Positions 1 to 64,000 of a stretch of 64,000 bases of DNA are shown piece after piece (positions within the stretch are counted from its first letter, which is position 1; the number at the start of each line of letters is the position of its first letter). Made by a program: the position numbers and the translations under genes. The notes below the pieces were generated by a model. It was not told the origin of the DNA and did not search any database. It saw nothing but the letters and a program-made list of their open reading frames with translations. The DNA is taken from positions 1-64,000 of IMG/VR virus record IMGVR_UViG_3300042934_000547; one strand, given 5' to 3'.

Positions 1-1
1 A

Positions 2-1351
2 CGACTATATCACACTAATAAAGAAGTTCGTGAGCATATGTGTGGGTGTATTAACTATTTCGAAAAGTATTTTGATAAAGATAAAGAATTAATAATGGTT
101 TATTTCAATATCAAATTACTTATTGATAGAGTTAAAGAATATAGTTTAGAAGCACTAATGCAAGATATTGACAGGTATGTAGTTGTTGGATTAAGAAGAA
201 AGATTGATAATATGAATTGTTATAATTACATTATGGATTTATCTAATAAGAATAATGTGACTATAAATCCAAAACTACATTATTCTAACTCTCATGGTAG
301 AGCTATCATGAAAGCTAGTTTATTGATAAATATTGTCATTCCAATTGTTACACATTTTATTTACATCAATAAGCTTACTAACACTGATGAGATATTGATG
401 GCTGTGTATGAGGTTATCTTGAATAGAATAACCATCCAAGACGGAATTAATGTGCTTAACAAAATAAGAGAAACATCAAAACGAGCAGCAGGACAATCAT
501 TATCACAAAATCCAGATAACTGGAAGACACAAGCGATAATTGGTTATAATGTAAGTATGCACGTTGAGGCATCAGTAATCAATCTAATTGTGAATGTATT
601 CTGTAAATATAGGTATGATTCACATTTAGTACATTTAAACCATAAAGCACTAAGAGAACTTGGTGGATGGAAAGTTAACAAAGCACCATTTGATTACAAC
701 TTTACACCAATTAACTCATATAAATCCGATGATGGAAAGACAACTGAAGCAGATAAATATGAGGGTAAGCTGGTTAAAGAAGATGAATCGATATATATTC
801 AAACAGTAGTAAATGGTGACCAAGTAATCAAATATATTGAGAGTAAGTTTGGTCAAGTATCTGATGAGGAAGTGAATTATTACATTGAGAACATTGGAGA
901 AATAAATATCTTCCAGAAATCATTGGTAAGTTATTTATTCTATAAATATTTCGGAGACCCACAATCGGTCAAGTTATTAAGCAATATTAATATCATTAAA
1001 TTAATGGTATGTGGGAAACGAATGTTACTCCATTTAGGTTTAACAGTAATGCCTTATATAATTTCAGGTAAGATAATAAGATTTCCAAATGCAAAGAAAA
1101 ATATAAGCAAGAAAGAAACTGAAAATGTTTCAAGCTCAATATATTTCAAACAGATACAAGATACATATAAATCTAAGAAAATTGAAGAACAAATTATGGG
1201 TATATTTGCCACTATATTAACCGCTGATTTCACAATAATAGATTATGATAATCAAGAGTTAACTGGAACGACTTTACCTAATATAGAATTGGCAAAGTAT
1301 AAGATTTCAGATGAAATTATAACTGTAATAAACTTAATCAACATGCGATAG
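2..1351 (+). CDS. Probable promoter-specificity (sigma-like) subunit of the non-virion phage RNA polymerase (AR9 gp226 / phiKZ gp68-like); 5'-truncated by the window edge
   Basis: Frame is open from base 2 (RLYHTNKEVREHMCGCINYFEKYFDKD...). Helical protein of more than 440 aa with INYFEKYFDKD, IVIPIVTHF and FQKSLVSYLFYKYFGD segments that I recall from this family. It precedes the primase. Not verified by HMM. Confidence 0.5.
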   Translation, partial: RLYHTNKEVREHMCGCINYFEKYFDKDKELIMVYFNIKLLIDRVKEYSLEALMQDIDRYVVVGLRRKIDNMNCYNYIMDLSNKNNVTINPKLHYSNSHGRAIMKASLLINIVIPIVTHFIYINKLTNTDEILMAVYEVILNRITIQDGINVLNKIRETSKRAAGQSLSQNPDNWKTQAIIGYNVSMHVEASVINLIVNVFCKYRYDSHLVHLNHKALRELGGWKVNKAPFDYNFTPINSYKSDDGKTTEADKYEGKLVKEDESIYIQTVVNGDQVIKYIESKFGQVSDEEVNYYIENIGEINIFQKSLVSYLFYKYFGDPQSVKLLSNINIIKLMVCGKRMLLHLGLTVMPYIISGKIIRFPNAKKNISKKETENVSSSIYFKQIQDTYKSKKIEEQIMGIFATILTADFTIIDYDNQELTGTTLPNIELAKYKISDEIITVINLINMR

Positions 1352-1364
1352 GAGATGATATTCA

Positions 1365-2402
1365 ATGTTATCTCCTGATCGTCTAAGAGAAGTTCTTCAA
1401 ATGACATTTCCAGTCGCTCGTATTGGTTCTGGTGGAAAAAATGTTGTAGTTAGATGTATGTATTGCGGTGATGCAGTTAATCCTAACCATGCCCATTTGG
1501 GTATTAACTTAGGATATAATGAAACACCAGTTATGTTTAATTGTTTCAAATGCGGAGCTTCAGGATTAGTAAGTAGAGATGTATTGGTATCGTGGGGAGT
1601 TTATGACCCTGAAATATTATCAGAAGTCATATCCCATAATAAGATAACTTTATCATTAGCTCAAAATCTTAAGTATAGGAGTTATAAACGATTACTCAAA
1701 AATGAATTTATTAGAAATCATGAGATATCTAAGCGGAAATTAGAATATATAAATCAACGATTAGGAGTTGATTTAGGATTTTCTGATATGCCAGCTAATA
1801 AGATTATTCTAAATCTAAAAGATTTATTACAGAGTAATTATATTACAACCTTCACTCGACATGATAATATCATTGAGCAATTAGACCAGCATTTTGTTGG
1901 ATTTATTTCAAATGACAACTGTTATGTAAATTTAAGAAAGATTGATGATGAACCTGTTCACCGAAGTATTGATAATAGATATATTTTATATAATATATTC
2001 AATAACTTTGATAATACAGAAAAGTTTTACACAATACCAAGCAATGTGAATCTAGATGTTAACAAACCTGTGAGGATTAACATTTCTGAAGGAAGTTTTG
2101 ATATTCTATCAGTGATGTATAATCTCAATAGTAATGATAGAGCACAATCGATTAACTCTGCTATATGTGGGAGTAGTTTTTATACACTATTTAAATTATT
2201 CCAGTGTAGATATGGGTTTATCGATATCGAATTACATACGTATAGGGACAATGACGGTAAGAGTAGGGGATTAGATTACTTATATGAAAAACTTCTCCCT
2301 TTACAAATACCTTATTATGACCATGTGAATGTATGTAATAAAGAAAAAGACTTTGGAGTGCCAAGATACAGAATTGACGAAAAAATTACTCAACTTATAT
2401 AA
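1365..2402 (+). CDS. Phage DNA primase (Zn finger + TOPRIM)
   Basis: CMYCGD...NCFKCG zinc-binding domain; TOPRIM motifs ISEGSFD, YRDND and KDFG; GGAG RBS. Confidence 0.8.
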   Translation: MLSPDRLREVLQMTFPVARIGSGGKNVVVRCMYCGDAVNPNHAHLGINLGYNETPVMFNCFKCGASGLVSRDVLVSWGVYDPEILSEVISHNKITLSLAQNLKYRSYKRLLKNEFIRNHEISKRKLEYINQRLGVDLGFSDMPANKIILNLKDLLQSNYITTFTRHDNIIEQLDQHFVGFISNDNCYVNLRKIDDEPVHRSIDNRYILYNIFNNFDNTEKFYTIPSNVNLDVNKPVRINISEGSFDILSVMYNLNSNDRAQSINSAICGSSFYTLFKLFQCRYGFIDIELHTYRDNDGKSRGLDYLYEKLLPLQIPYYDHVNVCNKEKDFGVPRYRIDEKITQLI

Positions 2403-2403
2403 T

Positions 2404-2438
2404 AAGAGATATCTGCGTAGATATCTCTTTATTTTTTC
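2404..2438 (+). terminator. Intrinsic terminator
   Basis: AAGAGATATCT-gcgt-AGATATCTCTT stem followed by a T-tract directly after the primase stop. Confidence 0.85.
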
Positions 2439-2458
2439 TTTAAAAAGGAGGGATATCT

Positions 2459-3676
2459 ATGGGCAAGTTAATAAATTCAACTGGTTATATTGATAGTATG
2501 AAAAACATAGTTGATGGTTATAATACTAGACTAGAAAATCCGTATTATAAATTTACAAGAGAAAAAGGTACAATAGTCACTTATTATCATATCGATAAAA
2601 ATGCTTCATCATTAGATGAAAATCTTAAAATACCTGATGATGATCTTGGAGAAAATTCACCATTAAGATATAATAAGATACTTGGGTATGTTCTACATGG
2701 ATTGGATGCTATTCAATTGCAATTAGAATATGATGAAACTGGACTAGTAACCGAAGCTATCCAAGGTTCATGTACTAAAGTTTTTTCAGATGGATTGGTT
2801 CCATATCCAAATGATTTTTTTAAGATAGATTATGTCCAAGGTAGTATACTATTTAGGATAATTTCAACAACTCCAGATACACTCGAAAATGGTGCTAATA
2901 TGTGGAGATTGGATTATGAATTATCTAAGACAACCGATGCAACTATTGAACTACAAACTATCAATACTTTTAACTTTGTATTCGAGAATGTTGGTACAGA
3001 GAGCAATCCATTTATAAGAGATGCTGATTATACAGTTATCGCTGACTTAGATAAACAGATAGACGATCTCTACGTTATTTATCGCAATCTCTTCTTTAAT
3101 GATAGGGTAGAATCATTCACTACTGATGATGGATTATATGATGAATATTTAATTGAGTTCATGATACGTAATGAGATTAGATTTGATAAACCATATCTAG
3201 CATTAGTTCAGCGTACTCTACCAGAAAGAAAGTTCAATTTAAATTACAATCGTTCAATTTTTAAATCATTAGAAGAACCTACTGGTAATTTATATAAGAC
3301 TATACGAGTTATCAAGAGTGAAATTAGGGACATCATGTCTATATTTACATCAAGACAAGAAATTTATTATAGAATGTTATATTCAGAACCTGAACCTAAA
3401 CTGCCGAATATGAACTATGAGTATTTAGAAGTTTTTGATGAAATATTCTATAATAATATAGAACAGCAAATATTCTATGCTCCTGATAGATTAGAGAATA
3501 TCATTATTAAATATTTTAATGATTTAGGTTTGACTCAAGCTGATCTACAACTCATTAAAAACACTGATTATTATGATGGAAATGTAAAAAATTATTATTT
3601 GATACCCATTATAATCTTCATTTTGACCAATTATGGTAAGAATTTGATGGGTAAAGAGATAGCTAAAATTACATAA
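2459..3676 (+). CDS. Conserved jumbo-phage virion structural protein (possibly neck/head-completion)
   Basis: 405-aa ORF with AGGAGG RBS and a beta-rich N-half (LVPYPNDFFKIDY...FRI) resembling head-tail joining proteins. Function inferred only. Confidence 0.4.
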   Translation: MGKLINSTGYIDSMKNIVDGYNTRLENPYYKFTREKGTIVTYYHIDKNASSLDENLKIPDDDLGENSPLRYNKILGYVLHGLDAIQLQLEYDETGLVTEAIQGSCTKVFSDGLVPYPNDFFKIDYVQGSILFRIISTTPDTLENGANMWRLDYELSKTTDATIELQTINTFNFVFENVGTESNPFIRDADYTVIADLDKQIDDLYVIYRNLFFNDRVESFTTDDGLYDEYLIEFMIRNEIRFDKPYLALVQRTLPERKFNLNYNRSIFKSLEEPTGNLYKTIRVIKSEIRDIMSIFTSRQEIYYRMLYSEPEPKLPNMNYEYLEVFDEIFYNNIEQQIFYAPDRLENIIIKYFNDLGLTQADLQLIKNTDYYDGNVKNYYLIPIIIFILTNYGKNLMGKEIAKIT

Positions 3677-3680
3677 ACCA

Positions 3681-3692
3681 AACATTGATATA
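3681..3692 (+). promoter_or_regulatory. Late-type promoter AACA-N6-TA
   Basis: AACAttgataTA just upstream of the AAGGAGG RBS of 3715; member of a recurring motif. Confidence 0.6.
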
Positions 3693-3714
3693 ATTAAATT
3701 AAGGAGGTATTTTT

Positions 3715-4023
3715 ATGATAACACCATATAACGATTTGAAACGTCAAACCCTTGAAGATATAGTTTCTGAAGATGAAAGCTATTTAGTGGATAAAGATAG
3801 GAAACCTATTACTGAAGGGAATAGTGAAGATAATAATATCGAAGATGAAAGCGATATTGATGATCTTACTGATGAAGAATTAGAGGAACTTTTATCTGAT
3901 AGCGGCGAAGAACCAGAATACGAAGATGACGATTGTGGTGATGACTGCGGCGATGATTGTGACGACGATGACGACTGTGGATATGTGTATCCAGATGATG
4001 ACTGCGACGGGGAGGACGATTAA
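3715..4023 (+). CDS. Highly acidic protein with Asp/Cys-rich C-terminus
   Basis: AAGGAGG RBS; 102 aa dominated by D/E; tail DDDCGDDCGDDCDDDDDCGYVYPDDDCDGEDD. Confidence 0.7.
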   Translation: MITPYNDLKRQTLEDIVSEDESYLVDKDRKPITEGNSEDNNIEDESDIDDLTDEELEELLSDSGEEPEYEDDDCGDDCGDDCDDDDDCGYVYPDDDCDGEDD

Positions 4024-5189
4024 TGAATAAGCTAGTAAATATTTTTAGTAGGACCTCAATGCCGTATTTCCAAAATAGAAGAGGTCATATTTTAAAACAA
4101 GAATGTAACGCTGGACAGATAAAAATGTCTATAACACAGGGGTATCGAGTAGAAGAAATTTTATCAAATGGAAATTTAATGCCATTGAACTTCTCGAATT
4201 ATACTACAGAGTTCAAAGATGAAACTGATAGAAGTATGCTACAGGAGATGTTTGATAGATTCTCAATAATGAATTTAGATTTATATACTGTAGCTTCGAG
4301 TGAACCTTTCAAATTTTACATGACTCAATCAAGAAAGCTTTTAAACCAAATGTTATTGACTCAATGGCAGGTTAATGATGCGGCTAAAAAGTTGGAAGAA
4401 GCTTGGAGTCTTTTAGCTGAAAAAGCTGATGCATCTGAGTTAATTGAATTAATTCAAACTATCAATACTGATAATTTGCTTTCATCTTGCAAAGCAGACA
4501 TTACTCGTGTTATTGATAAATTAAACAGTTGTATCGACAATGGAATATCAGAAACTGAAATTAGTGATGGTATTGTATTGATAAACGGTATAAAAGAAAA
4601 AATGAGCGAATTCATTAAGGGTAATCTTGATGAATTAACTACCATGATTAATACATTAAAAGAAGACGTTGCTGCTGAAAAATATAGTGAGCATTGCTTA
4701 CCTCGTATCAATGAAGTAATTGATGCTTATGATGAGCTTGGTAAGTATATAGAGGTTCCAGCGGTTCATGTTGATGGTATTACAGGAACAGCTAAGAATG
4801 TCATTTCGAATTTATTGACAAAAGCCACAGAGGAGACAGCTATAGCTAAATATGATGAATTACAAGAATATGAAGGCACTTCTGAATTAGTTGAAGAGTA
4901 TACAAATATATTCAAAACTGTAGAAGAATCTAAGTATCAAGAATTCATAACTAAAGTTAATAACTTTATTGAAGAAGCTAATTCAGGTGATCCGACTGAA
5001 CTACAAGCTGTTTTAACTGAAATATCCACATTGGAATTAGGTACTACTAAAAATGAGAAGAACCTAAAAAACAAAGTTAAAGAAGCTAATACGTTATTAG
5101 AAACTAATAAGTATGCTCAAACTGCTTTAGATCAATTAACTGTCGAACTGAGAAGTTTAATGGAAAAGATTGAGAGTGCTAAAAAGTAA
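4023..5189 (+). CDS. Hypothetical coiled-coil protein
   Basis: 388 aa, E/K/L-rich helical composition; TAATG overlap with the upstream gene. Confidence 0.7.
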   Translation: MNKLVNIFSRTSMPYFQNRRGHILKQECNAGQIKMSITQGYRVEEILSNGNLMPLNFSNYTTEFKDETDRSMLQEMFDRFSIMNLDLYTVASSEPFKFYMTQSRKLLNQMLLTQWQVNDAAKKLEEAWSLLAEKADASELIELIQTINTDNLLSSCKADITRVIDKLNSCIDNGISETEISDGIVLINGIKEKMSEFIKGNLDELTTMINTLKEDVAAEKYSEHCLPRINEVIDAYDELGKYIEVPAVHVDGITGTAKNVISNLLTKATEETAIAKYDELQEYEGTSELVEEYTNIFKTVEESKYQEFITKVNNFIEEANSGDPTELQAVLTEISTLELGTTKNEKNLKNKVKEANTLLETNKYAQTALDQLTVELRSLMEKIESAKK

Positions 5190-5321
5190 TAAAAAAAATA
5201 AAGAGTTGGGAGCTCCTTATTTTTCTCTTTCTCTTCTTCCGTTAATTTGTGCTAAATTATCTTCAAGTTCCTTTAGTGTGTGGTAAATGTATCCAATGAA
5301 AATGAAGATATTGTCCCAAAT

Positions 5322-5396
5322 CTAATCTTCATAATCTGTCTCGTCATACGATGGATCTAAATAGATATCATCATACTCTTCATAATCATTGTACAT
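5322..5396 (-). CDS. Small acidic Tyr-rich peptide MYNDYEEYDDIYLDPSYDETDYED (24 aa), missed by the ORF track
   Basis: Strong AGGAGGTGA RBS upstream of the ATG at 5396; TAG stop; only plausible target of the early promoter at 5518-5551. Confidence 0.55.
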   Translation of the reverse strand: MYNDYEEYDDIYLDPSYDETDYED

Positions 5397-5517
5397 TTAC
5401 TGTCACCTCCTCTGCTGTCAATCTAACCTGTTAGGGTAAATTGTGATTCGAAAGGAGATAAAGGGTATTTTAAGTGGGTTGTTGTTTAAATACCCTCAAA
5501 TATCCAGTTCATATATA

Positions 5518-5551
5518 TATAATATACACTTAAAAAAGCTAAATTTTGCAG
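5518..5551 (-). promoter_or_regulatory. Early-type promoter CTGCAA-N17-TGTATATTATA
   Basis: Same bipartite motif and 17-nt spacer as at 17389, 21278, 34806 and 43577. Confidence 0.6.
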
Positions 5552-5560
5552 TAGAAATAT

Positions 5561-5586
5561 TAGGGTAGGTTTATAAACCTACCCTA
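5561..5586. terminator. Palindromic terminator
   Basis: Perfect 26-bp palindrome TAGGGTAGGTTTA/TAAACCTACCCTA just past the RNAP gene stop. Confidence 0.75.
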
Positions 5587-5597
5587 GTTTTATTATC

Positions 5598-7172
5598 TCA
5601 AAATTGCATAGGTTGTAACTTCTCACTTGTGTAGGTCAAAGCATATACAGCATGTATTGCTTCATCCTTAGCTTGCCTAGAGTTTGTTCCTGTTAATCCG
5701 ATTAGATATTTCTTACTATGAATGTATGAACGTATTTCTTCATTTGCCTCATCAGTATATACACCTTTTACAGTTACCTGATCACCGTCGTAATCTCCGC
5801 CAATTGGTATAAGATGAAGATTAGAGAACCGTAATGTATCAATAAACATATTTGATGTATTTGTTCCTATATCCTCTTCATTTATTATCGGATATCTACT
5901 AAACTTACCAAGTCTATCAACTATTATGGATTTCTCAGTATGTTTTGTTGAAGATATGGAAACCTTAGTTGCAAATTGTCCAAAATGTGATTCTATAGGA
6001 TAACGGGTAATCGTTATATGACGATTTTTGACAGATTCTGAACAAGCCATAAAAATTATATCAATCCATAATAATTTACGGCTAATTACTCTACCATCTT
6101 CAGTTTTATAACGGATTTTTGGATGTATAATCTTACCATCTTCAGTTTCCACTGATACTGGAACCAATCGATTAGCGAATCCTTTTATGAATCTATCAAG
6201 TTCTTGCTTTAGTATGTAATCTGTAAATTGCCCATCAATACTTTTTAACCGTACAGGTTCTCCATTATACATCGCTTTATTATCTTCAAAGAATCTTCGT
6301 ATAATGAGTTTCATATTAAAGATATTAAACGGATAAAAAGCAACTGCTGTGGCAGCTAAAGGTACCGATGCTGTATATAAATCACATTCTAAATCATCGA
6401 CAGATTCAACGTTTACATCAGGACAAGTGATAACCAATCTAACTGCATAATCTGTAGTTTTACTCATACCAGCTCTGGCAGTAATACCACCCTTTTTAGC
6501 TAAATTAGGTTCTCTTGTAAACCAATCATATATTGCAACTAATAACGATTGTGTTCGATAGACTGTTGCACCATTCATATCCATTCCATAATCTATTAAG
6601 TCGGAAAGTGAATTGGAACTTATGATTAGTTTTGAGTAGAGTTTATTTATCTCACCAACACCGAATTTTCCATCGGCAGTATTAGCATCTCTAAAACCAG
6701 CAGGAATTACTATCCATTTATCAATAACTGCCAATTTGTCTTTAATCATTTTTTCAACGAATTTAATATTGATATCTCTCTTATTAGAATCCGTTGATTT
6801 AAATTTTATTTTATCTAAATTCTTAATAAGCCATTTGATTCCTGTGTTACCATTCTCAGCAGCTACGATATGACCGTTTTCATCAATTTTAAATGAACCT
6901 TGCTCAGCAATTATTTCATTAATTCTTCTATCCATTCTAGTCATTATGATATAAACTAGTGGATGTATAAATTGAGCTTTAAGATCGATATAAGCATATC
7001 TGTTTTTTCTGTCATTTATCGTAATTCCGAATATATCATTAGATAATAATCCATTAGGTGTCGGCAGATTATCCCTAACAAAATATACAGGATCGTAAAC
7101 TTCTTTTAAATTATTTAGTTTAATGAACTTATTCGTATCAAGTAAATTAAGAACTAAATTCTTCTGATTCAT
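5598..7172 (-). CDS. Phage multisubunit RNA polymerase beta'-like subunit (N-terminal part with catalytic loop; probably the virion RNAP type)
   Basis: GLLSNDIFG (beta' region A-like), WIVIPAGFR, ITRYP and catalytic GGDYDGDQ motif. Start placed at ATG 7172 (AGGTGA RBS). The virion-versus-non-virion assignment is inference. Confidence 0.9.
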   Translation of the reverse strand: MNQKNLVLNLLDTNKFIKLNNLKEVYDPVYFVRDNLPTPNGLLSNDIFGITINDRKNRYAYIDLKAQFIHPLVYIIMTRMDRRINEIIAEQGSFKIDENGHIVAAENGNTGIKWLIKNLDKIKFKSTDSNKRDINIKFVEKMIKDKLAVIDKWIVIPAGFRDANTADGKFGVGEINKLYSKLIISSNSLSDLIDYGMDMNGATVYRTQSLLVAIYDWFTREPNLAKKGGITARAGMSKTTDYAVRLVITCPDVNVESVDDLECDLYTASVPLAATAVAFYPFNIFNMKLIIRRFFEDNKAMYNGEPVRLKSIDGQFTDYILKQELDRFIKGFANRLVPVSVETEDGKIIHPKIRYKTEDGRVISRKLLWIDIIFMACSESVKNRHITITRYPIESHFGQFATKVSISSTKHTEKSIIVDRLGKFSRYPIINEEDIGTNTSNMFIDTLRFSNLHLIPIGGDYDGDQVTVKGVYTDEANEEIRSYIHSKKYLIGLTGTNSRQAKDEAIHAVYALTYTSEKLQPMQF

Positions 7173-7476
7173 ACGCTTCACCTACTTTTATAATAATTTT
7201 ATTATTATTATGTTGTTGGGACACGCAGATTGGGTATATTTTATTGTATTTACTGATGTATGTCATATTAGAAATAGCATTCCAAAATATATTACACTCT
7301 GATGGATTAATGATATTTATAATAAACTCAACATGATTATCATTTTCATTTACTATAACTGAATCCGCAGAGTATGTCATAATTGAATTTACAACCATTA
7401 TTGATTCAAAAGTTTTTAAAATTAATGCTATCAAATCATCAGTATGAATTTTATTAACAAAATTAATCACATCCAT
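7147..7476 (-). CDS. Hypothetical protein
   Basis: 109-aa ORF with GAGG RBS, overlapping the RNAP start. Confidence 0.6.
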   Translation of the reverse strand: MDVINFVNKIHTDDLIALILKTFESIMVVNSIMTYSADSVIVNENDNHVEFIINIINPSECNIFWNAISNMTYISKYNKIYPICVSQQHNNNKIIIKVGEAYESEEFSS

Positions 7477-7521
7477 ACAACCAAACCTCTCTTTTATACA
7501 TAATTAATCCACCATATGAAA

Positions 7522-7549
7522 TGGAGAGAACTCTTACAAGTTCTCTCCA
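7522..7549 (-). terminator. Hairpin/terminator overlapping a stop codon
   Basis: TGGAGAGAACT-cttaca-AGTTCTCTCCA; the TAA of ORF 7534-7698 lies in the loop. Confidence 0.6.
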
Positions 7550-7698
7550 GTCATTGTTTCCTGTACTTCTTCAGCAGCTTCTCTATCTCTATTCACCGTA
7601 TCTTGGAGATATTCTTCTCTATTTTTAACTAAGTTGTATAATGTGATATAATCATACTCCATAGCCTCCTTCAGAGATGTACCTTTAAAATATGGCAT
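7534..7698 (-). CDS. Small ORF MPYFKGTSLKEAMEYDYITLYNLVKNREEY... (54 aa); possible -1 frameshift extension of the upstream hub/chaperone gene
   Basis: Frame open from 7764 to TAA at 7534; only a weak AGGA RBS; overlaps the 3' end of 7719-9260 in the -1 frame. Confidence 0.55.
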   Translation of the reverse strand: MPYFKGTSLKEAMEYDYITLYNLVKNREEYLQDTVNRDREAAEEVQETMTGENL

Positions 7699-7718
7699 AA
7701 AGATCCTGATTAGGAACT

Positions 7719-9260
7719 TTAAGAATTGATCGTAGCCTCCATACGGTGTCTGTAAAAAACCGTACTACGCATACTCATTTCTTCCCCGATGATAGTTTTA
7801 CCGCATTTAGGACACTTTGTATCAAGATATTTATAAGTAACAACTTCTTCAGAATCATCACCAATTATTTTATCTAATACAGATAATCCCTGAGTATCAA
7901 GTGAACGCACGAACTCAGAATAGGCTTTAACTTTAGAAATGTAAGTAGCCTTATCATCCTTCTCATACTTCTTGTAGTCAAGAGGGATAAGTTTTTTGGA
8001 AGCTTTATCGATTTCGTACACATCTTCAAGGAATATTATATACTGGATAGTATCATTGTAATCCTCTTTGAATTTCTCATTACCGTAGAATAACTCTATC
8101 TGAGTTTCAAATAATGATGGTTGTTTGATTTTGATAGCATACTTAGAAGATACCTGTTTAATCTTGTATTCCATTGTTGCTGCATCAGACCATGTACCGT
8201 CGTATTCTTCTAATTTCTTAAAGAAAGCATCTTTAGCTTGAGTAGTTTTGAAAACTGGGATGTCTTCACTCTGTGATGCTTCAGCAAATTCATGCAAACA
8301 TTTCTCATCAGTACACTGTCTTAGTATTGGATTATCTCCCGGGAATGAACTAATATAAGTTAAATAGAATAAACTGTTTTCGTCAGTTGCTTTAATAGCA
8401 CGCATCCAGTCTTCAAATTTAGGTTTATTAGCCATTACACAGTGTTTGTATATTGCTTTAAACATTTTTAGATTAGTTGCGTTATTATTCTGCATTGATG
8501 AACGAGGGTTCAATAACTCTATCTCAACAGCTTTCATTCTATCCATAGTCATGCCGAATCCACTATTTGGTAAATACCAATCAGCAGCTACGCTTGTATC
8601 CATATCAGCCATACTGTTTATAGAATCATATATGCTCTTTGGTTTATCAACAATGGTAAATTCTGTTAAATCAAGTACTTCGCCACTGTTCTGAGAATAT
8701 CCTATTTTACGGAATACATCTTTCATTTCTTTCTTTAATCTATCGCCATCTGCCTCAGATACAACATCTTCGATTTCTTCGCTTAAATACTTGCTGATAT
8801 CGTCATCTGATGTTTTTTCTTCATTGTCATTTACTGGTAACGCAATAGGATTTTTATACACTGGTTTTTTACCTCTATTTCTTTGGTTATAGTTCGAAGG
8901 TCTATTACCTCGTACCGGTTCATCTTCTACTTCAAGATCTGGCGTTGAATCATTTATCAAAGATTCAGTGTCCTTGGCATCTTCAACATCAGCAGCCTCT
9001 TTTTGTTTTTGAGCAAAGTATTCAGCAGCCTCATTTTCTTTCTCTGCAAGTATATCTGCAATCTGTGATTTCTTGACATCTAAGTATGATGGTGCTATTA
9101 CTGCGTTAGGATCTTCCAACTCTTCTGGTTTGAGTTCTTCCCTTTGAGTTGTAACTGGTTTAATAGCATTAGGATTTTCCTTTGGTATAACTACTGATGG
9201 TACAGTTTTATTTTCATCATCACCATCGTGATTTCTTAATTCATCTAAAGATATTGACAT
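7719..9260 (-). CDS. Baseplate hub / tail assembly chaperone-like protein (T4 gp26-like) with long acidic N-terminal region
   Basis: C-terminal CTDEKC and CPKCG zinc-type motifs; adjacent to the gp25-like gene; disordered acidic N-half. Confidence 0.45.
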   Translation of the reverse strand: MSISLDELRNHDGDDENKTVPSVVIPKENPNAIKPVTTQREELKPEELEDPNAVIAPSYLDVKKSQIADILAEKENEAAEYFAQKQKEAADVEDAKDTESLINDSTPDLEVEDEPVRGNRPSNYNQRNRGKKPVYKNPIALPVNDNEEKTSDDDISKYLSEEIEDVVSEADGDRLKKEMKDVFRKIGYSQNSGEVLDLTEFTIVDKPKSIYDSINSMADMDTSVAADWYLPNSGFGMTMDRMKAVEIELLNPRSSMQNNNATNLKMFKAIYKHCVMANKPKFEDWMRAIKATDENSLFYLTYISSFPGDNPILRQCTDEKCLHEFAEASQSEDIPVFKTTQAKDAFFKKLEEYDGTWSDAATMEYKIKQVSSKYAIKIKQPSLFETQIELFYGNEKFKEDYNDTIQYIIFLEDVYEIDKASKKLIPLDYKKYEKDDKATYISKVKAYSEFVRSLDTQGLSVLDKIIGDDSEEVVTYKYLDTKCPKCGKTIIGEEMSMRSTVFYRHRMEATINS

Positions 9261-9282
9261 TTATATATCCTCCATTTTATTT

Positions 9283-9645
9283 TTAATTTTTAAGTTCCAT
9301 TAAAGTTAGAGTATCAGAAGAATCTTCTTTTTTAAATAAATACGTCTTTTTATTGACAGTAATACCAAAGTACAAAGCATGATCTTTATAAACAACTTCA
9401 ACATTTGTATTCAATAATTCAGGAAGATAAGTTTGAATTTGTTTACTGATTTCTTCTTCTAATTCTTGTGTGCCGTCCATTAATGTATAACGACGTTTAG
9501 TGATTCCAATCCCCATTAACGGATGATAGATATTTTCCCCCGGATTTAGTATAATTAACCTAACTATTAAAATTGCTTTGGCGTAATCATCTTCATATCG
9601 GAGAGGTTTATTAAATTCATTTATAGACAAACTTGACTCTTTCAC
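9283..9645 (-). CDS. Baseplate wedge protein, gp25/GPW-like
   Basis: 120 aa with NPGENIYHPLMGIGI, matching the gp25 'GE..P.xG' motif. Confidence 0.65.
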   Translation of the reverse strand: MKESSLSINEFNKPLRYEDDYAKAILIVRLIILNPGENIYHPLMGIGITKRRYTLMDGTQELEEEISKQIQTYLPELLNTNVEVVYKDHALYFGITVNKKTYLFKKEDSSDTLTLMELKN

Positions 9646-9683
9646 ATGCTTCAGCCCTCACTTCTATGTATTTTATTTAAATT

Positions 9684-9738
9684 TATTATATCGTTTTAGA
9701 TATTTAAATATTAATATTAAGTTTTTGACATATAAGTA
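9684..9738. promoter_or_regulatory. Divergent late-type promoters (AACG-N6-TA on minus at 9684-9695; GACA-N6-TA on plus at 9727-9738)
   Basis: Motif matches oriented toward each flanking gene. Confidence 0.5.
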
Positions 9739-9760
9739 ATTGTATATAGGAGGAATGAAT

Positions 9761-12202
9761 ATGTATATTCTAAACGAAAGAATGCGAAACGCCCGTAAAG
9801 GTCGTAGATTTAAATGTAAATACTGTAATGAGAGTTTAGAAATAGCTGATTTGATAATTCATATAGATGAGGAACATGATGATTTAATTCCAAAGGATAT
9901 GACTGCTGCACAGGTAGTATATAATACGGTGAACAAACGAGACCGAGGTTCTTGTTTGATATGTAAAAGGGAAACCAAATGGGATGAAGAAAAATGGAGA
10001 TACGATTCATTATGTGGAAGACAGAAATGTTATGATGAATATATAGCTAGATTTAGGTCTAATATGAAACGTACTGGTAAAGATGATCAAATGAATAATC
10101 CGGAACATCAAAAGAAAATGCTCGAAGGACGCAAAATATCGGGTACTTATAAATTCGCCGATGGTGGTGTTAAATCCTATGTTGCTACTTATGAAAAACA
10201 GCTATTAGAGTTTTTAGATAAAGTATGTAATATAAATTCAAAAGATTTAGAAACTCCCGGACCTACGATTGATTATAATTACAAGGGTGAGAAGAAGTTC
10301 TGGATTACCGATTTATATTATACTCCATTTAATCTGGTATTTGACGTTAAACCGGGTGGTGATAATAAGAATACGCATCCTGATATGGAAGAAAACCGTC
10401 AAAAACAAAAAGCAAAACAAGACCAAATTATTAAAGACGGTGTATATAATTATATTGAATTAACTGATAATAATTTTGCTCAGCTATTCACTATTCTTAA
10501 AGAGATTAAACTCAATATGTTTGACAATATAAATGATAAGGTCATTAAGATATATGAGGATACTCAAATGGGTTTAAAATATTTGATTCCGTATTCAGAT
10601 AATGGATATATAATTACTGGATATGCTGCTAGTAATAGTATATTGATGGAAGATCTATTCATTGAAGAGAATGGAAAGATGATAAGAAAAGATAAATCTT
10701 TTCTGGAAGATAAATCTTACACAATATATAAAGGTGATTTATATGACGGAACCACATCTACTATATTAGAAGCATTTGGGATTGAATTACCATCTGATAT
10801 AAATTATCTACAAAAGATTTATGATAATAACGGGAAATATGATTTATCTGATATTCTTAAACACGAAGAATTTAAGAATAAGAATACAAACCAGATAGAA
10901 TCATTAGTTGAATCAGCATTACTGAATGAAGTAAATACTAAAGAGGAAATGACAATAACTAATGATTACCCAGACAATGATGAACCAATAAATGAGTCAT
11001 ATATATTTAATCAGAAAGATTTATATATTAATTTTGATAAATTTGAATCTGGTCAATCTAATATGGTATTTATTACAGGATTATCTGGTGGAGGTAAATC
11101 AACTCTAGCTACTAAATTGGCAAGTAAATATAATGCAGAAGTTATAGAGTTAGATATATTCGAGCATAATGCTGGATATACCGATGAAAACCTCAATCAA
11201 GCAGGTGACGTATTTGTAGAATATTTCTTGAATAAACGCAAAGATTTGAGAGTGCCTATTAAAAAATTAGCTAATATGGATTCAAAAACATTTCGTATGG
11301 AATTCGAGAAATTCTTCAATTTTGTAATAGAATATTGTAAGAAAAATAAAGACAGGAAATTTATAATAGAAGGGGTTCAGATATACAGTAGGGACTTAAA
11401 ACAAATCAAAGGAAATCCAATAATATTGGTTAATACATCAGTAAAAACTTCATTACTTCAACGTTTTAAACGTAATGATTTTGATGGTAATAAAATTGAT
11501 TGGAAAGCTGAATTAAAAAATGAATTTCCTCAATTAATTTCTTGGTATATAGATAATGAGCATGAATACAGTAGATTTAAAAAAGAATTATTAGCAGAGG
11601 ATGTTGGACATGAAAATTTTAGCACCTTGTATTATCTCAGTGCTGAAAAGTTGGATGATGATGAATTAATTGTTCACCCATCGAATCATCCTCCTATATA
11701 TATTCATAAAAATACTTATAGTGCCCAGAAAAAGATTTTAACTTCTACTAGTGTTGAGAAACTATTGAGATTGGTACCTACTAACTTTAAAAACAGAATA
11801 TTTCATATTTATGAACCTTTCTATTATCCTGATATCATATATGAAATACCATCTTCAAATCAATATGAAGATGTGCAACTGACTGATGTTGTATGGATAA
11901 CTAACGATTGTAAAATGAGCTATGTTGGTGCGATACTGCTCAAGGAACCAGATTTATCAGAACCTATGGCAAGTTCGGATCATAAGGTTGGAGTATTATA
12001 TGACTGGAATTGGTCATGGGAAAATAAACCTAATACTTCAGATTTAACCAATACAATCGTAGAAAATACTAATATACTCGATTCAATCAGAAAGAATGTC
12101 AATACCATTCCTCCAGTTCGTTTATCAGAATCAGAGGAAATTAATACTTATCAAGGTTTACTGGAGGATTTTACTCAATACTCTAACATATTTATTGAAT
12201 AA
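9761..12202 (+). CDS. Multidomain protein: C2H2/Cys zinc fingers + PD-(D/E)xK nuclease-like domain + P-loop kinase + degenerate ADP-ribosyltransferase-like C-terminal domain
   Basis: CKYC...HIDEEH; CLIC...CGRQKC; ITDLYYTPFNLVFDVK; Walker A GLSGGGKST; C-terminal LYYLS...TSTS...DVQLTDVVWIT. Start moved to ATG 9761 (AGGAGGA RBS). Confidence 0.6.
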   Translation: MYILNERMRNARKGRRFKCKYCNESLEIADLIIHIDEEHDDLIPKDMTAAQVVYNTVNKRDRGSCLICKRETKWDEEKWRYDSLCGRQKCYDEYIARFRSNMKRTGKDDQMNNPEHQKKMLEGRKISGTYKFADGGVKSYVATYEKQLLEFLDKVCNINSKDLETPGPTIDYNYKGEKKFWITDLYYTPFNLVFDVKPGGDNKNTHPDMEENRQKQKAKQDQIIKDGVYNYIELTDNNFAQLFTILKEIKLNMFDNINDKVIKIYEDTQMGLKYLIPYSDNGYIITGYAASNSILMEDLFIEENGKMIRKDKSFLEDKSYTIYKGDLYDGTTSTILEAFGIELPSDINYLQKIYDNNGKYDLSDILKHEEFKNKNTNQIESLVESALLNEVNTKEEMTITNDYPDNDEPINESYIFNQKDLYINFDKFESGQSNMVFITGLSGGGKSTLATKLASKYNAEVIELDIFEHNAGYTDENLNQAGDVFVEYFLNKRKDLRVPIKKLANMDSKTFRMEFEKFFNFVIEYCKKNKDRKFIIEGVQIYSRDLKQIKGNPIILVNTSVKTSLLQRFKRNDFDGNKIDWKAELKNEFPQLISWYIDNEHEYSRFKKELLAEDVGHENFSTLYYLSAEKLDDDELIVHPSNHPPIYIHKNTYSAQKKILTSTSVEKLLRLVPTNFKNRIFHIYEPFYYPDIIYEIPSSNQYEDVQLTDVVWITNDCKMSYVGAILLKEPDLSEPMASSDHKVGVLYDWNWSWENKPNTSDLTNTIVENTNILDSIRKNVNTIPPVRLSESEEINTYQGLLEDFTQYSNIFIE

Positions 12203-12220
12203 TTTTTCACAAACGCATCT

Positions 12221-12640
12221 AACCATATAATAAGCATTCTAATAATCTATTATTAGGAGAGCTATTATATCACTATATGCTCTAACTTGTATATTATACA
12301 CTTGTACTGAGTGAGTATGTTTGTTTAATATAAAATCCATCAATTAAATCAAGCTAAGCTCAACGATAAATGATTTCTTAGGACTTTGATTATTGATATT
12401 TTTGTGTTACAAACCGTTGTAGTATACTTATGATAGTACACAAACAATTAACGCACTAGCCAATTTATCCCCCGATAAGATTTAACTATTTGAAGTTAAG
12501 TGCGTTAATTATTTTGGCAATAAGAAACTGACACCTCCGTTTCTTTTAATATAAATTGACTCCTTTTGGTTAAGACTCATTTGTTTTTAATTCTATTTGC
12601 CTCCCGGGAGTGGATTAATTTCCACTCCCACCTTTTTTCA
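12221..12640 (+). ncRNA. Candidate ~400-nt structured non-coding RNA
   Basis: Late-type promoter AACC-N6-TA (12221-12232); no ORF with a usable RBS; several perfect stems (12446-12457/12499-12510 enclosing two hairpins; 12522-12545); plus-strand terminator at 12606-12638. Confidence 0.45.
12606..12638 (+). terminator. Intrinsic terminator
   Basis: GGGAGTGGA-ttaatt-TCCACTCCC followed by ACCTTTTTT. Confidence 0.8.
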
Positions 12641-12661
12641 AAAAAAAAATAAAGTATGGAA

Positions 12662-13279
12662 TTAACCATGCTTTATGATATTATCAATAAGTGATTCACG
12701 AGATTTCATAAATTCATCAAGAGTGTTATAATCTTTCCAAAGAAACGATAAATCATTATATGATCTAGTTAATAATTTATTTATCCGTCCCTTTATCAGA
12801 TAATCAGGTTTATTAAATGTATCTAATGTAAATTTCTCTAAACAGTAGCTAATCAATCCTATATTATTTACGATTATACAACTTATGAAATGCTCAGGGT
12901 TAACTCTAAATGCCTTGGTCTGTTTAACAATTTCGAATAACCTTTTAGTATTCATAGTATACAACATACCCCCGATGATATATGGGGCTACATATTCACC
13001 AATTTCCCTATTATATGATTCACTATCAATATCAATTAATTCATATAATGATTTATAGAATTTGCTGTCATAGAGTTCTATCATGTCAAAAGTTGTTATA
13101 TTTGAATCTGCATATAATAGGTTTTCAAATAGGTCCTTCACACTTCTTAAATCATTGGTTACTTTAAATCGGTCTAACCAATCTGCTATATTATCGAGAG
13201 TCTTCCAGTATTCACCCATCTTAATTCCATAGCCTAGTTTAGCATTTATGAATTGAATTTTACCAGTACATTTTTTCAT
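12662..13279 (-). CDS. Hypothetical protein (early operon)
   Basis: 205-aa ORF coupled to the upstream gene by a TAATG overlap. Confidence 0.65.
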   Translation of the reverse strand: MKKCTGKIQFINAKLGYGIKMGEYWKTLDNIADWLDRFKVTNDLRSVKDLFENLLYADSNITTFDMIELYDSKFYKSLYELIDIDSESYNREIGEYVAPYIIGGMLYTMNTKRLFEIVKQTKAFRVNPEHFISCIIVNNIGLISYCLEKFTLDTFNKPDYLIKGRINKLLTRSYNDLSFLWKDYNTLDEFMKSRESLIDNIIKHG

Positions 13280-13614
13280 TATAATGCCTCCTCATCCTGA
13301 AATAGTATTTGTGAACGTTTATGTATTGATTCAATATATCCCAGTTCATTGATTACTACAACGTTTTTATTGTTATGAACGAAATAGAATGCATCTTCAC
13401 GTTTTTCAAGACATATATCACACTCATTCGATGATTCGAAAGTTTCAATCACAACACATTCGTCGTATTTTGGGGAGAAGATATCTATTTCCGAACACGC
13501 ATCCCGTCGTGTAATTTTTAATATCCTCCATTTATCATTATAATAAACTACTAAACAATCTTCATCATTGGTGATTGGAAATTTGATTAATGTATTCCTA
13601 AATAATGTTCCCAT
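13279..13614 (-). CDS. Hypothetical protein
   Basis: 111 aa, GGAGGTG RBS. Confidence 0.65.
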   Translation of the reverse strand: MGTLFRNTLIKFPITNDEDCLVVYYNDKWRILKITRRDACSEIDIFSPKYDECVVIETFESSNECDICLEKREDAFYFVHNNKNVVVINELGYIESIHKRSQILFQDEEAL

Positions 13615-13626
13615 TATTACACCTCC

Positions 13627-13935
13627 CTAATTCCATATAATATATGTGATAATATTACCGTATTTGTCAATTGATAATACCTGTGTATTATCTTTCCTGA
13701 ATTTAAATGAATCTTCATCTTCGGTAATCACAATTCCAGATTCAGATTGTTGATTAATCTGCTTAATCTTTTTATTTTCATCGTATTCGAAAGTTATAGT
13801 ATTTATAACACTACTATTTTTATTATGTATAATTTTAACAACTGTTCCTAGTTCATTGCTTAGATATTCTACGAGAAAATCTTCAGATTTATTTACACGT
13901 ACAACTATTCCATATACAGTTCTCGCATATTTCAT
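13627..13935 (-). CDS. Hypothetical beta-rich protein (degenerate YD-like repeat)
   Basis: 102 aa, AAGGA RBS; FEYDENKKIKQI and IDKYGNII segments. Confidence 0.6.
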   Translation of the reverse strand: MKYARTVYGIVVRVNKSEDFLVEYLSNELGTVVKIIHNKNSSVINTITFEYDENKKIKQINQQSESGIVITEDEDSFKFRKDNTQVLSIDKYGNIITYIIWN

Positions 13936-13953
13936 CTCTAATCATCCTTTCTA

Positions 13954-14520
13954 TTATCTATTCCACCATTGGTCAACTTCGTTTGAATCATCTCCAGTTT
14001 CTTCCTGACATATATTTTCATTACTATTATAGATAGTCTCTATTTGTTTTAATGAACCCATATTATCATAAAGATAATTATTTCTTTTACCATTTGAATA
14101 GTTAACATGAATCAAATTATCTTTATCATCATATTCCATCATTTCTTCATAATTGTTTGAAGTTTTTATTCTGATTAGATTATTTCGTTCGTCGTAACTG
14201 TAATTTACTTCAAATCCTTCCTCATCCCTATAATGAACCAATCTACCTTCTTCATCATATGAACTCCACTGTTGATGGTTATCTGTGTCTTTATAATAAG
14301 TGATATTATTATCCTTATTATATTCATGCCATGATTGGAATCCATTGGAATTTTTAGTATGAATTAGATTACCTTTATCGTCATACTCTTTCCACATCTC
14401 GATTCCATTTAAAAACTTGACATATACTTCCTTTCCAAAATCGTCATATCTGCGTATAGGTAGTAATTCACCTGCGATATATTTTCGTTTGCTATCAAAT
14501 AATTCCAATACTCTACTCAT
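13954..14520 (-). CDS. Stand-alone YD/RHS-repeat protein
   Basis: About six 21-aa repeats of the form (E/S)YDxxG(N/R)L(I/V)HxxxxxG; GGAGG RBS. Confidence 0.75.
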   Translation of the reverse strand: MSRVLELFDSKRKYIAGELLPIRRYDDFGKEVYVKFLNGIEMWKEYDDKGNLIHTKNSNGFQSWHEYNKDNNITYYKDTDNHQQWSSYDEEGRLVHYRDEEGFEVNYSYDERNNLIRIKTSNNYEEMMEYDDKDNLIHVNYSNGKRNNYLYDNMGSLKQIETIYNSNENICQEETGDDSNEVDQWWNR

Positions 14521-14553
14521 ATTTATAACCTCCTATGCCTTATTATTCAGTTA

Positions 14554-14564
14554 TATAATATATA
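14554..14564 (-). promoter_or_regulatory. Early-type promoter core TATATATTATA
   Basis: Core motif just upstream of the YD-repeat gene, next to the stem-loop at 14581. Confidence 0.55.
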
Positions 14565-14580
14565 CTTAAAATAAAAAATA

Positions 14581-14606
14581 AAGAGTAGGAAATTATTCCT
14601 ACTCTT
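14581..14606 (-). terminator. Terminator after the RNR gene
   Basis: AAGAGTAGGAA-atta-TTCCTACTCTT with a T-rich tail on the minus strand. Confidence 0.8.
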
Positions 14607-14656
14607 ATAAATCATAATCCATTAATACTATTAATTTTCCCACAGTTACATCCTAG

Positions 14657-17011
14657 TTATTTTATAGGACAAATTCCAGCATCGCAACCATCAGTTCCTA
14701 TATCTAACTCTGTTTCATAAGTTTCATATTTAGAAAGAAGTGATGTTGAGAATGGTCGCATTTCGGATATACGTTTATTATATTCTTCTTCAGTAATAGC
14801 TTCATATGGCATTAATTGGTAGAAAGTATCATCTAAAGATAAGAATGTCAATGCAACACAAATATCCCAATTATCCCATACCCACTGTTCAACACCTTCC
14901 CACTCATTTTCTCTTACGTGAACTGTTATTGAACAGTTATGGTCTACATAATGTGCCATAAACATTTTATAGTTCTCTAATTGTTGGATAGCAGATACAT
15001 CATATTTAGTAACCCCTTCAGGAGCTTTACATGGAAATTCTAAAACTACTGTACTAGCTGTCTCCATAACTTGTCCAACTTCTGGGAATATTGAATAATT
15101 CAATTCCTTGCACACCTTTACTATAGGATCATGAGCATTAATACGAACTCTTCTTATATAGTAAGGGGCATGAGCGTAATGAACACCACTAGATACGGTA
15201 GGTAATTGAGATAATGTACCTTCTGGTTTAACTGTAGTTACTAATAGTGGAACATTTTCTCCTATCTGTTTAGCATATTTTTCAGACTCATCATGAGCAA
15301 TATTACGCATATTATATAACAATGCAGCCTCTTGTGAACTATTGATTTTGGTAGCATTGACCATATCCTGCCATCCAGTTAATGAGCATCCAAGGAGCTT
15401 ATCACGTTGTTGTACGTTATTCCATTCATTTAATTCTAATTCGATGCAAGTCATTCGATACGCAGCTCTTGCTGAAAGTTTCTGAGCTTCATATAAAGCT
15501 TCTGTATCAATTTCTCCAGTTGGAGTAACAAATGCCATAGTATTAAGAGTTGTAAGATTACACAAACCTTTGCTATCTAATAAGATTTCACCACATGGGT
15601 TTACACCATTCATGTTAGGTCTACGTTTAGATGCAGCCTCAGCATTCACCCAGCCCGGTTCTCCAGAAAATCTCATCTGTTCTATATGCCAATGTAATTG
15701 TTCTCTAGTAGGTCTTTGTTTATAATATATAGAGTTATTACTCATTGAACGATGGATTATCTCTTTATTTGGAACCCATTTACCATTTTCTTGGATATAT
15801 AGGTTCTTCTTAGCATTAATACAATCATGGTCATCAGAGTCTATTAACACTACTTCACTAGTACGTCTTACTCCACCAACAACTACATTTTCTCCAATTA
15901 TATTAACAATATCCATACAATCGATTGGTTTTAATTTGATTTTTGAACCCATGATCGATTGTTTTTGGATTACGTTAAGTATCTTAGTAAACATATTTTT
16001 TATTGAACCGTGACCACTAGCTGTACCGCCAAATGTTTTTAATGGTTCACCTTTAGGACGTACGTTGTTATAGTTGACAATTATCGTGTTAACTTCCTTG
16101 TAACTTGGATTGGCAACTAATTCAAAGAAGAAATTTAATGATTCAACCCAACCTTCTTTACTATCACCTATTGTTATAGTGGCAGTATCATTGTGAGCAA
16201 AAGTTAAACTTGTATTATTTTCTCGTTTACTCTTTGCTAGAGGTGAATAATCTTCATTGATTAATTTGAAATTAGTTCTAACTTTCGGTAATTTAGCAAC
16301 ATCATCTTTTAATATTCTTACACCAACACCAGCTCCGACCATGAGTAGATAAAATAAGTCCCCAAACGCATCAAAATTATCTATAATCTCAAACGCACAG
16401 TTAAAATTTCCAGAAGGGAAACTATATGCTACTTTAGTACCACCAACCCAGAATGTTCTACCTGATAAAAACTGTCTTAGATTGAATATATTGTCATATA
16501 ATTTTTCAGCTTCTTCTTTACCTGTTGGTGCTAATGAGCAGTTATATTCAACAGCCCTTCTAACGGTTTCCCACCAATATTCTCTTCTATTTTCTTCTGG
16601 TAAATATCTTGAATATGTACGTAGATAAACGAACTTACCTAATTCTGTCATAGGTGGTTCTATGTGTTTATATTTACTGATAAATTCATCAGATAACAAT
16701 CCCGATTTTTCTTCTTTTTTAGTATTACGTTTTTTATCTCTTTCATACCTGTAAACTATGTAAGTCTTAGCAGCATCTCTACGATCACTTGCCATCAATA
16801 AGTCTTCTACTAAATCTTGAATATTATCGACTTCTAATGCAAATGACAACGATTCGGCATGTTCATGTATCTTTGTTGTTATAGAATTGATAAGGTCTTC
16901 ATTTATACCTGCTGGTGTTTCTTTCATAGCATTTCTGATGGCATTTTTAATTTTGTCATCTTCAAAGGTAACAGTGTTACCATTACGCTTTATAATCTGT
17001 AAGTTGCTCAT
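14657..17011 (-). CDS. nrdJ: Class II (adenosylcobalamin-dependent) ribonucleotide reductase with N-terminal ATP cone
   Basis: IIKRNG ATP cone; RTYSR; NPCGEI catalytic motif; TTVKPEGTLS; C-terminal redox pair CDAGICPIK. Confidence 0.92.
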   Translation of the reverse strand: MSNLQIIKRNGNTVTFEDDKIKNAIRNAMKETPAGINEDLINSITTKIHEHAESLSFALEVDNIQDLVEDLLMASDRRDAAKTYIVYRYERDKKRNTKKEEKSGLLSDEFISKYKHIEPPMTELGKFVYLRTYSRYLPEENRREYWWETVRRAVEYNCSLAPTGKEEAEKLYDNIFNLRQFLSGRTFWVGGTKVAYSFPSGNFNCAFEIIDNFDAFGDLFYLLMVGAGVGVRILKDDVAKLPKVRTNFKLINEDYSPLAKSKRENNTSLTFAHNDTATITIGDSKEGWVESLNFFFELVANPSYKEVNTIIVNYNNVRPKGEPLKTFGGTASGHGSIKNMFTKILNVIQKQSIMGSKIKLKPIDCMDIVNIIGENVVVGGVRRTSEVVLIDSDDHDCINAKKNLYIQENGKWVPNKEIIHRSMSNNSIYYKQRPTREQLHWHIEQMRFSGEPGWVNAEAASKRRPNMNGVNPCGEILLDSKGLCNLTTLNTMAFVTPTGEIDTEALYEAQKLSARAAYRMTCIELELNEWNNVQQRDKLLGCSLTGWQDMVNATKINSSQEAALLYNMRNIAHDESEKYAKQIGENVPLLVTTVKPEGTLSQLPTVSSGVHYAHAPYYIRRVRINAHDPIVKVCKELNYSIFPEVGQVMETASTVVLEFPCKAPEGVTKYDVSAIQQLENYKMFMAHYVDHNCSITVHVRENEWEGVEQWVWDNWDICVALTFLSLDDTFYQLMPYEAITEEEYNKRISEMRPFSTSLLSKYETYETELDIGTDGCDAGICPIK

Positions 17012-17044
17012 ATTTACCTCTCATTTTATGTATTTTTATTCATC

Positions 17045-17056
17045 TATTATATTGTT
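17045..17056 (-). promoter_or_regulatory. Late-type promoter AACA-N6-TA for nrdJ
   Basis: AACAatataaTA on the minus strand, ~35 nt upstream of the ATG. Confidence 0.55.
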
Positions 17057-17109
17057 CTACCGGAGTTAAAAACAAAAAAAAAATAAAGGAAAATATTTTC
17101 CTTTATTGA

Positions 17110-17322
17110 TTATTTAGCAAGACATGCGAAGTACTTTGCGTGAATAATAGCTAATGCCTCTTCTTTATTCTTACCTATAAATTCACTTTCAGAAAAACTT
17201 ATTTCATCTGAGAAGTAATTAAATAATGATTCCTTAATATTGTTAATAGTGATGAAGATTTCATCTGAGTCTTTCCATGTAGCTCCCTTTATTATTTCGC
17301 AATCTGTAATCTTATCATCCAT
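17110..17322 (-). CDS. Small hypothetical early protein
   Basis: 70 aa with GGGGA RBS, downstream of an early promoter. Confidence 0.65.
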   Translation of the reverse strand: MDDKITDCEIIKGATWKDSDEIFITINNIKESLFNYFSDEISFSESEFIGKNKEEALAIIHAKYFACLAK

Positions 17323-17388
17323 TTTATATCCCCCTAGATATTTTTATGAAAAGGTTTATTTATTACATTTATTTTTCCTTATCATATC

Positions 17389-17422
17389 TATAATATATAT
17401 TTGAGGAAATTGACTTTTACAA
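17389..17422 (-). promoter_or_regulatory. Early-type promoter TTGTAA-N17-TATATATTATA
   Basis: Near-identical to the 21278-21311 element, including the flanking GATATGATA. Confidence 0.65.
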
Positions 17423-17433
17423 TAAAAAAAAAG

Positions 17434-17455
17434 AAGAGAGAAATTAATCTCTCTT
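17434..17455 (-). terminator. Terminator
   Basis: AAGAGAGA-aattaa-TCTCTCTT with a minus-strand T-run. Confidence 0.7.
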
Positions 17456-17598
17456 AATTTAAAAATTGTATTATTTGTTTTGAGCACTTCTTTGTGCTGC
17501 GGCTGTAGCAAGACCCATACGTTCTATTACCGCTCTACTATACATTTACGGTTAAACCATTTATATTTATGTAGCATGAATTACATAATTATTTATGA

Positions 17599-18252
17599 TT
17601 AGAGTATCCCTCTATTATAAGTTTTCAATTCCCTATTACAGATTGGGCAACGGTTTATATCAATGCTGTCTGACCAGTCACTGACACTCGTTCCGTCAGA
17701 TATTTTAACTAAACCATGTTGAATATCTAGTTGTGCTTTATACTCGGGATAGTTATCCATATCCATTCGTAGACGTGCAAACAGTTCATAGTCTTCACCG
17801 TTTATAGTGGTTTTTATGCGGTGTTCTAATACACAATTTGTTTCACTACAGAAAGTACATTCTTTCATCCATTCATCTAACGTACCAGTAATTAAATTAT
17901 ACATCGGTTCGATTTCATTCTGAATATTTGACATGATCTTTTGTTCAATTCTAAACTCATCATTCTTAGAAAAATATACACCCTGACTGCGTCTATTATT
18001 AATTTCCTGATGTATTTCATCTCGAATACCTTGGTAAAGTTTACTTTCATCACATTCAGATTCAGGTGACTTTATGTTTACTTTATTTTCTGGTTGTTGT
18101 TTAGGTGCATCGGGTATTACAATGTCATTAAAATGACCGGGTTTATAATTTGTTCGTTTTATTATCAATATCGGGTCTGAGTCTAATGGTAATATTGACG
18201 GTATCATAAAACTACCACCACGGTTTCTATTAACTTTTTTATCACGTCTCAT
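17599..18252 (-). CDS. Hypothetical protein with Cys pairs (CTFC, CPIC)
   Basis: 217-aa ORF; the start may be the later ATG at 18207. Confidence 0.6.
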   Translation of the reverse strand: MRRDKKVNRNRGGSFMIPSILPLDSDPILIIKRTNYKPGHFNDIVIPDAPKQQPENKVNIKSPESECDESKLYQGIRDEIHQEINNRRSQGVYFSKNDEFRIEQKIMSNIQNEIEPMYNLITGTLDEWMKECTFCSETNCVLEHRIKTTINGEDYELFARLRMDMDNYPEYKAQLDIQHGLVKISDGTSVSDWSDSIDINRCPICNRELKTYNRGIL

Positions 18253-18255
18253 TTG

Positions 18256-18870
18256 TTATTTTTCTCCCTTTTCATTTAATGATGTTTCAGGGGAAATAAT
18301 TTGGGGTTTCCATCTATCTCGGTGATAAAATTCGAAAGTTCGTTTGGTGTGCTTATTTAATGATTTATAATATACACTACTCGGCAAATCATTACCAATC
18401 GTTGCACCCCCATCCATGAAATAATACCCTAATTCACAGGTTATAAACTTTGATATATAGATATCTTTATCATATACCCATTGTTTACATTCTTCATAAC
18501 CCATTTCAGTGAACAGGTGTTCAGCCATAAGTGTTACTATATAACGTTGCTCCATGTAATCTGGATTAGATTCGTCAACAGTAACTTCAAATAAGGCTTC
18601 AGAACCGAATGATGTTACATATAAAAACATTCCTAAATAGTTATCTGTACCAACTTCTCTTACCATTAAAATCCTGTCACTCTTGAATTCCTCATCTTTT
18701 TTCTCTTCCTTAATATCAAGAAATCCGAAGAATTTAATTCTGGAACACATATAGATAGTATAGCTAGATGACTTATCCAGATGTTTTCCAAATTTTTCTT
18801 TTGCCTCACTTAATGTTTCATGTGGTCTCTGTAATACAACCTCATAGAACTTTCCATTAATGTTTTTCAT
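18256..18870 (-). CDS. Hypothetical protein, possible GNAT-like fold
   Basis: 204 aa; pattern LFTEMGYEECKQWV...ELGY resembles the RimJ/RimL C-terminal strand-helix. Weak. Confidence 0.4.
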   Translation of the reverse strand: MKNINGKFYEVVLQRPHETLSEAKEKFGKHLDKSSSYTIYMCSRIKFFGFLDIKEEKKDEEFKSDRILMVREVGTDNYLGMFLYVTSFGSEALFEVTVDESNPDYMEQRYIVTLMAEHLFTEMGYEECKQWVYDKDIYISKFITCELGYYFMDGGATIGNDLPSSVYYKSLNKHTKRTFEFYHRDRWKPQIISPETSLNEKGEK

Positions 18871-18873
18871 AGT

Positions 18874-19347
18874 TTAAATCTCCTTTTCTCTTTGTTTGAT
18901 TTTTTTATCTATTGCTCTATATATAGCACTATCAACTTGTTCCCAGAAATAGTCATCATTATCGACTATATCTTTCCGTTCTTCATCAGTTAATTCAACG
19001 TCAAGAACTTTTTCTCTAACTTCTATAGCATTTATTATACCATATTTTTCATGAGATACTTCTCTTTCTCTTCGAATAAAATCAACTAAATGATTGGTGA
19101 TACACTCATTTTCATCAGGACAATTAGTTATAAAATCTTCTAATTCATCAACAGTGAAATCAGTCGATTCATACTTGTAAACATTACCATCGATATCATG
19201 GTATATACCCTCAGTAGTATTAAGGGAGTTAACGTTACAACTATTTCTTAGTATTTTTTCTGGAGCTTGATTAGTCATATCGAGTCCTACTATTTGAGGT
19301 TCTCCCCCAATCGTTCTTGTTATTGCTCTTATTTTTTCCGTAAACAT
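18874..19347 (-). CDS. Hypothetical early protein
   Basis: 157 aa, AAGGAGAG RBS, early core motif at 19381-19391. Confidence 0.65.
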   Translation of the reverse strand: MFTEKIRAITRTIGGEPQIVGLDMTNQAPEKILRNSCNVNSLNTTEGIYHDIDGNVYKYESTDFTVDELEDFITNCPDENECITNHLVDFIRREREVSHEKYGIINAIEVREKVLDVELTDEERKDIVDNDDYFWEQVDSAIYRAIDKKIKQREKEI

Positions 19348-19413
19348 TTATTCTCTCCTTTCATTTTCCCATTTCAATTATATAATATATATTTGAAATT
19401 CTATTAAGTAGTC

Positions 19414-19425
19414 GACATTATTGTA
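19414..19425 (+). promoter_or_regulatory. Late-type promoter GACA-N6-TA
   Basis: GACAttattgTA upstream of the methyltransferase; same spacer as at 39436-39447. Confidence 0.55.
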
Positions 19426-19450
19426 ATTATATATTTAGAGAGGGCGTTTT

Positions 19451-19972
19451 ATGAATACAGAATTATTTTTCAGTAGTAACGATCAAACTTGGGCTACTCC
19501 TATAGATTTCTTTCTACGTTTAGATAATGAATTTGATTTTACTTTAGATCCTTGTTGTACTAAAGAGACAGCAAAATGTAGTACATATTTTACTCCAGAG
19601 ACAGATGGATTACATCAATCATGGGACGGTCATTCAGTGTTTATGAATCCACCGTATGGCGATGAAATTAAATACTGGATCGAGAAAGCATATGTCGAAA
19701 GTAATAATAATAATGCCCAAGTGGTTTGTTTAATACCCTCACGCACAGATACTAAATACTGGCATGATTATTGTATGAAAGCAGATGAAATAAGATTCAT
19801 TAAAGGACGATTAAAGTTCGGTAATAGTAACTCAGCAGCCCCATTTCCAAGTGCTGTGGTTATATTTAATAATTCTAATAATGTTCCAAAGATCGCATAT
19901 ATGAATAACAAACCTGAGTTAATCGGTCAACCTATAGATAGATCATTAACTCCTATAATTCGTAAAAAATAA
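19451..19972 (+). CDS. Phage DNA N6-adenine methyltransferase (phage Dam family)
   Basis: W.TP..FF..L..EF.F.LDPC, VFMNPPYG, VVCLIPSRTDTKYWH, IRFIKGRLKF. Confidence 0.9.
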   Translation: MNTELFFSSNDQTWATPIDFFLRLDNEFDFTLDPCCTKETAKCSTYFTPETDGLHQSWDGHSVFMNPPYGDEIKYWIEKAYVESNNNNAQVVCLIPSRTDTKYWHDYCMKADEIRFIKGRLKFGNSNSAAPFPSAVVIFNNSNNVPKIAYMNNKPELIGQPIDRSLTPIIRKK

Positions 19973-19991
19973 TGAATGTGAGGATAATTGT

Positions 19992-20279
19992 ATGGATATA
20001 AAATTTATATGTAAAGAATGTGGACGAGAGATTAAAGAGAAAAGTAATTTCTGTCCGCATTGTGGAAAAGAATTGGAAATGGTTGAAACGACATACAAGA
20101 TATCAGTCGAAATTGTTTTTACTGAGAAACCTAAAAACTGTTGTGGATGTAGATTTAGTAAAGATGAAATTGATGGATATTGTCTATTAAATCCAGATAT
20201 TATATTTAAGAACTATCATAAAAATAAATACTATGGTTTTTATGGTGATAAAAATGAAAAATGTCCAATAATATTATAA
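19992..20279 (+). CDS. Zinc-ribbon protein
   Basis: CKECG...FCPHCG plus a second Cys cluster. Confidence 0.65.
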   Translation: MDIKFICKECGREIKEKSNFCPHCGKELEMVETTYKISVEIVFTEKPKNCCGCRFSKDEIDGYCLLNPDIIFKNYHKNKYYGFYGDKNEKCPIIL

Positions 20280-20300
20280 TAATTCAAATAAAAAAAAATA

Positions 20301-20624
20301 ATGGAGGAAGATATGAAACGACATGAAAATTTATTTCTGACTGTAATGGAAGAATGTGATGAAGTTTCACAGGCGGTATCTAAATCTTTAAGATTTGGAT
20401 TGGATAATCACCATCCAGAATCAGATACAACAAATGCATATGATATTATGAAAGAATATTATCAGTTAACTGCATTAATTACATATTTACAAAAGGTTGA
20501 TTATTTACCTATTTTAGATGATGATAAAATAGAGAGTATCATGGAAGATAAAATGAAAAATGTATTTAAATACCAAGAAGTATCATTTAAAGAGGGAACT
20601 TTAGATAGTATTAAAAATTACTAA
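20301..20624 (+). CDS. MazG-like nucleotide pyrophosphohydrolase
   Basis: MEECDEVSQAVSKSLRFG...KEYYQL all-alpha NTP-PPase pattern. Confidence 0.65.
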   Translation: MEEDMKRHENLFLTVMEECDEVSQAVSKSLRFGLDNHHPESDTTNAYDIMKEYYQLTALITYLQKVDYLPILDDDKIESIMEDKMKNVFKYQEVSFKEGTLDSIKNY

Positions 20625-20632
20625 AAAATATG

Positions 20633-20658
20633 GAGAGTAGGTTTATAAACCTACTCTC
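20633..20658. terminator. Bidirectional palindromic terminator
   Basis: Perfect palindrome GAGAGTAGGTTTA/TAAACCTACTCTC between convergent genes. Confidence 0.8.
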
Positions 20659-21053
20659 ATTTTTTCATAATAAATTACTACTTGAACCCATGCCATTAAT
20701 AGCATACATATATGCATTAACTGGTCACTAACTAAATCTCCATTACCATTACATTTACGATTGTCAATTACACTATGAGCAATTGATATCAATACCAGAT
20801 GCACTAAATAATTGACAAATAGCCATTCACTTTTCATGTATAATGCATAAATTAGTATTGGTAACATGGCGACAAATGTTGTTTTAAATCCATGTAATAT
20901 CAATGCTATAATATAATCATATTTACATGTTTGGTTACTAGGTACATTCTCTTTCCACCATGATTTTTTCTTCATTTGTGAAATAATACCTTGATTAAAA
21001 TCATCTTGGATATGTAAAAATATCATAAATAACAATATAGTTCCTTTAATCAT
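20643..21053 (-). CDS. DUF3307-like membrane protein
   Basis: LHIQDDF, LILHG, HSVIDNRK and DQLMHI His/Asp motifs with hydrophobic helices; real start at ATG 21053 (GGAGG RBS). Confidence 0.7.
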   Translation of the reverse strand: MIKGTILLFMIFLHIQDDFNQGIISQMKKKSWWKENVPSNQTCKYDYIIALILHGFKTTFVAMLPILIYALYMKSEWLFVNYLVHLVLISIAHSVIDNRKCNGNGDLVSDQLMHICMLLMAWVQVVIYYEKMRVGL

Positions 21054-21277
21054 TTTAAACCTCCAAAAGCAAAGCAGAAGGGGGTTACCCCTTCTACTAG
21101 AGTTGTTTATCCACCCCGATAACTTCATAAATTTATCCCCATTTGTAAACCGTCCGTTTCCTAGTATGTAATTATAGGTGATATTGTTATACATTTAAGT
21201 ATTCATCATCATCGTCCCCACTAATAATGAATCAATATCTGATAACATTTTAAACTATTCATATCTGTTATCATATC

Positions 21278-21311
21278 TATAATATATATTTATAAGAATT
21301 GAATTTTACGA
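21278..21311 (-). promoter_or_regulatory. Early-type promoter TCGTAA-N17-TATATATTATA
   Basis: Bipartite motif with 17-nt spacer. Confidence 0.65.
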
Positions 21312-21328
21312 TTGGGTATAATTAGTTG

Positions 21329-21928
21329 TTATTCGGGTGTGGATTCGTTATCATTTGATTGACGAATTATTCCGACATGACTAAGCATCTCAAACATTTC
21401 ATCATCAGTCATATCTGTTGTTTCATTCACCACAATTAGTTCCCCGCCAAATCTCACAATTATATTATCTATATAGAGTTTGATTTCTTCAGTGAATTTT
21501 TTGGTGAATATTTCAGTATCATCCTTTATAAAGGTTTCAGGGATAATCAGATATAGGGTCTTTTCATTACTCACATATATAAAATTGACTATATCACACT
21601 CATACTCATCATTATCAATTCCTATTGATATTTCAACACCAGTTTTCAAGATAATACGAGAAGTTACAACAACTGAAGATAGTTGTATATCTCGTAAATC
21701 CTCTTCTACTGGTGTTATATTATTAGTTATAGTGCCGATATCAACTATATTACGTACAGCTGTGTTGTTACCCATCGTATGATTAACACCTTCCATAAAC
21801 TTTTTAACCATACTTTCGATTATATAATTACTAGACATACCATTTTTTAAACAGAATGTATTGAATTCTTTTGCTACGTCATTATCAATATTTGTCTTAA
21901 TATTGAATTTTCTTTCTAGGTCCTTCAT
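21329..21928 (-). CDS. Protein with N-terminal ribbon-helix-helix-like DNA-binding domain
   Basis: FNIKTNIDNDVAKEFNTFCLKNGMSSNYIIESMVKKFM pattern; AAGGAG RBS. Confidence 0.5.
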   Translation of the reverse strand: MKDLERKFNIKTNIDNDVAKEFNTFCLKNGMSSNYIIESMVKKFMEGVNHTMGNNTAVRNIVDIGTITNNITPVEEDLRDIQLSSVVVTSRIILKTGVEISIGIDNDEYECDIVNFIYVSNEKTLYLIIPETFIKDDTEIFTKKFTEEIKLYIDNIIVRFGGELIVVNETTDMTDDEMFEMLSHVGIIRQSNDNESTPE

Positions 21929-21939
21929 TGCTATCTCCT

Positions 21940-22977
21940 TTATTGTAACATTTGTTTTACTAAATGAGTCACACCCTTTACCGTATCATCAGATACAATA
22001 GTATTGTAATGGTTAAATGGTGTAGTTGTGTAATACTCACCGAAATTAAAGTCATCTGGTAGAGCCTTAATACATCTAGTGAAATCATTTATGATATCTG
22101 TTCTCAATCTTGTGTAAGTGGATTTGTTATACTTACTAAGCATAGTTATCCTACTATTTAATTTCTTATCAACTAAATGATTCATATAGTGTAGTTTAGC
22201 CGCTTCGAATTTCAATCCTTCTTGATTGTTATCCTTTAAATAGAGCATAACCAATCTATGAGTATCTCGGTACTCCTTAACTAAATCTATATTATGATTG
22301 ATAATCATATTTTTATCCTTATCAAATTCAATCATAGTTTTAGCTTCAGATAAAGGTTCTAAACTTTGTATATTACTAACTGGTATACTGTATTCATTTA
22401 TGACTGTGGAACGATATGTTCCATCTTCTTTAAGAACTTGTGGGTCTGGGATAATAGAAAAATACATCATAGTTAGAGAATTAGCGTCATTCATCATCTC
22501 ATTATATGTTTTATACCATTTCTCATTACCATTTGTGTTACTAGATGTAAAGACCATAATTGAATTCGCCATTTTACTATACTGGTCTACGATATCCTCT
22601 TTAATTTTTTCATATGCTTGATTACGCACATCACTACTACATAAAATAATAGGTGGATGTGCCTTTATAATATCACGATACGATTCTGCATAATAGACGT
22701 TCATTTCATTTAAGTCTGTGTATTTCACACATAATGGAAATGTATTGCTATTACCAGTTTCCAGAGTACCAGCAACTGTACAATCTAATAGTCTTGCTAG
22801 TCTATGAGCTTTATCTGATGCCATATCCATATTTTCAGCTATGACCCATATAGTTTTAGTACTCTTTTCTCCTCCGAGAACTATATCGCCACTATCAAGA
22901 CATTCCGATAATTGTTGAAAATATTCTCCTTGATATTTTGTTGTTTCCTGAAATATTTGTCTATTACTCTTTCTCAT
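21940..22977 (-). CDS. Hypothetical protein (possible internal virion protein)
   Basis: 345-aa ORF; the C-terminal helical domain (IEFDKD...FEAAKLHYMN...FNFGEYY) resembles jumbo-phage head-associated proteins as I recall them. Confidence 0.5.
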   Translation of the reverse strand: MRKSNRQIFQETTKYQGEYFQQLSECLDSGDIVLGGEKSTKTIWVIAENMDMASDKAHRLARLLDCTVAGTLETGNSNTFPLCVKYTDLNEMNVYYAESYRDIIKAHPPIILCSSDVRNQAYEKIKEDIVDQYSKMANSIMVFTSSNTNGNEKWYKTYNEMMNDANSLTMMYFSIIPDPQVLKEDGTYRSTVINEYSIPVSNIQSLEPLSEAKTMIEFDKDKNMIINHNIDLVKEYRDTHRLVMLYLKDNNQEGLKFEAAKLHYMNHLVDKKLNSRITMLSKYNKSTYTRLRTDIINDFTRCIKALPDDFNFGEYYTTTPFNHYNTIVSDDTVKGVTHLVKQMLQ

Positions 22978-23451
22978 TTAAAATGGTACCTCCCCAATTA
23001 GTTCTGCTGTATTCAGTCTTCTATGATAACGACGTACTGGATACGTACATCTGTTATTCAAAACTGTCATTATCTCATTATCATTTTGTTCTATGAAATA
23101 AACTAGATCATCATTTATGACTTGAGTTAAATTATCCAAAACGTAATCATCTAATATAGTGAGAACTTGATACAGTGTTTTAGAGTCTGTTACGTCTTTA
23201 TAAATATTCTGTTTAATGCTGCTAATCACACTACTTGTTATATTGTTTTTAATCATATCCATACGAGTTGTTTTTGGATCGTTTACGACGTATAATGTAT
23301 CATATAAAATCCAACTACTATCGAGAGCGACATATTGATTCAAATTAAGTGATAAACCAATTTCATTCTCCAATTTATTAAAATAATTATGGATACTTGT
23401 TACCAATACTGTACTTATTTTACTACTTAAATTAATTCTGTTATTGTTCAT
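22978..23451 (-). CDS. Hypothetical protein
   Basis: 157 aa, AAGGA RBS. Confidence 0.6.
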   Translation of the reverse strand: MNNNRINLSSKISTVLVTSIHNYFNKLENEIGLSLNLNQYVALDSSWILYDTLYVVNDPKTTRMDMIKNNITSSVISSIKQNIYKDVTDSKTLYQVLTILDDYVLDNLTQVINDDLVYFIEQNDNEIMTVLNNRCTYPVRRYHRRLNTAELIGEVPF

Positions 23452-23475
23452 GATTAATTTCCTTTCTTATTTTAT

Positions 23476-24009
23476 TCAATCAATTTCATAATCAATATTC
23501 AATAAATCACAAATCTCTGGTATATGAAGGGCGTCTGGTATCGTTACTCGACCATCATTGGATATATTGAATTCCTCAGTGAACTCAAGTCCGGGTTCCT
23601 CTGAGTATACTTCAATCGACACATTATATAGTTTGCACATATCCATTATTGTTGGTAGATATATATCAAAATTTCCAAATATTAAACAATGTTCAGCACT
23701 CCACGCACAATGAACTAGCATTTCAACTTCTTGATTGATTTCGTTATAATTATTCACTATTTCATCAAAAACTTCTTTAGCAGTTTTGAATGTAAATGAA
23801 CGTGCAAATCTTTGTCTGTATACTGGTGATTTATACTCGGGTTGTACACGAGTATAATTAATTAAATGTATACCATATCGTGATGTAGGCATATTTATTT
23901 TAAATATACCTTCTTGTTCGATTGAAACAAACCTGTTTAAAAGATTTAAACAGTTATCTCTACTACCTTTAATCTTAAGTCGTGTTTCTGTCCAATTTGG
24001 CATTATCAT
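23476..24009 (-). CDS. DUF1281/YubB-like ferredoxin-fold protein, paralog 1
   Basis: MPNWTET.LKIKG start, CAWS, YSEEPGLEF. Confidence 0.6.
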   Translation of the reverse strand: MIMPNWTETRLKIKGSRDNCLNLLNRFVSIEQEGIFKINMPTSRYGIHLINYTRVQPEYKSPVYRQRFARSFTFKTAKEVFDEIVNNYNEINQEVEMLVHCAWSAEHCLIFGNFDIYLPTIMDMCKLYNVSIEVYSEEPGLEFTEEFNISNDGRVTIPDALHIPEICDLLNIDYEID

Positions 24010-24013
24010 TCAC

Positions 24014-24670
24014 CTACTTATGATATCGTCTAACTAATCCAACATGACCGCACTCTTCGCATATTAATTTATTTAAATCAGATTCTGTTAATTCAATTTG
24101 TTCCCGATATGCTCCATAATATACGTATTCCTCACATGCTGGGCATATAACATATGAAGCCATATCATATGAACAGTCACGAGTTATATTACCATTATTA
24201 TTTACAGATAATTCTTCAACAAACCCCATGCCGGGTTCATCAGAATAAATCTCACAAGCTACATTATACAATTTACATATGTCCATTATTGACACACAGT
24301 TTAAATCAGCCGGTGGACGATCTGAAAAGATACCACCTCCCTTGAGTACTAAACATCCCTCGACACTCCATGCACAAGCCACTATTACTTCAACACATTG
24401 ATTTACTGCATCATAGGTTTCTTCTACTGCATCTCGTAATGATTTAGCAGTCTGAAATGTAAATGAACGATAAAAGAATTTTCTGAAATAGAGTTGTCTT
24501 TTTTCCATTTTTCTATCATATAATCCATTTCTACGCCATGGCATTTCTCGATAAAATATCATTGGAGTTCTCATTCCTGATTGTTCTTCAGATATAAATC
24601 TATTTAATAAATTTAAACAATCATTTTTTGATCCTTTAAGTTTTAGATACGTTTCTGTCCAGTTTGGCAT
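24014..24670 (-). CDS. DUF1281/YubB-like ferredoxin-fold protein, paralog 2, with C-terminal Zn ribbon
   Basis: MPNWTETYLKLKG, CAWS, YSDEPGMGF; CPAC...CEECGH tail. Confidence 0.6.
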   Translation of the reverse strand: MPNWTETYLKLKGSKNDCLNLLNRFISEEQSGMRTPMIFYREMPWRRNGLYDRKMEKRQLYFRKFFYRSFTFQTAKSLRDAVEETYDAVNQCVEVIVACAWSVEGCLVLKGGGIFSDRPPADLNCVSIMDICKLYNVACEIYSDEPGMGFVEELSVNNNGNITRDCSYDMASYVICPACEEYVYYGAYREQIELTESDLNKLICEECGHVGLVRRYHK

Positions 24671-24910
24671 TTAATTATCACTCCCATCTTTTGTTACCGA
24701 AAACTGGTATTCAGCAAGCATTTTTTCGTTTAATTTATGCACGATAATAGCTTGCTCAGCATTCATGATTGCTCCATAACGTGCAAATTCCCCACTTTCT
24801 TCATCTATAATGATCACATCACTAGTTACATCTAATCCTAATTTGTCAATCATTTCTTTAGTGTAATATTCTGGGTTTGTGATTATATTTACCTCTTTAA
24901 GTCTTATCAT
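24671..24910 (-). CDS. Hypothetical protein
   Basis: 79 aa, AAGGAGG RBS. Confidence 0.65.
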   Translation of the reverse strand: MIRLKEVNIITNPEYYTKEMIDKLGLDVTSDVIIIDEESGEFARYGAIMNAEQAIIVHKLNEKMLAEYQFSVTKDGSDN

Positions 24911-24937
24911 CTGTTACCTCCTTTAATAAAAATATTC

Positions 24938-24963
24938 GGGTAAGAGAAATTAATCTCTTACCC
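24938..24963 (-). terminator. Terminator
   Basis: GGGTAAGAGA-aattaa-TCTCTTACCC; near-identical copy at 25571-25596. Confidence 0.75.
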
Positions 24964-24983
24964 TATGTAGTATATGAATATAA

Positions 24984-25544
24984 TTATTTATGTACTTCCT
25001 CTTCTTCACATAATGTACAACTTGTGTTAGCCTTTTTCCATTCTTCAGAATATTCTTCATACCCATCATCAAGTCCATATTTATATCGTAAAGCATTTGT
25101 GCAACGTTCACAGCTTATAGATGCTAATATTATTGCTTCGCTTAATTTGTAATCACCACTTTTTACCATGGCTAGAACTAAATCTTCACTAAATGTGGTG
25201 TGAACTGTAAATACTGAACGGGAACCATTTCCATTCCATTTCTTATCCCATCTATGAAATAAACCTTTCTTCTTAGTTTGTGAACCACCACATACGTTAC
25301 ATTTCCTTCCAACTATACCTTCTACCCAACCATATGTAGGTACAACGTGTTTCCTCGGATGTTTACATTTATCAACATCTTCTTGATTAAGCAACTCCAC
25401 ATGGTTTGTATACAATGAGTTAGGGAATCTACTTACCTGATACAAAGCCCCTTTTGGTATTCCATCATCATCAGATGTTTCTATCATATTACCATTTGCA
25501 TCCTCATACCATAAAATTTTTAATTTGCTTTTATCGATTTTCAT
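24984..25544 (-). CDS. Cys-rich hypothetical protein (probable Zn binding)
   Basis: CKH, CNVCG, CERC and CTLC motifs; AGGAGG RBS; bracketed by twin hairpins. Confidence 0.65.
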   Translation of the reverse strand: MKIDKSKLKILWYEDANGNMIETSDDDGIPKGALYQVSRFPNSLYTNHVELLNQEDVDKCKHPRKHVVPTYGWVEGIVGRKCNVCGGSQTKKKGLFHRWDKKWNGNGSRSVFTVHTTFSEDLVLAMVKSGDYKLSEAIILASISCERCTNALRYKYGLDDGYEEYSEEWKKANTSCTLCEEEEVHK

Positions 25545-25570
25545 GATTACCTCCTAAAATAAAATTATTT

Positions 25571-25596
25571 GGGTAAGAGAACTTAATCTCTTACCC
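25571..25596 (-). terminator. Terminator
   Basis: GGGTAAGAGA-acttaa-TCTCTTACCC. Confidence 0.75.
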
Positions 25597-25606
25597 TATA
25601 TGCAAT

Positions 25607-26137
25607 TTAGAAACGTATTTCATCTAATATAGACAATACTTTTTCAAGGTCACGTCTAGTATTAGGGTGTAATATAAGTTTATTGCTTTGTTTTTCATAC
25701 CATTCAGTAGCATTACCACCAAATTTAAGTCCCATAGCTTCCCAATCGTATACCATTTCTACGATAAACTGCATTGGCATTTCTTTAGCTGACTTTTTAT
25801 CAATAAGGTAATGTTCAGGGTGATGACGATTTACCTTATAATGATGATCACATGCTGTTTGGAATATCACATCATTAGGGGTTTCATCTTTAATAGGATA
25901 AAATTTCTGCCTATATTGAGCAAATTCATTAGCCCCATATTTAGACAAATCATGAAGCTCTACATTCAGTTCAATGTCTTCCTTTATTTCATCTGAAATT
26001 GGAAATCTAGAACAGATTTCATTGTTATATTTAGCAGATACCTTTTGTACATTTGATACATGATTTCGAATATATGTTTTATATTCTGATTCTTTTTCAG
26101 CAATAAGGGCTGTATTATTTTTCAGCATAACGTCCAA
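25607..26137 (-). CDS. HD-like phosphohydrolase (DUF5662-like)
   Basis: YIRNHVSNV, LHDLSKY, HHYKVNRHHPEHY, EMVYDWEAM. Confidence 0.7.
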   Translation of the reverse strand: MDVMLKNNTALIAEKESEYKTYIRNHVSNVQKVSAKYNNEICSRFPISDEIKEDIELNVELHDLSKYGANEFAQYRQKFYPIKDETPNDVIFQTACDHHYKVNRHHPEHYLIDKKSAKEMPMQFIVEMVYDWEAMGLKFGGNATEWYEKQSNKLILHPNTRRDLEKVLSILDEIRF

Positions 26138-26963
26138 CTCCTGACAACTGTCTTGGCATCTTTAATAATTGGAAAGCTTCATCTTTAGTATAAATACCGG
26201 CAGCTTTACATTTAGGATCTTGTCTCTTATTTTCAGGACAATATCCTAATACTTTACAGTTTGGTCCAGCATTAGCAAATAAATCGGGAGCTGTATCTTT
26301 ACATAACCCCATCATTTTTGTAGCTAAATCTCTTATTTCTGTTTGTGCTTTACGACATGTTCTTATTTGGAACCAGTCGAGTAAAGCGTGAGCATTCATT
26401 CCGATTAAAGCTTTAAATTCGGTTGCTTGCGGTTTCATATATCTTAATTCTTCCTCTGGAACTCCAGCAGCCGCATGGAAATTATACCATTCTTCGATTA
26501 TTCCTAGTATCATATTAGTATCAAAGTCCACTCTACATTCAGTAATAGGACCATTAATCCAATCTTGTAACATCTTGCCGTTAACTAATATACGGTCTGG
26601 ATCTACATCCACGGTCACACTAAGGTCCTCGATAGCTTTAGGTAGAACAACATCAAACTGTCTCTTACCACCTTTATTGTTTCTACCTGATTTAATTAGA
26701 TAAGAAGCAAGTCTTTTTCTAACTAATTGTACTTCTGTTACCCTAGCAAATCCTTCAATACCAAAGACGAAATAATCAAATTCAGTAGCAGCTCTATGAT
26801 TGCTATTTAGTATATTATCAACTATCTTTTTATCATAGTCAGATGCGATTAATTCATCTAAATTTCTCTCAGTTCCTACAAATCTAGCAGCAAGGTCTGT
26901 AAATACTTTACCTCCACCAGATAATAAAACAACGTTTCCTTCTCCTACATAACTTTTATTCAT
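26115..26963 (-). CDS. thyX: Flavin-dependent thymidylate synthase (variant RKR motif)
   Basis: HRAATEF, FARVTEVQLVRKRLASYLIKSGR (ThyX RHRxxSxxxxSxR-like), RYMKPQA, AQTEIRDLA. Confidence 0.85.
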   Translation of the reverse strand: MNKSYVGEGNVVLLSGGGKVFTDLAARFVGTERNLDELIASDYDKKIVDNILNSNHRAATEFDYFVFGIEGFARVTEVQLVRKRLASYLIKSGRNNKGGKRQFDVVLPKAIEDLSVTVDVDPDRILVNGKMLQDWINGPITECRVDFDTNMILGIIEEWYNFHAAAGVPEEELRYMKPQATEFKALIGMNAHALLDWFQIRTCRKAQTEIRDLATKMMGLCKDTAPDLFANAGPNCKVLGYCPENKRQDPKCKAAGIYTKDEAFQLLKMPRQLSGVGRYAEK

Positions 26964-27117
26964 TTTTATCTCCCTTAATATTATTTTTTGATCTTTTTAT
27001 TTCCATTGCTTTTTCAAGTGCTATGTAATCGTCATCGCTATTTGGCAGCACTGACAATTTATCCCGCTCAACTTCATAGACTTCCCAAAATGATAACTCA
27101 TTATGATTATCACTCAC
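26956..27117 (-). CDS. Small hypothetical protein (53 aa, GTG start), missed by the ORF track
   Basis: VSDNHNELSFWEVYEVERDKLSVLPNSDDDYIALEKAMEIKRSKNNIKGDKNE; overlaps both neighbours, filling the gap between them. Confidence 0.45.
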   Translation of the reverse strand: MSDNHNELSFWEVYEVERDKLSVLPNSDDDYIALEKAMEIKRSKNNIKGDKNE

Positions 27118-27649
27118 GTGGCTTGTCTTCCTTTTTTATATTATTAATATTTATAACTTTTGATGTACCATCTTGGCTTGGCATAACAATAATATCAGGT
27201 ATGATACCAGCTAACCCAAATATTGATGACAAAAATGAATTTATAAGTTTATCACTATTTTCGTGTATTTCCGCACTTCCTTCACTTGATGCACATGCTC
27301 TGCAATCACATCCAGATAATTCATCCAAGTGTACTTTTTTCTTATTAATATCTTCTAAATACTTAACTTCGATGCCCTCTGATTCAGCATAAGCGATTTC
27401 AAATGACGTGTCATCCCCAATATAGCCGTGTTTATTGATGACAAATATTGCATCAGATCTTTTAATCTTTTCCATATGTATCAATTCTAGTAAATTACGC
27501 TGATCCCTATTTAGGGTTTCTCCATTATTAAAAACGCCAACAGGAAAAACAATATTACCTTCTAATGTCAATTTTTCATAAGCCTCTTGTATTTCTTTTT
27601 TAAATCTCGTACTACCACAGATAGTAATAGTCTTGTGTGTTAAACCCAT
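27110..27649 (-). CDS. Nucleoside 2-deoxyribosyltransferase-fold (DUF4406-like) protein
   Basis: ITICGSTRFK, KIKRSDAIFVINKHGYIGDDTSFEIAYAE. Confidence 0.7.
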   Translation of the reverse strand: MGLTHKTITICGSTRFKKEIQEAYEKLTLEGNIVFPVGVFNNGETLNRDQRNLLELIHMEKIKRSDAIFVINKHGYIGDDTSFEIAYAESEGIEVKYLEDINKKKVHLDELSGCDCRACASSEGSAEIHENSDKLINSFLSSIFGLAGIIPDIIVMPSQDGTSKVININNIKKEDKPRE

Positions 27650-27687
27650 TTGTCTTCCTCCTAAAAATTATTATTATTATTCAAATA

Positions 27688-27737
27688 TATAATATATATC
27701 TAAATTATAGTTTGAATATTGTTAAAACTATATTATA
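27688..27737. promoter_or_regulatory. Divergent promoters: early core (minus, 27688-27698) and late AACT-N6-TA (plus, 27726-27737)
   Basis: Motif matches facing the respective genes. Confidence 0.5.
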
Positions 27738-27762
27738 AGTATTAAATCACAAGGAGGAAGTT

Positions 27763-28611
27763 ATGTTACCATTTTATATGCCAAATGAATTGTTAGAATA
27801 TAGTGAGATATATGATAATATGCTACAAGAAGTACTATCAGAGAATCTTGGAGAAGCTTTTGAGATATGGAGGAGTGAAGTAATAAAAAATCGGGATAAT
27901 AAAGTTGAATTAGAGAAACTTGGGTGGAATTATAGATATAGCCCTATCACTGAGGAAGGTATCAATAAGTCTGAATTAGTATTTAATTCTAAGCTGAATC
28001 TTAATTATGTCTTAGTAGAAGACATAAAGGATATGGTTACGACTGAATTAACACCGGTATTCATAGTTATCACTGGTAATAACTCACTGGTTGCTAAAGG
28101 AATTAAATTTGTTACTAATTCTAAGTATAGCCATGTGAGCTTATCCTTTCACGAGAATTTAGATAGATTATATAGCTTTGGTCTTGACCTAAGTGGTAAG
28201 GTCGGATTTGCCATTGAGAATTTCCAAAAGACATTTATGAAGGATAAAAAGTTCGATCCTGATTTAAAGGTTTTTTGTGTATTAGTTCCTAAGCAACAAG
28301 CTAAACAAATGAAACTTAAACTTGATACAATACTAGCTAGAAAAGATAAACTTGGGTATTCTTATATTGGTATAATGGGATATCTATTTAATAAAAACAT
28401 CAATATATCAGATAAGATGTTTTGTAGCCAATTTGTAGATTCAATGTTTAAGTTTGTCGGAATTGATTTAACCCATAAACCATCCGGATTAGTTAGTCCT
28501 GATGATTTAAGTAATATTAAATCTGATAAAGACATGCATATATTTAAATTATTTGAAGGTAAAGCATCTGAATACGATTATAATAAATTAAAACTTAAAG
28601 CTGCTATTTAG
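27763..28611 (+). CDS. Permuted papain-like amidase (YiiX/YebB, NlpC/P60-related)
   Basis: TNSKYSHVSL (His) upstream of MFCSQFV (Cys), i.e. permuted order; VSPDDL. Confidence 0.75.
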   Translation: MLPFYMPNELLEYSEIYDNMLQEVLSENLGEAFEIWRSEVIKNRDNKVELEKLGWNYRYSPITEEGINKSELVFNSKLNLNYVLVEDIKDMVTTELTPVFIVITGNNSLVAKGIKFVTNSKYSHVSLSFHENLDRLYSFGLDLSGKVGFAIENFQKTFMKDKKFDPDLKVFCVLVPKQQAKQMKLKLDTILARKDKLGYSYIGIMGYLFNKNINISDKMFCSQFVDSMFKFVGIDLTHKPSGLVSPDDLSNIKSDKDMHIFKLFEGKASEYDYNKLKLKAAI

Positions 28612-28622
28612 AAAAAAGAATA

Positions 28623-28646
28623 AGGGTAGACTTATAAGTCTACCCT
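28623..28646. terminator. Bidirectional palindromic terminator
   Basis: Perfect palindrome AGGGTAGACTTA/TAAGTCTACCCT between convergent genes. Confidence 0.8.
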
Positions 28647-28652
28647 ATATTT

Positions 28653-29444
28653 TTATACTGTAAACATGATTGGTATAAATTGATTACCAGCGGTAATAAA
28701 TGTATCTTTTAACAACTTAACAAAATCTTTGCGGTTATTCTGAGCTTGTGCCCAATCATCCATTTTAAGATCTATATTACCACCGTATATTGATTCAAGT
28801 CCATCGAAGAACTTTAACTCTTGATATAAAAAGTCCTGTAAATCGAATAGACATAATTCCTCAAACGTTTCCATCTTCATAGGTGATATAGTTATAAGAT
28901 CCTGATGTTCTACATATAGTAGTAATGTAAGAGTTTCCATACATTTAATTACATCCTGATAGTTACCGGCGGTTACTCTTATCTTATTTGGCTTAACGAA
29001 TTCAATCCTTAATCCATTATTATATAAACTAGCCAAATCTGAGAATCCCTGTTGTAATCCTATATCTAATGGACTATATGAACCAATATCATTCATATAA
29101 CTTCCAGTAACCCCATATGGATTTAAGGAAAATTCCTTTAGAAATCTTTCTTTTGATAAGTCTCTTAGACCAATGATATCAACTCTTCCCGGAAGCCTAT
29201 GTTCATCAATATAGTAAAAGTTCGATGGTACTCCATCATCAGCTCTCGCAACTTTATCCCTACTTGGTATTAATACATATTCAATTTGGTGAGGATATAA
29301 TCTACTAAATGATGGCAATGTAATAGGTTTAATACAATTATCCCACCAAGTATCTTTATTGATTTCTTTAGGTAGATTCATCAATCTAGTACCAAGACGT
29401 CTCTCCATCTTTTTTATTAAGTCACTAATGTTATTATCATACAT
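28653..29444 (-). CDS. Conserved virion/head-completion-like protein
   Basis: 263 aa, co-oriented immediately after the prohead protease. Function inferred from context. Confidence 0.45.
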   Translation of the reverse strand: MYDNNISDLIKKMERRLGTRLMNLPKEINKDTWWDNCIKPITLPSFSRLYPHQIEYVLIPSRDKVARADDGVPSNFYYIDEHRLPGRVDIIGLRDLSKERFLKEFSLNPYGVTGSYMNDIGSYSPLDIGLQQGFSDLASLYNNGLRIEFVKPNKIRVTAGNYQDVIKCMETLTLLLYVEHQDLITISPMKMETFEELCLFDLQDFLYQELKFFDGLESIYGGNIDLKMDDWAQAQNNRKDFVKLLKDTFITAGNQFIPIMFTV

Positions 29445-29462
29445 CCTCGGTTCACCTCACTA

Positions 29463-30284
29463 CTAAATTAAAGAGTCGTATATTTGTTTAGTCACATAAT
29501 CTTCCAATCTAATTACGATTTTTTCATCATCATTAGCTATAGTCATATATTTACCATCTTTAGAAACTGTTTGAATTGGGAAAGCATATTCTAATAAGTT
29601 TGTAATTAGCTTAACTTCTTTAGATTCAGATGTAATAAATTCTTTTACAGCTGCTTCCTGTAATAGTATTAATTCACATGATTCTTTTAATGATTTCGAT
29701 TCTGAAGGTGTTCCACCTAATATCTTAGTCATATAAGCTGTCTTATGACTAGGGAATACTACCCAGTCCCATGTGATTATTTTTAGATCTCTTACACATG
29801 CACCTTTTGATGTTTGTTCAAGTCCACCTAAGGCTCTCATAGAGAATGCTGGTATAAGTCCACCATACACGATTTCATTATGAAATGCTGTTCCAACAGG
29901 CATATAAGATGCTCTCACAATACCCATAACCTGCTTGCCTTGAGTCCATGTTTTGACAATTGCATGAGAAGCTCTGTCTTGAATTACTTTAGCCTGTCTA
30001 GCTAATGATGGATCATCTGGATGGGCTACTTCCCCATATAGTCCCTTTGTGTTGATTAATTCTGTTAATCTGTCATCGTTCAATGCAGGGAATAATGTTT
30101 TTTGTTCATATATTCTTCTATTTCTATTTAACCAATCAGCATCGATAAGTCCAGTTTCAATATGAACTCTATCCATACCCTTCTTATCGATACCATCATC
30201 AGCTTCCTTCAAAATTCTCATTTTTGTTTCTGGAACAAGAGAAGTTTCGTTTATTATATACATAGCATTTAATGATTTGCTCAT
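29463..30284 (-). CDS. Prohead maturation protease (T4 gp21-like)
   Basis: NRNRRIY, YGEVAHP (His), PAFSMRALG (Ser), WDWVVFPS (Asp). Confidence 0.85.
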   Translation of the reverse strand: MSKSLNAMYIINETSLVPETKMRILKEADDGIDKKGMDRVHIETGLIDADWLNRNRRIYEQKTLFPALNDDRLTELINTKGLYGEVAHPDDPSLARQAKVIQDRASHAIVKTWTQGKQVMGIVRASYMPVGTAFHNEIVYGGLIPAFSMRALGGLEQTSKGACVRDLKIITWDWVVFPSHKTAYMTKILGGTPSESKSLKESCELILLQEAAVKEFITSESKEVKLITNLLEYAFPIQTVSKDGKYMTIANDDEKIVIRLEDYVTKQIYDSLI

Positions 30285-30307
30285 GATTTTTCCTCCTTAA
30301 ATAACAT

Positions 30308-30377
30308 TATTAGATAGTTTAAACTATAAAAACGTACAGCGTAGCTATAATGAATTAAAAGACAAAACATCTAAATA
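30308..30377. promoter_or_regulatory. Divergent late-type promoters (AACT-N6-TA minus, 30308-30319; AACA-N6-TA plus, 30366-30377)
   Basis: Motif matches upstream of both divergent late genes. Confidence 0.6.
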
Positions 30378-30404
30378 AATGAAATAATTAGGAGGAAATA
30401 TAAA

Positions 30405-32543
30405 ATGAGTAATCCAGAATATTTAAAATTAATGACTTTCTTTGTTAAACCAAGCGTAACTCCCCTAACTAAAGAAGCTATTAGGAATCTTTTAGATACA
30501 GATAAACCATTGGATTTAAAATCTACTATAAATCATTGGAGAGAATATGACCCAGATCCAAATCTAGCATTCGGAATGTTGATGAACCGAATAAATAACG
30601 CTGATAAAGAACTTGAGAATTCATCTATAGAACAAATAGATGAAAAAACTCTAAAATATTTTAATAACATAGACCAGTTCGATATTAAAACAGCATTACG
30701 AGATACATCTTATTGGTGTGCTGAATTTGATGATGAGCTTAGTGTTGTTAAACAGGCAAAAGAAAAAATATCTGAATACCTAAAGCATCTATCAGAAGCA
30801 CATATCTACAGAAGTAATAACGATAAGATGTATAAAAAACTAGATTTCTTTTCTTATACAGAAACGTACAGAATGTATGAAGACGAAGAATTTGCTTATG
30901 AAGGTATATATGCTATGGTAGAGGCTTTAGATAAATTATATTCTAAAGTACCAGTACATAACAAGATTACTTTATTTACTGAATTTGCTTTTGATTTAGT
31001 AAATAGAAAGGCTTTACCGATATCAGAAGATAAAGCAGTAGGTGTTATTAGAGAATACTTCTATCATCAGCGTAATATAAATGAAGATACAATCGAGATA
31101 TACGCTAATAAAAGTTTAGTTTATAAATCACAAGATGGAGAGAATCCTGCATTTATAACACAAGCTGATGATTTAAACGATTATGACGATGATAATTTAC
31201 TATTTGAAGCTGTAATTGGAATACATGAATCCAAAAAGAATATAGGTAAGTCAGCATCTCCAGCTAAAAAGAAAAATCCTTACACAACTTTAATGGAATA
31301 CTTCAGTAAAGGTTCTAAGGTAACTAAAGAAGGATTAAAATCAGTACTATACAGTATTTATGGTACTAATTCCGATTCTATAATTAATGATACCCCTAAT
31401 TTATTAGGTGTAGTGAGAAGGGGGTTAACTGTTGTTGGAGCAGCATCATTATCGCTTTGGTTAGTATTACCAGTATTATTGATTGATATGGCTTTTGCTA
31501 ATAAAGTTGATAAAGAACAAACTGGCAAACTTTTAAAGAAAGTTCAGAAAGAACAATCTAAGGTTAAAACTCAATTAAATGACAGCAAAATTTCTGATAA
31601 GAAAAAAGAAAATCTAAAAGAATACCAGAAAGTTCTAAAACAACAAGAAGAACGTATTAGATCTCATAGAACTCAAACTATGAGTGAAAGGGAAAATGAT
31701 AAAGAGTTGTATGATAACACTGATACTGATGACGAATTTGATTTTGACCTAGATGAAATGTGTTCACCTGAAGATGACAGATTGATTCCAGTTCAGGAAG
31801 AAGCTGAAATCATTTTAGAATATTGTGATATGGACTTAATGACAATGGTCGTTGCTGTTGCTGAAGCTACTGATGAACCTACAGAGGTTTTTCTAGAAAA
31901 AGCTAAAATCGTTGTTAAGAAAACCAAAGAAAATATGCAGAAAAGAACTTTTGCAGATAAAATAAAAGATAAAAAAGATGAAGCCTTAAAGAATATGGAT
32001 GAAAATAAACGTAAGGCTTACATTAAATCTAAAGAAATGAAAACTGGTACAAAATTAGTTGCTAATCAAATAGCAACTAAAACTAAATCTATAACTGAGA
32101 AGGAAAAAGAGCTATCTAGAAAACTTGATGACCAAGTTGATTTAACGATGATGAAAGTTAAAAAAGGATTGGAAAATAATAGAAGAGATGCTGTTATTAA
32201 AGGTTCTATCGTCCCATCGTTCAGTAAAACTGTAAAGCTGGGGATAGTATTAGCCGGGATTGCTGCTATTGACCCAGTATTAGGTGTGATAGGGGCAGTT
32301 GGTGGATTATTAGCTTCTAAGAAGTTAAACGACCGTCAGAAGTTTTTATTATTAGATGAAATAGAAATTCATCTTAAAGTTACAGAAGAAAAAATAGAGA
32401 AAGCTAAATCTAGTGGAGACACTAAAGCTTTAACTGACTTATATAGAATTCAAGCCAAATTAAGACGTGAAAAAAATAGAATTAATTATGGTAAACGTGG
32501 AAACTATATAAGAACTATGGATGACGGTAAAGACGAAGATTAA
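30405..32543 (+). CDS. Large virion/internal head protein candidate
   Basis: 712 aa, late promoter, K/E-rich helices with two hydrophobic hairpins; next to the prohead protease. Confidence 0.5.
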   Translation: MSNPEYLKLMTFFVKPSVTPLTKEAIRNLLDTDKPLDLKSTINHWREYDPDPNLAFGMLMNRINNADKELENSSIEQIDEKTLKYFNNIDQFDIKTALRDTSYWCAEFDDELSVVKQAKEKISEYLKHLSEAHIYRSNNDKMYKKLDFFSYTETYRMYEDEEFAYEGIYAMVEALDKLYSKVPVHNKITLFTEFAFDLVNRKALPISEDKAVGVIREYFYHQRNINEDTIEIYANKSLVYKSQDGENPAFITQADDLNDYDDDNLLFEAVIGIHESKKNIGKSASPAKKKNPYTTLMEYFSKGSKVTKEGLKSVLYSIYGTNSDSIINDTPNLLGVVRRGLTVVGAASLSLWLVLPVLLIDMAFANKVDKEQTGKLLKKVQKEQSKVKTQLNDSKISDKKKENLKEYQKVLKQQEERIRSHRTQTMSERENDKELYDNTDTDDEFDFDLDEMCSPEDDRLIPVQEEAEIILEYCDMDLMTMVVAVAEATDEPTEVFLEKAKIVVKKTKENMQKRTFADKIKDKKDEALKNMDENKRKAYIKSKEMKTGTKLVANQIATKTKSITEKEKELSRKLDDQVDLTMMKVKKGLENNRRDAVIKGSIVPSFSKTVKLGIVLAGIAAIDPVLGVIGAVGGLLASKKLNDRQKFLLLDEIEIHLKVTEEKIEKAKSSGDTKALTDLYRIQAKLRREKNRINYGKRGNYIRTMDDGKDED

Positions 32544-32557
32544 AAAAAAAATAAATC

Positions 32558-32580
32558 AGGGTATGCGTTATGCATACCCT
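32558..32580. terminator. Bidirectional terminator
   Basis: AGGGTATGC-gttat-GCATACCCT flanked by A- and T-runs between convergent genes. Confidence 0.75.
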
Positions 32581-32596
32581 AATCTTTTTTAAAAAT

Positions 32597-33013
32597 TTAT
32601 TTATTGATAATCTTTGTTTTTGCAAAGAATTGGTCAATCCTTTCACATGTTGAAATAATATTCGAAGCACAGAGAGAAAACTCTTGTTCTGTTGTTTCTA
32701 ATTGATTCATCAATGCAAATTGTCTTAATGATGAATTTAATATGTACTTAAAGTAATTCCATGTATTAGAATCTCTCCTGTTTATTAAATCTTCGATATT
32801 GATCAAGTTCATTGCTTGAGTTAAGAATATTCCGTAATTGTTATAAGGGATTTCTTTCCCCTTAGCTAACACATTTGCATATGTCAGTAAATCTGTTTGT
32901 ACTAACGTACGGATAATTCCCGGAACATGACCAGTATTACACTGACCAATGTTTTCCACATACTTATTTTCTGGTATTACTGCCACTCCATTTAATTCTT
33001 TTAACTTTGCCAT
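32597..33013 (-). CDS. Hypothetical protein
   Basis: 138 aa, GGAGG RBS. Confidence 0.65.
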   Translation of the reverse strand: MAKLKELNGVAVIPENKYVENIGQCNTGHVPGIIRTLVQTDLLTYANVLAKGKEIPYNNYGIFLTQAMNLINIEDLINRRDSNTWNYFKYILNSSLRQFALMNQLETTEQEFSLCASNIISTCERIDQFFAKTKIINK

Positions 33014-33753
33014 TATAATCCTCCTAATTGTTTGTCTAACGACATTTCTTGTTGTTCCCCTCTGGGAACTCTTGAGCTTACTTTAGTCATAATATCTGAT
33101 TGAGAATTACTTCTCATATCTGTATTGAGTCTTATTCTCTTAATCACATTAGGTTTCCCTATATAATTAATCATTATTTGTGCTGATTGGAACATGTTAA
33201 ATCCATCTATGTAATACTTAAATCCCATAAATGAACTCACTGATAAATCTATGAAAGTTAATTTACCTCCTAAATTTATCCTAATCCCTTCAACCCTTCT
33301 ATCAAATTCATCCACAATACATGGAGTAAATTCTAAGATAATATTATTAAAAGTTTTTAACTGTAATGGTTGTAAATTTTGCATATATACAGTTAATTCT
33401 TTTTGTTTATTATATACAAAAAGATTCTTATATTTAGTATCTAAGAACCATTTCATACAATTATCTAAAACCATTCTTAATGGTATCATATCATTTGCTG
33501 TAATTTGAATCCATGGTTTTTGACCATCATATTTAAGCATTTCTATTGTTAAATATGATTGAAAGTTTCTCTTTAATGAAATTAAATCACCAGCATTGTT
33601 ATACTTATCTCCATCATAAACATATTCAGTATGATAATGATTTCGATTATTTGATTTATCTTTTCTAGCTAATGATACATTAAATCGCAATAATGCATTA
33701 TTCCCTAAGAAACATACATCATCACTAATTTTTTCATACTGAATGTTATCCAT
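33013..33753 (-). CDS. Conserved jumbo-phage hypothetical protein
   Basis: 246 aa, AAGGAG RBS, late motif AACT-N6-TA at 33775-33786. Confidence 0.65.
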   Translation of the reverse strand: MDNIQYEKISDDVCFLGNNALLRFNVSLARKDKSNNRNHYHTEYVYDGDKYNNAGDLISLKRNFQSYLTIEMLKYDGQKPWIQITANDMIPLRMVLDNCMKWFLDTKYKNLFVYNKQKELTVYMQNLQPLQLKTFNNIILEFTPCIVDEFDRRVEGIRINLGGKLTFIDLSVSSFMGFKYYIDGFNMFQSAQIMINYIGKPNVIKRIRLNTDMRSNSQSDIMTKVSSRVPRGEQQEMSLDKQLGGL

Positions 33754-33814
33754 TACAAACTCCTTAAATCATATTACATTATAGTTTTACCAAATATAAA
33801 ATATGATTTTAGGG

Positions 33815-34210
33815 CTATTTATTATGGATAAGTTCCACGGGTTCTGTTTTATATGCAACTAATAAAGGTTCATTAAGTTTCTTAATTTTGTCCTTATATA
33901 CAAGTTCCATTTTCTCTATGATATCTAATTTATATCTAGATATCATTTCTTCAAGGGATAATGTTGGTAATTCATTGAAGGTTATTTTACCTAAATAAAA
34001 TCTATTAAGATGACCTTTAACTATTACAACAAATCCATAATATTCATCCCATACTTTAACAGATACATTTTTGTCATCAACGATGTCTGGGGTGAGTTCA
34101 CAGTTAGTTAAAAAATGCGATATTATTGTATCATCCTTAAAATAATTATTAACTAGATTAACTGCTTGAATGTAATTCTTTATTACTTCTTTTGTGATTT
34201 TCGTTTTCAT
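33815..34210 (-). CDS. Hypothetical early protein
   Basis: 131 aa, GGGAG RBS. Confidence 0.6.
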   Translation of the reverse strand: MKTKITKEVIKNYIQAVNLVNNYFKDDTIISHFLTNCELTPDIVDDKNVSVKVWDEYYGFVVIVKGHLNRFYLGKITFNELPTLSLEEMISRYKLDIIEKMELVYKDKIKKLNEPLLVAYKTEPVELIHNK

Positions 34211-34241
34211 ATTTTTATTGTCTCCCTTTCTATCTCCTTCG

Positions 34242-34802
34242 TTATTTTAATATTTCAATTATTTCCTTATTAAATTTAATCCATATGATTGGAAACCATC
34301 TATATGCAAATTTATCTGCATATAATTCATTATATAAATTGTGATATCTAATCACTGAATTTAATTTAGGTTTTGTTCCGCTTAACATTAATCCTGTTGC
34401 GTTTGAAATCATAGTAGCCTGAAATGGATTTTTAAATAATGTACATTGGTCGACGTGACCAAATTCATGTAATGTACTAAATAAATAGTATGCAGAATAA
34501 TGTAATTCTAATGATATTTTCATATCATTAAAATAATCAGATAATCCAAAATGTTTATTATCCATCAATTCTGATTTATCACCCTTACTGAATTCAGTTT
34601 TATCATACAATTCTATTATATGATGATTATTGGTTGAGCTAGTAGATACAACAAATCTGCTTCCATATTCATAATCAATATTCATTGAATCTAATTTTAT
34701 TATTTTTTGTATTTCAGTTACCAAATTAATGATTTGTTTCCGTTGTGTAATATTAAGAGTTTTCAATTTTTTCTCCTTTATTATAAATTTCATTCTATTC
34801 AT
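34242..34802 (-). CDS. ImmA/IrrE-like zinc metallopeptidase
   Basis: TLHEFGH (HExxH) plus downstream ELYADKFA (ExxAxxFA). Confidence 0.6.
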   Translation of the reverse strand: MNRMKFIIKEKKLKTLNITQRKQIINLVTEIQKIIKLDSMNIDYEYGSRFVVSTSSTNNHHIIELYDKTEFSKGDKSELMDNKHFGLSDYFNDMKISLELHYSAYYLFSTLHEFGHVDQCTLFKNPFQATMISNATGLMLSGTKPKLNSVIRYHNLYNELYADKFAYRWFPIIWIKFNKEIIEILK

Positions 34803-34805
34803 AGC

Positions 34806-34859
34806 TATAATATATACTTATTCTAGGATTTATTTACAGGTAGTAAAAACATTAATATA
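34806..34859. promoter_or_regulatory. Back-to-back early promoter (CTGTAA-N17-TATATATTATA, minus) and late promoter (AACA-N6-TA, plus, 34848-34859)
   Basis: Direct motif matches. Confidence 0.65.
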
Positions 34860-34894
34860 ATGAAAATCAACCTAGATATAAGGAGGTTTTAAGA

Positions 34895-36439
34895 ATGGGT
34901 TTAAGTAGATTAAATGATCTCGAGATACTTGGTCAATTGTATGTGCGGGAGTTTATGAATAAAGCAACACTTACTACAGAAGGTGTGGTACAGTTAACAA
35001 GTGATTTAAACAATGTCAGCGAAACTTTAGCTCTAACAGCTAAGGGAGCAAAGGTATTAAATGATGCAATTAATGACAGAGTTAAAAAAGCTGGAGATAC
35101 TATGACAGGAGTTCTGTCATTATTTAGTGGTGCAAATTTATTACACGCTACAAATAAAATGAGTATCAATGCTCAAGATTCTGCCATCGGTAATATCAAT
35201 CAATTGATATTTAGTAATCATGCAACCAGTGTTTCTGGAATGGGTATATTATTCCTAAAAACTGATAAAATCGCAGGTAGTACTAATGTTGCTGATTATG
35301 ATAAGATGCGAATACACAATTCAATCCCATATTTTAATGACTTTGAATTAATATACCAGAATCCTGTAAGTAAAGATACAAGTTATTACACGAAAACTGG
35401 AACCGATAATGCAATTACTGCTGCTTTAGCTCAACTTGTTGATGGTTCTCAAGAGACATTAAATACGTTAAAAGAATTAGCAGATGCTATTGGTAATGAC
35501 CCTGATTTTGCTGCTAATATAGCTACTGAAGTTGCTAAAAAATTACCTAAAGCCGGTGGTACAATGACCGGTGATATAATTTTAGAGAATGCAGTTAAAT
35601 TAATTTTTCAGGATATTGATTCATTTATACATAAGTACAATAATGATACCATTTTGTATAGTACTACTGGGGCTGGCGGTCATCTATTTAATAATAATGT
35701 GAGTGTCGAAGGTGATATTTATACACTTAAAACTGTTGATGGAAATGTGATTAAATCAAAAGTATGGACAGTCGACACATTCAATCCAAGTGAATATTTC
35801 AAAAAGAGTGACGATTTTGAAATCACTGGTCCAATTATAAATAATGGAGTTGCTGGTGTAAGTAATACAATATTAGATTTTGGTTCACATACACCAACTG
35901 TTCCAGAGACAGATTATTACTGGAATATAAATTATTTAGGTGCTAATTCTGGAGTAGCTGGTAATCAATTTGAACTTAAATCAAATATCGGTGCATCATT
36001 ATTATTTGACCATCAGGGTGATTTAAGAGTTTCTAGGGATATATATACAAACGGTGACAGAAAAGTATGGGATTCTGAATCATGGAAACCAGATGCTTAT
36101 CTTGGAGCTATTAGTATTATTCAATTAGGTCAATATATTTCTTTAGGAGACCATACAGGTGCTGGACCATCAGATTTTGGTATAGTTGATTTGAGTGGTG
36201 AAATCCAATCAAAATTACTTATACACAATGTACCTACAGGTGAAACCGCCAAATTACTTTCTATGGAATTATCCACTAATAGTGGAACCCTATTTACTGA
36301 AATGATGACATTACTCCAAAACGGGTTATTGAAAATTAAGGGTGGTGTTGAAACAACAGAATATAAGTTTTCTGAAAGTAATAGTAAGATTGCTTATAAT
36401 AAGGTAACAAACTGCTTGGAATTTATAGTTAAGAGGTGA
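34895..36439 (+). CDS. Tail fibre protein
   Basis: Tail-fibre repeat ATLTTEGVVQLTSDLNNVSETLALTAKGAK; VKKAGDTMTG and LPKAGGTMTG repeats; LVDGSQETLNTLKELADAIGNDPDFA motif. Confidence 0.85.
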   Translation: MGLSRLNDLEILGQLYVREFMNKATLTTEGVVQLTSDLNNVSETLALTAKGAKVLNDAINDRVKKAGDTMTGVLSLFSGANLLHATNKMSINAQDSAIGNINQLIFSNHATSVSGMGILFLKTDKIAGSTNVADYDKMRIHNSIPYFNDFELIYQNPVSKDTSYYTKTGTDNAITAALAQLVDGSQETLNTLKELADAIGNDPDFAANIATEVAKKLPKAGGTMTGDIILENAVKLIFQDIDSFIHKYNNDTILYSTTGAGGHLFNNNVSVEGDIYTLKTVDGNVIKSKVWTVDTFNPSEYFKKSDDFEITGPIINNGVAGVSNTILDFGSHTPTVPETDYYWNINYLGANSGVAGNQFELKSNIGASLLFDHQGDLRVSRDIYTNGDRKVWDSESWKPDAYLGAISIIQLGQYISLGDHTGAGPSDFGIVDLSGEIQSKLLIHNVPTGETAKLLSMELSTNSGTLFTEMMTLLQNGLLKIKGGVETTEYKFSESNSKIAYNKVTNCLEFIVKR

Positions 36440-36446
36440 TAAAACA

Positions 36447-38558
36447 ATGAGTCTGTTAAACTATTATCCGTTAAACGGAAATGGCAATGATGTAGCTATG
36501 AACTATGGATTCTATATAGATCCAGATTCGCTAACTTACGTTGATTTTGGTATTGGCAAAGGTGTAAATAGTGATATGATAATCGGGGAGCCACAAAGTC
36601 AATATAATATCAATATTAATGAATTTTGTATTTCATTCCTCTATAAATTTCCAAGCGATATACCAGTAGATGGCGGACAAATATTTTTTAGTGGTAATGT
36701 TGGTATAGTTTGTTATCCTGATAAAATTGAAGTTTATAAAGGATTCGAATACGAGCATGGTTCTGAGAATACCCCATTTACAAAAATGGAATACACAGGT
36801 ATATCATTGAGTGATTCTATTCAATTTTTTACAGTTGGATATGATGAAGATAATGTGCATTTATTCATGAATGGTAAGCACATACAGAGTATGCCTAATA
36901 CAATAAAAAGTGAACCCATAAGATTATTCGGGTTTATAAATATTGGGGTGGTGAGTAATATTTGGACATATGATGAATTTCCGTCTGATAAAATTATTAT
37001 GGAGATGTATAAAAATAAACTTTTCCAGTATGATTTTGATGTGAATTTAAATATGTATCCAAATATGTTAAATAAAGTAAAAAATGGTAATACTGAACGA
37101 GGAATTTTATATTGGGAATGTGGGATTGATAATATATTAGAAGAATCTTATATTAACCATGGAAATCAATCCATTAAGTTCTTTAAGTTGTCCAGAGATA
37201 TAGGAACTGGGGTTTCTATGAAACAAACAGTAACTGATTTGGATTCTTTAAAGAGTTACTGGTTAACTTATAATGAATTCGATTCAAATGCGAATATCAT
37301 CGTTCATAGAGAAATTCTTATAAGCAATGTATCAACATATGATGTTATTATAACATCAGAAAACAGTGAATTGCTTATAAATGAGATTATGGTTAATGAG
37401 ATGCAATCCATTCCATATATATCATATATACCAGCCGAATATGTTACAAACGAGATACAAGTACGCCCATGTGATATTAGTCAAATTGAATCACAAATTC
37501 AATTAACACCGAATGTACCTATATGGGATAAAAAAGGATTTTATGGTGATGGCTCCTTAAAATTAGAAAATTCAAAAATTATATTTCCAACTGGATTACA
37601 ATTATTGGGTGGAAGTTATATAATCAAATCGACATGTATGTTTACTAAATTTGCAACTAATACACCGTTGATGTTATTTCATTTAGGAGATGCTATTCCG
37701 ATATCATTATCAATTGTATCAGGTAATTTAATGCTAGGTGATGTAAATTTGAATCATACTCTGGATTTAAATGTTTGGTATTCATTCACGATAGTAGTCA
37801 TAAATGCAGCAGAGATGAAACTCTACATTAATGATATGCTTATCGGTACATATGCATTTCCTATGTCATGTTTCAGAATAAAAAATTTCGGATTTAATGA
37901 TGAACCAGATTGTACTGGATTAATAGATGAAATATCAATGTATTATCATCACAAACTATTATCCGAAGCTGAGATTAATGAGATGTATTTGGATAGTGAA
38001 TTGGTGGCAGTAATCGATAATAATGGCGGCATATGGGCAAAGGGGTTTACTCAACAAAGAGGTAATATTGGAGATGTGAAGTTAGCTGTAGATGCTGATA
38101 AACGAATTCTAAACCTACCTCAATTACGTGAAGTTGGTAGAAACAGTCGTTATATTAGGGTAATATGTGATGATACTGTTGATACTATAACGCCTAGATT
38201 TATGGAAATTAGTAAAATTGAATGTGTGGTTGATGGTAATATAATAAAGACTATTTACGGTACTCATATTTCAAATGAATCTGGAGAATTGATACTAGAA
38301 TTTGATTTGGGTGCAGTTTATAACGTGGAAATATTTAGAGTTTACTTCAATGCATATACCAACACAACTGAATATGTCAATAAAAGATTTTCTGTAAGTG
38401 TTGATAATGATAAATGGAGCTCCAATTATTATCCACATGATACTAAATCTAAAACCGAACAAGTTAATGTTCCAACAGAATTCCTAATGTATGATAACAT
38501 AGTACATGTTGATGGAGATTCAAATATAACAAATGCTTATAAAGTTTATAAATTGTAA
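36447..38558 (+). CDS. LamG/concanavalin-like tail-associated adhesin with discoidin-like C-terminal domain
   Basis: MSLLNYYPLNGNGND start (paralogous to 55357 and 58602); two LamG-like repeats ending GLIDEISMY; RYIRV...MEI discoidin-like module. Confidence 0.65.
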   Translation: MSLLNYYPLNGNGNDVAMNYGFYIDPDSLTYVDFGIGKGVNSDMIIGEPQSQYNININEFCISFLYKFPSDIPVDGGQIFFSGNVGIVCYPDKIEVYKGFEYEHGSENTPFTKMEYTGISLSDSIQFFTVGYDEDNVHLFMNGKHIQSMPNTIKSEPIRLFGFINIGVVSNIWTYDEFPSDKIIMEMYKNKLFQYDFDVNLNMYPNMLNKVKNGNTERGILYWECGIDNILEESYINHGNQSIKFFKLSRDIGTGVSMKQTVTDLDSLKSYWLTYNEFDSNANIIVHREILISNVSTYDVIITSENSELLINEIMVNEMQSIPYISYIPAEYVTNEIQVRPCDISQIESQIQLTPNVPIWDKKGFYGDGSLKLENSKIIFPTGLQLLGGSYIIKSTCMFTKFATNTPLMLFHLGDAIPISLSIVSGNLMLGDVNLNHTLDLNVWYSFTIVVINAAEMKLYINDMLIGTYAFPMSCFRIKNFGFNDEPDCTGLIDEISMYYHHKLLSEAEINEMYLDSELVAVIDNNGGIWAKGFTQQRGNIGDVKLAVDADKRILNLPQLREVGRNSRYIRVICDDTVDTITPRFMEISKIECVVDGNIIKTIYGTHISNESGELILEFDLGAVYNVEIFRVYFNAYTNTTEYVNKRFSVSVDNDKWSSNYYPHDTKSKTEQVNVPTEFLMYDNIVHVDGDSNITNAYKVYKL

Positions 38559-38566
38559 AAAAAAAA

Positions 38567-38592
38567 TAGAGTAGACTTATAAGTCTACTCTA
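38567..38592. terminator. Bidirectional palindromic terminator
   Basis: Perfect palindrome TAGAGTAGACTTA/TAAGTCTACTCTA. Confidence 0.8.
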
Positions 38593-38965
38593 AATTTAAT
38601 TCATATTTTTTCATCATCTCTTGATTTACCACATCAACTGAAGCAGCTGAGTCCATCTTCACAAATCCAAATTTTTCAACAATCTCATCATCTAAATAAG
38701 TAAAATAAATTATTGACTTAGCTTGTATTGTTGATAAAGTTTCTTTAATAAACTTTTTAACAACTGCACAATCTTCATCAGTTAATTCATCCATGAGTGT
38801 ATAGTTAAATACTAATTTGCCATCATGGTTTTTACCGATGAATATGTCTCCAAGATATTTTTTATTTATACCATTTTGGTCAACTTCCATGATACCATAC
38901 ATATACGTGTATTGTGAATCATCACCTGTTTGATTATTTAATTCATTTTTAATTACAGCTATCAT
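38585..38965 (-). CDS. Hypothetical protein
   Basis: 126 aa, AAGGAGG RBS. Confidence 0.65.
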   Translation of the reverse strand: MIAVIKNELNNQTGDDSQYTYMYGIMEVDQNGINKKYLGDIFIGKNHDGKLVFNYTLMDELTDEDCAVVKKFIKETLSTIQAKSIIYFTYLDDEIVEKFGFVKMDSAASVDVVNQEMMKKYELNLE

Positions 38966-38996
38966 TATTATTCCTCCTTATTTAAAATAATATTAA

Positions 38997-39019
38997 AGGG
39001 AAGAAATTTAATCTTCCCT
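38997..39019 (-). terminator. Terminator-like hairpin
   Basis: AGGGAAGA-aatttaa-TCTTCCCT. Confidence 0.6.
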
Positions 39020-39053
39020 CAATATATTGTTTACCGGGTATTAATTTTTGTAA

Positions 39054-39416
39054 CTAGCCGATTGAACCTGTTCTTATCTTATGATATTTCACAAGGAAAT
39101 CAGGGTTATTATCAGCAAATACTGCCATTTGATGATTTAATAAGAGATAGATTATATCTGTATAGATTGCATCTATTTCTTCTGCTGTTAATTTTTCAGC
39201 ACCATCCCATGAATAAACACGGTCTTCTGTGAATCCATCATAAAGCTTGGATAGTTCCTCAAATGTACGACCATGTTGGTTAACGCAGTATACAACAAAC
39301 ATAGATGCCGCAACACCTAAATCTGGACAGTCAAGAGCTTCTCTCTTTTTACGTATAGCGATTAAATATGGTTTATATTTTTCTATAAACTGTGCTTTCG
39401 TCATTTTCATAAACAA
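39054..39416 (-). CDS. Hypothetical protein
   Basis: 120 aa, AAGGAGG RBS, late motif AACA-N6-TA at 39436-39447. Confidence 0.65.
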   Translation of the reverse strand: MFMKMTKAQFIEKYKPYLIAIRKKREALDCPDLGVAASMFVVYCVNQHGRTFEELSKLYDGFTEDRVYSWDGAEKLTAEEIDAIYTDIIYLLLNHQMAVFADNNPDFLVKYHKIRTGSIG

Positions 39417-39528
39417 TTCCTCCTTAGGATTTAATTACAATAATGTTGAAAATAATAACTATATATTTGATATCTTTATATTAAGTTAAACTATAATATA
39501 ATGATTTCGATATAGGAGGAAATATGAT

Positions 39529-40905
39529 ATGAAACATTTAGTTATATTGGATTCTAGTTTTGGTATGAATACGGTTGGTCATCAAAGTCCAGAACTAGAA
39601 GATGGTAGACGCATTAAAGAAAATACATTTAATAGAAGTGTAGTAAGAAAAATTGATGCCATATTAGAGCATTATCAGGATATAGACGTAGTGATATTAA
39701 ATGGCGAGAAAACAGAAATCACTAACGAAGAAAAACGGTCTAGAGCTAATCTGGTTATAAATTCATTTGAAAGAAATCATGGGTTTACTGGAAAACAGGT
39801 ACTAGTATCAGTAACTACTGGTATTACCAATTCATTATTATGGACAAATGAAGGTGGAACATTGATTAAATATTTTGGTAACCCAACTGGATTTCCAGAA
39901 TTGATGCATGACTCGTTACACCATTACACTCAATTGGAAGATAAAGGATTAATTACAATAACTAATTCACCGTTATTGCACCTTAAACCTTCCGGAGTAA
40001 TATGTCAATGTGCTTACATAGACAATAAAAAAGAATTGAATCTGATACTTAGTGACACCTTCAAAGCACAGTGTGCCGAAGGTATGGTAGATGCAATTTT
40101 GAAATACTTCGAGATTGAGAAGACTCATCCACTCACAATCGAAAGAGATCTATATAAGGCTCCGGTAGTTGAACCACCTAAAGTTGACACAAAGGTTAAC
40201 CTAGAAGTGACACCTACTAATACTTATATAATGAGTGGTGATCCACTATTATTATCTATGGAATTGATTAATTCTAAAATATCTAGATTAGAATACAAAA
40301 ATGCTGTTAACGGTGTTAGCGAACGAGTTGTTGCTAGTGAAAATAAGATTAACCAGATTTATCAAAACGATATACTTGTAATTGACGGAAAGGTTATAAA
40401 TAATCAAGCTGCAAATTTTAGCAAATTTGGTTCTCCACAAGGAGTATTTGTAATCTATAATTCAGGTCTTATCGAGTTGAAACGTTATAAACGTGCTGAA
40501 GAAATAGTAAACCTAGCTGATGTTAGATTAGCTGTTGGTGGTGTTAGTTTAGTGAATAGATTTGATAATAGATTCAAGTTTAATCCAAGTTTAGAGGGAT
40601 ATAAGATCGGAATTGCTAGAGATACCGGAGAAGAAGTTGATACTACTGGTATATTAAAATCTGGTAAGAAAACTATTCTTGGATACAATAAAAAGAAAAA
40701 TCTTATTTATCTAATTTGTAAAGCTGACATAGCCATCACAAGTGAAAATAAAGACGACGTTACTTTATCAAAACTGGCTTTAGATTACGGTTGTGATATA
40801 GCTATAGCTGTAGGTAATGCTGGATTTATGATAAATAACGGTAATTTTGTTTTTAAATCTGATGACCAAGATATAGAAACAGGTAATGTATTAGTATTTA
40901 AATAA
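39529..40905 (+). CDS. Degenerate N-acetylmuramoyl-L-alanine amidase (Amidase_3 fold) fused to a degenerate phosphodiester-glycosidase-like domain
   Basis: VILDSSFG...IKENTFN...RANL...AEGMVDAILKYF follows the Amidase_3 layout but lacks the catalytic His/His/Glu. The C-half aligns by eye with 61742-62695. Late motif at 39489-39500. Confidence 0.65.
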   Translation: MKHLVILDSSFGMNTVGHQSPELEDGRRIKENTFNRSVVRKIDAILEHYQDIDVVILNGEKTEITNEEKRSRANLVINSFERNHGFTGKQVLVSVTTGITNSLLWTNEGGTLIKYFGNPTGFPELMHDSLHHYTQLEDKGLITITNSPLLHLKPSGVICQCAYIDNKKELNLILSDTFKAQCAEGMVDAILKYFEIEKTHPLTIERDLYKAPVVEPPKVDTKVNLEVTPTNTYIMSGDPLLLSMELINSKISRLEYKNAVNGVSERVVASENKINQIYQNDILVIDGKVINNQAANFSKFGSPQGVFVIYNSGLIELKRYKRAEEIVNLADVRLAVGGVSLVNRFDNRFKFNPSLEGYKIGIARDTGEEVDTTGILKSGKKTILGYNKKKNLIYLICKADIAITSENKDDVTLSKLALDYGCDIAIAVGNAGFMINNGNFVFKSDDQDIETGNVLVFK

Positions 40906-40911
40906 AAAAGA

Positions 40912-40935
40912 AGAGTAGGAATTAATTCCTACTCT
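40912..40935. terminator. Bidirectional palindromic terminator
   Basis: Perfect palindrome AGAGTAGGAATT/AATTCCTACTCT. Confidence 0.8.
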
Positions 40936-41599
40936 GTATTTTATTTCTTGTCAAAAATTCAAGTAACAGTTTATTTAACTCAAAGTTTACTGCTGAAAGG
41001 GTATCTTTTATTAGAACTGATTTTTGCGGTACACCATTTAACATGATTTCATTATTATATCTATCCACTCGTTTTATTGCAATGGAATTACCATTAAAGT
41101 GTATCACCTCGGCGGTACGGCTATCAAGCATTGCAAACTGATGTAATATATCTTTCGATATCCTTATCAATAAGCCAAATTTATCTGCTTTATCGTCATC
41201 CTCATCAGTTAATTCATCTGCATTCTCTAATAATACGACTTTATCTTCTGTCTTTGATGTCACGGGTTGAATATCATTTCCTGAACCTATCAACCATTCA
41301 TTGATAACTACAGGATCATTCTTATAATTTCCGCTCACATTCATAAATTGTATCAAACAATTATCAGTAATATTTGACAATATAAACATAGCTATTCTGC
41401 CCATAACAATATCGAGTGTACATTTTTCACCATCGGTTTTCAAATCACCCACAATAAATTGTGGTTCCAGTGTTCTTTTAACCCCCAGTGTTTCTATTTT
41501 TGACTCACTTGCAATACCAATTGCTGTCTGTTTATCTAATCCAATAATACTGTATATTTCTTTCAAATAATTTAGTATCTCTTGTAATTGTTTTATCAT
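40922..41599 (-). CDS. Hypothetical early protein (tandem paralog family)
   Basis: 225 aa; shares a GRIAMFILSNI-type motif with its neighbours. Confidence 0.6.
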   Translation of the reverse strand: MIKQLQEILNYLKEIYSIIGLDKQTAIGIASESKIETLGVKRTLEPQFIVGDLKTDGEKCTLDIVMGRIAMFILSNITDNCLIQFMNVSGNYKNDPVVINEWLIGSGNDIQPVTSKTEDKVVLLENADELTDEDDDKADKFGLLIRISKDILHQFAMLDSRTAEVIHFNGNSIAIKRVDRYNNEIMLNGVPQKSVLIKDTLSAVNFELNKLLLEFLTRNKIQSRN

Positions 41600-41982
41600 T
41601 TATCGATTTCTCCTCTATTTATTTCTATAACTGTGCTCTTTCTTCCATCAGCTACTATTATATATGGGTCTTCTGGATATTCATATATCACCGTATCCTC
41701 ATTTTTCATCACAATACGAACCGCATGAATGTTATTCATTACGTTTGAAATTAAGAATAGAGAAACTCTACTATATATATTATCATGTATAGAGCTTGAA
41801 TCATTAATATCATCATCAATGAAAAAGTATCCATCTACATGTTTTGTTATTTTCATTTCTTTAGTGATGAAATTGGATTTATTATCGTACATTACCTGTA
41901 CAAAAATAGATTTATTAGGTTCTATATCATCCATAGTAGAACTTAATTTTGATATAATATCATATGTTTTAATTGTTATCAT
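41596..41982 (-). CDS. Hypothetical early protein (tandem paralog family)
   Basis: 128 aa, SRVSLFLISNV; GGAGG RBS. Confidence 0.6.
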   Translation of the reverse strand: MITIKTYDIISKLSSTMDDIEPNKSIFVQVMYDNKSNFITKEMKITKHVDGYFFIDDDINDSSSIHDNIYSRVSLFLISNVMNNIHAVRIVMKNEDTVIYEYPEDPYIIVADGRKSTVIEINRGEIDK

Positions 41983-42002
41983 AAATGCCTCCTAAAGTTA
42001 AT

Positions 42003-42419
42003 TTAAATCCATGAAGTAAGCCCAATATTCTGCTCAGGTTCTTTCGATCTATACTTTCTAAGCAAGAATAATTGACGTGGAACATTGTTTGGATTACTAT
42101 GTGGTTCAATAAACCAATACGATAAATCCATCTTTGAATCGCTAACTTCTCGTTGTGTACTAAGAACTACAGAATAGCTGCGTAATTCAAAAATGTTTCT
42201 AATCATAAATAATGACGCTTGTGCAATTACCCCAGATTTAGTATATTCTATATTATTGATTTTATATAAATCGTCAGTTTCTTTGAATACTGAAAACCCA
42301 ATAATTTCTTCTGGTGTCATCGATTTAATTGTAATATCCATAGTAGCACCATTCATAATTGTTTCTATGTTATCCCCTACTGCTACTACTATTTTTTGTA
42401 TTTGATCTAGATGTGCCAT
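42003..42419 (-). CDS. Hypothetical early protein (tandem paralog family)
   Basis: 138 aa, AQASLFMIRNI; AAGGAG RBS. Confidence 0.6.
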   Translation of the reverse strand: MAHLDQIQKIVVAVGDNIETIMNGATMDITIKSMTPEEIIGFSVFKETDDLYKINNIEYTKSGVIAQASLFMIRNIFELRSYSVVLSTQREVSDSKMDLSYWFIEPHSNPNNVPRQLFLLRKYRSKEPEQNIGLTSWI

Positions 42420-42439
42420 TTAATTTCTCCTTATGAAAA

Positions 42440-43081
42440 TTAGATACTCATATTAAATTCATCGGATTCATCAAATACAAATGTCTCCATTATTGTATTT
42501 AGAATTCGTTTCTTAATATCCCAATCATCGAGAACTTCTTCCCAATCATCGACAGTAAATCCATCCGGACATGTTTTTTGGATGTATAATATAGTTTCAC
42601 CGACACTACTCTTTACTGTAAATTTGACAGTTTCGTTGATATTCATATCAGCAAGTGTTTGGTGTAATTCATACATACCTTCCACTAATGCCTTCCCTCG
42701 ATTGATAATTAGTGATTGAGTTATATCTGATACTGGAACATCTTCATTTCCATCTTGCGGTGAACATATAAATTTCCATTCAGATATACTATCAATTGGG
42801 CGTCGTGTTAATAATCGTATGAATATTTCACACTCAGTTTTTTGGATTTTAATATAGGAATGTATAAATTCATTTATTTTATCCTGCAATTCAACACTGA
42901 ATACTCCATGATCTAAATCACCAAAATTTATTGTAAATGTATCGGTATTCAATTTACAAATATCCATATAACCCTTAACCATATTTGGATTACCTATAGT
43001 TAATGTCACTTCTTTACGATTTGCCATATTTTTTAAATATTCATTAACTTGTTCTATAATTTCTTTAATTTTTTCTTCCAT
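42440..43081 (-). CDS. Hypothetical early protein with two internal repeats
   Basis: 213 aa; two helix-strands-helix units; GGAGG RBS. Confidence 0.6.
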   Translation of the reverse strand: MEEKIKEIIEQVNEYLKNMANRKEVTLTIGNPNMVKGYMDICKLNTDTFTINFGDLDHGVFSVELQDKINEFIHSYIKIQKTECEIFIRLLTRRPIDSISEWKFICSPQDGNEDVPVSDITQSLIINRGKALVEGMYELHQTLADMNINETVKFTVKSSVGETILYIQKTCPDGFTVDDWEEVLDDWDIKKRILNTIMETFVFDESDEFNMSI

Positions 43082-43092
43082 TTTATTTCCTC

Positions 43093-43515
43093 CTATTGAT
43101 AGATGTCAAATCTCATCCAATTATTGTATTTGTAACCAAAATTACATCTCAATTTTTTACCCTTAAATAAATAAGAGTTATTAAAGTATTCTCTAATAGC
43201 GTCGACTAATTTAAAGAAGTCAATTTCATCCTTATCCTTTATCTTAAAGGATATTGTTAATAATTTAGGATTACTAGTTAGTTTATAAAACTTAATTCTA
43301 GCATTTAAAATATTAGAATCGAATTCCTGTATTTTAGACTGTTCAATATCTAATAATACATAAGTTGGATTATCAATAACATCTGATTTACCCATATGAC
43401 CGTTCATATATTTCCAAAATCCGGCTTTAATATTATAGACATCTTGTTTGGATATCTTCATCTGTTGGTCCATTATTTCCTCCTTACTTCTCACAGCATC
43501 ATAGCTAATAGACAT
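43093..43515 (-). CDS. Hypothetical early protein
   Basis: 140 aa, first gene after the early promoter at 43577. Confidence 0.6.
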   Translation of the reverse strand: MSISYDAVRSKEEIMDQQMKISKQDVYNIKAGFWKYMNGHMGKSDVIDNPTYVLLDIEQSKIQEFDSNILNARIKFYKLTSNPKLLTISFKIKDKDEIDFFKLVDAIREYFNNSYLFKGKKLRCNFGYKYNNWMRFDIYQ

Positions 43516-43576
43516 TAGTGAGTTATTATTCTATCTGAAGAATAATATCAAATACAATTATTTTATCTATCATAGT

Positions 43577-43610
43577 TATAATATATACTTAAAATTTTCT
43601 AGTTTTACAA
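43577..43610 (-). promoter_or_regulatory. Early-type promoter TTGTAA-N17-TATATATTATA
   Basis: Bipartite motif immediately downstream of the stem-loop at 43615. Confidence 0.65.
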
Positions 43611-43614
43611 AGAA

Positions 43615-43638
43615 AAGAGTAGAAATTAATCTACTCTT
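43615..43638 (-). terminator. Terminator
   Basis: AAGAGTAGA-aattaa-TCTACTCTT followed by TTTC on the minus strand. Confidence 0.75.
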
Positions 43639-44752
43639 ATTTATGATCAAATATAATAGTAACTGTATTGTCTGGATGAATTTTAATCGTGATAAATAAT
43701 CTTGTTTGTTCATTAATGATCATACCTGTACCATCATCAAGTGTTTTCATTATGCATTGTGAGAATTTTATTTCATTATGCTCAGTTATTTTTGCCATTA
43801 AATCATCTCTCTGCATTATATCCCTAATCTCAACATCCGAACACCCTAAAGCATATAACCAGTCAGGTTCTACCTGAATAATTTGTGTCCATGCTGTGAT
43901 ATTCGGTAAAAGTTCAGCTCTAAGGATTCCCCCAGAATTTTTATAGGTCACTGAATGAACCCTGTGTGAGAAATTCATTTCCTTTGCAACCTCAACTGGT
44001 ACCTTTATAGTATCTGGTAACATTAAGAATTTATTAACGTTATCAAAATACTTTGATAACATAATTCCTATTAATGGTATAGGAATATATTCTTGAATAC
44101 GATAGAATGCAAATAGATTTTTAATAACAAAATCTCTATTAATTTCGTGCCCGTCAATAATCATCATAACTTCTTCATTATCTAATATAGCTATTGTATT
44201 TATTTTGTCATTATCAAAATATGTCACATGAAGTCTTAATTTATGATCGTAACCAATACGTATATCATAATTATCCACAATATGATTATCTCTTGTATTT
44301 ATTATAAATTGCACTGGTGATGACATAAGTGCTCTTTTCTTTATATCATACCATTTTTTCTTCTCATAAACCGCATAAACAACATGCATTGTGCTCAATA
44401 ATGAACTACCGAATATTTGTTTATACATCTCAGATAGAACTGATTCAACAAATCTGTATGCATTAATTTCCATTAGATTCATTTCATCGCCAATATTCAT
44501 TAACAAAGCTTGTTTATGATGCGAATCTTTTAACGTTTTAGTTATAAGAATCATTTTAAGACGCATTGATGGTGATTTTATGTAATACATATTAGTGAAT
44601 TCGTGAAAATCCACGTAACTAAACTTTTCACAACGGTGCTGTCTCAATAAATTATTTGCGAATTCTGGATCGATTTCTGTATAACTTAAATCAAATCCTA
44701 TGTTTTTAATTTTACACTCCTCATATCTCGGTGTTATGTATATTGCAGCCAT
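43637..44752 (-). CDS. Hypothetical protein
   Basis: About 371 aa from ATG 44752 (GGGAG RBS). Confidence 0.65.
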   Translation of the reverse strand: MAAIYITPRYEECKIKNIGFDLSYTEIDPEFANNLLRQHRCEKFSYVDFHEFTNMYYIKSPSMRLKMILITKTLKDSHHKQALLMNIGDEMNLMEINAYRFVESVLSEMYKQIFGSSLLSTMHVVYAVYEKKKWYDIKKRALMSSPVQFIINTRDNHIVDNYDIRIGYDHKLRLHVTYFDNDKINTIAILDNEEVMMIIDGHEINRDFVIKNLFAFYRIQEYIPIPLIGIMLSKYFDNVNKFLMLPDTIKVPVEVAKEMNFSHRVHSVTYKNSGGILRAELLPNITAWTQIIQVEPDWLYALGCSDVEIRDIMQRDDLMAKITEHNEIKFSQCIMKTLDDGTGMIINEQTRLFITIKIHPDNTVTIIFDHK

Positions 44753-44765
44753 AGTTATTCTCCCT

Positions 44766-45002
44766 TTATCTATTTTTTGTTTGTGTAACCTCAATCTTGA
44801 TATTTTTTATAATCACATAAGTTATTACTGCGAGTATAACTGCGATAATTACTGAAGGTAGTAGAGCGTGTAATCTACCTAATTTCATAATCAAAAACTC
44901 AACACTAAATGATAATATCACATTTGCGAATATTAACGTTGTAATGAATACCAATAACCTGTTTCTTTCTTTATTCATTTTCTTTTTTCTATTATTTCCC
45001 AT
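44766..45002 (-). CDS. Small two-TM membrane protein
   Basis: Basic N-terminus then two hydrophobic helices; start at ATG 45002 (GGAG RBS). Confidence 0.6.
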   Translation of the reverse strand: MGNNRKKKMNKERNRLLVFITTLIFANVILSFSVEFLIMKLGRLHALLPSVIIAVILAVITYVIIKNIKIEVTQTKNR

Positions 45003-45015
45003 AGTTTTAATCTCC

Positions 45016-45399
45016 TCAATTACACTCGTATTTGATATTTTTATTTGTACCATAAACATGTAAATATTTTACCATAGTTTTAACAAATAATTGAAAATCT
45101 TCTTTAGTATATACAATAAATAATTGGTCTTCATCATATAAACCGTCTCGTGATGTATTCATATCAATTACTGGTATATTAATAGATGAGTCTTTTGTCA
45201 TCCCGTTTAATATATCATATCGTTCGCCAGAATCATCAAAATTTGGCTCAAATGTACAACTATTTACTACCCAATCAATACCATTTATATTTTCACAATT
45301 AATGGATAATTCTCCTTCAGTATTACCAAATTTGTCACATTTGATATACATAAATGGAGTTGGTAATTTTAAAAATTCGTTTCGCTTAACTATTTTCAT
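45016..45399 (-). CDS. Conserved phage hypothetical protein
   Basis: 127 aa, GGGAGG RBS; early-like core TATATATCATA at 45430-45440. Confidence 0.65.
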   Translation of the reverse strand: MKIVKRNEFLKLPTPFMYIKCDKFGNTEGELSINCENINGIDWVVNSCTFEPNFDDSGERYDILNGMTKDSSINIPVIDMNTSRDGLYDEDQLFIVYTKEDFQLFVKTMVKYLHVYGTNKNIKYECN

Positions 45400-45454
45400 T
45401 TATTTCCCTCCCTATATTATTCTCATATTTATGATATATACTTATAACGGATTT

Positions 45455-45730
45455 TTAAGGATGACAAATATTATTTTTGACTTTTTTCTTTTTTGGCTGC
45501 ATTTTCTTTCGTATCCACGAATTTTCATATAGTCTTTCGATAGTATAAACAATTTCTGTATTAACCTGTTTTGGAGACATTGGCATAACTACATAAAAAT
45601 CATCACCGAGAAGAAACCTAGTTAATTCATTGAGTGCTACTTGGGCATCCATAGGTGGACTACATATACCATAATCAAAATCTTGATTTTCTGTAAGAGA
45701 CAAAATTCTTTCAGCCGTTTCATCTTTCAT
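45455..45730 (-). CDS. Conserved phage hypothetical protein
   Basis: 91 aa, GAGG RBS. Confidence 0.6.
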   Translation of the reverse strand: MKDETAERILSLTENQDFDYGICSPPMDAQVALNELTRFLLGDDFYVVMPMSPKQVNTEIVYTIERLYENSWIRKKMQPKKKKVKNNICHP

Positions 45731-45747
45731 TTTTAATTCCTCACTTT

Positions 45748-46173
45748 TTATATATAATAAACTTTAATATTCATATTTGTATCACTAAATACCTTATGAA
45801 TAAGTTTTCTAACTCTATTCCAATTTAATTTATCTAATCTACAACCAATCTTTGGCATAGCGATATCGGTAATACCAAAATGGTTACAGAGTATTTTCAT
45901 TTTATATAAAGATTCTTCTAAAGTTTTGTAGGTAGGTTTATGAAAATATTTGTCTTTAGTGACCAGATTTATTATCCTTCCAACTATAAGGCAGTTTGGG
46001 AAAACACCGTATTGAGACTGATATCTAGATAACAATATCTCTTTTATATGAAATTTATTCTCTATATCAAGTGCTATGCCTGCACCAAGTTTATAATCAG
46101 ATGATATACAATGGGCTATAAAGTAACTATCAAGGCAAGTAAATAAATCTTTATTAATCTCCTCATATATCAT
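45748..46173 (-). CDS. Macrodomain ADP-ribose hydrolase (TARG1/OARD1/Poa1-like)
   Basis: IAHCISSDYKLGAGIA, NLVTKDKYFHKPTY, IAMPKIGCRLDKLNW; start at ATG 46173 (GGAGGTG RBS). Confidence 0.85.
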   Translation of the reverse strand: MIYEEINKDLFTCLDSYFIAHCISSDYKLGAGIALDIENKFHIKEILLSRYQSQYGVFPNCLIVGRIINLVTKDKYFHKPTYKTLEESLYKMKILCNHFGITDIAMPKIGCRLDKLNWNRVRKLIHKVFSDTNMNIKVYYI

Positions 46174-46228
46174 ATAACCGCACCTCCTATTCAATAGAGT
46201 GTTTTCGAAAAATTAGAAAATAAAAATA

Positions 46229-46250
46229 AGAGAGCTAATTAAAGCTCTCT
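46229..46250 (-). terminator. Hairpin overlapping a stop codon
   Basis: AGAGAGCT-aattaa-AGCTCTCT; the TAA of 46239-46637 lies in the loop; T-rich tail on the minus strand. Confidence 0.6.
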
Positions 46251-46637
46251 CGAATTTAACCACGTTGCAATACTATGTAGTGATTTAAATGTCTTTCCAC
46301 CATTCTTCTTGACCATTTCCCCAACTTTTTTAAGTGATTTTAATTGACCTTCATCAAAGGTCTTATCACCATCACTCTCAAGCACGCAGAATAAAGCCTT
46401 TTCTGGACGTTTATTACTATCATCAACTATTTCGGCAATAGAATAAACCCCAGTCATTTTAGGTGTAATTACGTATAATACATAATCACATACTTCTCTT
46501 TGATGAAGTTCTTCTTTATAAGCTTTATCATCCCAATTTTCTACAACTGGATTGAAATAATTAATCTTTAATAGTGGTATTAATTCATCTCTCCAAGTGG
46601 ACTCATTACATGTTCCACCCAAAAACACTTTACTCAT
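46239..46637 (-). CDS. Nucleoside 2-deoxyribosyltransferase-like protein
   Basis: KVFLGGTCNESTWRD, YFNPVVENW, CDYVLYVITPKMTGVYSIAE. Confidence 0.8.
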   Translation of the reverse strand: MSKVFLGGTCNESTWRDELIPLLKINYFNPVVENWDDKAYKEELHQREVCDYVLYVITPKMTGVYSIAEIVDDSNKRPEKALFCVLESDGDKTFDEGQLKSLKKVGEMVKKNGGKTFKSLHSIATWLNSREL

Positions 46638-46960
46638 TTTGAGACCTCCTTATTCTTATTTTGAATATAGGTCTCGCCCTGAATTACATAACCTAATATT
46701 TCGTAGCGTTTCTTATGTTGACTCTCGATAAATTCTTGTGCCTTTTTAACTTTCTCAGCGGGGAATCTATCTTCATCATATATTATACCTTCTGGATCAT
46801 CTCTGCAATCCAATATTCCATCAAGTTTTTGATTTCCATCATCATCAATTTTAACTGCTAATGCCAATCCTAATGGATGTAAAAATGTTCTATTAAGTTC
46901 TACTAATAGACCCATCTCTCGGAATTCTTTAATGTCTATTTTCTTAGTTTCATTATCCAT
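46634..46960 (-). CDS. Conserved phage hypothetical protein
   Basis: 108 aa, GGAGG RBS. Confidence 0.6.
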   Translation of the reverse strand: MDNETKKIDIKEFREMGLLVELNRTFLHPLGLALAVKIDDDGNQKLDGILDCRDDPEGIIYDEDRFPAEKVKKAQEFIESQHKKRYEILGYVIQGETYIQNKNKEVSK

Positions 46961-46986
46961 TAATATTCCCTCCTATGGATATTATT

Positions 46987-47664
46987 TTATTTCCATAAAG
47001 GGTTATCCTGAATTCTCATTGCTATGATCATATTTCTAACCATATCTTTAGTCATATCGATAGTGCCATCAGTGTTTCCTTTGATTATCCCTCTATCAAC
47101 AGCTTTCTGTATTTCGTCCTGATAGAACTTATCAAATTCGTCAATTTTCTTATATCTTTTATTTTCCTGCTCAAGTGTTGCTACTTTTTCTGCAAGTTCC
47201 TTAACTTGTTTAAGTAATTCATCCATAATAACCTCCATGTTATATATTGTTCCGACTTTTAAAGATGCGATATCATGATACACTAGTGGATTTATCCATA
47301 CATTAGATGTATTTCTAATACCATAATGAAGATGAGAGCCAAAACTGTAACCAGTATTACCCATAATTCCTATAGGCTGTCCAACTTTAACAATAGTGCC
47401 AACCTTTACCAATCTTGATGATAGGTGGCAGAAATAATGCTTGTGTTTATCAGGGGATTCTATTGCAACATAATTACCCCATTGCCAAGTGATGTTACCT
47501 CTATCTGTAATCATTTGGCTGGAGACTACTTTACCAGATACTGGAGATAACACGGTTATATCTCCAACCCCTACAAAATCTACTCCATGATGATAACTAC
47601 TGTCACCATTTTCTAAAATACGTGGACCAAATTTACTAGTTATTTTAAATTTCTTAAATAACAT
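46987..47664 (-). CDS. M23 family peptidase (lysin) with C-terminal coiled coil and putative wall-binding motif
   Basis: HHGVDF (HxxxD), YFCHL, MGNTGYSFGSHLHY (HxH), INP. Confidence 0.88.
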   Translation of the reverse strand: MLFKKFKITSKFGPRILENGDSSYHHGVDFVGVGDITVLSPVSGKVVSSQMITDRGNITWQWGNYVAIESPDKHKHYFCHLSSRLVKVGTIVKVGQPIGIMGNTGYSFGSHLHYGIRNTSNVWINPLVYHDIASLKVGTIYNMEVIMDELLKQVKELAEKVATLEQENKRYKKIDEFDKFYQDEIQKAVDRGIIKGNTDGTIDMTKDMVRNMIIAMRIQDNPLWK

Positions 47665-47701
47665 TCCTGATACACCTCCTTAATTTATATTTATCAATAA
47701 A

Positions 47702-48535
47702 TTAATATTGATTTTCATATTGATGATATAATTCAGCCAACTTAATATCAACTTTTTGCCTTTCGGTCAATTTGTCGCTATTAAATCGTTCCTCAGATAT
47801 CAGTTGCCCATTTCCATCTTTGTTTTGAATAGTGAAATAAGCTTTAACATTAGTATTACACATATTCTCAACAATAATTTGGTGCTTATTAAAATAACCA
47901 GAAATAATATACTCTGTCATCAGATTTATATATTGGTCTCTTATAATATTATAATCAGCACTCACAAATCCAAATTCAATTCGTTTAAACCCCAGATTAA
48001 TTAGATTAGTTATACCTTCTTTTAAATATCCAATATTGAGTCTATTAATTGTAAAGTGGGCGATAGGATTACGCCCACTCTTAACGAAATTATTGATATT
48101 ATCAACAATATAATCATAAGACCCTTTCCCTGTTCTCATGATACGATTACTATTATGAGAAACTTTATTACCATCAATCGATATACATAGCAATATGTTA
48201 TACTTCTCAATGATGTCAATAACCCTATCTGAGTAAATAGTACCGTTAGTTGATGTGATGAATCTAAATTTATGATTTGGATAATTTGTCACAATATATT
48301 CACAAATATTTTCCAATCGATTTATAAACAGAAATGGCTCACCACCCAAAAATTCGACTGTAATTGTTCCAGCTGATGTCTTTTGCATACTGGTTTCAAA
48401 CGTCTGTATCATTTCTTCAAGTGTGATATCTAATAGATTATTCTCATCTTCTACGTTATTGTACACATAACAATATTTACATCGCATATTACACAACTTA
48501 GTTATATACAACGTTATATGACGAAGTTTATCCAT
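47702..48535 (-). CDS. Radical SAM protein without SPASM domain
   Basis: TKLCNMRCKYCY (CX3CX2C), FLGGEP, TSTNGT, ISIDG; no C-terminal Cys cluster. Confidence 0.85.
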   Translation of the reverse strand: MDKLRHITLYITKLCNMRCKYCYVYNNVEDENNLLDITLEEMIQTFETSMQKTSAGTITVEFLGGEPFLFINRLENICEYIVTNYPNHKFRFITSTNGTIYSDRVIDIIEKYNILLCISIDGNKVSHNSNRIMRTGKGSYDYIVDNINNFVKSGRNPIAHFTINRLNIGYLKEGITNLINLGFKRIEFGFVSADYNIIRDQYINLMTEYIISGYFNKHQIIVENMCNTNVKAYFTIQNKDGNGQLISEERFNSDKLTERQKVDIKLAELYHQYENQY

Positions 48536-49659
48536 TAAAACTTTCCCTTCTGTATATTAAATTTCTTTGCTATGTTTTCATAACCAAGTTCATTTATATA
48601 TCTTTCAGATGCTTTATAAAAAATTTTCAGAGCTTTACATACACCATCGATTGGTTCGCATATATCCCTTTTACCTTGTTCCATTATGGCTGCAAAACAT
48701 TGTCCATAACAAACCTTATAAAGTTCACAATTTCGGCATTTTGGAGATATATCATGGGTGAAATTTTTATAAATATTAGCTACATTATGATTCTCATCAA
48801 TAGTAGTAAAAATGCTTCCCATCTTAGTACGCTCTAACCGACTATTAAAGAATCTTTGACATGGATATATATCACCGTTTGGTGCTATAGCAAGTATAGT
48901 TGACCCAGCGGTACAAAAATGCATTCTTTTCTCTCTTCTAGTATTGTAAGGAAGTAATAATCCATTATCATTAAATGCTTCATTAGAATTAAATTTTTCT
49001 ATTAAAAATGAAACATATTCATCATAAAATTTCTCTAGTCTTGCTAGATCATCATCAGACCATTCACAATCTCTTACAATACTTAAATTAGTTCGTCGAA
49101 ATCCATCATTTATAGAATCACGAATTCCATCCATGAGATAATCAATATTATCGGGTGCAATCATAGATTTAAAAATACGAGATCTAAGTGGAACATTATT
49201 TACCTTACAGTATGTTTTTATTGCTTTTAGACAGTCATCATAACTTCCTTTACCATTACTATAAACCCTACAACGGTCATGAGTAGTACGACCTCCATCT
49301 AATGACATACTGATTCGTATATCTTTATCTCTTAAATATATTAATTTCTCTTCATCTAACAAAGTTAAATTTGAGGTGGTCGCAATGGATATATTTACAT
49401 TTGGATGTAAACTTTGTACCATATTAATTTTATCAACAATTCTACAGAATTTATCCCATTCTAAAGTTGCTTCACCACCAAATAGATTAATATAAAAATA
49501 TTCTAAATTATTTTTAACGATGATATCATTAAAAAATGTTGGAAGTTGTTCAATAACATCATCAGTTATTGTTACGCCATTTTCCTTATCTACATAACAG
49601 TATTTACATCTTAAGTTACATTTTTCAGTAACTATAATAAGTATACTTTCAATCTTCAT
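48535..49659 (-). CDS. Radical SAM/SPASM maturase
   Basis: TEKCNLRCKYCY, LFGGEA, SLDG; SPASM CTAG...GDIYPCQRF...CRNCELYKVCYGQC...VC. Confidence 0.9.
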   Translation of the reverse strand: MKIESILIIVTEKCNLRCKYCYVDKENGVTITDDVIEQLPTFFNDIIVKNNLEYFYINLFGGEATLEWDKFCRIVDKINMVQSLHPNVNISIATTSNLTLLDEEKLIYLRDKDIRISMSLDGGRTTHDRCRVYSNGKGSYDDCLKAIKTYCKVNNVPLRSRIFKSMIAPDNIDYLMDGIRDSINDGFRRTNLSIVRDCEWSDDDLARLEKFYDEYVSFLIEKFNSNEAFNDNGLLLPYNTRREKRMHFCTAGSTILAIAPNGDIYPCQRFFNSRLERTKMGSIFTTIDENHNVANIYKNFTHDISPKCRNCELYKVCYGQCFAAIMEQGKRDICEPIDGVCKALKIFYKASERYINELGYENIAKKFNIQKGKF

Positions 49660-49690
49660 TACATTCTCCTTATTTTGTTAATCAATAATG

Positions 49691-49729
49691 AACATGGTAG
49701 CCTACCATGTTTAAGGTGTTAACTACACC
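49691..49729 (-). terminator. Twin hairpins downstream of the Cys-rich substrate gene (partial terminator or mRNA stabiliser)
   Basis: GGTGT-taact-ACACC and AACATGGTAG-c-CTACCATGTT; no strong U-tract. Confidence 0.55.
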
Positions 49730-49739
49730 CAACCCAATC

Positions 49740-50141
49740 TCAGGTGCATGTGCAGCAATCGCAATCACATGCACATCGATCACAAGTACATGCACATCGA
49801 TCACAGTCACAGTCACAGTCATTACAATTACATGAACAATAGTTATTATATATCGCAGTAGCAGCAGTTTGTGCTGCCGAAAAAATAGCTGGATAAATCA
49901 GTTTACCTGCTTCAAAGTTTATTAATGTACTTAAATCAGCTTTCGGATTGACATATGCATTAGCATTTGCTGCTGTTAAATTATTCTTAATTGATAAAAA
50001 TAATGCTGACATAACTTTCTGATTAGCTACAGCTGCCGTAGTATCAGCAGCTTGACCAACTCGTGTTCTGGCATTATTAACAGCAGTAACAACAGCAGTT
50101 CCATCAGCCGCCAATATCGCTGTACCTTTAGTTAACGCCAT
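49740..50141 (-). CDS. Ala/Thr-rich protein with C-terminal Cys-rich (CxCxCxx)n tail; putative radical SAM substrate/precursor
   Basis: 133 aa; last 32 aa CSCNCND CDCDCDR CACTCDR CACDCDC CTCT (15 Cys). Confidence 0.75.
   Translation of the reverse strand: MALTKGTAILAADGTAVVTAVNNARTRVGQAADTTAAVANQKVMSALFLSIKNNLTAANANAYVNPKADLSTLINFEAGKLIYPAIFSAAQTAATAIYNNYCSCNCNDCDCDCDRCACTCDRCACDCDCCTCT
49767..49805. repeat. 18-bp direct repeat at 21-bp period encoding the Cys heptads
   Basis: ACATGCACATCGATCACA at 49767-49784 and 49788-49805. Confidence 0.85.
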
Positions 50142-50451
50142 TTACACCACTCTCTTTCATAATAAAATCGATACTTTCATACACCATATCACTAATCGTA
50201 AACTTATAAATTCCATGTGAAATATTAGTGATATTCTTTATGATATTATCTCCAATTATAATTTTAACTGCCTCTACTGGTTTTTCCCTATAATATTGAT
50301 TTAGCACTTCTCCATTGATTCCTGCTAATTCATTAATAAGTCTAACTTGAACCACATCACTACTAAGGTTCATGAAAAATCCGATACCGTATGCCTTTTC
50401 GATTATGACATCTTCATCTTGATATTCGATTTTGATTTTTATATTGTCCAT
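50128..50451 (-). CDS. Hypothetical accessory protein of the radical SAM cluster
   Basis: 107 aa, beta-rich, GGAG RBS. Confidence 0.65.
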   Translation of the reverse strand: MDNIKIKIEYQDEDVIIEKAYGIGFFMNLSSDVVQVRLINELAGINGEVLNQYYREKPVEAVKIIIGDNIIKNITNISHGIYKFTISDMVYESIDFIMKESGVNGVN

Positions 50452-50452
50452 A

Positions 50453-50890
50453 TTATTGGTCTCCTTTCAATGTGGAATTTACTAGTTTAGTATTAGAGAG
50501 AAACATTCTTTCATCAGAGTGATCCCTAAAATAATATATTGCATAACTTATACTCTTGATATCATGTATTTCATCATATACCAACCCAGCATCATCTAAT
50601 AATTTTACGGATATATTTTTATTATTTAATACTGCATTTTCAAGCATATCGAACTTATCACTAAATCCTATAGTGGTGATATTTTTAATTGCTAGGGAAT
50701 TTATTATCATTTCAGTTAAAGTCTTAGCAGTTTCTAGTGTTTCTTTTTTAAAATAAACACCTAATACTGCCGGAAATGATGGAAGTGTTGATTCTGATAA
50801 ACCTACTTCAGATATAACATCGAATACTATTACTTCAACATCATCAATCAGAATTTTGATCTTTGTCATGACAGTTACACTCTCTTTCAT
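50453..50890 (-). CDS. Hypothetical accessory protein of the radical SAM cluster (distant paralog of 50128-50451)
   Basis: 145 aa; shared KIKI.I start and VKxx...IxxIxxxxY...E.xF ending. Confidence 0.6.
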   Translation of the reverse strand: MKESVTVMTKIKILIDDVEVIVFDVISEVGLSESTLPSFPAVLGVYFKKETLETAKTLTEMIINSLAIKNITTIGFSDKFDMLENAVLNNKNISVKLLDDAGLVYDEIHDIKSISYAIYYFRDHSDERMFLSNTKLVNSTLKGDQ

Positions 50891-52142
50891 TCATCATAAG
50901 TGAGAATTTTTCAGTCAATAACACTTCTTGTAACTCTAACAAATGTTGTAATGTCACGATTTGTCCTTCTGTAAAATTCTCACTCAGTAATCTTCCCATT
51001 TCCTGTAAAATAACAATAGAGTTTTTGTCAGGTTTATTTATTTTTCCGAATAATTCCTCATAAACATAAATTGACAATTCTTTCTCAATTTCTAAGAGTT
51101 TACAATTTTTTGGAAAACCATATGCAATGTTTCCATTATGATTATAATTAATAGCCATACAACTTCTACAATTATAATTATCACAGTCCGAACAAGCTTT
51201 ATATCCAATCATATATTTTCTATACAATTCTTCATATTGCACACATTTTGATTTATCAACCCCATCAAATACTGAACCGATTTTAGTATCTGGATCGGTT
51301 AAAAATCCATGACATGGATACACATCACCATTAGGGGTAATAGTGCAATATGATACTCCGGCACCACAGGATTTATCAGCACGTTTATCTTTATATTGTA
51401 ATGATGTAAATACATCATGTTCTTGAATACCATTAGTATTGCAATCGATGATAATATCATTTGCGATTTTTGTATATTCTCGTCTAAAGATATCGTAGTC
51501 ACTATCATCCCAGTCTTCTTCATGTAATGCCATGAACCATATTTTTTTAAATCCTAATTCATCTTTGAAAAATTTGTATGTCTTATGTGCGTATGGTAAT
51601 GTGGCTTTTGTTACAACACTATGCACTGATATTTTATTTTGCGGTACATTAATTCTATTAAATAAATCCCTTATCTTCTTTATAGAATTAATTATATTAT
51701 TAGAAGAACCTTTTCCATTTAAATCAATTCTTTGTAGGTCATTAATTTCAGGGATAGAATCAAATGAGATTTGAATAGAAAAACTTTCAGGGCTATTTGT
51801 CCACCAATTAATCAAGAATTGTTCATATTCATCACTATATAGAACTCCATTAGTGATTAATCCAGATGTGTATACCAGATTATTTTCCTTTGTTTTCATC
51901 ATAGCATAATTAAATATGTGGTTCATCACCTCAACATTTATAGTCGGTTCTCCACCAAAATATGTAATATCAATACCTTTCTTTTCATTCTCTAAAGCTT
52001 CATTAATCAAAAAATCAACAGCTTTTTCGGCTATTTCTTTTGTCATAAAGATTCCTTTACCTGTTCCCTTTTCAAAACAATAAGTACAATTTAAATTACA
52101 AGCATCTGTTAACATCACTGATGCACTTGTTAATCCTGACAT
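50844..52142 (-). CDS. Radical SAM/SPASM maturase
   Basis: TDACNLNCTYCFE, YFGGEP, ITNG, ISFD; SPASM CGAG...GDVYPCHGF...CSDCDNYNCRSC...NC; helical C-terminal extension. Confidence 0.9.
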   Translation of the reverse strand: MSGLTSASVMLTDACNLNCTYCFEKGTGKGIFMTKEIAEKAVDFLINEALENEKKGIDITYFGGEPTINVEVMNHIFNYAMMKTKENNLVYTSGLITNGVLYSDEYEQFLINWWTNSPESFSIQISFDSIPEINDLQRIDLNGKGSSNNIINSIKKIRDLFNRINVPQNKISVHSVVTKATLPYAHKTYKFFKDELGFKKIWFMALHEEDWDDSDYDIFRREYTKIANDIIIDCNTNGIQEHDVFTSLQYKDKRADKSCGAGVSYCTITPNGDVYPCHGFLTDPDTKIGSVFDGVDKSKCVQYEELYRKYMIGYKACSDCDNYNCRSCMAINYNHNGNIAYGFPKNCKLLEIEKELSIYVYEELFGKINKPDKNSIVILQEMGRLLSENFTEGQIVTLQHLLELQEVLLTEKFSLMMNERECNCHDKDQNSD

Positions 52143-52182
52143 TGTTTTCCTCCTTTATTTCAAGGTCTACACCTTGTATTCT

Positions 52183-52194
52183 TATAAAAATGTT
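52183..52194 (-). promoter_or_regulatory. Late-type promoter AACA-N6-TA driving the radical SAM cluster
   Basis: AACAtttttaTA on the minus strand between the terminator at 52219 and the AAGGAGG RBS of 52142. Confidence 0.6.
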
Positions 52195-52218
52195 TCAATT
52201 TGTTTTAAATAAAAGAAT

Positions 52219-52239
52219 GGGTTGGTATTATACCAACCC
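52219..52239 (-). terminator. Terminator after the tail-fibre triplet
   Basis: GGGTTGGTA-tta-TACCAACCC followed by ATTCTTTTATTT on the minus strand. Confidence 0.75.
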
Positions 52240-53253
52240 CTATCTATTCATTATGAGAATCTCTATTAATTCTATTTCATCAGTAGTCTTATTTTGTAGA
52301 GATTTACCTACAATAGTACCGGGAATATTTTCTATCGATTTCATTCCTACACCTTCTATATCGGATGAAGTAATTAAATCTCCAATTTCTATCTTTCCAG
52401 TAATATATACTTTCAATCTACCAGCCAAACCAATAGGGATATAATTTTTCAAATTATCTTCATTTGATACGTCTTTATCCCCACCTAATAAGAATCCATA
52501 ATTGTCAGAAACAACACCTACTATCTTTTTAGAATTAGCTGATGATGAATAACAATATGTATTAGTGTCTGGTTCTAACTCGATAATATGATTAGGTTCG
52601 TAAGTGACATCTGGTTTATGTTTCTTAAATAACTCAGCGTAGTCATTCCATACAGCATTAGTTATTAAATCCCCTTCAATCCAGACTTTTTTCATTACAG
52701 CACCCATTGACCAACCACCAACAGCTAATGCATTACTCTTGTTTAACCCAAAATTTAATGCATATGCACCCGCTCGGTGAAATGATATAAAGGCGGCTGA
52801 TGCACTGTCTGAACGTATTTCTAGACCACCAGCTGCATATGCTGGTGAATAACTAACATCGGCACCACCAACAATTGCAGCTGTGAATAATCTACTACTA
52901 AGCGTTCCACCAGCAATGCCGTCTCTCCATAATGATTTATTTTTAAATCTGATATCAGTATTACCATTAGTTATTGATAATCCTACTGCTGGGAAATCAC
53001 TACTACCTTGTGCAACACCCCAAACGTTATTTGGGTCTGTGTAAATACCCCAAGCCTGAGTTTCTATTCCCTGAATATCAGCTGTTGGGGTTAATCCCAT
53101 GAGAATATCAGTCCAACCACCACTACTACTTTTAGATATTCTAATTCCTTCCTGATAATTATTTTCAGAAGGTTTAAGTATTAATCGTTTAAGATATGAA
53201 TTACCATTAACATTTAAGCTTCCATTTACAATAGTTGAATTTAACCTACCCAA
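52240..53253 (-). CDS. Tail fibre / receptor-binding protein A with C-terminal intramolecular chaperone (Peptidase_G2-like) domain
   Basis: MGRLNST N-terminus; SFHRAGAYALNFGL...GGWSMG fibre motif; NAVWNDYAELF autocleavage-type motif; TTG start. Confidence 0.75.
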   Translation of the reverse strand: MGRLNSTIVNGSLNVNGNSYLKRLILKPSENNYQEGIRISKSSSGGWTDILMGLTPTADIQGIETQAWGIYTDPNNVWGVAQGSSDFPAVGLSITNGNTDIRFKNKSLWRDGIAGGTLSSRLFTAAIVGGADVSYSPAYAAGGLEIRSDSASAAFISFHRAGAYALNFGLNKSNALAVGGWSMGAVMKKVWIEGDLITNAVWNDYAELFKKHKPDVTYEPNHIIELEPDTNTYCYSSSANSKKIVGVVSDNYGFLLGGDKDVSNEDNLKNYIPIGLAGRLKVYITGKIEIGDLITSSDIEGVGMKSIENIPGTIVGKSLQNKTTDEIELIEILIMNR

Positions 53254-53296
53254 TATTAAACACCTCCCGTCTCTATATTATAAATATTTATATTAT

Positions 53297-54229
53297 TTAG
53301 CAGTTCATAATCAATACATTGATCTTTTTTATATCTTCATTTAAATCAGTATCTAAGGCTTTAGCAATTATGGTTCCCTTAGGATTATCCAATTCCGATT
53401 TCATTCCTACACCTTCTATATGTGAAGATGTTATTAAATCTCCAGCCTCTATAGGTCCTATTACCCAAAGCTCAACTCTCCCTGCTAAACCAACGGGAAT
53501 ATATGTTTTTAAATTTTTCTCAGTAGATTGTTCTTCTCCACCAAGTAAGAATCCGTAACTATTTGATACAATACCTACTGCTAACTTAGAATTTGGAGTT
53601 GAAGAATATTTATACGTTTTGCTTTTTGGTTCTACTTCAATAATATGATGTGCTTCATAATTAACAGATGGATCGTGTTTCTTAAATAACTCGGCATAGT
53701 CATTCCACACAGCATTGGTTATCATATCACCAGCTAACCACGCACGTTTATTATATGATGGACCAGCAAGAATATCACCAGTTACATACAGTGGTTTATT
53801 TGTATGAAATCCAACGGTTGCATCAGTAACAAAATGACAATAACTTGTGTTTTCAGCACCAAAAGATGATGTACGACCACTTTTTAGTGATACTAGGTTG
53901 CCTTTTGATTCTACATTACTATTTCCTGTTATTTTACCAGCGACGATGTTTGCAGTACCAGTAGCACCACCAAACGTAAATTCGATTGGAATAGGTTTAC
54001 TATCCTTAGCCCTATAGCCAAAACGAATAGTACTCGCATTATTACTTCCACCAAAATTTATTTCATTATTATTTTCAATATATAATTTTACATTACCTAC
54101 AACACCCTCACCTGCCATTAATCCGTTTTTGCTATATAAAGCCCCATTCACATTTACATCACTACTTAAATGAGTCTTTCCGCTAACGTTTAAACTCCCA
54201 TTTATAACAGTTGAATTTAATCTACCCAA
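53297..54229 (-). CDS. Tail fibre / receptor-binding protein B with C-terminal chaperone domain
   Basis: Same N-terminal anchor and NAVWNDYAELF...GLAGR...GDLITSS domain; different middle region. Confidence 0.75.
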   Translation of the reverse strand: MGRLNSTVINGSLNVSGKTHLSSDVNVNGALYSKNGLMAGEGVVGNVKLYIENNNEINFGGSNNASTIRFGYRAKDSKPIPIEFTFGGATGTANIVAGKITGNSNVESKGNLVSLKSGRTSSFGAENTSYCHFVTDATVGFHTNKPLYVTGDILAGPSYNKRAWLAGDMITNAVWNDYAELFKKHDPSVNYEAHHIIEVEPKSKTYKYSSTPNSKLAVGIVSNSYGFLLGGEEQSTEKNLKTYIPVGLAGRVELWVIGPIEAGDLITSSHIEGVGMKSELDNPKGTIIAKALDTDLNEDIKKINVLIMNC

Positions 54230-54276
54230 TATTAAACACCTCTTTTCGAGCTGAAATGATAGATTTTATCTATATT

Positions 54277-55344
54277 TTATCCAGCCATAATTAAAACATT
54301 TACTTTCTTTATATCTTCATTTGGATTGGTTTCTAAGGCTTTTCCTATTATCGTTCCTTTAATCTTTAACTCTGATTTCATTCCCACACCTTCTATATCT
54401 GATGAAGTAATTAAATCTCCAGCACGTATTGGTCCGGTTACCCATACTTTAACTCTTCCAGCTAAGCCTATAGGGATAAAATTTTCTAAGTTCTCTTCAT
54501 TGGTTTTGTTTTCTTCTCCACCAAGTAAGAATCCATAGTTATCAGAAACCACTCCTACTAATAATTCCGAATTAGCTTTGGAAGAATATTTATATGTATT
54601 AGTATGAGGATCTAGCTCGATGATATAACCAGCCTCATAATCCTTATTATCATGTTTTTCAAATAACTCAGCATAGTCGTTCCATACTGCATTAGTTATC
54701 AAATCACCAGCCAACCATACACGCTTACTTGATTGAGCATATATATCGCCCTTAACAAATAATCTACCAGTATTTGAACCCAATGTCATCATTGTGACTG
54801 GATTATCAGCACCAGCATTACTACGTGATTCCCATGACCATCCATACCCTGTTGAATTTTCTACAATCTGTCTTATAGCCCATGATGATACATCACCTAA
54901 AGCTACACCAGCACCACCACCCGGGGCAGCACCAGTGATTGGTAACATAAATATTCGCCAAGTTTTTTCATAACCGGCACTATAGAATCTAATTCCGCTG
55001 GCTGCTCCTCCTGCATTAAAACTTAAACCACCAACGAGTGTAGCATTGTTTGCAATTAACCCAGCACTTCCACCTGAACCACCGAATACAAAGGAGCTAG
55101 GGATAGGTTTACTATCCTTAGCTCTATATCCAAAATAAATAGTACTTAAGGCATTACTCCCGCCAAAATTAACTTCAGAATTAAATTCAGGATATATTTT
55201 CATCAATTCATTGTATCCCGGCTGGTCAGTAGTAAATCCACTATTTCCATGCACTGTGCCTGATACATCTAAATTATTTCTTATATATGCCTTACCATTA
55301 ACAGTTAGAGTTCCATTTATAATGGTTGAGTTTAATCTACCCAT
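54277..55344 (-). CDS. Tail fibre / receptor-binding protein C with C-terminal chaperone domain
   Basis: Same termini; shares the NFGGSN...FGYRAKDSKPIP module with protein B. Confidence 0.75.
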   Translation of the reverse strand: MGRLNSTIINGTLTVNGKAYIRNNLDVSGTVHGNSGFTTDQPGYNELMKIYPEFNSEVNFGGSNALSTIYFGYRAKDSKPIPSSFVFGGSGGSAGLIANNATLVGGLSFNAGGAASGIRFYSAGYEKTWRIFMLPITGAAPGGGAGVALGDVSSWAIRQIVENSTGYGWSWESRSNAGADNPVTMMTLGSNTGRLFVKGDIYAQSSKRVWLAGDLITNAVWNDYAELFEKHDNKDYEAGYIIELDPHTNTYKYSSKANSELLVGVVSDNYGFLLGGEENKTNEENLENFIPIGLAGRVKVWVTGPIRAGDLITSSDIEGVGMKSELKIKGTIIGKALETNPNEDIKKVNVLIMAG

Positions 55345-55356
55345 ATTATCACTTCC

Positions 55357-58300
55357 TTAATTTTCAATAATCTGCTTACAATATACGTATCCGTCATTGG
55401 TAAATATGGATTCTTTAGGATTAAGATAAAAATCCTTTCCGTCAGGGGGTTCTACATATTCCCCTTCTATATCTGAATCAAAAATAGTAATCCAGTCAAC
55501 CCCATTCGTTGATACTTCTAACTTATTTTTGTAATAACTGCGTGTATCATGACCATAATGGTTTAGATTTATTCTGGTTATTGTAGCTATATAACCTATA
55601 TCAACCTGAATATAACAGTGCTCATTAGTTGTAGTATCAATATAACCGAGAGAACCATCTCTAACATTCATACACGGTAATGCTAACATACCGCCATATA
55701 ATATATTTGGATCAAATGGAACAGCGACTGTCCTCATGGTAGCAGCATTAGTTGTACAAACTTTCCCCGTTAATATTTCTTCTTCAGTTTCGTTATAAGC
55801 CCTTAATCCAAACCAGTGATTATTTGGTCCAGTTGTGTTACCGGCAATCCAGTTTCTTATATATCTAATAGGCATTCCACCAGCAATTACTTCAGATGCA
55901 TCTAAAATACCTTTATCAGAAACATTTCCTCCAGAATTAAATGGCATTATCATATTTTGTGGAAAGGTTATATTTTTAAATGTCATACCACCAAATCTCC
56001 ATGGTTTATATCCCGGTCCATAACCAGCAAATATTCCAACCCTTACATATTTGGTTCCTACCCAGAAATTACCTATTTTTGGATTGAATTTAAATGAGTA
56101 TTTAGTCCATTGTTGAGGTATTGAACCACTGAATGGGTAAATATATGTGCCACCATCATAATCGTTAGATACTTTCGTTCCAGCCTTAATTAATCCACGA
56201 CTCCATGGATTTAATAGTGTGATAACATTTCCTTCTACCTTAAGATAATAATCATCTATTCTAGCTACTTCATAATTCCTATATTCAGGTCTATCAAATA
56301 TACCTATTTTCTTATCGTATCGTCTGACACCCGGTTCAAGATTGTTCCAATTGACTCCAGATGTTAACTGTACTGTAGTATCACCATCTTTTAAATCAGC
56401 AGCCAAAGTAGTTCTAGTATTTCCAACATTAGACACCATAGAAACACTTATAGGTTTCATCTCTCGATCATAACAAGCAACACACATATATCCCAGAGAT
56501 AGTTCAGTAGTTGTACTACGTAACCACATATTGAATTCATAAACGCCATTATCATTATTAATCGGAATCAATGTATCATCAAAAACTTCACCATATCCCG
56601 GGAAATCTATACAACCATTACCAAATACACCATCTGTAGCAATAAAAGTCCCAGTGATTGGAGCAAAAATCCCGTGTCCAGAATTTTGAAACCCCCTTAT
56701 CGACTTATCTTCCAATCTACCATTCCAAACTAAGTTGTCGTCATCATTTTCAACTATTTCTTCACAAAATAAACTTCCTTTATCATCAATGAATGCACGT
56801 GTCTCATAAACTTCTTTAACATCTTGTGCACTAAGTGCATTAGCATATATTCTCACATCGTCAATAACTCCATTGAAATGTCTACTTGGTGATGTACCTT
56901 GCTGTTCCCCACCTATATATATTTCACCTGTATTAGTAAAATATCCAGTATTTACAACAGTGTGTTTTAATTCTCCATTTATATAGAACTTCAAATTATC
57001 CGATTCCCAAACGAGTGTTAACATACTCCATTGATTTAACGGAATTACCTGTCCAGTATAATCGTGATATCCGGGTGTAACTTTACCATATGCATGTGCT
57101 GATAAATATCCATCTTTATTAATTGTAAGATATATTCCTTTGTATCTCAAAATCATATCCCTATCACTAATTATTTGTCTCGCTATTGGGTATACCCAAG
57201 TTGTTAATGTAGCCGTTTGATACACTAATATATTTGGTTGTACTTTTACTAATCCTTGAGTATCCATAAATCTCATAGCATTACTACCAACTTTAGTATT
57301 AGATGAAATGATAGATGGAGAAAATATTGATAGAGTTTCTGATATATCCTCATGAAAATCACTACTATCAGTTATAATAGCATGTCTTATTCCATTGACA
57401 AATGGTGTAACATGGTCTTTAGCTTCCAATTGTGGAGCACAAAACCAAGTTCTTTGAGATTCACCATTTGGATTTCCAAAAAAGAATTCAAAACTTAACG
57501 ATTTAGATTGACTGTCCATTGGATTTAAAAATGGTTGCCAAATTATTCTATGCCATTCATCATCGCCCGGAACATTTATGTATTCACTATTATATCTACC
57601 AACTTCAGAATTATCAGCTGTATAGAATTTAATTCTAAAGTTAGAGTCTCTTGTTTTCACATATAACGAACAAGTGTATGTTTTTCCGGGTTCTTGTGGA
57701 GCATAATCTCCATAGCTATACCAATAACATTCTGCTGCGGAACTTCTATAGAAACTAACTACTGGAGAACTTATACCTTTAGGTGGTTCTATATCATTCC
57801 ATATTATTCCGGTGCAATAAGTTTTACTCCAACCAACATCTAAGTCAGTATTAATAATCACATTTTGTGTAGATTCTTCATATGGATTGTCAAACTTATA
57901 ATGAGCGATTTTAGTTCTATAAAGATCTCTAACTTCCTTTTGTGATAGCGTGTGATTGTATACTCTTATATCGTTCATTCTTATGGGAAGAACGGCATTT
58001 GGACCATTTCCAGCATATACGGTAGGTAAGTTAATGAAAAAATTTGATATATATCGAGTATTAGTGGTTGATGGTTTTATACTAGTTAATTTTTGTGAAT
58101 TTATTAAATTTCCATCGAGAAAGACGGATATTGTTTGATTAAGTTTATCATAGGTTACATATACATGAACCCATTTATTATAAGGAATTATTTCACTTAT
58201 AGTGATTCCATATGACGCATCTGAGCGTACTGTTGCCAGTAATGATATATCAATTTTATTTGATACCCATGTTAATGCCAATCCACCATAAGCATTATAA

Positions 58301-58587
58301 CCTAATAATGTTCCAGTAGGGGTTGTAGATATGGTATCTGTGACTATAGTTGATAAATGAGCTTTACATTCGGTTTCATCGAAATAAAGCCATCCACCGA
58401 ATGAACAGTCAGTTTTAAATAAACCCCATTCCTCATATTTAATACCAGTATCTATAGAATATGGAATTTTCATACAAGTCCCTAGCATACCATTATTAAT
58501 TTTAGTACCTCCAGTTACTGGTGTATTTTTGTTTCTTATTATATCAATTGTGTCCTGTGTAAACGGATAATGTGCTATCAATCCCAT
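55357..58587 (-). CDS. Large modular tail adhesin (LamG x2, carbohydrate-binding-like, discoidin/F5-8-like)
   Basis: LIAHYPF and DIRVYNHTLS / DDVRIYANALS LamG ends; RYIRNW...NHW...KLEVSTNGVDW discoidin-like module. Confidence 0.75.
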   Translation of the reverse strand: MGLIAHYPFTQDTIDIIRNKNTPVTGGTKINNGMLGTCMKIPYSIDTGIKYEEWGLFKTDCSFGGWLYFDETECKAHLSTIVTDTISTTPTGTLLGYNAYGGLALTWVSNKIDISLLATVRSDASYGITISEIIPYNKWVHVYVTYDKLNQTISVFLDGNLINSQKLTSIKPSTTNTRYISNFFINLPTVYAGNGPNAVLPIRMNDIRVYNHTLSQKEVRDLYRTKIAHYKFDNPYEESTQNVIINTDLDVGWSKTYCTGIIWNDIEPPKGISSPVVSFYRSSAAECYWYSYGDYAPQEPGKTYTCSLYVKTRDSNFRIKFYTADNSEVGRYNSEYINVPGDDEWHRIIWQPFLNPMDSQSKSLSFEFFFGNPNGESQRTWFCAPQLEAKDHVTPFVNGIRHAIITDSSDFHEDISETLSIFSPSIISSNTKVGSNAMRFMDTQGLVKVQPNILVYQTATLTTWVYPIARQIISDRDMILRYKGIYLTINKDGYLSAHAYGKVTPGYHDYTGQVIPLNQWSMLTLVWESDNLKFYINGELKHTVVNTGYFTNTGEIYIGGEQQGTSPSRHFNGVIDDVRIYANALSAQDVKEVYETRAFIDDKGSLFCEEIVENDDDNLVWNGRLEDKSIRGFQNSGHGIFAPITGTFIATDGVFGNGCIDFPGYGEVFDDTLIPINNDNGVYEFNMWLRSTTTELSLGYMCVACYDREMKPISVSMVSNVGNTRTTLAADLKDGDTTVQLTSGVNWNNLEPGVRRYDKKIGIFDRPEYRNYEVARIDDYYLKVEGNVITLLNPWSRGLIKAGTKVSNDYDGGTYIYPFSGSIPQQWTKYSFKFNPKIGNFWVGTKYVRVGIFAGYGPGYKPWRFGGMTFKNITFPQNMIMPFNSGGNVSDKGILDASEVIAGGMPIRYIRNWIAGNTTGPNNHWFGLRAYNETEEEILTGKVCTTNAATMRTVAVPFDPNILYGGMLALPCMNVRDGSLGYIDTTTNEHCYIQVDIGYIATITRINLNHYGHDTRSYYKNKLEVSTNGVDWITIFDSDIEGEYVEPPDGKDFYLNPKESIFTNDGYVYCKQIIEN

Positions 58588-58601
58588 ATCTTCTCACTTC
58601 C

Positions 58602-61600
58602 TTAATTTTCAACAATTTGTTTACAATATAGATATCCATCATTGGTTAATATAGCTTCCTTAGGATTGAGATAAAACTCTCTTCCACTACTAGTTTCTGC
58701 ATATTCTCCATCCGCATTTGAATCAAATATTGTAGTCCAATTAACTCCATCAGTCGACACTTCTAATTTATTTCCGTGATAAGTTCGACCGTCGGAATAA
58801 TAATGCCATAATTTTATTTTGTTTATTGATGTAATGTATCCTATATCTACAGTAAGATATGGAACTGCCTCAACATAATTATTTGTATTTAAATTTCCAT
58901 TACATAATGCTGAACGAGGTCCTCCATATATAGGATAAAATAATCCAGCAATACCAGCATGTGCCACGGGAGTTTCTATTGTTAATTTGCCCAAAATGAT
59001 ATTCTCATCAACTTCATTATATGCTTCCATTTGAACCCAATGATTTCCACCATTAGCTGTGCTACCATTAATATGATTTCGTATATATCTAACGGGCATA
59101 CCACATGTAACAACTTCAGATGTATTTAAAATACCTTTTTCAGAAAGATCGCCACCATAGTTAAATGGAATTATTTTATTTTGAGGTGACGTTAAATTCT
59201 TCACAACTATTCCGCCAAATCTCCATGGAGTATACACTGAATTTACAGGTCTTGAGCTAATACCGAATAAAACATATTTAGTACCTGCACGAAAACTATT
59301 ATAACCGGGACCATATTTAGCCGAATAATTAGTCCATACTTGTGGATAATTTGGGATATGCGGGTATGAATATGTGCTACCACTAAAACAGTTAGCAACA
59401 TAGGTTCCAGCTTTAATTAATCCTCCATTCCATGGTTGAGTTAAAATAATTGTATTTCCTTCGACTCTGAAAAAATAAGCATTTAAACGTGACACTTCGT
59501 AGTTTCTGAATTCTGAATGATCAAATATACCAATCTGCTTAGTATGGTGTTGAAGTGTTGGATCAGTGTTAACCCAGCTTGCACTAGAAGTAAGCTGTAC
59601 GATGGTATCTCCGTCTTTTAAATCAGCAGCAAGTGTTGTTCTTGTAGCTGCATAATGCATAGTTCGGTCATGTGTAAGAAACCTTTTATCTTTATCAAAA
59701 CAAATAATAGAAACATATCCAGACGCCAATTCAGCACTCATACTACGTAGCCAAATATCAAATTGATAAACATCGTTTGTATTAATAGGAATAAGATAGT
59801 TTATATAATTCGAAATAGTACCATGACCTTGAAAATCCATGCATCCGTTACCAAATACACTATCAGTTGAAATAAATTGTCCACTTGTATCGGTACTAGT
59901 GGATTCAAATCGACCAAACCCCTTATTAGATTTATCTTCGAATCGACCATTCCAAACTAAATTATCGTCGTATTCTTCAATTATCTCTTCACAAAATAAA
60001 GCTCCTTTATCATCGATAAATGCACGAGTTTCATAAAGTTCTTTAATATCTTCTACGGTAAGTTGATTAGCATATATTCTAAAATCATCAATAAACCCAT
60101 TCATATCCCAACCTGAATGATAGTTGTTGATAAACAAATAAGCCCATGCGGATAGATTTACTCCCAATAAAGTATACAAATGCCATTTACCGTCATTAAC
60201 TGGTGCATAGCCTACATTTCCATCTATAAAAATCATAATAGCACCAGCAGCACTATGATAGAAATTACCAACTCCTTCAGCAGTAGCCATTATATAATTA
60301 GAACCATTTCCATAATCTAGACCAGTTCCATTCATGAATAACCAATTAGTTAATACATCTGAATTTTTAAACCAGAAACTTATGGTACCATTAATAAGAG
60401 CAGTTTTAACTATATCTGGTATTCTAATTGATTGATGTGTTTTAGCAAATCTAAGAGCACCACTACCAATTTTAGAATCGTTAGTAATGGTAATTGGATT
60501 AAACAAAAGCGTTCCATCATTATGAAAATCACTACTATCAGATATAACAGCATTTCGTATACCATTTACATATGGAGTATAATGATCTTTCTTCTCAAGT
60601 TGCACATCTCGAACCAAAATGAATGTATTGGTATTAGGTATAGACATCAATACATAAAATCTATAATATGAATTAACTTCAGCTACGAATGTTTTACTAA
60701 ATTGCCGTTCTTTAACGTTATGAGTTTTTGAATCAAATAAATTTACATCAGCACCATCTTTATATAGACCGAGATGTAATAGAATATTATCATTACTTTG
60801 TATTTTCAGTGAAACTGTATATGTAACACCAGCTACTAATCCCGTATAATCTTGATACATTCCCGGAGTAGAAGAAGCTTGGTTAGATTTACATTTAATA
60901 TAATCTATCCCATCTATTGTTTCCTTTGATAAAGTCACATTCTGATTAGGTTTCCATGATGCTAAATTTTCGCCATTTACAAATAGATTCTCAGTAGATT
61001 CTTCATATAGATTATCAAATTTATAATGACATATCTTAGTCTTGTAAATATCTTTAGCTTCTTTCTGTGATAGAGTATGGTCATAAACTCTCACATCATT
61101 ATAAAGTCCAGTAGTAGTATAGCTATTATAATTTACACTCCATTGATTTATCTGTAATGGCTGTTCAGTAAACTTAACTTTTATGGATGGTATAAACGAA
61201 TTAGTTAACACACCATTTACATAAAAACATATTTTATTTTCTTGTAAGTTATAAGTTAATATGATATGATACCATTCATTCAGATTTATTATTGGTCCAA
61301 GAAATTCATCCCAACTCCTATTTCCATTTATATATCCAACGGATGCTGATAATCTATTACCTGCTAGATTAATTCCAATATTTGATGTATTTACATAATT
61401 ATGCATAGTTAATATAGCTGTGGGACTAGTTGAATATGCGGTTAGTTTAACCCACAAACAAAAACTTTGATCCCCATTTAAATAGAAATTTCTATTAGAT
61501 GAAGCATATGCACCAATAACTGATGCTGTATAACACTTACCTAGTTTTCCGTTACTATCAATATTAAATCCATTATATCCAATTAAATGGTTATCATTTC

Positions 61601-61652
61601 CAGTATAATCTAGTAAATTTTCCATTAGTGGGTAATGGGCTAATAAACTCAT
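58602..61652 (-). CDS. Large modular tail adhesin, paralog of 55357-58587
   Basis: Same domain order with blocks of near identity (YETRAFIDDKG.LFCEEI, TRTTLAADLKDGDT); start at ATG 61652 (GGAGGTGAGG RBS). Confidence 0.75.
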   Translation of the reverse strand: MSLLAHYPLMENLLDYTGNDNHLIGYNGFNIDSNGKLGKCYTASVIGAYASSNRNFYLNGDQSFCLWVKLTAYSTSPTAILTMHNYVNTSNIGINLAGNRLSASVGYINGNRSWDEFLGPIINLNEWYHIILTYNLQENKICFYVNGVLTNSFIPSIKVKFTEQPLQINQWSVNYNSYTTTGLYNDVRVYDHTLSQKEAKDIYKTKICHYKFDNLYEESTENLFVNGENLASWKPNQNVTLSKETIDGIDYIKCKSNQASSTPGMYQDYTGLVAGVTYTVSLKIQSNDNILLHLGLYKDGADVNLFDSKTHNVKERQFSKTFVAEVNSYYRFYVLMSIPNTNTFILVRDVQLEKKDHYTPYVNGIRNAVISDSSDFHNDGTLLFNPITITNDSKIGSGALRFAKTHQSIRIPDIVKTALINGTISFWFKNSDVLTNWLFMNGTGLDYGNGSNYIMATAEGVGNFYHSAAGAIMIFIDGNVGYAPVNDGKWHLYTLLGVNLSAWAYLFINNYHSGWDMNGFIDDFRIYANQLTVEDIKELYETRAFIDDKGALFCEEIIEEYDDNLVWNGRFEDKSNKGFGRFESTSTDTSGQFISTDSVFGNGCMDFQGHGTISNYINYLIPINTNDVYQFDIWLRSMSAELASGYVSIICFDKDKRFLTHDRTMHYAATRTTLAADLKDGDTIVQLTSSASWVNTDPTLQHHTKQIGIFDHSEFRNYEVSRLNAYFFRVEGNTIILTQPWNGGLIKAGTYVANCFSGSTYSYPHIPNYPQVWTNYSAKYGPGYNSFRAGTKYVLFGISSRPVNSVYTPWRFGGIVVKNLTSPQNKIIPFNYGGDLSEKGILNTSEVVTCGMPVRYIRNHINGSTANGGNHWVQMEAYNEVDENIILGKLTIETPVAHAGIAGLFYPIYGGPRSALCNGNLNTNNYVEAVPYLTVDIGYITSINKIKLWHYYSDGRTYHGNKLEVSTDGVNWTTIFDSNADGEYAETSSGREFYLNPKEAILTNDGYLYCKQIVEN

Positions 61653-61686
61653 ATTCCTCACCTCCATTGTAATTTAAGCAAAATAA

Positions 61687-61715
61687 ATGTAGGAAGATAT
61701 AATACCTTCCTACAT
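61687..61715 (-). terminator. Terminator-like hairpin
   Basis: ATGTAGGAAG-atataatac-CTTCCTACAT followed by TTATTTT on the minus strand. Confidence 0.6.
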
Positions 61716-61741
61716 TATTAATTATATGTCTTTTTAAATAA

Positions 61742-62695
61742 TTATAAGTCAGAAGCTAATAACATAGACGGTACTGGTCTCATATTAGCACCACTACTTG
61801 GTCTTTGGAATACTCCGCCGTTACCATCTGGAACTCTATATTGAGTAGAACCACCACTATCTAATCCAAGGATTAATATACAACCTAAATCTCTCATATG
61901 TTGTATACACTCTTGTCTTTCGAATTGGTAATGTCTAGCTAATATAATATATCCATCATGGGTTACACCAATGCTTGTATGGTCAGTCATTCTCAATACA
62001 TCTCCATATATACCAGAGAAACCTTCTTCTGCTGGATTGAATACTGGATATAATCCTATACCACCAATAGCCCAGAAGTATGGTTTAGTAATTTCAGACA
62101 CATTCTTGATCAATTCGATATTAAATGTTCCATCTTGATACGCTACTAAAGTTCTTTGAGGATACCATTTTGATACAGGCTCCCAAGGAACAGCATGAGA
62201 TGCATACTCACATAATATTTCGTCTTCTACTGCCAATATCCCTGCATGTGCCCATATAGGAGCAGTATTATTGGTATTAGGTATTAGTCTCTTACTTTCA
62301 TAACCAAAGAATGTTCCATTCATACCAAATTTATTGATTTGCTCAATTGTATAAGCCTGTTTGATATTTGGTTCAAATCCCATTCCTTTTTCTGGACCTT
62401 CCCATATAGCAAAGTTTGCAGGATGCATTTTAATGTATCTAACTCCTTCATTATAAGGACTAACCCCATGGATAGTTTTTATTGTGGATTTGTTTATAAA
62501 CTCATAAATATTACCAGTAGGAGTAGTTGTTTTTGTTATCCTATTAGTCGGCTCTGGTGTAATATTTAACATTTTGCATCCAAAAGCATATAAATCACAC
62601 CATCTGACATTAGATTCCATCTCCTGTTTATCTAATGTAATTCCATGTTGTTGTAATGCATTAAAATATCTGTCTCCCCAATGTTGGTCTAACAT
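61742..62695 (-). CDS. Phosphodiester glycosidase (NAGPA-like) family protein
   Basis: GMNGTFFG, PQRTLVAYQDG, RMTDHTSIGV, ILGLDSGGSTQ (LDGGGS-like motif). Confidence 0.7.
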   Translation of the reverse strand: MLDQHWGDRYFNALQQHGITLDKQEMESNVRWCDLYAFGCKMLNITPEPTNRITKTTTPTGNIYEFINKSTIKTIHGVSPYNEGVRYIKMHPANFAIWEGPEKGMGFEPNIKQAYTIEQINKFGMNGTFFGYESKRLIPNTNNTAPIWAHAGILAVEDEILCEYASHAVPWEPVSKWYPQRTLVAYQDGTFNIELIKNVSEITKPYFWAIGGIGLYPVFNPAEEGFSGIYGDVLRMTDHTSIGVTHDGYIILARHYQFERQECIQHMRDLGCILILGLDSGGSTQYRVPDGNGGVFQRPSSGANMRPVPSMLLASDL

Positions 62696-62713
62696 ATTAA
62701 ATCACCTCTTTCA

Positions 62714-64000
62714 TTAATTTTCAATAATTTGATTACTAAATATATTTCCATATTGATCTATGGATATATCATCCATTCCTGATAAAAATAAGCTTGAATG
62801 TTCTGTACAAGCGATTAATTCTTCTAAGCTTGGTTCTGAACCATCACAAACTTCAAACCTAGGTCTATAAAAATAAGCCATTTCGTCTAATGATGTAGAA
62901 TAATACATATATGCTCTTATAGTATTTGTTGTAGCAGTTGATAACCATTTAAAATCATTGGCAATATTGAATCGCTTTCTACCTGTTATATCGTATAGTC
63001 CAGACTTGTCATCATTTACTGTTCCGGTAAAATCATATGGATGAATATGGGCAACCCATAAAAACCATTCATCACCTGTGTCAAGTGAATGATGAAAATA
63101 CGGATTAGATACAGCTACAGTTGAACCTAATAACGATATTGCGTTATTGGCACATCCGAGATATAATCTTCCATTAACGGGATTTTCTCTTCTCATCCAC
63201 ATGGATACCCGATATTTTTTAGTTTTATCTATACCCACATAACTATGGTCGAATCCACCGTCAGCATCACTTCCAATATCATTTCCCGGTGCCATCCACA
63301 TATAATCTGGTTCACCGTATGGATTACCTGCGATTAGGCGTTCATTTTCGTCCGCCGCACCATTCATGATCCATGGACCAATACTTCCCTTTCCTAACTG
63401 GTTCCAAATACTGTAATCAACCAGTGTAGGTTTATAAGGTTTAACTTCGATGAGTTCACTACATGATATTTGTGATTTGATATTTATATCTGGTTCTTTA
63501 TATTCAACAATTTTAGAATCATATGAATAATATACATAATCGCCAGTATGATAATATGTAGAAACTTTCTTAACCGATTTACCAGCTTGTGAAACACCCC
63601 GTAGTCTAATCCATCTCTTATATACACTGGTTATCAAAAAATGATCCTGCGTACTGTCGGAGTATGTTATAACCAATCCTCCCGGGATGTTACCATTATA
63701 ATAACAAGTATTATATACAATTATATCAAATAAATACCGAGTATTTGGTTTAAAATTATTAACCATATTTATCTGATTTGGTGCAACATTACCTATGTCA
63801 ACATCAACCTTATAAAATACAGCAGCACCTATACCAACACATGGAACCCCAAATATAGTTGCTCTATTACAAAATCCGTGTATATTTAATCTTTTTCCAT
63901 ATTCATATATATAATCTAAATCAAATAAATTTTGATTTTCTATCACTTCACCTACAAAAATATTATTTTTATCAGTATCAACTGTTAATTTAGTTTCGTA
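62714..64000 (-). CDS. Third modular tail adhesin, truncated by the window edge
   Basis: Frame stays open to base 64000 (YETKLTVDTDKNNIFVGEVIENQN = the same linker motif as in the two paralogs); ends GNIFSNQIIEN. Confidence 0.7.
   Translation of the reverse strand, partial: YETKLTVDTDKNNIFVGEVIENQNLFDLDYIYEYGKRLNIHGFCNRATIFGVPCVGIGAAVFYKVDVDIGNVAPNQINMVNNFKPNTRYLFDIIVYNTCYYNGNIPGGLVITYSDSTQDHFLITSVYKRWIRLRGVSQAGKSVKKVSTYYHTGDYVYYSYDSKIVEYKEPDINIKSQISCSELIEVKPYKPTLVDYSIWNQLGKGSIGPWIMNGAADENERLIAGNPYGEPDYMWMAPGNDIGSDADGGFDHSYVGIDKTKKYRVSMWMRRENPVNGRLYLGCANNAISLLGSTVAVSNPYFHHSLDTGDEWFLWVAHIHPYDFTGTVNDDKSGLYDITGRKRFNIANDFKWLSTATTNTIRAYMYYSTSLDEMAYFYRPRFEVCDGSEPSLEELIACTEHSSLFLSGMDDISIDQYGNIFSNQIIEN

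What the first reader, a model, noticed from the sequence alone, without database searches (positions are those of the whole stretch)
12221..12640. Candidate ~400-nt structured phage RNA with C-rich / anti-Shine-Dalgarno loops
Seen: the largest ORF-free gap in the window has its own late-type promoter (AACC-N6-TA) and a plus-strand terminator. It contains a 12-bp stem (12446-12457/12499-12510) enclosing two hairpins (one with a CCCC loop), a 7-bp stem with loop TGACACCTCC (12522-12545), a TTTGTGT/ACACAAA stem (12400-12444), and further CTCCTT and CCTCCC motifs. Established: Firmicute sRNAs such as RNAIII and RsaE/RoxS use unpaired C-rich loops to pair with Shine-Dalgarno sequences. Inference: a phage translational regulator. 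Read on the minus strand, the same loops would display GGA motifs like CsrB-type sponges.
Basis: partly seen in the sequence, partly recalled or inferred. Interest (0 to 1): 0.65.

Follow-up and report, generated by a model that had tools for sequence, protein, structure and literature searches.

The report
Structured non-coding tail in jumbo phage
A 459-base gene-free stretch of an uncultured AR9-like jumbo phage folds into strong hairpins with exposed C-rich loops and is probably the RNA tail of a late gene. Its claimed own promoter is weak, and neither its expression nor any function could be tested.

Summary
Window 12203-12661 is the largest ORF-free gap in the window. It has no coding signal and folds far better than shuffles (z -6.7 with the terminator, -4.0 without). 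It contains the described three-way junction, the CACCUCC-loop hairpin and a plus-strand terminator. C-rich motifs are enriched (5 against 1.7 expected, P 0.006) and predicted to be unpaired.

The claimed promoter does not hold up well. The phage is a distant relative of AR9 and uses AR9's early and late (AACA-N6-TA) promoter motifs. The gap's AACC variant changes position -8, which is essential in AR9. It scores 5 bits, below more than 200 other sites in the genome.

Two terminators sit back to back at about 12638-12640, so the gap belongs to the plus-strand unit. No terminator separates it from the 820-aa gene, so the default reading is a roughly 430-nt structured 3' UTR (genome median 37 nt).

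There is no Rfam match, no paralogue and no close relative anywhere. Anti-Shine-Dalgarno regulation is plausible but unproven.

A separate unit at genome 217,991-218,505 is a stronger candidate for a stand-alone ncRNA gene.

The parts
9740..12202 (+). Upstream gene, 820-aa ORF (likely start ATG 9761). It has an N-terminal Zn-finger endonuclease like AR9 g233, a P-loop kinase-like centre and a C-terminal repeat domain. A late-promoter-like GACA-N6-TAA lies at 9727-9739.
12221..12232 (+). Late-promoter-like AACCATATAATA, 19 nt after the stop codon. It matches the local extended consensus AACAATATAATA at 11 of 12 positions, but the mismatch is at -8.
   Evidence: PMC5449584
12215..12280 (+). 5' imperfect hairpin (32-nt arms, 72% complementary) with inner stem UUCUAAUAA/UUAUUAGGA. 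Fold z is -3.25.
12303..12441 (+). Long irregular helix of about 51 pairs. Folded alone it gives -35.0 kcal/mol (z -3.8) on plus and -23.0 (z -1.2) on minus, with 6 G.U pairs against 2.
12442..12514 (+). Three-way junction: a 16-bp closing stem, a hairpin UUAUC-CCCC-GAUAA (C-run 12469-12473) and a hairpin UUAAC-N6-GUUAA. Fold z is -5.2.
12522..12545 (+). 7-bp hairpin with loop UGACACCUCC. CCUCC lies at 12534-12538. As I recall it, the loop reproduces the 16S rRNA anti-SD core CACCUCC.
12560..12567 (+). Mostly single-stranded CUCCUUUU motif.
12600..12605 (+). CCUCCC motif immediately 5' of the terminator stem.
12606..12638 (+). Intrinsic terminator GGGAGUGGA-UUAAUU-UCCACUCCC plus U-run, -18.4 kcal/mol. 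It carries the TTAATT-type loop that is common among this phage's terminators.
12640..12676 (-). Terminator of the converging minus-strand operon: a stem pairing 10 of 11 positions, a UUAAUU loop that contains the stop codon of the 205-aa gene, then about U10-11. It lies outside the gap.

Best explanation
The gap is a non-coding, strongly folded RNA segment made from the plus strand as the 3' end of the late transcription unit of the 820-aa endonuclease/ATPase gene.

Transcription most likely starts at the gene's late-type promoter (about 9727-9739). It runs through the stop codon at 12202 because no terminator follows it. It then passes about 400 nt of hairpins and ends at the canonical terminator at 12606-12638. 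That terminator abuts the separate terminator of the converging operon. Some initiation at the near-consensus AACC-N6-TA site (12221) is possible but not needed.

Inferred function: the 3' half (three-way junction, CACCUCC hairpin, CUCCUUUU, CCUCCC, terminator) acts as an RNA, either as a UTR or after processing out of the long helix. Its four exposed C-rich motifs would pair with G-rich Shine-Dalgarno regions of phage or host mRNAs late in infection. The hairpins would also protect the transcript's 3' end.

Shown here: the stretch is non-coding, it is structured, the terminators are arranged back to back, and C-rich motifs are enriched. Inferred only: transcription, processing and targets.
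For: - No ORF with an SD, and coding score below that of shuffles.
- Fold z of -6.7 with the terminator and -4.0 without it.
- The plus-strand terminator resembles others in this phage. The minus-strand operon has its own terminator at 12676-12640.
- No terminator lies between 12202 and 12606.
- The stop-to-terminator distance is 430 nt against a genome median of 37 nt.
- The 12300-12445 helix, folded alone, is 12 kcal/mol more stable on plus.
- C-rich clusters number 5 against 1.72 expected, P 0.0055, and are mostly unpaired.
- Several phage genes have matching SDs, GGGGGAUAA(A) and GGGAGGUGU. Top-5 duplex energies beat shuffled queries by about 2-3 sd.
- Another ORF-free unit in the same genome has a terminator, a consensus late promoter and a terminator of its own. 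This suggests the phage makes long late ncRNAs.
Against: - There are no expression data and no relatives for a covariation test.
- Whole-gap folding energy is symmetric between the strands, so the structure alone does not fix the strand.
- C-rich motifs on plus are also SD-like motifs on minus.
- Target predictions are only about 2-3 sd above shuffled queries, and any C-rich loop matches any SD.
- No syntenic counterpart exists in AR9, LPJP1 or metagenomic relatives.
Confidence: 0.5

Rival explanations
1. Stand-alone late ncRNA gene. The RNA starts at the AACC-N6-TA site (TSS about 12232) and ends at 12638, giving a discrete transcript of about 410 nt.
For: - The site matches the phage's extended late motif AACAATATAATA at 11 of 12 positions.
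- The class AAC.ATATAAT occurs 12 times in the genome. Six copies are in the 6.5% that is intergenic. Two of these are -8 variants sitting 50 and 72 nt upstream of genes.
- -11 variants (GACA) are tolerated here.
- The unit at 217,991 shows that this gene plan exists in this phage.
Against: - In AR9, any change at -8 abolishes transcription (PMC5449584).
- AACC-N6-TR is not enriched upstream of genes, with a ratio of 0.023 against 0.107 for AACA.
- The PWM score is 5.0 bits, below more than 200 other sites.
- No terminator separates it from the upstream gene, unlike the unit at 217,991.
- The early-like motif at 12290 scores -4.4.
Confidence: 0.2
2. Functionless leftover. The gap is debris from lost small genes of the minus-strand operon. 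Its GGAGG-type motifs on minus would be relic ribosome-binding sites and its hairpins relic terminators or chance palindromes.
For: - The C-rich motifs read as good SDs on minus (GGAGGUG, AAGGAG, GGGAGG).
- In another long gap (72921-73473), the same plus-strand C-rich pattern is explained by real small minus-strand genes.
- The neighbours are orphan genes, and the region is lineage-specific.
Against: - No start codon sits at a proper distance from any of these motifs.
- The best coding score, 5.1, is below the shuffled median of 7.2.
- tblastn with 121 related proteins finds nothing.
- The motifs sit inside perfect 5-16-bp inverted repeats, and the fold has z of -4 to -6.7.
- The minus operon already ends at its own terminator upstream of the gap.
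Confidence: 0.17
3. DNA-level element. The cluster of palindromes would act as a cruciform or protein-binding site, for example in replication or packaging, or as a buffer between converging polymerases.
For: - Fold scores are as strong on minus as on plus for the whole gap.
- The 16-bp stem is a near-perfect DNA palindrome.
- Four of 21 convergent junctions in the genome are unusually long.
Against: - There are no iterons or direct repeats and no copies elsewhere in the genome.
- The other 17 convergent junctions need only 16-127 nt.
- The 12300-12445 helix depends on G.U pairs, which have no counterpart in DNA.
Confidence: 0.08
4. Minus-strand RNA displaying GGA or SD-like loops, acting as a CsrB-type protein sponge or a ribosome decoy.
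For: - On minus, the loops read GGGG and GGAGGUGUCA.
- The three-way junction is more stable on minus, -24.1 against -17.9 kcal/mol.
- An AACA-N6-TA match lies on minus at 12408.
Against: - The minus operon terminates at 12676-12640, before the gap.
- The 12408 site lies downstream of the loops, and about 0.3 such matches per strand are expected by chance (frequency).
- No minus-strand terminator closes such an RNA.
- There are only 3-4 motifs, whereas I recall CsrB/RsmZ-type sponges carrying many more.
Confidence: 0.05

Closest known systems
RsaE/RoxS and S. aureus RNAIII (Firmicute sRNAs with C-rich loops), and prophage-borne SprX
   Same: Several unpaired C-rich motifs (CCCC, CCUCC, CUCC) sit in hairpin loops or linkers. 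The region ends in a Rho-independent terminator. The context is low-GC with AGGAGG-type SDs. At about 410 nt with about 6 helices, it is closer in size to RNAIII.
   Different: No covariance-model match to any Rfam family, even at E up to 10. It is encoded by a virulent-type jumbo phage. It is probably a 3' UTR rather than an autonomous gene. No target has been shown.
3'UTR-derived sRNAs of bacteria (processed from mRNA 3' ends and sharing the mRNA's terminator)
   Same: The RNA module lies between a stop codon and the gene's terminator, with no intervening terminator. The long helix at 12303-12441 could be a processing site.
   Different: Processing is purely inferred. At 430 nt the tail is about 12 times the genome's median stop-to-terminator distance.
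AR9 late transcription units (AACA-N6-TA/G promoters read by the non-virion RNAP; PMC5312081, PMC5449584)
   Same: This phage has the same early consensus, AAATATATATTAT-N6-G, and AACA-N6-TA is enriched upstream of its genes. It uses hairpin-plus-U terminators.
   Different: The site in the gap has C at -8. The AR9 transcriptome paper reports antisense RNAs but never uses the words 'noncoding' or 'non-coding'. AR9's long ORF-free gaps are group I introns, which this phage lacks.
Large structured RNAs often carried by phages (GOLLD, ROOL, group I introns)
   Same: A long, well-folded, ORF-free stretch in a phage genome.
   Different: No match to any Rfam family in the window at gathering thresholds, or in the gap at E up to 10. 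GOLLD and ROOL are, as far as I recall, Rfam families and so were covered by those scans. The same library finds 9 group I introns in AR9 as a positive control. The gap lies between convergent genes, so it cannot be an intron.

Membership tests
RsaE/RoxS, RNAIII, SprX and other curated sRNA families (Rfam) | Match to the family covariance model at or near its gathering score | tested here: not met
   cmscan of the window at gathering thresholds gave 0 hits. Over 12100-12750 at E up to 10 there were only chance-level hits to unrelated families, all far below gathering.
RsaE/RoxS-type anti-SD sRNAs (functional class) | Several unpaired C-rich motifs complementary to SD sequences | tested here: met
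   Motifs at 12469-12473, 12532-12538, 12560-12567 and 12600-12605 have mean unpaired probability 0.72-0.80. Enrichment P is 0.0055.
RsaE/RoxS-type anti-SD sRNAs (functional class) | Discrete, independently detectable transcript that represses translation of target mRNAs | not testable with these tools
The phage is known from a single metagenomic record.
AR9-type late promoter | A(-11)ACA(-8)-N6-T(-1)A/G(+1), with all four AACA positions essential | tested here: not met
   The site reads AACC ATATAA TA, with C at -8. AACC is not enriched upstream of genes. PWM score is 5.0 bits. The requirement is taken from PMC5449584.
AR9-type early promoter | AAATATATATTAT-N6-G | tested here: not met
   The 12290 site has 3 of 13 mismatches and a PWM score of -4.4. 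About 45 true sites score between 12 and 51.
Intrinsic (Rho-independent) terminator | GC-rich stem, short loop, U-run directly after the stem on the transcribed strand | tested here: met
   12606-12629 has 9 bp (6 GC) and a 6-nt loop, followed by ACCUUUUUUC. Energy is -18.4 kcal/mol, z -5.3.
Group I intron | Match to RF00028, and location inside a gene | tested here: not met
   No hit in the window or the whole genome. The positive control gave 9 hits in AR9. The gap lies between convergent genes.
CsrB/RsmZ-type protein sponge | Many GGA motifs in hairpin loops on the transcribed strand | tested here: inconclusive
   Only 3-4 G-rich loop motifs are present, and only on minus. The terminator layout argues that minus is not transcribed here, but no expression data exist.
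Conserved structured RNA (any) | Helices kept by compensatory changes in relatives | not testable with these tools
   No DNA or protein relative is close enough. The 205-aa neighbour is unique among 5.8 billion protein clusters. The nearest IMG/VR relatives are 40% identical in an RNAP subunit. A single-sequence CM finds nothing in 5 related records.

The most novel reading that the evidence does not exclude
A jumbo phage with its own RNA polymerases makes a late, roughly 200-430-nt RNA whose exposed loops copy the ribosome's anti-Shine-Dalgarno sequence (CACCUCC, CUCCUUU, CCUCCC, CCCCC). The RNA would mask the SDs of host or early-phage mRNAs. That would be an RNA-based switch of translation from early to late programmes. 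Together with the unrelated 500-nt late ncRNA at 217,991-218,505, it would form a previously unnoticed non-coding layer in AR9-like phages.
Probability: 0.15. Interest if true: 0.75.

Novelty: new member of a known kind. Interest (0 to 1): 0.4.

Why it matters
AR9/PBS1-like jumbo phages are models for virus-encoded multisubunit RNA polymerases and uracil-containing DNA. To my knowledge, no regulatory RNA has been described for them.

If this tail, and the stand-alone unit at 217,991, are real functional RNAs, they would add post-transcriptional control to a programme so far explained only by two polymerases and two promoter classes. They would also be a phage example of the C-rich anti-SD mechanism known from Firmicute sRNAs.

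If it is only a long structured UTR or debris, it is an ordinary feature of a fast-evolving, orphan-rich genome.

Tried and rejected
- **Rfam.** Scans at gathering thresholds and at E up to 10 found nothing meaningful. tRNA and tmRNA scans were empty.
- **DNA relatives.** blastn against 50,697 phage records gave no match for the gap. The second unit gave only one chance-level 45-nt hit. An exact-pattern scan of IMG/VR was empty.
- **Synteny.** I looked through flanking proteins. The 820-aa protein has only modular relatives sharing residues 1-606. The 205-aa protein is unique. The loci in AR9, Listeria phage LPJP1, a 267-kb ENA contig and a 68-kb contig have no equivalent gap.
- **Covariance model.** A single-sequence model of 12440-12550 found only itself in the genome and nothing in 5 related records.
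- **Paralogy.** The gap shows no similarity to the other structured gaps (z -0.5 to 2). It belongs to no repeat family.
- **Decayed C-terminus of the 820-aa gene.** tblastn with 121 proteins was negative.
- **Small proteins.** No ORF has an SD and the coding score is below that of shuffles.
- **Type I toxin-like peptides.** None is convincing.
- **Early promoter at 12290.** Rejected, with a PWM score of -4.4.
- **Sigma-70-like sites.** No more than chance, 9 found against 7.3 expected.
- **Long antisense complementarity to the phage's own genome.** None beyond chance.

Full report
**Context**

The window is the first 64 kb of a 231,975-bp IMG/VR virus record with direct terminal repeats. GC is about 30%. 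The record encodes a split multisubunit RNA polymerase (5598-7181, PHROG 'RNA polymerase beta subunit') and a ribonucleotide reductase.

The N-terminal 250 residues of the 820-aa ORF are 29-36% identical to the 'endonuclease fused to N-terminal Zn finger' of Bacillus phages AR9 and PBS1, of Staphylococcus jumbo phages, of Listeria phage LPJP1 and of other jumbo phages. The nearest IMG/VR relatives are only 40% identical in the RNAP subunit. The phage is therefore an isolated, distant member of the AR9-like jumbo phages.

**The observation**

The gap 12203-12661 lies between convergent genes: 9740-12202 on plus and 12662-13279 on minus. It is the largest ORF-free stretch in the window and the third largest in the genome.

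Every frame is broken into pieces of 34 codons or fewer. No piece has a Shine-Dalgarno at a proper distance. The best 90-nt codon-usage score is 5.1. That compares with a median of 7.2 for shuffles of the gap itself and 19.7 for real coding chunks.

- The closing stem is in fact 16 nt at 94% complementarity, 12442-12457/12499-12514. It encloses UUAUC-CCCC-GAUAA and a second hairpin.
- AAGAAAC/GUUUCUU closes the loop UGACACCUCC.

The whole stretch 12221-12640 folds with z -6.7 on plus and -5.5 on minus. Without the terminator, 12232-12600 gives z -4.0 and -4.9, with 0 of 100 shuffles as good.

C-rich motif clusters number five against 1.72 expected in dinucleotide shuffles, P 0.0055. The four outside the terminator are predicted to be mostly unpaired.

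**Promoters**

I derived the phage's promoters from the whole genome.

*Early promoters.* About 45 sites carry AAATATATATTAT-N6-G, often with an upstream TGTAAAA box. This is the AR9 early consensus word for word (PMC5312081).

*Late promoters.* AACA-N6-T(A/G), the AR9 late consensus, is enriched 25-70 nt upstream of start codons. There are 27 upstream sites against 253 in coding sequence. AACC-N6-TR shows only background levels, 5 against 218.

*The gap's site.* It reads AACC ATATAA TA (12221-12232). In AR9, substitutions at -11 to -8 abolish transcription in vitro (PMC5449584). In a PWM built from this phage's own sites, the gap site scores 5.0 bits, and more than 200 genome positions score above 6 bits.

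In its favour, it matches the local extended form AACAATATAATA at 11 of 12 positions. The word AAC..TATAAT occurs only 12 times in the genome, and six of those are in the 6.5% that is intergenic. Two of the six are -8 variants placed 50 and 72 nt before genes.

*Other candidates in the gap.* The early-like core at 12290 scores -4.4 and can be dismissed. Sigma-70-like matches are at chance level.

The gap's 'own promoter' is therefore possible but weak. I put it at about one in three.

**Which strand**

Folding energy over the whole gap does not decide the strand. The terminators do.

- On plus, 12606-12629 (GGGAGUGGA-UUAAUU-UCCACUCCC, -18.4 kcal/mol) is followed by ACCUUUUUUC. It resembles other terminators of this phage, about a third of which share the UUAAUU-type loop.
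- On minus, the converging operon ends in its own hairpin, 12676-12649, whose stem pairs 10 of 11 positions. Its loop UUAAUU contains the stop codon, and a run of about 10-11 U follows (12649-12640).

The two terminators therefore stand back to back at about 12638-12640, and the whole gap lies on the plus-strand side.

No terminator follows the stop codon of the 820-aa gene. That gene has a late-type GACA-N6-TAA 34 nt before its likely ATG at 9761, and GACA variants are enriched upstream of genes here. Its transcript should therefore run through the gap.

The stop-to-terminator distance is 430 nt, against a genome median of 37 nt and an interquartile range of 25-70 nt.

One module also favours plus when folded alone. 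The long helix 12300-12445 gives -35.0 kcal/mol (z -3.8) on plus and -23.0 (z -1.2) on minus, with six G.U pairs against two.

**What it is not**

- It matches no Rfam family. The same library recognises nine group I introns in 80 kb of AR9 and none in this phage.
- It is not a repeat or a paralogue.
- It is not a decayed C-terminus of the 820-aa gene. Homologues share residues 1-606 and then diverge, and tblastn of 121 related proteins against the gap is empty.
- It has no syntenic counterpart in AR9, LPJP1 or two metagenomic relatives.

**A sibling in the same genome**

Four of the 21 convergent junctions are long, at 408-579 nt.
- Two of them, 5190-5597 and 72921-73473, hold early promoters and small ORFs on minus.
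- The fourth, 217,927-218,505, is a textbook gene without an ORF. The upstream gene has its own terminator. Then comes a consensus AACAATATAATAG, then about 470 nt with a coding score of 2.6 and fold z of -7.3. The plus strand is 23 kcal/mol more stable than minus. A bidirectional terminator closes the unit.

That unit has no sequence similarity to the gap studied here and no Rfam or blastn relatives. It suggests the phage does make long late non-coding RNAs, which raises the prior for the present region.

**Mechanism**

The best-supported reading is a structured plus-strand RNA tail of the late 820-aa transcript. Its 3' half exposes CCCC, CACCUCC, CUCCUUUU and CCUCCC. From my own knowledge, CACCUCC is the core of the 16S rRNA anti-SD.

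SDs in this genome are AGGAGG-type. Several genes carry unusual SDs that match the loops over 9-10 nt: GGGGGAUAA(A) at genes starting at 142,063, 79,916 and 17,322, and GGGAGGUGU at 53,253. Their duplex energies are about 2-3 sd better than those of shuffled queries.

This fits the RsaE/RoxS/RNAIII way of working, but the evidence is weak and circular, because any C-rich loop matches any SD. On the opposite strand the same motifs are simply SD-like. That reading is what the debris hypothesis uses, and it is what explains the similar pattern in 72921-73473.

Against debris are three points: the motifs are embedded in perfect inverted repeats, start codons are lacking, and the coding score is sub-random.

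**Limits**

Covariation could not be examined because the phage has been seen once: the 205-aa neighbour has no homologue among 5.8 billion protein clusters. All functional statements are therefore inference.

**Verdict**

The region is real, non-coding, structured and oriented to the plus strand. It is most likely a long structured 3' UTR, possibly also an independent or processed late RNA. The anti-SD regulator idea is reasonable but unproven, and the promoter claim is weak.

Noticed in passing
L005:428-1006 (genome 217,927-218,505; outside the window): A stand-alone ORF-free transcription unit. The upstream gene has its own terminator (L005 445-470). Then come a consensus late promoter AACAATATAATAG (217,991) and about 470 nt with fold z -7.3, where plus is 23 kcal/mol more stable than minus and the coding score is 2.6. 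A bidirectional terminator closes it (L005 977-1000). It has no Rfam or blastn relatives. It is a stronger ncRNA gene candidate than the finding itself.
   Followed up: partly
L007:120-340 and 330-480 (genome ~175,019-175,240 and ~175,230-175,380): A tract of about 220 nt that is almost pure pyrimidine on plus, with runs such as CCCCCC and CCCCCCC (purine and G-runs on minus). A GC-rich structured piece follows (z -4.05). A consensus late promoter on minus at 175,417 lies 521 nt upstream of the next minus-strand gene, so this may be a very long purine-rich leader or another non-coding element.
   Followed up: partly
window 17397, 19389, 21286, 27696, 34814, 43585 (minus strand) and about 40 more sites genome-wide: The early promoters are identical to the AR9 consensus AAATATATATTAT-N6-G. 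They carry an additional conserved TGTAAAA box about 25 nt upstream.
   Followed up: yes
genome-wide; in the window e.g. 12606-12629, 24934, 40912, 43616: About a third of intergenic terminators (28 of 83) share a hairpin top of the form GGA-UUAAUU-UCC (GATTAATTTC). This hints at a preferred terminator loop for the phage polymerases.
   Followed up: partly
window 5190-5597: A second long convergent gap. It contains an early-like promoter on minus (5526) and a 24-aa, very acidic ORF with a good SD (5322-5396, minus), between two terminators.
   Followed up: partly
window 9727-9739 and other sites (e.g. 19414): GACA-N6-TAA variants of the late promoter sit at the usual distance before genes and are enriched there. 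The -11 position therefore seems less strict here than in AR9.
   Followed up: partly
whole genome (G000) against AR9 loci L020 and L023: This phage has no group I intron. AR9 has nine Rfam-level group I introns in the 80 kb scanned, and these account for AR9's long GC-rich ORF-free gaps.
   Followed up: yes
window 9740-12202: The 820-aa protein is a modular fusion: an AR9 g233-like Zn-finger endonuclease, a P-loop kinase-like domain, and a C-terminal domain that matches an internal segment of homologues. Relatives carry other C-terminal modules such as GNAT acetyltransferase or Nudix domains.
   Followed up: partly
window 12397-12408 (+): The plus-strand RNA would contain UA-N6-UGUU, the template-strand image of a late promoter, which the AR9 polymerase recognises on the template strand of uracil-containing DNA. 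The match is at chance level and is paired in the MFE, so I did not pursue it.
   Followed up: no
window 13954-14520 (-): The 188-aa protein has an RHS-repeat match (Pfam PF05593, E 4.5e-10).
   Followed up: no

What the first reader, a model, noticed from the sequence alone, without database searches (positions are those of the whole stretch)
47702..52194. Phage-encoded triple radical SAM/SPASM cluster with a Cys-rich substrate: candidate virion-modifying RiPP-like system
Seen: six co-oriented, tightly packed genes - rSAM-SPASM (432 aa), two small accessory proteins, a 133-aa protein with a 15-Cys tail, rSAM-SPASM (374 aa) and a SPASM-less rSAM (277 aa). The cluster lies between the tail-fibre triplet and an M23 lysin, has a late-type promoter, and has no transporter, peptidase or immunity gene. 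Established: rSAM-SPASM enzymes next to Cys-rich peptides install thioether crosslinks (sactipeptides, ranthipeptides such as SCIFF/CteB and PapB). Inference: the phage post-translationally crosslinks or metallates a non-exported, probably virion-associated protein during assembly in an anaerobic host. I know of no characterised phage system of this kind.
Basis: partly seen in the sequence, partly recalled or inferred. Interest (0 to 1): 0.92.

Follow-up and report, generated by a model that had tools for sequence, protein, structure and literature searches.

The report
Phage radical-SAM cysteine-heptad protein module
An uncultivated jumbo phage carries three different radical-SAM enzymes, two small helper proteins and a protein ending in a repeated Cys-x-Cys-x-Cys-x-x motif; the same set recurs in about twenty other phage contigs, usually beside tail-fibre genes, so it is probably an undescribed way of chemically cross-linking a phage protein.

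Summary
Six co-oriented, tightly packed minus-strand genes lie at 47702-52142:
- a radical-SAM (rSAM)/SPASM enzyme of 432 aa
- small proteins of 145 and 107 aa
- a 133-aa protein with 15 Cys in its last 32 residues
- an rSAM/SPASM enzyme of 374 aa
- a SPASM-less rSAM enzyme of 277 aa

All three enzymes score best against PapB-type thioether (ranthipeptide) maturases, below family cut-offs. They lack the N-terminal leader-binding (RRE) domain of CteB.

The Cys tail is a heptad array, C-[S/T/A]-C-[N/D]-C-[N/D]-x, attached to a predicted three-helix N-domain. This protein defines an unnamed family:
- 43 cluster representatives among 1.84 billion proteins.
- None found in GenBank phages or in 185,579 species genomes.
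- In 18 of 20 distinct loci the heptad gene lies near rSAM genes.
- In 11 of 20 it lies near a tail-fibre gene with a self-cleaving chaperone domain.
- Some relatives carry up to 28 heptads, a C-terminal Hint self-cleavage domain, or heptads inside 500-aa proteins.

Best reading: a multi-enzyme thioether cross-linking system for a non-exported, probably tail-fibre-associated phage protein. The chemistry and the location in the virion are inferred, not shown. I rate it a new variant of a known kind, of high interest.

The parts
50844..52142 (-). rSAM/SPASM enzyme, 432 aa ('A-type'), with a roughly 70-residue C-terminal extension after the SPASM domain (its helical character is my reading of the sequence, not a prediction)
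   Evidence: Pfam Radical_SAM 46.6 bits; SPASM 20.3 bits, just under cut-off. NCBIfam PapB 194 bits against a cut-off of 340. CteB 5WGG E 2.8e-34, aligned from CteB residue 102, so there is no RRE. Orthologues at 34-65% identity in L002, L008, L009 and L017.
50453..50890 (-). Accessory protein, 145 aa, function unknown (the true start may be the Met at residue 8)
   Evidence: No Pfam, NCBIfam, PHROG or PADLOC hit. Weakly conserved counterparts in the same position in L002, L008 (two copies) and L009.
50128..50451 (-). Accessory protein, 107 aa, all-beta, always immediately upstream of the heptad-protein gene
   Evidence: Homologues occur only in these clusters (6 proteins among 5.8 billion). 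The AlphaFold model has 8 strands, mean pLDDT 71. Foldseek top hits are tail-tube, Hcp and Mu gp44-type folds, but weak (E 0.02-0.1, TM 0.45-0.55). The fold is not that of an RRE.
49740..50141 (-). Substrate protein, 133 aa: N-domain (49839-50141, three predicted helices) plus a C-terminal heptad array (49743-49838, 15 Cys, CxCxCxx repeated 4 times plus a short CTCT end)
   Evidence: A profile of the N-domain finds 43 cluster representatives, all N-terminal.
48535..49659 (-). rSAM/SPASM enzyme, 374 aa ('B-type')
   Evidence: Pfam Radical_SAM 50.6 bits, SPASM 26.4 bits. PapB model 188 bits. CteB E 2.2e-28, aligned from CteB residue 97. Orthologues at 34-68% identity in seven other loci.
47702..48535 (-). 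rSAM enzyme without SPASM, 277 aa ('C-type'); start and stop overlap in ATGA with the 374-aa gene
   Evidence: Pfam Radical_SAM 58.4 bits. PapB model 131 bits over the rSAM core only. Orthologues of the same length in L002, L009 and L013; fused to a B-type enzyme in L007 (636 aa), and L012 carries a 634-aa gene with the same doubled Pfam pattern.
52219..52239 (-). Terminator-like hairpin (9 bp, 5 GC pairs, T-rich tail) separating the fibre operon from the cluster
49691..49711 (-). Hairpin in the 80-nt gap after the substrate gene; a possible attenuator, but weak
   Evidence: Folding z-score is only -1.48.
52240..55344 (-). Context: three paralogous tail-fibre genes (337, 310 and 355 aa) sharing an N-terminus and a C-terminal Peptidase_G2/IMC self-cleaving chaperone domain
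46987..47664 (-). Context: M23 peptidase with an SLH cell-wall-binding domain (a lysin); also follows the cluster in L007

Best explanation
The six genes form a module that post-translationally cross-links one phage protein.

Substrate. The 133-aa protein has a folded three-helix N-terminal domain, which serves as the handle. Its C-terminal array consists of heptads C-[S/T/A]-C-[N/D]-C-[N/D]-x.

Enzymes. Three anciently diverged radical-SAM enzymes act on the array. Two have SPASM auxiliary-cluster domains and one does not. All are nearest to the thioether-forming ranthipeptide maturases PapB and CteB, and none has a built-in leader-binding RRE domain.

Proposed chemistry (inferred). The enzymes abstract hydrogen from side-chain carbons of the neighbouring Asp/Asn, and possibly Ser/Thr, residues. 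They join these carbons to the Cys sulfurs. The result is a dense ladder of small thioether rings that is insensitive to redox state and to proteases.

Helpers (inferred). The two small beta-rich proteins, found only in these clusters, probably hold or present the substrate in place of an RRE.

Fate of the product (inferred). It is not exported and keeps its N-domain. It most likely ends up as a tail-fibre-associated part of the virion, such as a rigid tip, cap or adhesive whisker. The heptad gene is persistently linked to tail-fibre genes that carry a self-cleaving chaperone domain.

Shown here: the gene content, the family assignments, the heptad conservation and the conserved linkage to rSAM and fibre genes. 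Inferred: thioether chemistry, which residue accepts, the roles of each enzyme and helper, and the virion location.
For: Enzymes:
- PapB is the top NCBIfam model for all three, followed by the SCIFF or CXXX-repeat maturase models.
- CteB is the closest solved structure, aligned from residue 97-102, so no RRE is present.
- The three are only 23-26% identical to one another, yet each has its own orthologues across diverged loci. They are therefore three distinct functions, not recent copies.
- A C-type and a B-type enzyme are fused into one protein in L007, and L012 carries a gene of the same size and doubled Pfam pattern.

Substrate:
- Across 120 heptads in 44 representatives, position 4 is N/D in 92%, position 6 is N/D in 91% and position 2 is S/T/A in 86%.
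- Asp is the acceptor residue of PapB, which tolerates Cys-Xn-Asp with n = 0-6 (PMC9413430).
- The N-domain is predicted as three helices with block-mean pLDDT of 68-92, and the tail is predicted disordered.
- No Gly-Gly or other leader-cleavage motif is seen at the junction.

Linkage:
- rSAM genes accompany the heptad gene in 18 of 20 distinct loci.
- Homologues of the N-domain with non-Cys repeat tails are also followed directly by an rSAM gene.
- IMC-type fibre genes are present in 11 of 20 loci, and lie one base upstream in L024 and L039.
- Arrays reach 28 heptads, or sit inside 520-540-aa proteins. That suits a structural element better than a peptide.

Precedent: an rSAM/SPASM enzyme installs ranthionine links in a large Cys-repeat protein, CrpA/CrpC (PMC13692751).
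Against: - No experiment supports any step.
- All three enzymes score well below the curated cut-offs of every named maturase family, so their chemistry may differ, for example epimerisation, C-C links or Cys oxidation.
- The tail has only one CX3D motif. The PapA pattern is therefore absent.
- CxC repeats are also typical of metal-binding proteins.
- In L009/L010 no fibre gene lies in the held sequence and the cluster sits beside an Acb2/Tad1-like gene. In the window a Tad8 anti-Thoeris gene lies 2 kb downstream. The cluster therefore sits at the border between structural and accessory genes.
- The structural hint for the 107-aa protein is weak (E 0.02-0.1, model pLDDT 71).
- Linkage to fibre genes may partly reflect shared ancestry of the loci rather than independent selection.
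Confidence: 0.5

Rival explanations
1. A released peptide natural product. The 133-aa protein is a long-leader RiPP precursor. Its cross-linked Cys core is cut off and freed at lysis, then acts as a bacteriocin or as a ranthipeptide-type signal on neighbouring cells.
For: The enzymes are closest to PapB and SCIFF ranthipeptide maturases. The gene order resembles a RiPP cluster, with a hairpin after the substrate gene. The N-domain recurs with quite different repeat tails, as the shared leader families of RiPPs do.
Against: - No leader peptidase, transporter or immunity gene is present in any of the loci.
- The junction has no cleavage motif.
- The N-domain is predicted to be folded.
- Arrays reach 28 heptads, and heptads lie inside 500-aa proteins.
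- The gene is persistently linked to fibre genes.
- The hairpin is not statistically notable.
Confidence: 0.15
2. A metal- or iron-sulfur-binding protein. The CxCxC tail acts like a metallothionein or a cluster scaffold, for example a metal-filled fibre core or a store of Fe-S for the phage's own rSAM enzymes. The thiols remain free ligands.
For: CxC repeats with Asp/Asn are typical metal ligand patterns (established knowledge of metallothioneins). The tail is predicted disordered on its own. Phage fibre tips and spikes are known to hold metal ions on repeated His motifs (from my own knowledge; not checked here).
Against: - Metal binding needs no enzymes, yet 3-6 peptide-maturase-type rSAM genes accompany the gene in 18 of 20 loci.
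- Homologues of the N-domain without any Cys also have an adjacent rSAM gene.
- N/D at positions 4 and 6 is conserved above 90%, which suits acceptor residues.
Confidence: 0.12
3. An intracellular host-takeover or anti-defence effector. The cross-linked protein inhibits or sequesters a host factor during infection and is not part of the particle.
For: A Tad8 homologue lies at 45455-45730, with macro-like and deoxyribosyltransferase-like genes just downstream of the cluster. An Acb2/Tad1-like gene directly follows the cluster in L009-L011.
Against: No component matches a known defence or anti-defence family beyond generic rSAM similarity to viperins (42-61 bits against 131-194 bits for PapB). 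Linkage to fibre genes is more frequent and tighter than linkage to anti-defence genes.
Confidence: 0.1
4. The rSAM enzymes act on something other than the Cys-rich protein, such as the tail fibres themselves, a nucleotide or a cofactor. Under this reading the Cys-rich gene is an unrelated neighbour.
For: The SPASM-less 277-aa enzyme is viperin-sized and covers most of the pVip profile at 61 bits. All scores are below family cut-offs.
Against: Co-occurrence with the heptad gene is nearly universal. The best models for all three are peptide maturases. The fibre proteins have no Cys-rich or repeat region.
Confidence: 0.05

Closest known systems
PapB/PapA (freyrasin) ranthipeptide system
   Same: It is the best-scoring family model for all three enzymes, and the alignment starts at the rSAM motif. 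It acts on a Cys- and Asp-rich repeat substrate. PapB links Cys sulfur to the Asp beta-carbon and tolerates Cys-Xn-Asp with n = 0-6 (PMC9413430).
   Different: - Scores of 131-194 bits against a cut-off of 340.
- Three to six enzymes instead of one.
- The repeat is CxCxCxx rather than CX3D.
- The substrate has a 100-residue predicted folded N-domain.
- The system is phage-encoded and linked to tail-fibre genes.
CteB/CteA (SCIFF) thioether system of Clostridia
   Same: CteB is the closest solved structure (5WGG, E 2.8e-34 and 2.2e-28), with rSAM core and SPASM aligned throughout. Clostridial SCIFF maturases are the nearest cellular relatives, at about 28-29% identity.
   Different: The phage enzymes lack the N-terminal RRE domain; the alignment starts at CteB residue 97-102. 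The substrate is not a 45-residue six-Cys peptide. Score 153 bits against a cut-off of 425.
CrpC/CrpA of Methanococcus voltae (PMC13692751, 2026)
   Same: An rSAM/SPASM enzyme installs ranthionine cross-links on a large protein with a repeated C-terminal Cys motif (C-X-X-Q/D). The N-terminal region acts like a leader. The heptads here also contain C-x-x-[N/D], twice per repeat.
   Different: The archaeal system is cellular, has a single enzyme with an RRE and uses a 17-residue repeat. The TIGR04463 model scores only 78 bits here, against a cut-off of 525. It has no link to a virus particle.
CXXX-repeat peptide maturase system (TIGR04115/TIGR04119)
   Same: It is the second- to fourth-ranked family model (116-127 bits). 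The sister phage L002 carries, next to the same module, a fourth rSAM gene and two giant CXXX-repeat proteins.
   Different: Below the cut-off of 350. The repeat period and register differ. The system has, to my knowledge, not been characterised experimentally.
Radical-SAM genes of Campylobacter phages (CP220 group) and Erwinia jumbo phages
   Same: They are phage-encoded rSAM/SPASM-type genes. They are the only cultured-phage relatives in the GenBank phage collection searched, at 23-24% identity (the slightly closer 24-26% hits there are unannotated faecal contigs, and the one checked, L016, is a bacterial SCIFF locus).
   Different: No heptad-Cys gene lies beside the CP220 rSAM gene; the Erwinia loci were not inspected. 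They are single genes of unknown role.

Membership tests
Radical SAM superfamily | CX3CX2C cluster motif and a Pfam PF04055 score above the gathering cut-off | tested here: met
   All three proteins score 46.6, 50.6 and 58.4 bits against 29.5, with the motif at residues 14-15.
SPASM subfamily | C-terminal Cys-rich domain for two auxiliary 4Fe-4S clusters (PF13186) | tested here: met
   The 374-aa protein scores 26.4 bits against 21.5. The 432-aa protein scores 20.3 bits, just under, but aligns with the CteB SPASM region to residue 447 and has 12 Cys after residue 200. The 277-aa protein does not meet this feature (1 Cys, no hit).
PapB ranthipeptide maturase (NF047865) | Whole-protein score at or above the curated cut-off of 340 bits | tested here: not met
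   194, 188 and 131 bits. This is the best model for all three, but they are not members.
PapB ranthipeptide maturase (NF047865) | Substrate with repeated Cys-X3-Asp/Glu motifs | tested here: not met
   The tail has one CX3D. The period is CxCxCxx, with C-D adjacent and C-x-x-[N/D] spacings.
Ranthipeptide / sactipeptide class | Cys sulfur-to-carbon thioether bonds, seen as a loss of 2 Da per link | not testable with these tools
   Needs mass spectrometry of the co-expressed protein.
SCIFF maturase (TIGR03974, CteB type) | N-terminal RRE domain plus a score at or above 425 bits | tested here: not met
   Alignments start at model position 97-103 and CteB residue 97-102. Scores are 153, 115 and 80 bits.
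CXXX-repeat maturase (TIGR04115) | Score at or above 350 bits and a CXXX-repeat target | tested here: not met
   127, 119 and 116 bits. The target repeat is CxCxCxx.
TIGR04463 (CrpC type) | Score at or above 525 bits | tested here: not met
   78, 78.5 and 56 bits.
Stand-alone RRE (PqqD-like) helper | Winged-helix fold with three helices and a three-stranded sheet | tested here: not met
   The 107-aa protein is predicted all-beta with 8 strands. Neither small protein has a PqqD or RRE hit. The 145-aa protein was not modelled.
Prokaryotic viperin (pVip) | Score at the NCBIfam cut-off (180 bits) and a nucleotide-modifying context | tested here: not met
   60 bits in NCBIfam and 42-61 bits in PADLOC, against 131-194 bits for the PapB model.
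Virion structural protein | Presence in purified particles | not testable with these tools
   Only synteny is available: an IMC-type fibre gene in 11 of 20 loci. PHROGs has no family for the protein.

The most novel reading that the evidence does not exclude
The heptad array, once laddered with thioether rings by three to six dedicated radical-SAM enzymes, is a new kind of virion building element. It would be a rigid, redox-proof rod or tip mounted on tail fibres. To my knowledge that would be the first phage particle protein whose architecture depends on enzyme-installed radical cross-links rather than on folding or self-catalysed bonds. In some lineages its C-terminus would be activated or released by a fused Hint domain.
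Probability: 0.3. Interest if true: 0.9.

Novelty: new variant of a known kind. Interest (0 to 1): 0.8.

Why it matters
Radical-SAM thioether chemistry is known from small bacterial peptides and, since 2026, from one archaeal protein. Here the same enzyme type appears as a conserved multi-enzyme set in large uncultivated phages, tied to a protein family with a strict heptad of three cysteines and two Asp/Asn.

If the product is a fibre component, phages would be using costly, oxygen-sensitive radical chemistry to harden their host-recognition apparatus. That would explain some of the many unexplained rSAM genes in large phages.

It also offers several things of practical use:
- three compact enzymes without an RRE domain, and a simple repeat substrate, for peptide-stapling work
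- a new folded 'handle' domain that recurs with Cys and non-Cys repeat tails
- Hint-fused variants that suggest C-terminal activation

The system is directly testable by co-expression and mass spectrometry.

Tried and rejected
- DNA and tblastn searches of the cluster and the 133-aa protein against 50,697 GenBank phage records found nothing.
- tblastn with the 374-aa enzyme found only 23-26% relatives. The CP220 locus has no heptad gene. The 'phage' record MT835472 is a bacterial SCIFF locus next to SecDF.
- A scan of 185,579 species genomes for the heptad family found none, so no prophage gives the host.
- Foldseek of the N-domain model gave no significant match in PDB or BFVD. The best was an uncharacterised Myoviridae protein at E 0.03.
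- The idea that a small protein is a stand-alone RRE is rejected for the 107-aa protein, which is all-beta.
- Pfam and PHROGs gave nothing for either small protein or their relatives. The two are not detectably related to each other.
- An eye-catching motif in helix 1 also seems to appear in the CXXX-repeat protein of L002 and the 28-heptad protein of L021. Profile comparison did not support homology there. It remains an unproven lead.
- The hairpin after the substrate gene is not more stable than shuffled sequence (z = -1.48).
- The promoter scan is no better than shuffles, and k-mer counting of the upstream gap gave only AT-rich words. The 'late promoter' is left undecided.
- Literature searches found no described phage system of this kind.

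Full report
**1. What is in the window**

The minus strand between 47702 and 52142 carries six ORFs with overlaps or very short gaps:
- 432 aa (50844-52142)
- 145 aa (50453-50890)
- 107 aa (50128-50451)
- 133 aa (49740-50141)
- 374 aa (48535-49659)
- 277 aa (47702-48535)

The window is part of IMG/VR contig UViG_3300042934_000547, which is 231,975 bp long and so of jumbo-phage size. G+C is about 30%.

Upstream lie two roughly 1,000-aa virion proteins with lectin-like domains. After them come three paralogous fibre genes, each ending in a Peptidase_G2/IMC self-cleaving chaperone domain. A strong terminator-like hairpin (52219-52239) closes the fibre operon. The cluster starts 97 nt later behind a good ribosome-binding site.

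Downstream lie:
- an M23 peptidase with an SLH domain
- a deoxyribosyltransferase-like gene
- a macro-like gene
- a Tad8 (anti-Thoeris) homologue

The 133-aa ORF is the only one in the 64 kb with such a run (14 Cys in the best 30-residue window); the only other ORF that reached the 6-Cys cut-off has 6.

**2. The enzymes**

All three pass Pfam Radical_SAM and have CX3CX2C at residues 14-15. The 374-aa protein passes SPASM. The 432-aa protein misses the cut-off by about one bit, but aligns with the thioether synthase CteB (PDB 5WGG) through the SPASM region. The 277-aa protein ends after the rSAM core.

In NCBIfam the best model for all three is the PapB ranthipeptide maturase (194, 188 and 131 bits). 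The SCIFF or CXXX-repeat maturase model ranks second for each. No score reaches a curated cut-off, so these are not members of any named family.

Alignments to CteB and to the SCIFF model begin at about position 100. The phage enzymes therefore lack the N-terminal leader-binding RRE domain. Viperin models score far lower, at 42-61 bits.

The three enzymes are only 23-26% identical to one another, but each has its own orthologues in diverged relatives:
- A-type: 34-65% identity
- B-type: 34-68% identity
- C-type: 30-59% identity

In L007 a C-type and a B-type enzyme are fused into one 636-aa protein. L012 carries a 634-aa gene with the same doubled Pfam pattern. They are thus three old, distinct functions that probably work together.

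**3. The substrate**

The last 32 residues hold 15 Cys arranged as CxCxCxx heptads. The DNA shows the matching 21-nt repeat.

AlphaFold, run with six homologues, predicts three helices for residues 10-99, with block-mean pLDDT of 68-92. The tail is predicted disordered. No solved or viral predicted structure matches significantly.

A profile of the N-domain, searched against 1.84 billion cluster representatives, finds 43 proteins. Every match is at the N-terminus.

Across 120 heptads in these proteins:

| Heptad position | Residues |
|---|---|
| 2 | S 58%, T 18%, A 10% |
| 4 | N 48%, D 44% |
| 6 | N 48%, D 43% |
| 7 | R, Y, N and others |

Asp is the acceptor of PapB, which accepts Cys-Xn-Asp with n = 0-6 (PMC9413430). 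From my own knowledge, not checked here, Asn and Thr are acceptors of NxxcB and CteB respectively. Each heptad contains C-x-x-[N/D] twice, the spacing noted for the archaeal protein substrate CrpA (PMC13692751). The junction between domain and tail has a conserved aromatic residue but no Gly-Gly type cleavage motif.

**4. Relatives and their neighbourhoods**

Only one close homologue of the 133-aa protein exists among 5.8 billion proteins. It is 59% identical (58% in the MAFFT alignment) and lies on a 246-kb phage contig with the same six genes in the same order. There the module directly follows a 782-aa IMC-type fibre gene. It is followed by a fourth rSAM gene and two giant CXXX-repeat proteins.

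Relatives of the 374-aa enzyme fall into two groups. A handful have 34-68% identity, all on phage-like contigs. Identity then drops abruptly to about 28-29% with clostridial SCIFF maturases. Every member of the first group lies beside a heptad-Cys gene wherever the contig allows.

More distant loci came from several sources: a look-up of a profile-search hit, an IMG/VR scan and a metagenome scan. I tagged rSAM, IMC-fibre and N-domain genes in 25 of the loci with home-made HMMs and counted heptads; L007, L012 and L014 were read by hand. After removing duplicate contigs, 20 distinct loci hold a heptad gene with some flank.
- 18 of the 20 also hold rSAM genes, usually three to six. The two exceptions are a 4.3-kb contig and a contig that ends inside the heptad gene.
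- 11 of the 20 hold an IMC-type fibre gene.
- In L024 and L039 the fibre gene ends one base before the heptad gene.
- In L017 only the small beta protein lies between the two.
- L008 has other fibre-like genes interleaved.

Variants of the substrate include:
- a second subfamily with a different start to the N-domain and 7-28 heptads
- proteins of 520-540 aa with heptads in the middle
- about nine representatives with a C-terminal Hint/intein-type domain (PF14890, 40.7 bits in L013) that lacks the usual C-terminal Asn and downstream nucleophile, so it can only cut or activate its own N-terminal junction
- distant N-domain homologues whose tails are Ser/Phe/Asn- or His/Arg/Ser/Tyr-rich repeats without Cys, yet are still followed directly by an rSAM gene

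The N-domain therefore behaves as a general handle for rSAM-modified repeat tails.

**5. The small proteins**

Homologues of the 107-aa protein exist only in these clusters, always just upstream of the substrate gene. Its model is all-beta with eight strands and mean pLDDT 71, which rules out an RRE fold. The best Foldseek matches are almost all tail-tube, Hcp or Mu gp44-type folds, but with weak statistics. The 145-aa protein has weakly conserved counterparts and no detectable family.

**6. Interpretation**

The most economical reading is a multi-enzyme cross-linking system for a non-exported phage protein.
- Thioether formation is the chemistry best supported by homology and by the N/D/S/T pattern.
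- A sister locus (L024) has an Asp/Asn beta-hydroxylase-like gene next to the heptad gene. It scores 21.1 bits, just under the cut-off of 22.6. This again points to the Asp/Asn side chains as targets.
- That there are three Cys registers and three core enzymes is suggestive, but other loci have up to six enzymes.
- A structural, fibre-linked role is favoured by the synteny, the long arrays, the embedding in large proteins and the absence of export or cleavage genes.
- The self-removing Hint domain would parallel the self-cleaving chaperone domain of the neighbouring fibres.

The rivals remain open and are scored in the report sections. They are a released peptide, metal binding, an intracellular effector, and enzymes that act on some other target.

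**7. Host and conditions**

The lysin's SLH domain, the low G+C and the clostridial nearest enzyme relatives point to an SLH-bearing, probably anaerobic Firmicute. A class II ribonucleotide reductase fits life without oxygen. No tRNA genes were found in the window, and no prophage copy was found.

**8. Novelty**

No similar system is in GenBank phages, and none was found in the papers searched. The enzyme class and the idea of Cys-repeat substrates are known. The new elements are:
- the phage setting
- the heptad
- the folded handle domain
- the dedicated beta helpers in place of an RRE
- the multiplicity of enzymes
- the Hint fusions
- the fibre linkage

I rate it a new variant of a known kind. 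If the virion role is shown, it would become something categorically new.

Noticed in passing
window 45455-45730 (-): A 91-aa protein matches Pfam Tad8, the type II Thoeris inhibitor (E 2.7e-18, 66 bits). It is an anti-defence gene 2 kb downstream of the cluster.
   Followed up: no
window 46987-47664 (-): The M23 peptidase carries an S-layer-homology domain (23.2 bits against 20.8). This is a lysin aimed at an SLH-type cell wall and gives a hint to the host. A near-identical arrangement follows the cluster in L007.
   Followed up: partly
window 49719-49742 (-), just 3' of the substrate gene: In the same frame, the codons after the TGA stop read Asp-Trp-Val-Gly-Cys-Ser and then TAA. Several relatives end in an acidic or Gly residue followed by Trp. 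The stop may be recent, or may be read through.
   Followed up: no
L002 12458-17269: The sister phage adds a fourth rSAM gene (603 aa) and two giant Cys-rich CXXX-type repeat proteins (551 and 421 aa) right after the same six-gene module. The pre-computed table shows faint PF27846 hits for the two repeat proteins; my own Pfam scan found none.
   Followed up: partly
L008 4390-5781; L013 414-1808; L012 3-1082; L007 307-999: Substrate proteins fused to a C-terminal Hint/intein-like domain that ends in 'GDG' plus a few residues, with no downstream nucleophile. The L002 substrate ends in 'C-GLVIGDN', which looks like a relic of such a domain after an internal deletion. This last point is an eyeball judgement only.
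   Followed up: partly
L014, L022, L023: These related phage contigs have in-frame TAG codons in every gene examined. A near relative has Gln at the two TAG positions of the L014 substrate gene, so TAG is probably recoded to Gln.
   Followed up: partly
L021 (IMGVR_UViG_3300026484_000595) 500-12700: A 28-heptad protein lies among five rSAM genes. By my reading of their translations only (no family search was run), the neighbours also include fatty-acid-synthase-like genes (two KAS-like, a hotdog dehydratase-like and an SDR-like) and a gp25-like baseplate gene. This may be a larger phage biosynthetic island in the baseplate region.
   Followed up: no
L024 2210-3016; L039 10265-11017: An Asp/Asn beta-hydroxylase-like protein (21.1 bits, just under cut-off) and a 2OG-Fe(II) oxygenase (60 bits) sit in heptad-gene clusters of the second subfamily. 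They may be oxygen-dependent tailoring enzymes for the same Asp/Asn residues.
   Followed up: no
L022 6698-7306; L023 193-756: N-domain homologues whose tails are Ser/Phe/Asn-rich or His/Arg/Ser/Tyr-rich repeats without the Cys heptad. Each is followed by a 480-520-aa rSAM gene. From my own knowledge, they look like substrates for aromatic (cyclophane-type) cross-links.
   Followed up: partly
L009 6908-7264 (also L010, L011): An Acb2/Tad1-hairpin family protein (an anti-CBASS/Thoeris sponge family) directly follows the five-rSAM cluster.
   Followed up: no
window 14657-17011 (-): A class II (B12-dependent type) ribonucleotide reductase with an ATP-cone domain.
   Followed up: no
window 55357-61667 (-): Two paralogous roughly 1,000-aa virion proteins with Laminin_G_3 and F5/8 type C (galactose-binding-like) domains lie upstream of the fibre triplet. 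They are probably receptor-binding proteins.
   Followed up: no

Follow-up and report, generated by a model that had tools for sequence, protein, structure and literature searches.

What does a 133-residue protein, with a cysteine-free body and a tail of Cys-x-Cys-x-Cys-x-x repeats, do among three radical-SAM (rSAM) enzymes in a soil phage? The stretch of DNA analysed (hereafter the window) is 64,000 nucleotides long and is the first 64 kb of a 231,975-bp IMG/VR contig (record IMGVR_UViG_3300042934_000547). It has 31% G+C and encodes a phage multisubunit RNA polymerase beta-subunit homologue (5598-7181, minus strand), a primase, a ribonucleotide reductase (14657-17011, minus strand) and large virion and tail proteins, and is therefore from a jumbo phage. 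The N-terminus of the ribonucleotide reductase also hits an NrdD-like family; together with the RNA polymerase homologue, this fits a jumbo phage, possibly of an anaerobic host, which would suit oxygen-sensitive rSAM enzymes. A sequence-only reading of the region had proposed that the protein has a structural-protein-like body with a strict seven-residue CxCxCxx tail, and this description is confirmed.

The ORF at 49740-50141 on the minus strand encodes 133 residues, of which 1-101 are Cys-free, with 25% Ala, 11% Thr and 11% Asn. Residues 102-133 read CSCNCND-CDCDCDR-CACTCDR-CACDCDC-CTCT, i.e. four exact heptads plus CTCT, comprising 15 Cys, 7 Asp, 3 Thr, 2 Asn, 2 Arg, 2 Ala and 1 Ser. An exact 18-bp repeat (TGTGATCGATGTGCATGT) occurs twice at a 21-bp period, and TRF finds period 21 with 2.6 copies. 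No other reading frame in the window, on either strand, reaches 7 Cys in a 30-residue stretch; the one frame that reaches 6 (19959-20276, plus strand), with CxxC pairs, looks like a zinc-ribbon protein and is unrelated to the heptad family. All Cys positions are kept in a homologue of 59% identity while the x positions vary, so the pattern is selected rather than due to chance. An assembly artefact in the repeat was rejected, because a Logan assembly of the only run that holds the region (a soil metagenome, probably the source sample) reproduces 49300-50600 with 0 differences at a word depth of about 500.

The gene lies in a tightly packed six-gene cassette, directly after three tail-fibre paralogues, with all genes on the minus strand. 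In the order of transcription, the features are as follows.

52240-55344, minus strand: three tandem tail-fibre paralogues (337, 310 and 355 aa), the first of which hits the Peptidase_G2 IMC domain.
52219-52239, minus strand: terminator-like hairpin between the last tail-fibre gene and rSAM-A, marking the upstream edge of the cassette.
50844-52142, minus strand: rSAM-A, 432 aa, radical SAM plus SPASM, with CX3CX2C at residues 15-22 and no N-terminal RRE.
50453-50890, minus strand: small ORF S1, 145 aa (the start is probably the Met at residue 8), of unknown function, keeping its position in related cassettes.
50128-50451, minus strand: small ORF S2, 107 aa, of unknown function, overlapping the start of the substrate gene by 14 nt.
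49839-50141, minus strand: N-terminal domain (residues 1-101) of the 133-aa protein, Cys-free and predicted to form three helices.
49740-49838, minus strand: Cys-heptad tail (residues 102-133 plus the stop codon), containing the 18-bp repeat.
49691-49711, minus strand: hairpin with a 9-bp stem, identified by pattern match only, which may be an attenuator or an mRNA-stabilising element.
48535-49659, minus strand: rSAM-B, 374 aa, radical SAM plus SPASM (CX2CX5CX3C present), no RRE.
47702-48535, minus strand: rSAM-C, 277 aa, radical SAM core only, with no SPASM domain and no C-terminal Cys cluster.

The three tail-fibre paralogues share N-terminal (MGRLNST.INGSL) and C-terminal (AVWNDYAELF...) segments but have different middle parts, and look like a set of alternative receptor-binding fibres. 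An M23 peptidase with an S-layer-homology motif (46987-47664, minus strand) lies directly after rSAM-C; it is probably a lysin and hints at a host with an S-layer. No protease of a leader-removing type and no transporter is present in the cassette. The 133-aa protein has no GG motif, and Asp13 interrupts its moderately hydrophobic N-terminal segment, in accord with the sequence-only view that there is no double-glycine leader or signal peptide.

All three enzymes score best against the PapB ranthipeptide maturase model (NF047865; 194, 188 and 131 bits for rSAM-A, rSAM-B and rSAM-C), although the cut-off is 340 bits. The SCIFF, CXXX-repeat, Nif11, QhpD and CcpM maturase models come next, all below their cut-offs. 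The nearest solved structure for each enzyme is CteB (PDB 5WGG; E values of 3e-34, 2e-28 and 3e-17), but the alignments start at CteB residue 97-102 and the CX3CX2C motif sits at residues 14-22, implying that the N-terminal peptide-recognition domain of CteB-type enzymes is absent. For S1 and S2, no RRE or PqqD match, or any other match, was found in Pfam, PHROGs, the Atlas or PDB profiles.

We then asked whether the protein belongs to a wider family. The 133-aa sequence gave no hit in Pfam, NCBIfam or PHROGs, even at E up to 10. A word-based search identified one homologue (P0002; P numbers denote family proteins and L numbers related loci), 59% identical and encoded on a 246-kb phage contig, which has the same six-gene cassette and the same four heptads; S1 and S2 are also conserved there, at 35% and 56% identity, although their cross-locus alignment rests on gene position only. 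A profile of the Cys-free N-domain alone, scored against 1.8 billion representatives, returned only P0002, P0003 and P0004, plus one weak, probably spurious hit without repeats. P0003 and P0004 both carry CxCxC repeats, and P0003 lies in the same gene order. A profile of the four full sequences then found 628 proteins at E up to 0.01. Among the 120 listed, the unit consensus is C-[T/S]-C-[N/D]-C-[N/D]-[Y/R] with an optional eighth residue (A, S or G), so that the strict seven-residue spacing holds for the window protein, whereas across the family units of 7 and 8 residues are about equally common. The number of units runs from 2 to 18, four being the commonest count (46 of 100 outside the close subgroup), and IMG/VR loci show up to 28. 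The sequence-only reading had suggested that the tail can expand or contract by slippage; heptad number does vary across the family, but it is 4 in both the window protein and P0002, so recent slippage here is not shown. The proposal that the spacing differs from the Cys-every-fourth and SCIFF spacings also held: it falls outside the SCIFF, Cys-every-fifth and CXXX-repeat families.

In family members the repeats either end the protein, often exactly at NY, or are followed by a 14-residue SDxRLKxNIxY[MLIF] stub, by a domain of about 74 residues beginning with that motif, or by a Hint or intein-like domain. The 74-residue domain matches Peptidase_S74 from profile position 1 at 19-25 bits, around the 22-bit cut-off (P0049 and P0085 pass, P0028 and P0015 fall just below), and in P0028 also matches annotated S74 structural proteins of cultured phages by tblastn. 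The Hint-type fusion is seen in P0098 (residues 90-226) and probably in P0003 (residues 150-499; L006:3105-4604), where it seems to hold a large insert, although the Pfam hits are below threshold. S74 domains are trimerisation chaperones that cut themselves off at their first Ser, and Hint domains also self-cleave at their own N-terminus; we infer that all four layouts would leave the Cys array as the C-terminal tip. The window protein itself has no S74 domain and ends 4 residues after the last full heptad. Many S74-type members begin with a second Cys/His-rich motif, MAC[TN]GH followed by repeated C..H or CxGH units (P0007-P0009, P0011, P0017-P0019, P0027, P0030 and others), which could be a metal site or a further modification target and is absent from the window protein. 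Several members of the close subgroup (P0004, P0020, P0021, P0023, P0037 and P0106) end in a short acidic segment with a terminal Trp (DEW, PEW, PGW or DDW), which the window protein and P0002 lack.

The close subgroup of 21 members, including the window protein, shares an N-domain of roughly 100 residues and lacks S74. An HMM of that domain with the repeats removed hits the N-regions of the other, largely S74-type proteins, with E down to 1e-11 in a database of 100 sequences. An AF2 run with a 2-sequence alignment was uninformative (pLDDT 41), but with 29 sequences AF2 predicts three helices (11-27, 45-59 and 84-100) at pLDDT about 70-90 and no confident structure for the tail. Foldseek finds nothing significant in the PDB, including no solved fibre fold, and only weak hits to uncharacterised phage proteins in BFVD. 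These observations support the sequence-only inference that the long N-region is not a typical leader, and the suggestion that it is fibre-like is supported by family context rather than by fold.

The pairing with rSAM genes, also part of the sequence-only reading, is conserved. Every locus looked up by protein identity carries 3-7 rSAM genes around the heptad gene. In 40 further IMG/VR loci, 35 have at least one rSAM ORF within 8 kb, 31 have at least three, and the maximum is nine; the window has three in 64 kb, all in the cassette. Of the five loci without any, four are cut short on one side and one (L047) has full flanks. rSAM-A and rSAM-B have reciprocal best hits in all eight loci compared, including S74-type loci, and rSAM-C has them in the four complete loci of the close subgroup. 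The window protein thus conforms to the family as we define it here, i.e. a Cys-free, predicted three-helix N-domain plus at least 4 units of C-x-C-x-C-x-x(-x), with rSAM-A and rSAM-B orthologues adjacent. Fibre genes also precede the cassette in L001, L007 and L014. S74-type loci (L012:10722-20720 and L014:10676-20633) carry up to seven rSAM genes together with glycosyltransferase, UDP-glucose dehydrogenase, transketolase-like and halogenase-like genes, suggesting further tailoring such as glycosylation. Genes of another related phage (L008:7205-12650 and L009) contain in-frame TAG codons (27 in 8 genes) and stop only at TAA or TGA; in its heptad protein, P0014, the three TAG codons stand for Gln, and this phage therefore uses TAG-to-Gln recoding.

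No family member was detected in 50,697 GenBank phage records, where megablast and tblastn found nothing for the region or the protein, nor for the relatives P0014 and P0019, and only the S74 part of P0028 matched cultured phages. A scan of 185,579 species genomes gave only six loci, all on MAG contigs. The nearest rSAM-A relatives in GenBank phages are 25-30% identical genes in unannotated faecal phage contigs. No paper found describes the motif or rSAM modification of phage fibres.

Comparison with characterised systems reveals partial similarities. The freyrasin system PapA/PapB, which forms Cys-S to Asp C-beta thioethers, likewise has repeated Cys with Asp acceptors on the C-terminal side, and PapB is reported to be indifferent to the spacing between Cys and a C-terminal acidic acceptor (PMC12373016). 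Here, however, the motif is CxCxCxx with Asp adjacent to Cys rather than CX3D, the enzymes have no RRE, the substrate has a 101-aa N-domain predicted to be folded, there can be three to nine enzymes per locus, and the system is phage-encoded beside tail-fibre genes. In the SCIFF system (CteA-CteB; thermocellin), the precursor is about 45 aa with six Cys rather than 133 aa with 15, and although rSAM-A and rSAM-B have SPASM auxiliary-cluster motifs, the TIGR03974 scores are 153, 115 and 80 bits against a cut-off of 425. In QhpC/QhpD of quinohemoprotein amine dehydrogenase, an rSAM/SPASM enzyme appears to make Cys-to-Asp/Glu thioethers inside a protein that is kept as a subunit; the QhpD scores here (75-116 bits) are far below the cut-off of 453, and QhpC has no repeat array and no phage context. 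The CXXX-repeat system (TIGR04115/TIGR04117; PF27846) also has repetitive Cys-rich targets next to rSAM/SPASM maturases, and Atlas neighbours include viral PF27846 proteins, but Cys occurs there every fourth residue rather than at positions 1, 3 and 5 of a heptad, and the window enzymes score 127, 119 and 116 bits against a cut-off of 350. No PF27846 hit is on record for P0001, P0002 or the listed relatives in precomputed Pfam assignments, although the Pfam copy we searched directly appears to lack this model. The 59%-related phage carries such a system directly after its cassette (L001:12458-16685 and L002:12458-17269), consisting of a 603-aa rSAM scoring 344 bits against the 350-bit TIGR04115 cut-off, followed by 551-aa and 421-aa proteins packed with CxxxC repeats; the window lacks it. 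With phage fibres and spikes bearing a C-terminal S74 chaperone (endosialidase, T5 pb1), the similarity lies in the many relatives in which S74 follows the last heptad at once, and in the position of the cassette after fibre genes.

We propose, with moderate confidence and in the absence of any experimental datum for a family member, that the 133-aa product is the substrate of rSAM-A, rSAM-B and rSAM-C, as inferred from the conserved linkage and the affinity of the enzymes to Cys-peptide maturases. By analogy with PapB, CteB and QhpD, the enzymes most likely use 5'-deoxyadenosyl radical chemistry to join Cys sulfur atoms to side-chain carbons of the neighbouring Asp, Asn or Thr residues, which would turn the tail into a rigid, thiol-free thioether ladder. 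The tail offers 15 Cys beside 13 Asp/Asn/Thr/Ser residues, and the family consensus pairs each Cys with T, N or D. The protein probably stays whole and acts as a small fibre-like (probably trimeric) virion or assembly component with the modified array at its C-terminal tip, an end state that relatives would reach by cleaving off an S74 or Hint domain; trimerisation and virion location are likewise inferred. The chemistry is only an analogy, given that the enzymes fall far below every curated family cut-off; rSAM-C lacks the auxiliary clusters that known thioether synthases use, and the number of rSAM genes per locus (1-9) does not map simply onto three Cys registers.

Other readings are less likely but remain possible. 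A different rSAM reaction on the same Cys array, such as Cys-to-formylglycine oxidation (as in anSME), S-to-C-alpha sactionine links, C- or S-methylation, or inter-chain crosslinks stapling a trimer, is the least doubtful of them: anSME and the sactipeptide synthase SkfB are among the PDB and NCBIfam hits, the sub-threshold scores do not fix the reaction type, the SPASM-less rSAM-C may catalyse a different step, and other loci add glycosyltransferases and up to nine rSAM genes. Nevertheless, the best-scoring models for all three enzymes are the side-chain thioether maturases PapB and CteB, and the near 1:1 pairing of Cys with Asp, Asn or Thr fits known ranthipeptide acceptors.

It is unlikely, though not excluded, that the tail is an unmodified metallothionein-like metal- or Fe-S-binding element, the alternative raised in the sequence-only reading, or a disulfide ladder of a fibre, with the enzymes acting on something else. 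CxC motifs are common in metallothioneins, trimeric phage fibres may bind metal ions along their axis (as probably at the T4 gp37 His-x-His iron sites), AF2 gives no fold for the apo tail, and a few family loci show no rSAM gene nearby. The linkage of the heptad gene with rSAM-A and rSAM-B orthologues across very divergent phages is hard to explain on this view, and the enzymes resemble peptide-Cys maturases, not nucleotide or sugar enzymes. There is no metallothionein Pfam hit, and although the window tail has no aromatic residue, a conserved Tyr in most family heptads is atypical of metallothioneins. Similarly improbable is a classical RiPP, in which the N-region would be an unusually long leader, removed before the crosslinked core is released on lysis as a bioactive peptide such as a bacteriocin, signal or metallophore. 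A substrate gene among rSAM/SPASM genes is the arrangement of a RiPP cluster, a hairpin follows the gene as in many precursor genes, and long leaders seem to occur in the Nif11 and NHLP families. However, the cassette has no protease or transporter and the protein no GG or other known cleavage motif, no RRE was found in the enzymes or an RRE-like match in S1 or S2, the N-domain has no Nif11 or NHLP hit and is a conserved fold, predicted to be three-helical, and relatives carry S74 trimer-chaperone domains at the C-terminus.

rSAM Cys maturases are known for small secreted peptides and for one enzyme subunit (QhpC). The present finding points to a substrate family with hundreds of sequence clusters, found almost only in phage contigs, with its own Cys spacing, a body predicted to be folded, and direct fusions to tail-fibre processing domains. 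It is possible, although tentative, that many uncultured, often jumbo, phages use RiPP-type rSAM/SPASM enzymes to install a ladder of covalent crosslinks in the C-terminal tip of a trimeric fibre-like virion protein, exposed either directly, as here, or after self-cleavage of an S74 chaperone or a Hint domain; this would be the first case of radical peptide-maturase chemistry building a virus structural component, on a previously unrecognised CxCxCxx scaffold. If the enzymes crosslink this array, a compact repeat scaffold with leader-independent enzymes would become available for peptide and protein stapling, the reach of these enzymes would extend to virus structural proteins, and phages would be using RiPP chemistry to harden or functionalise a virion part.
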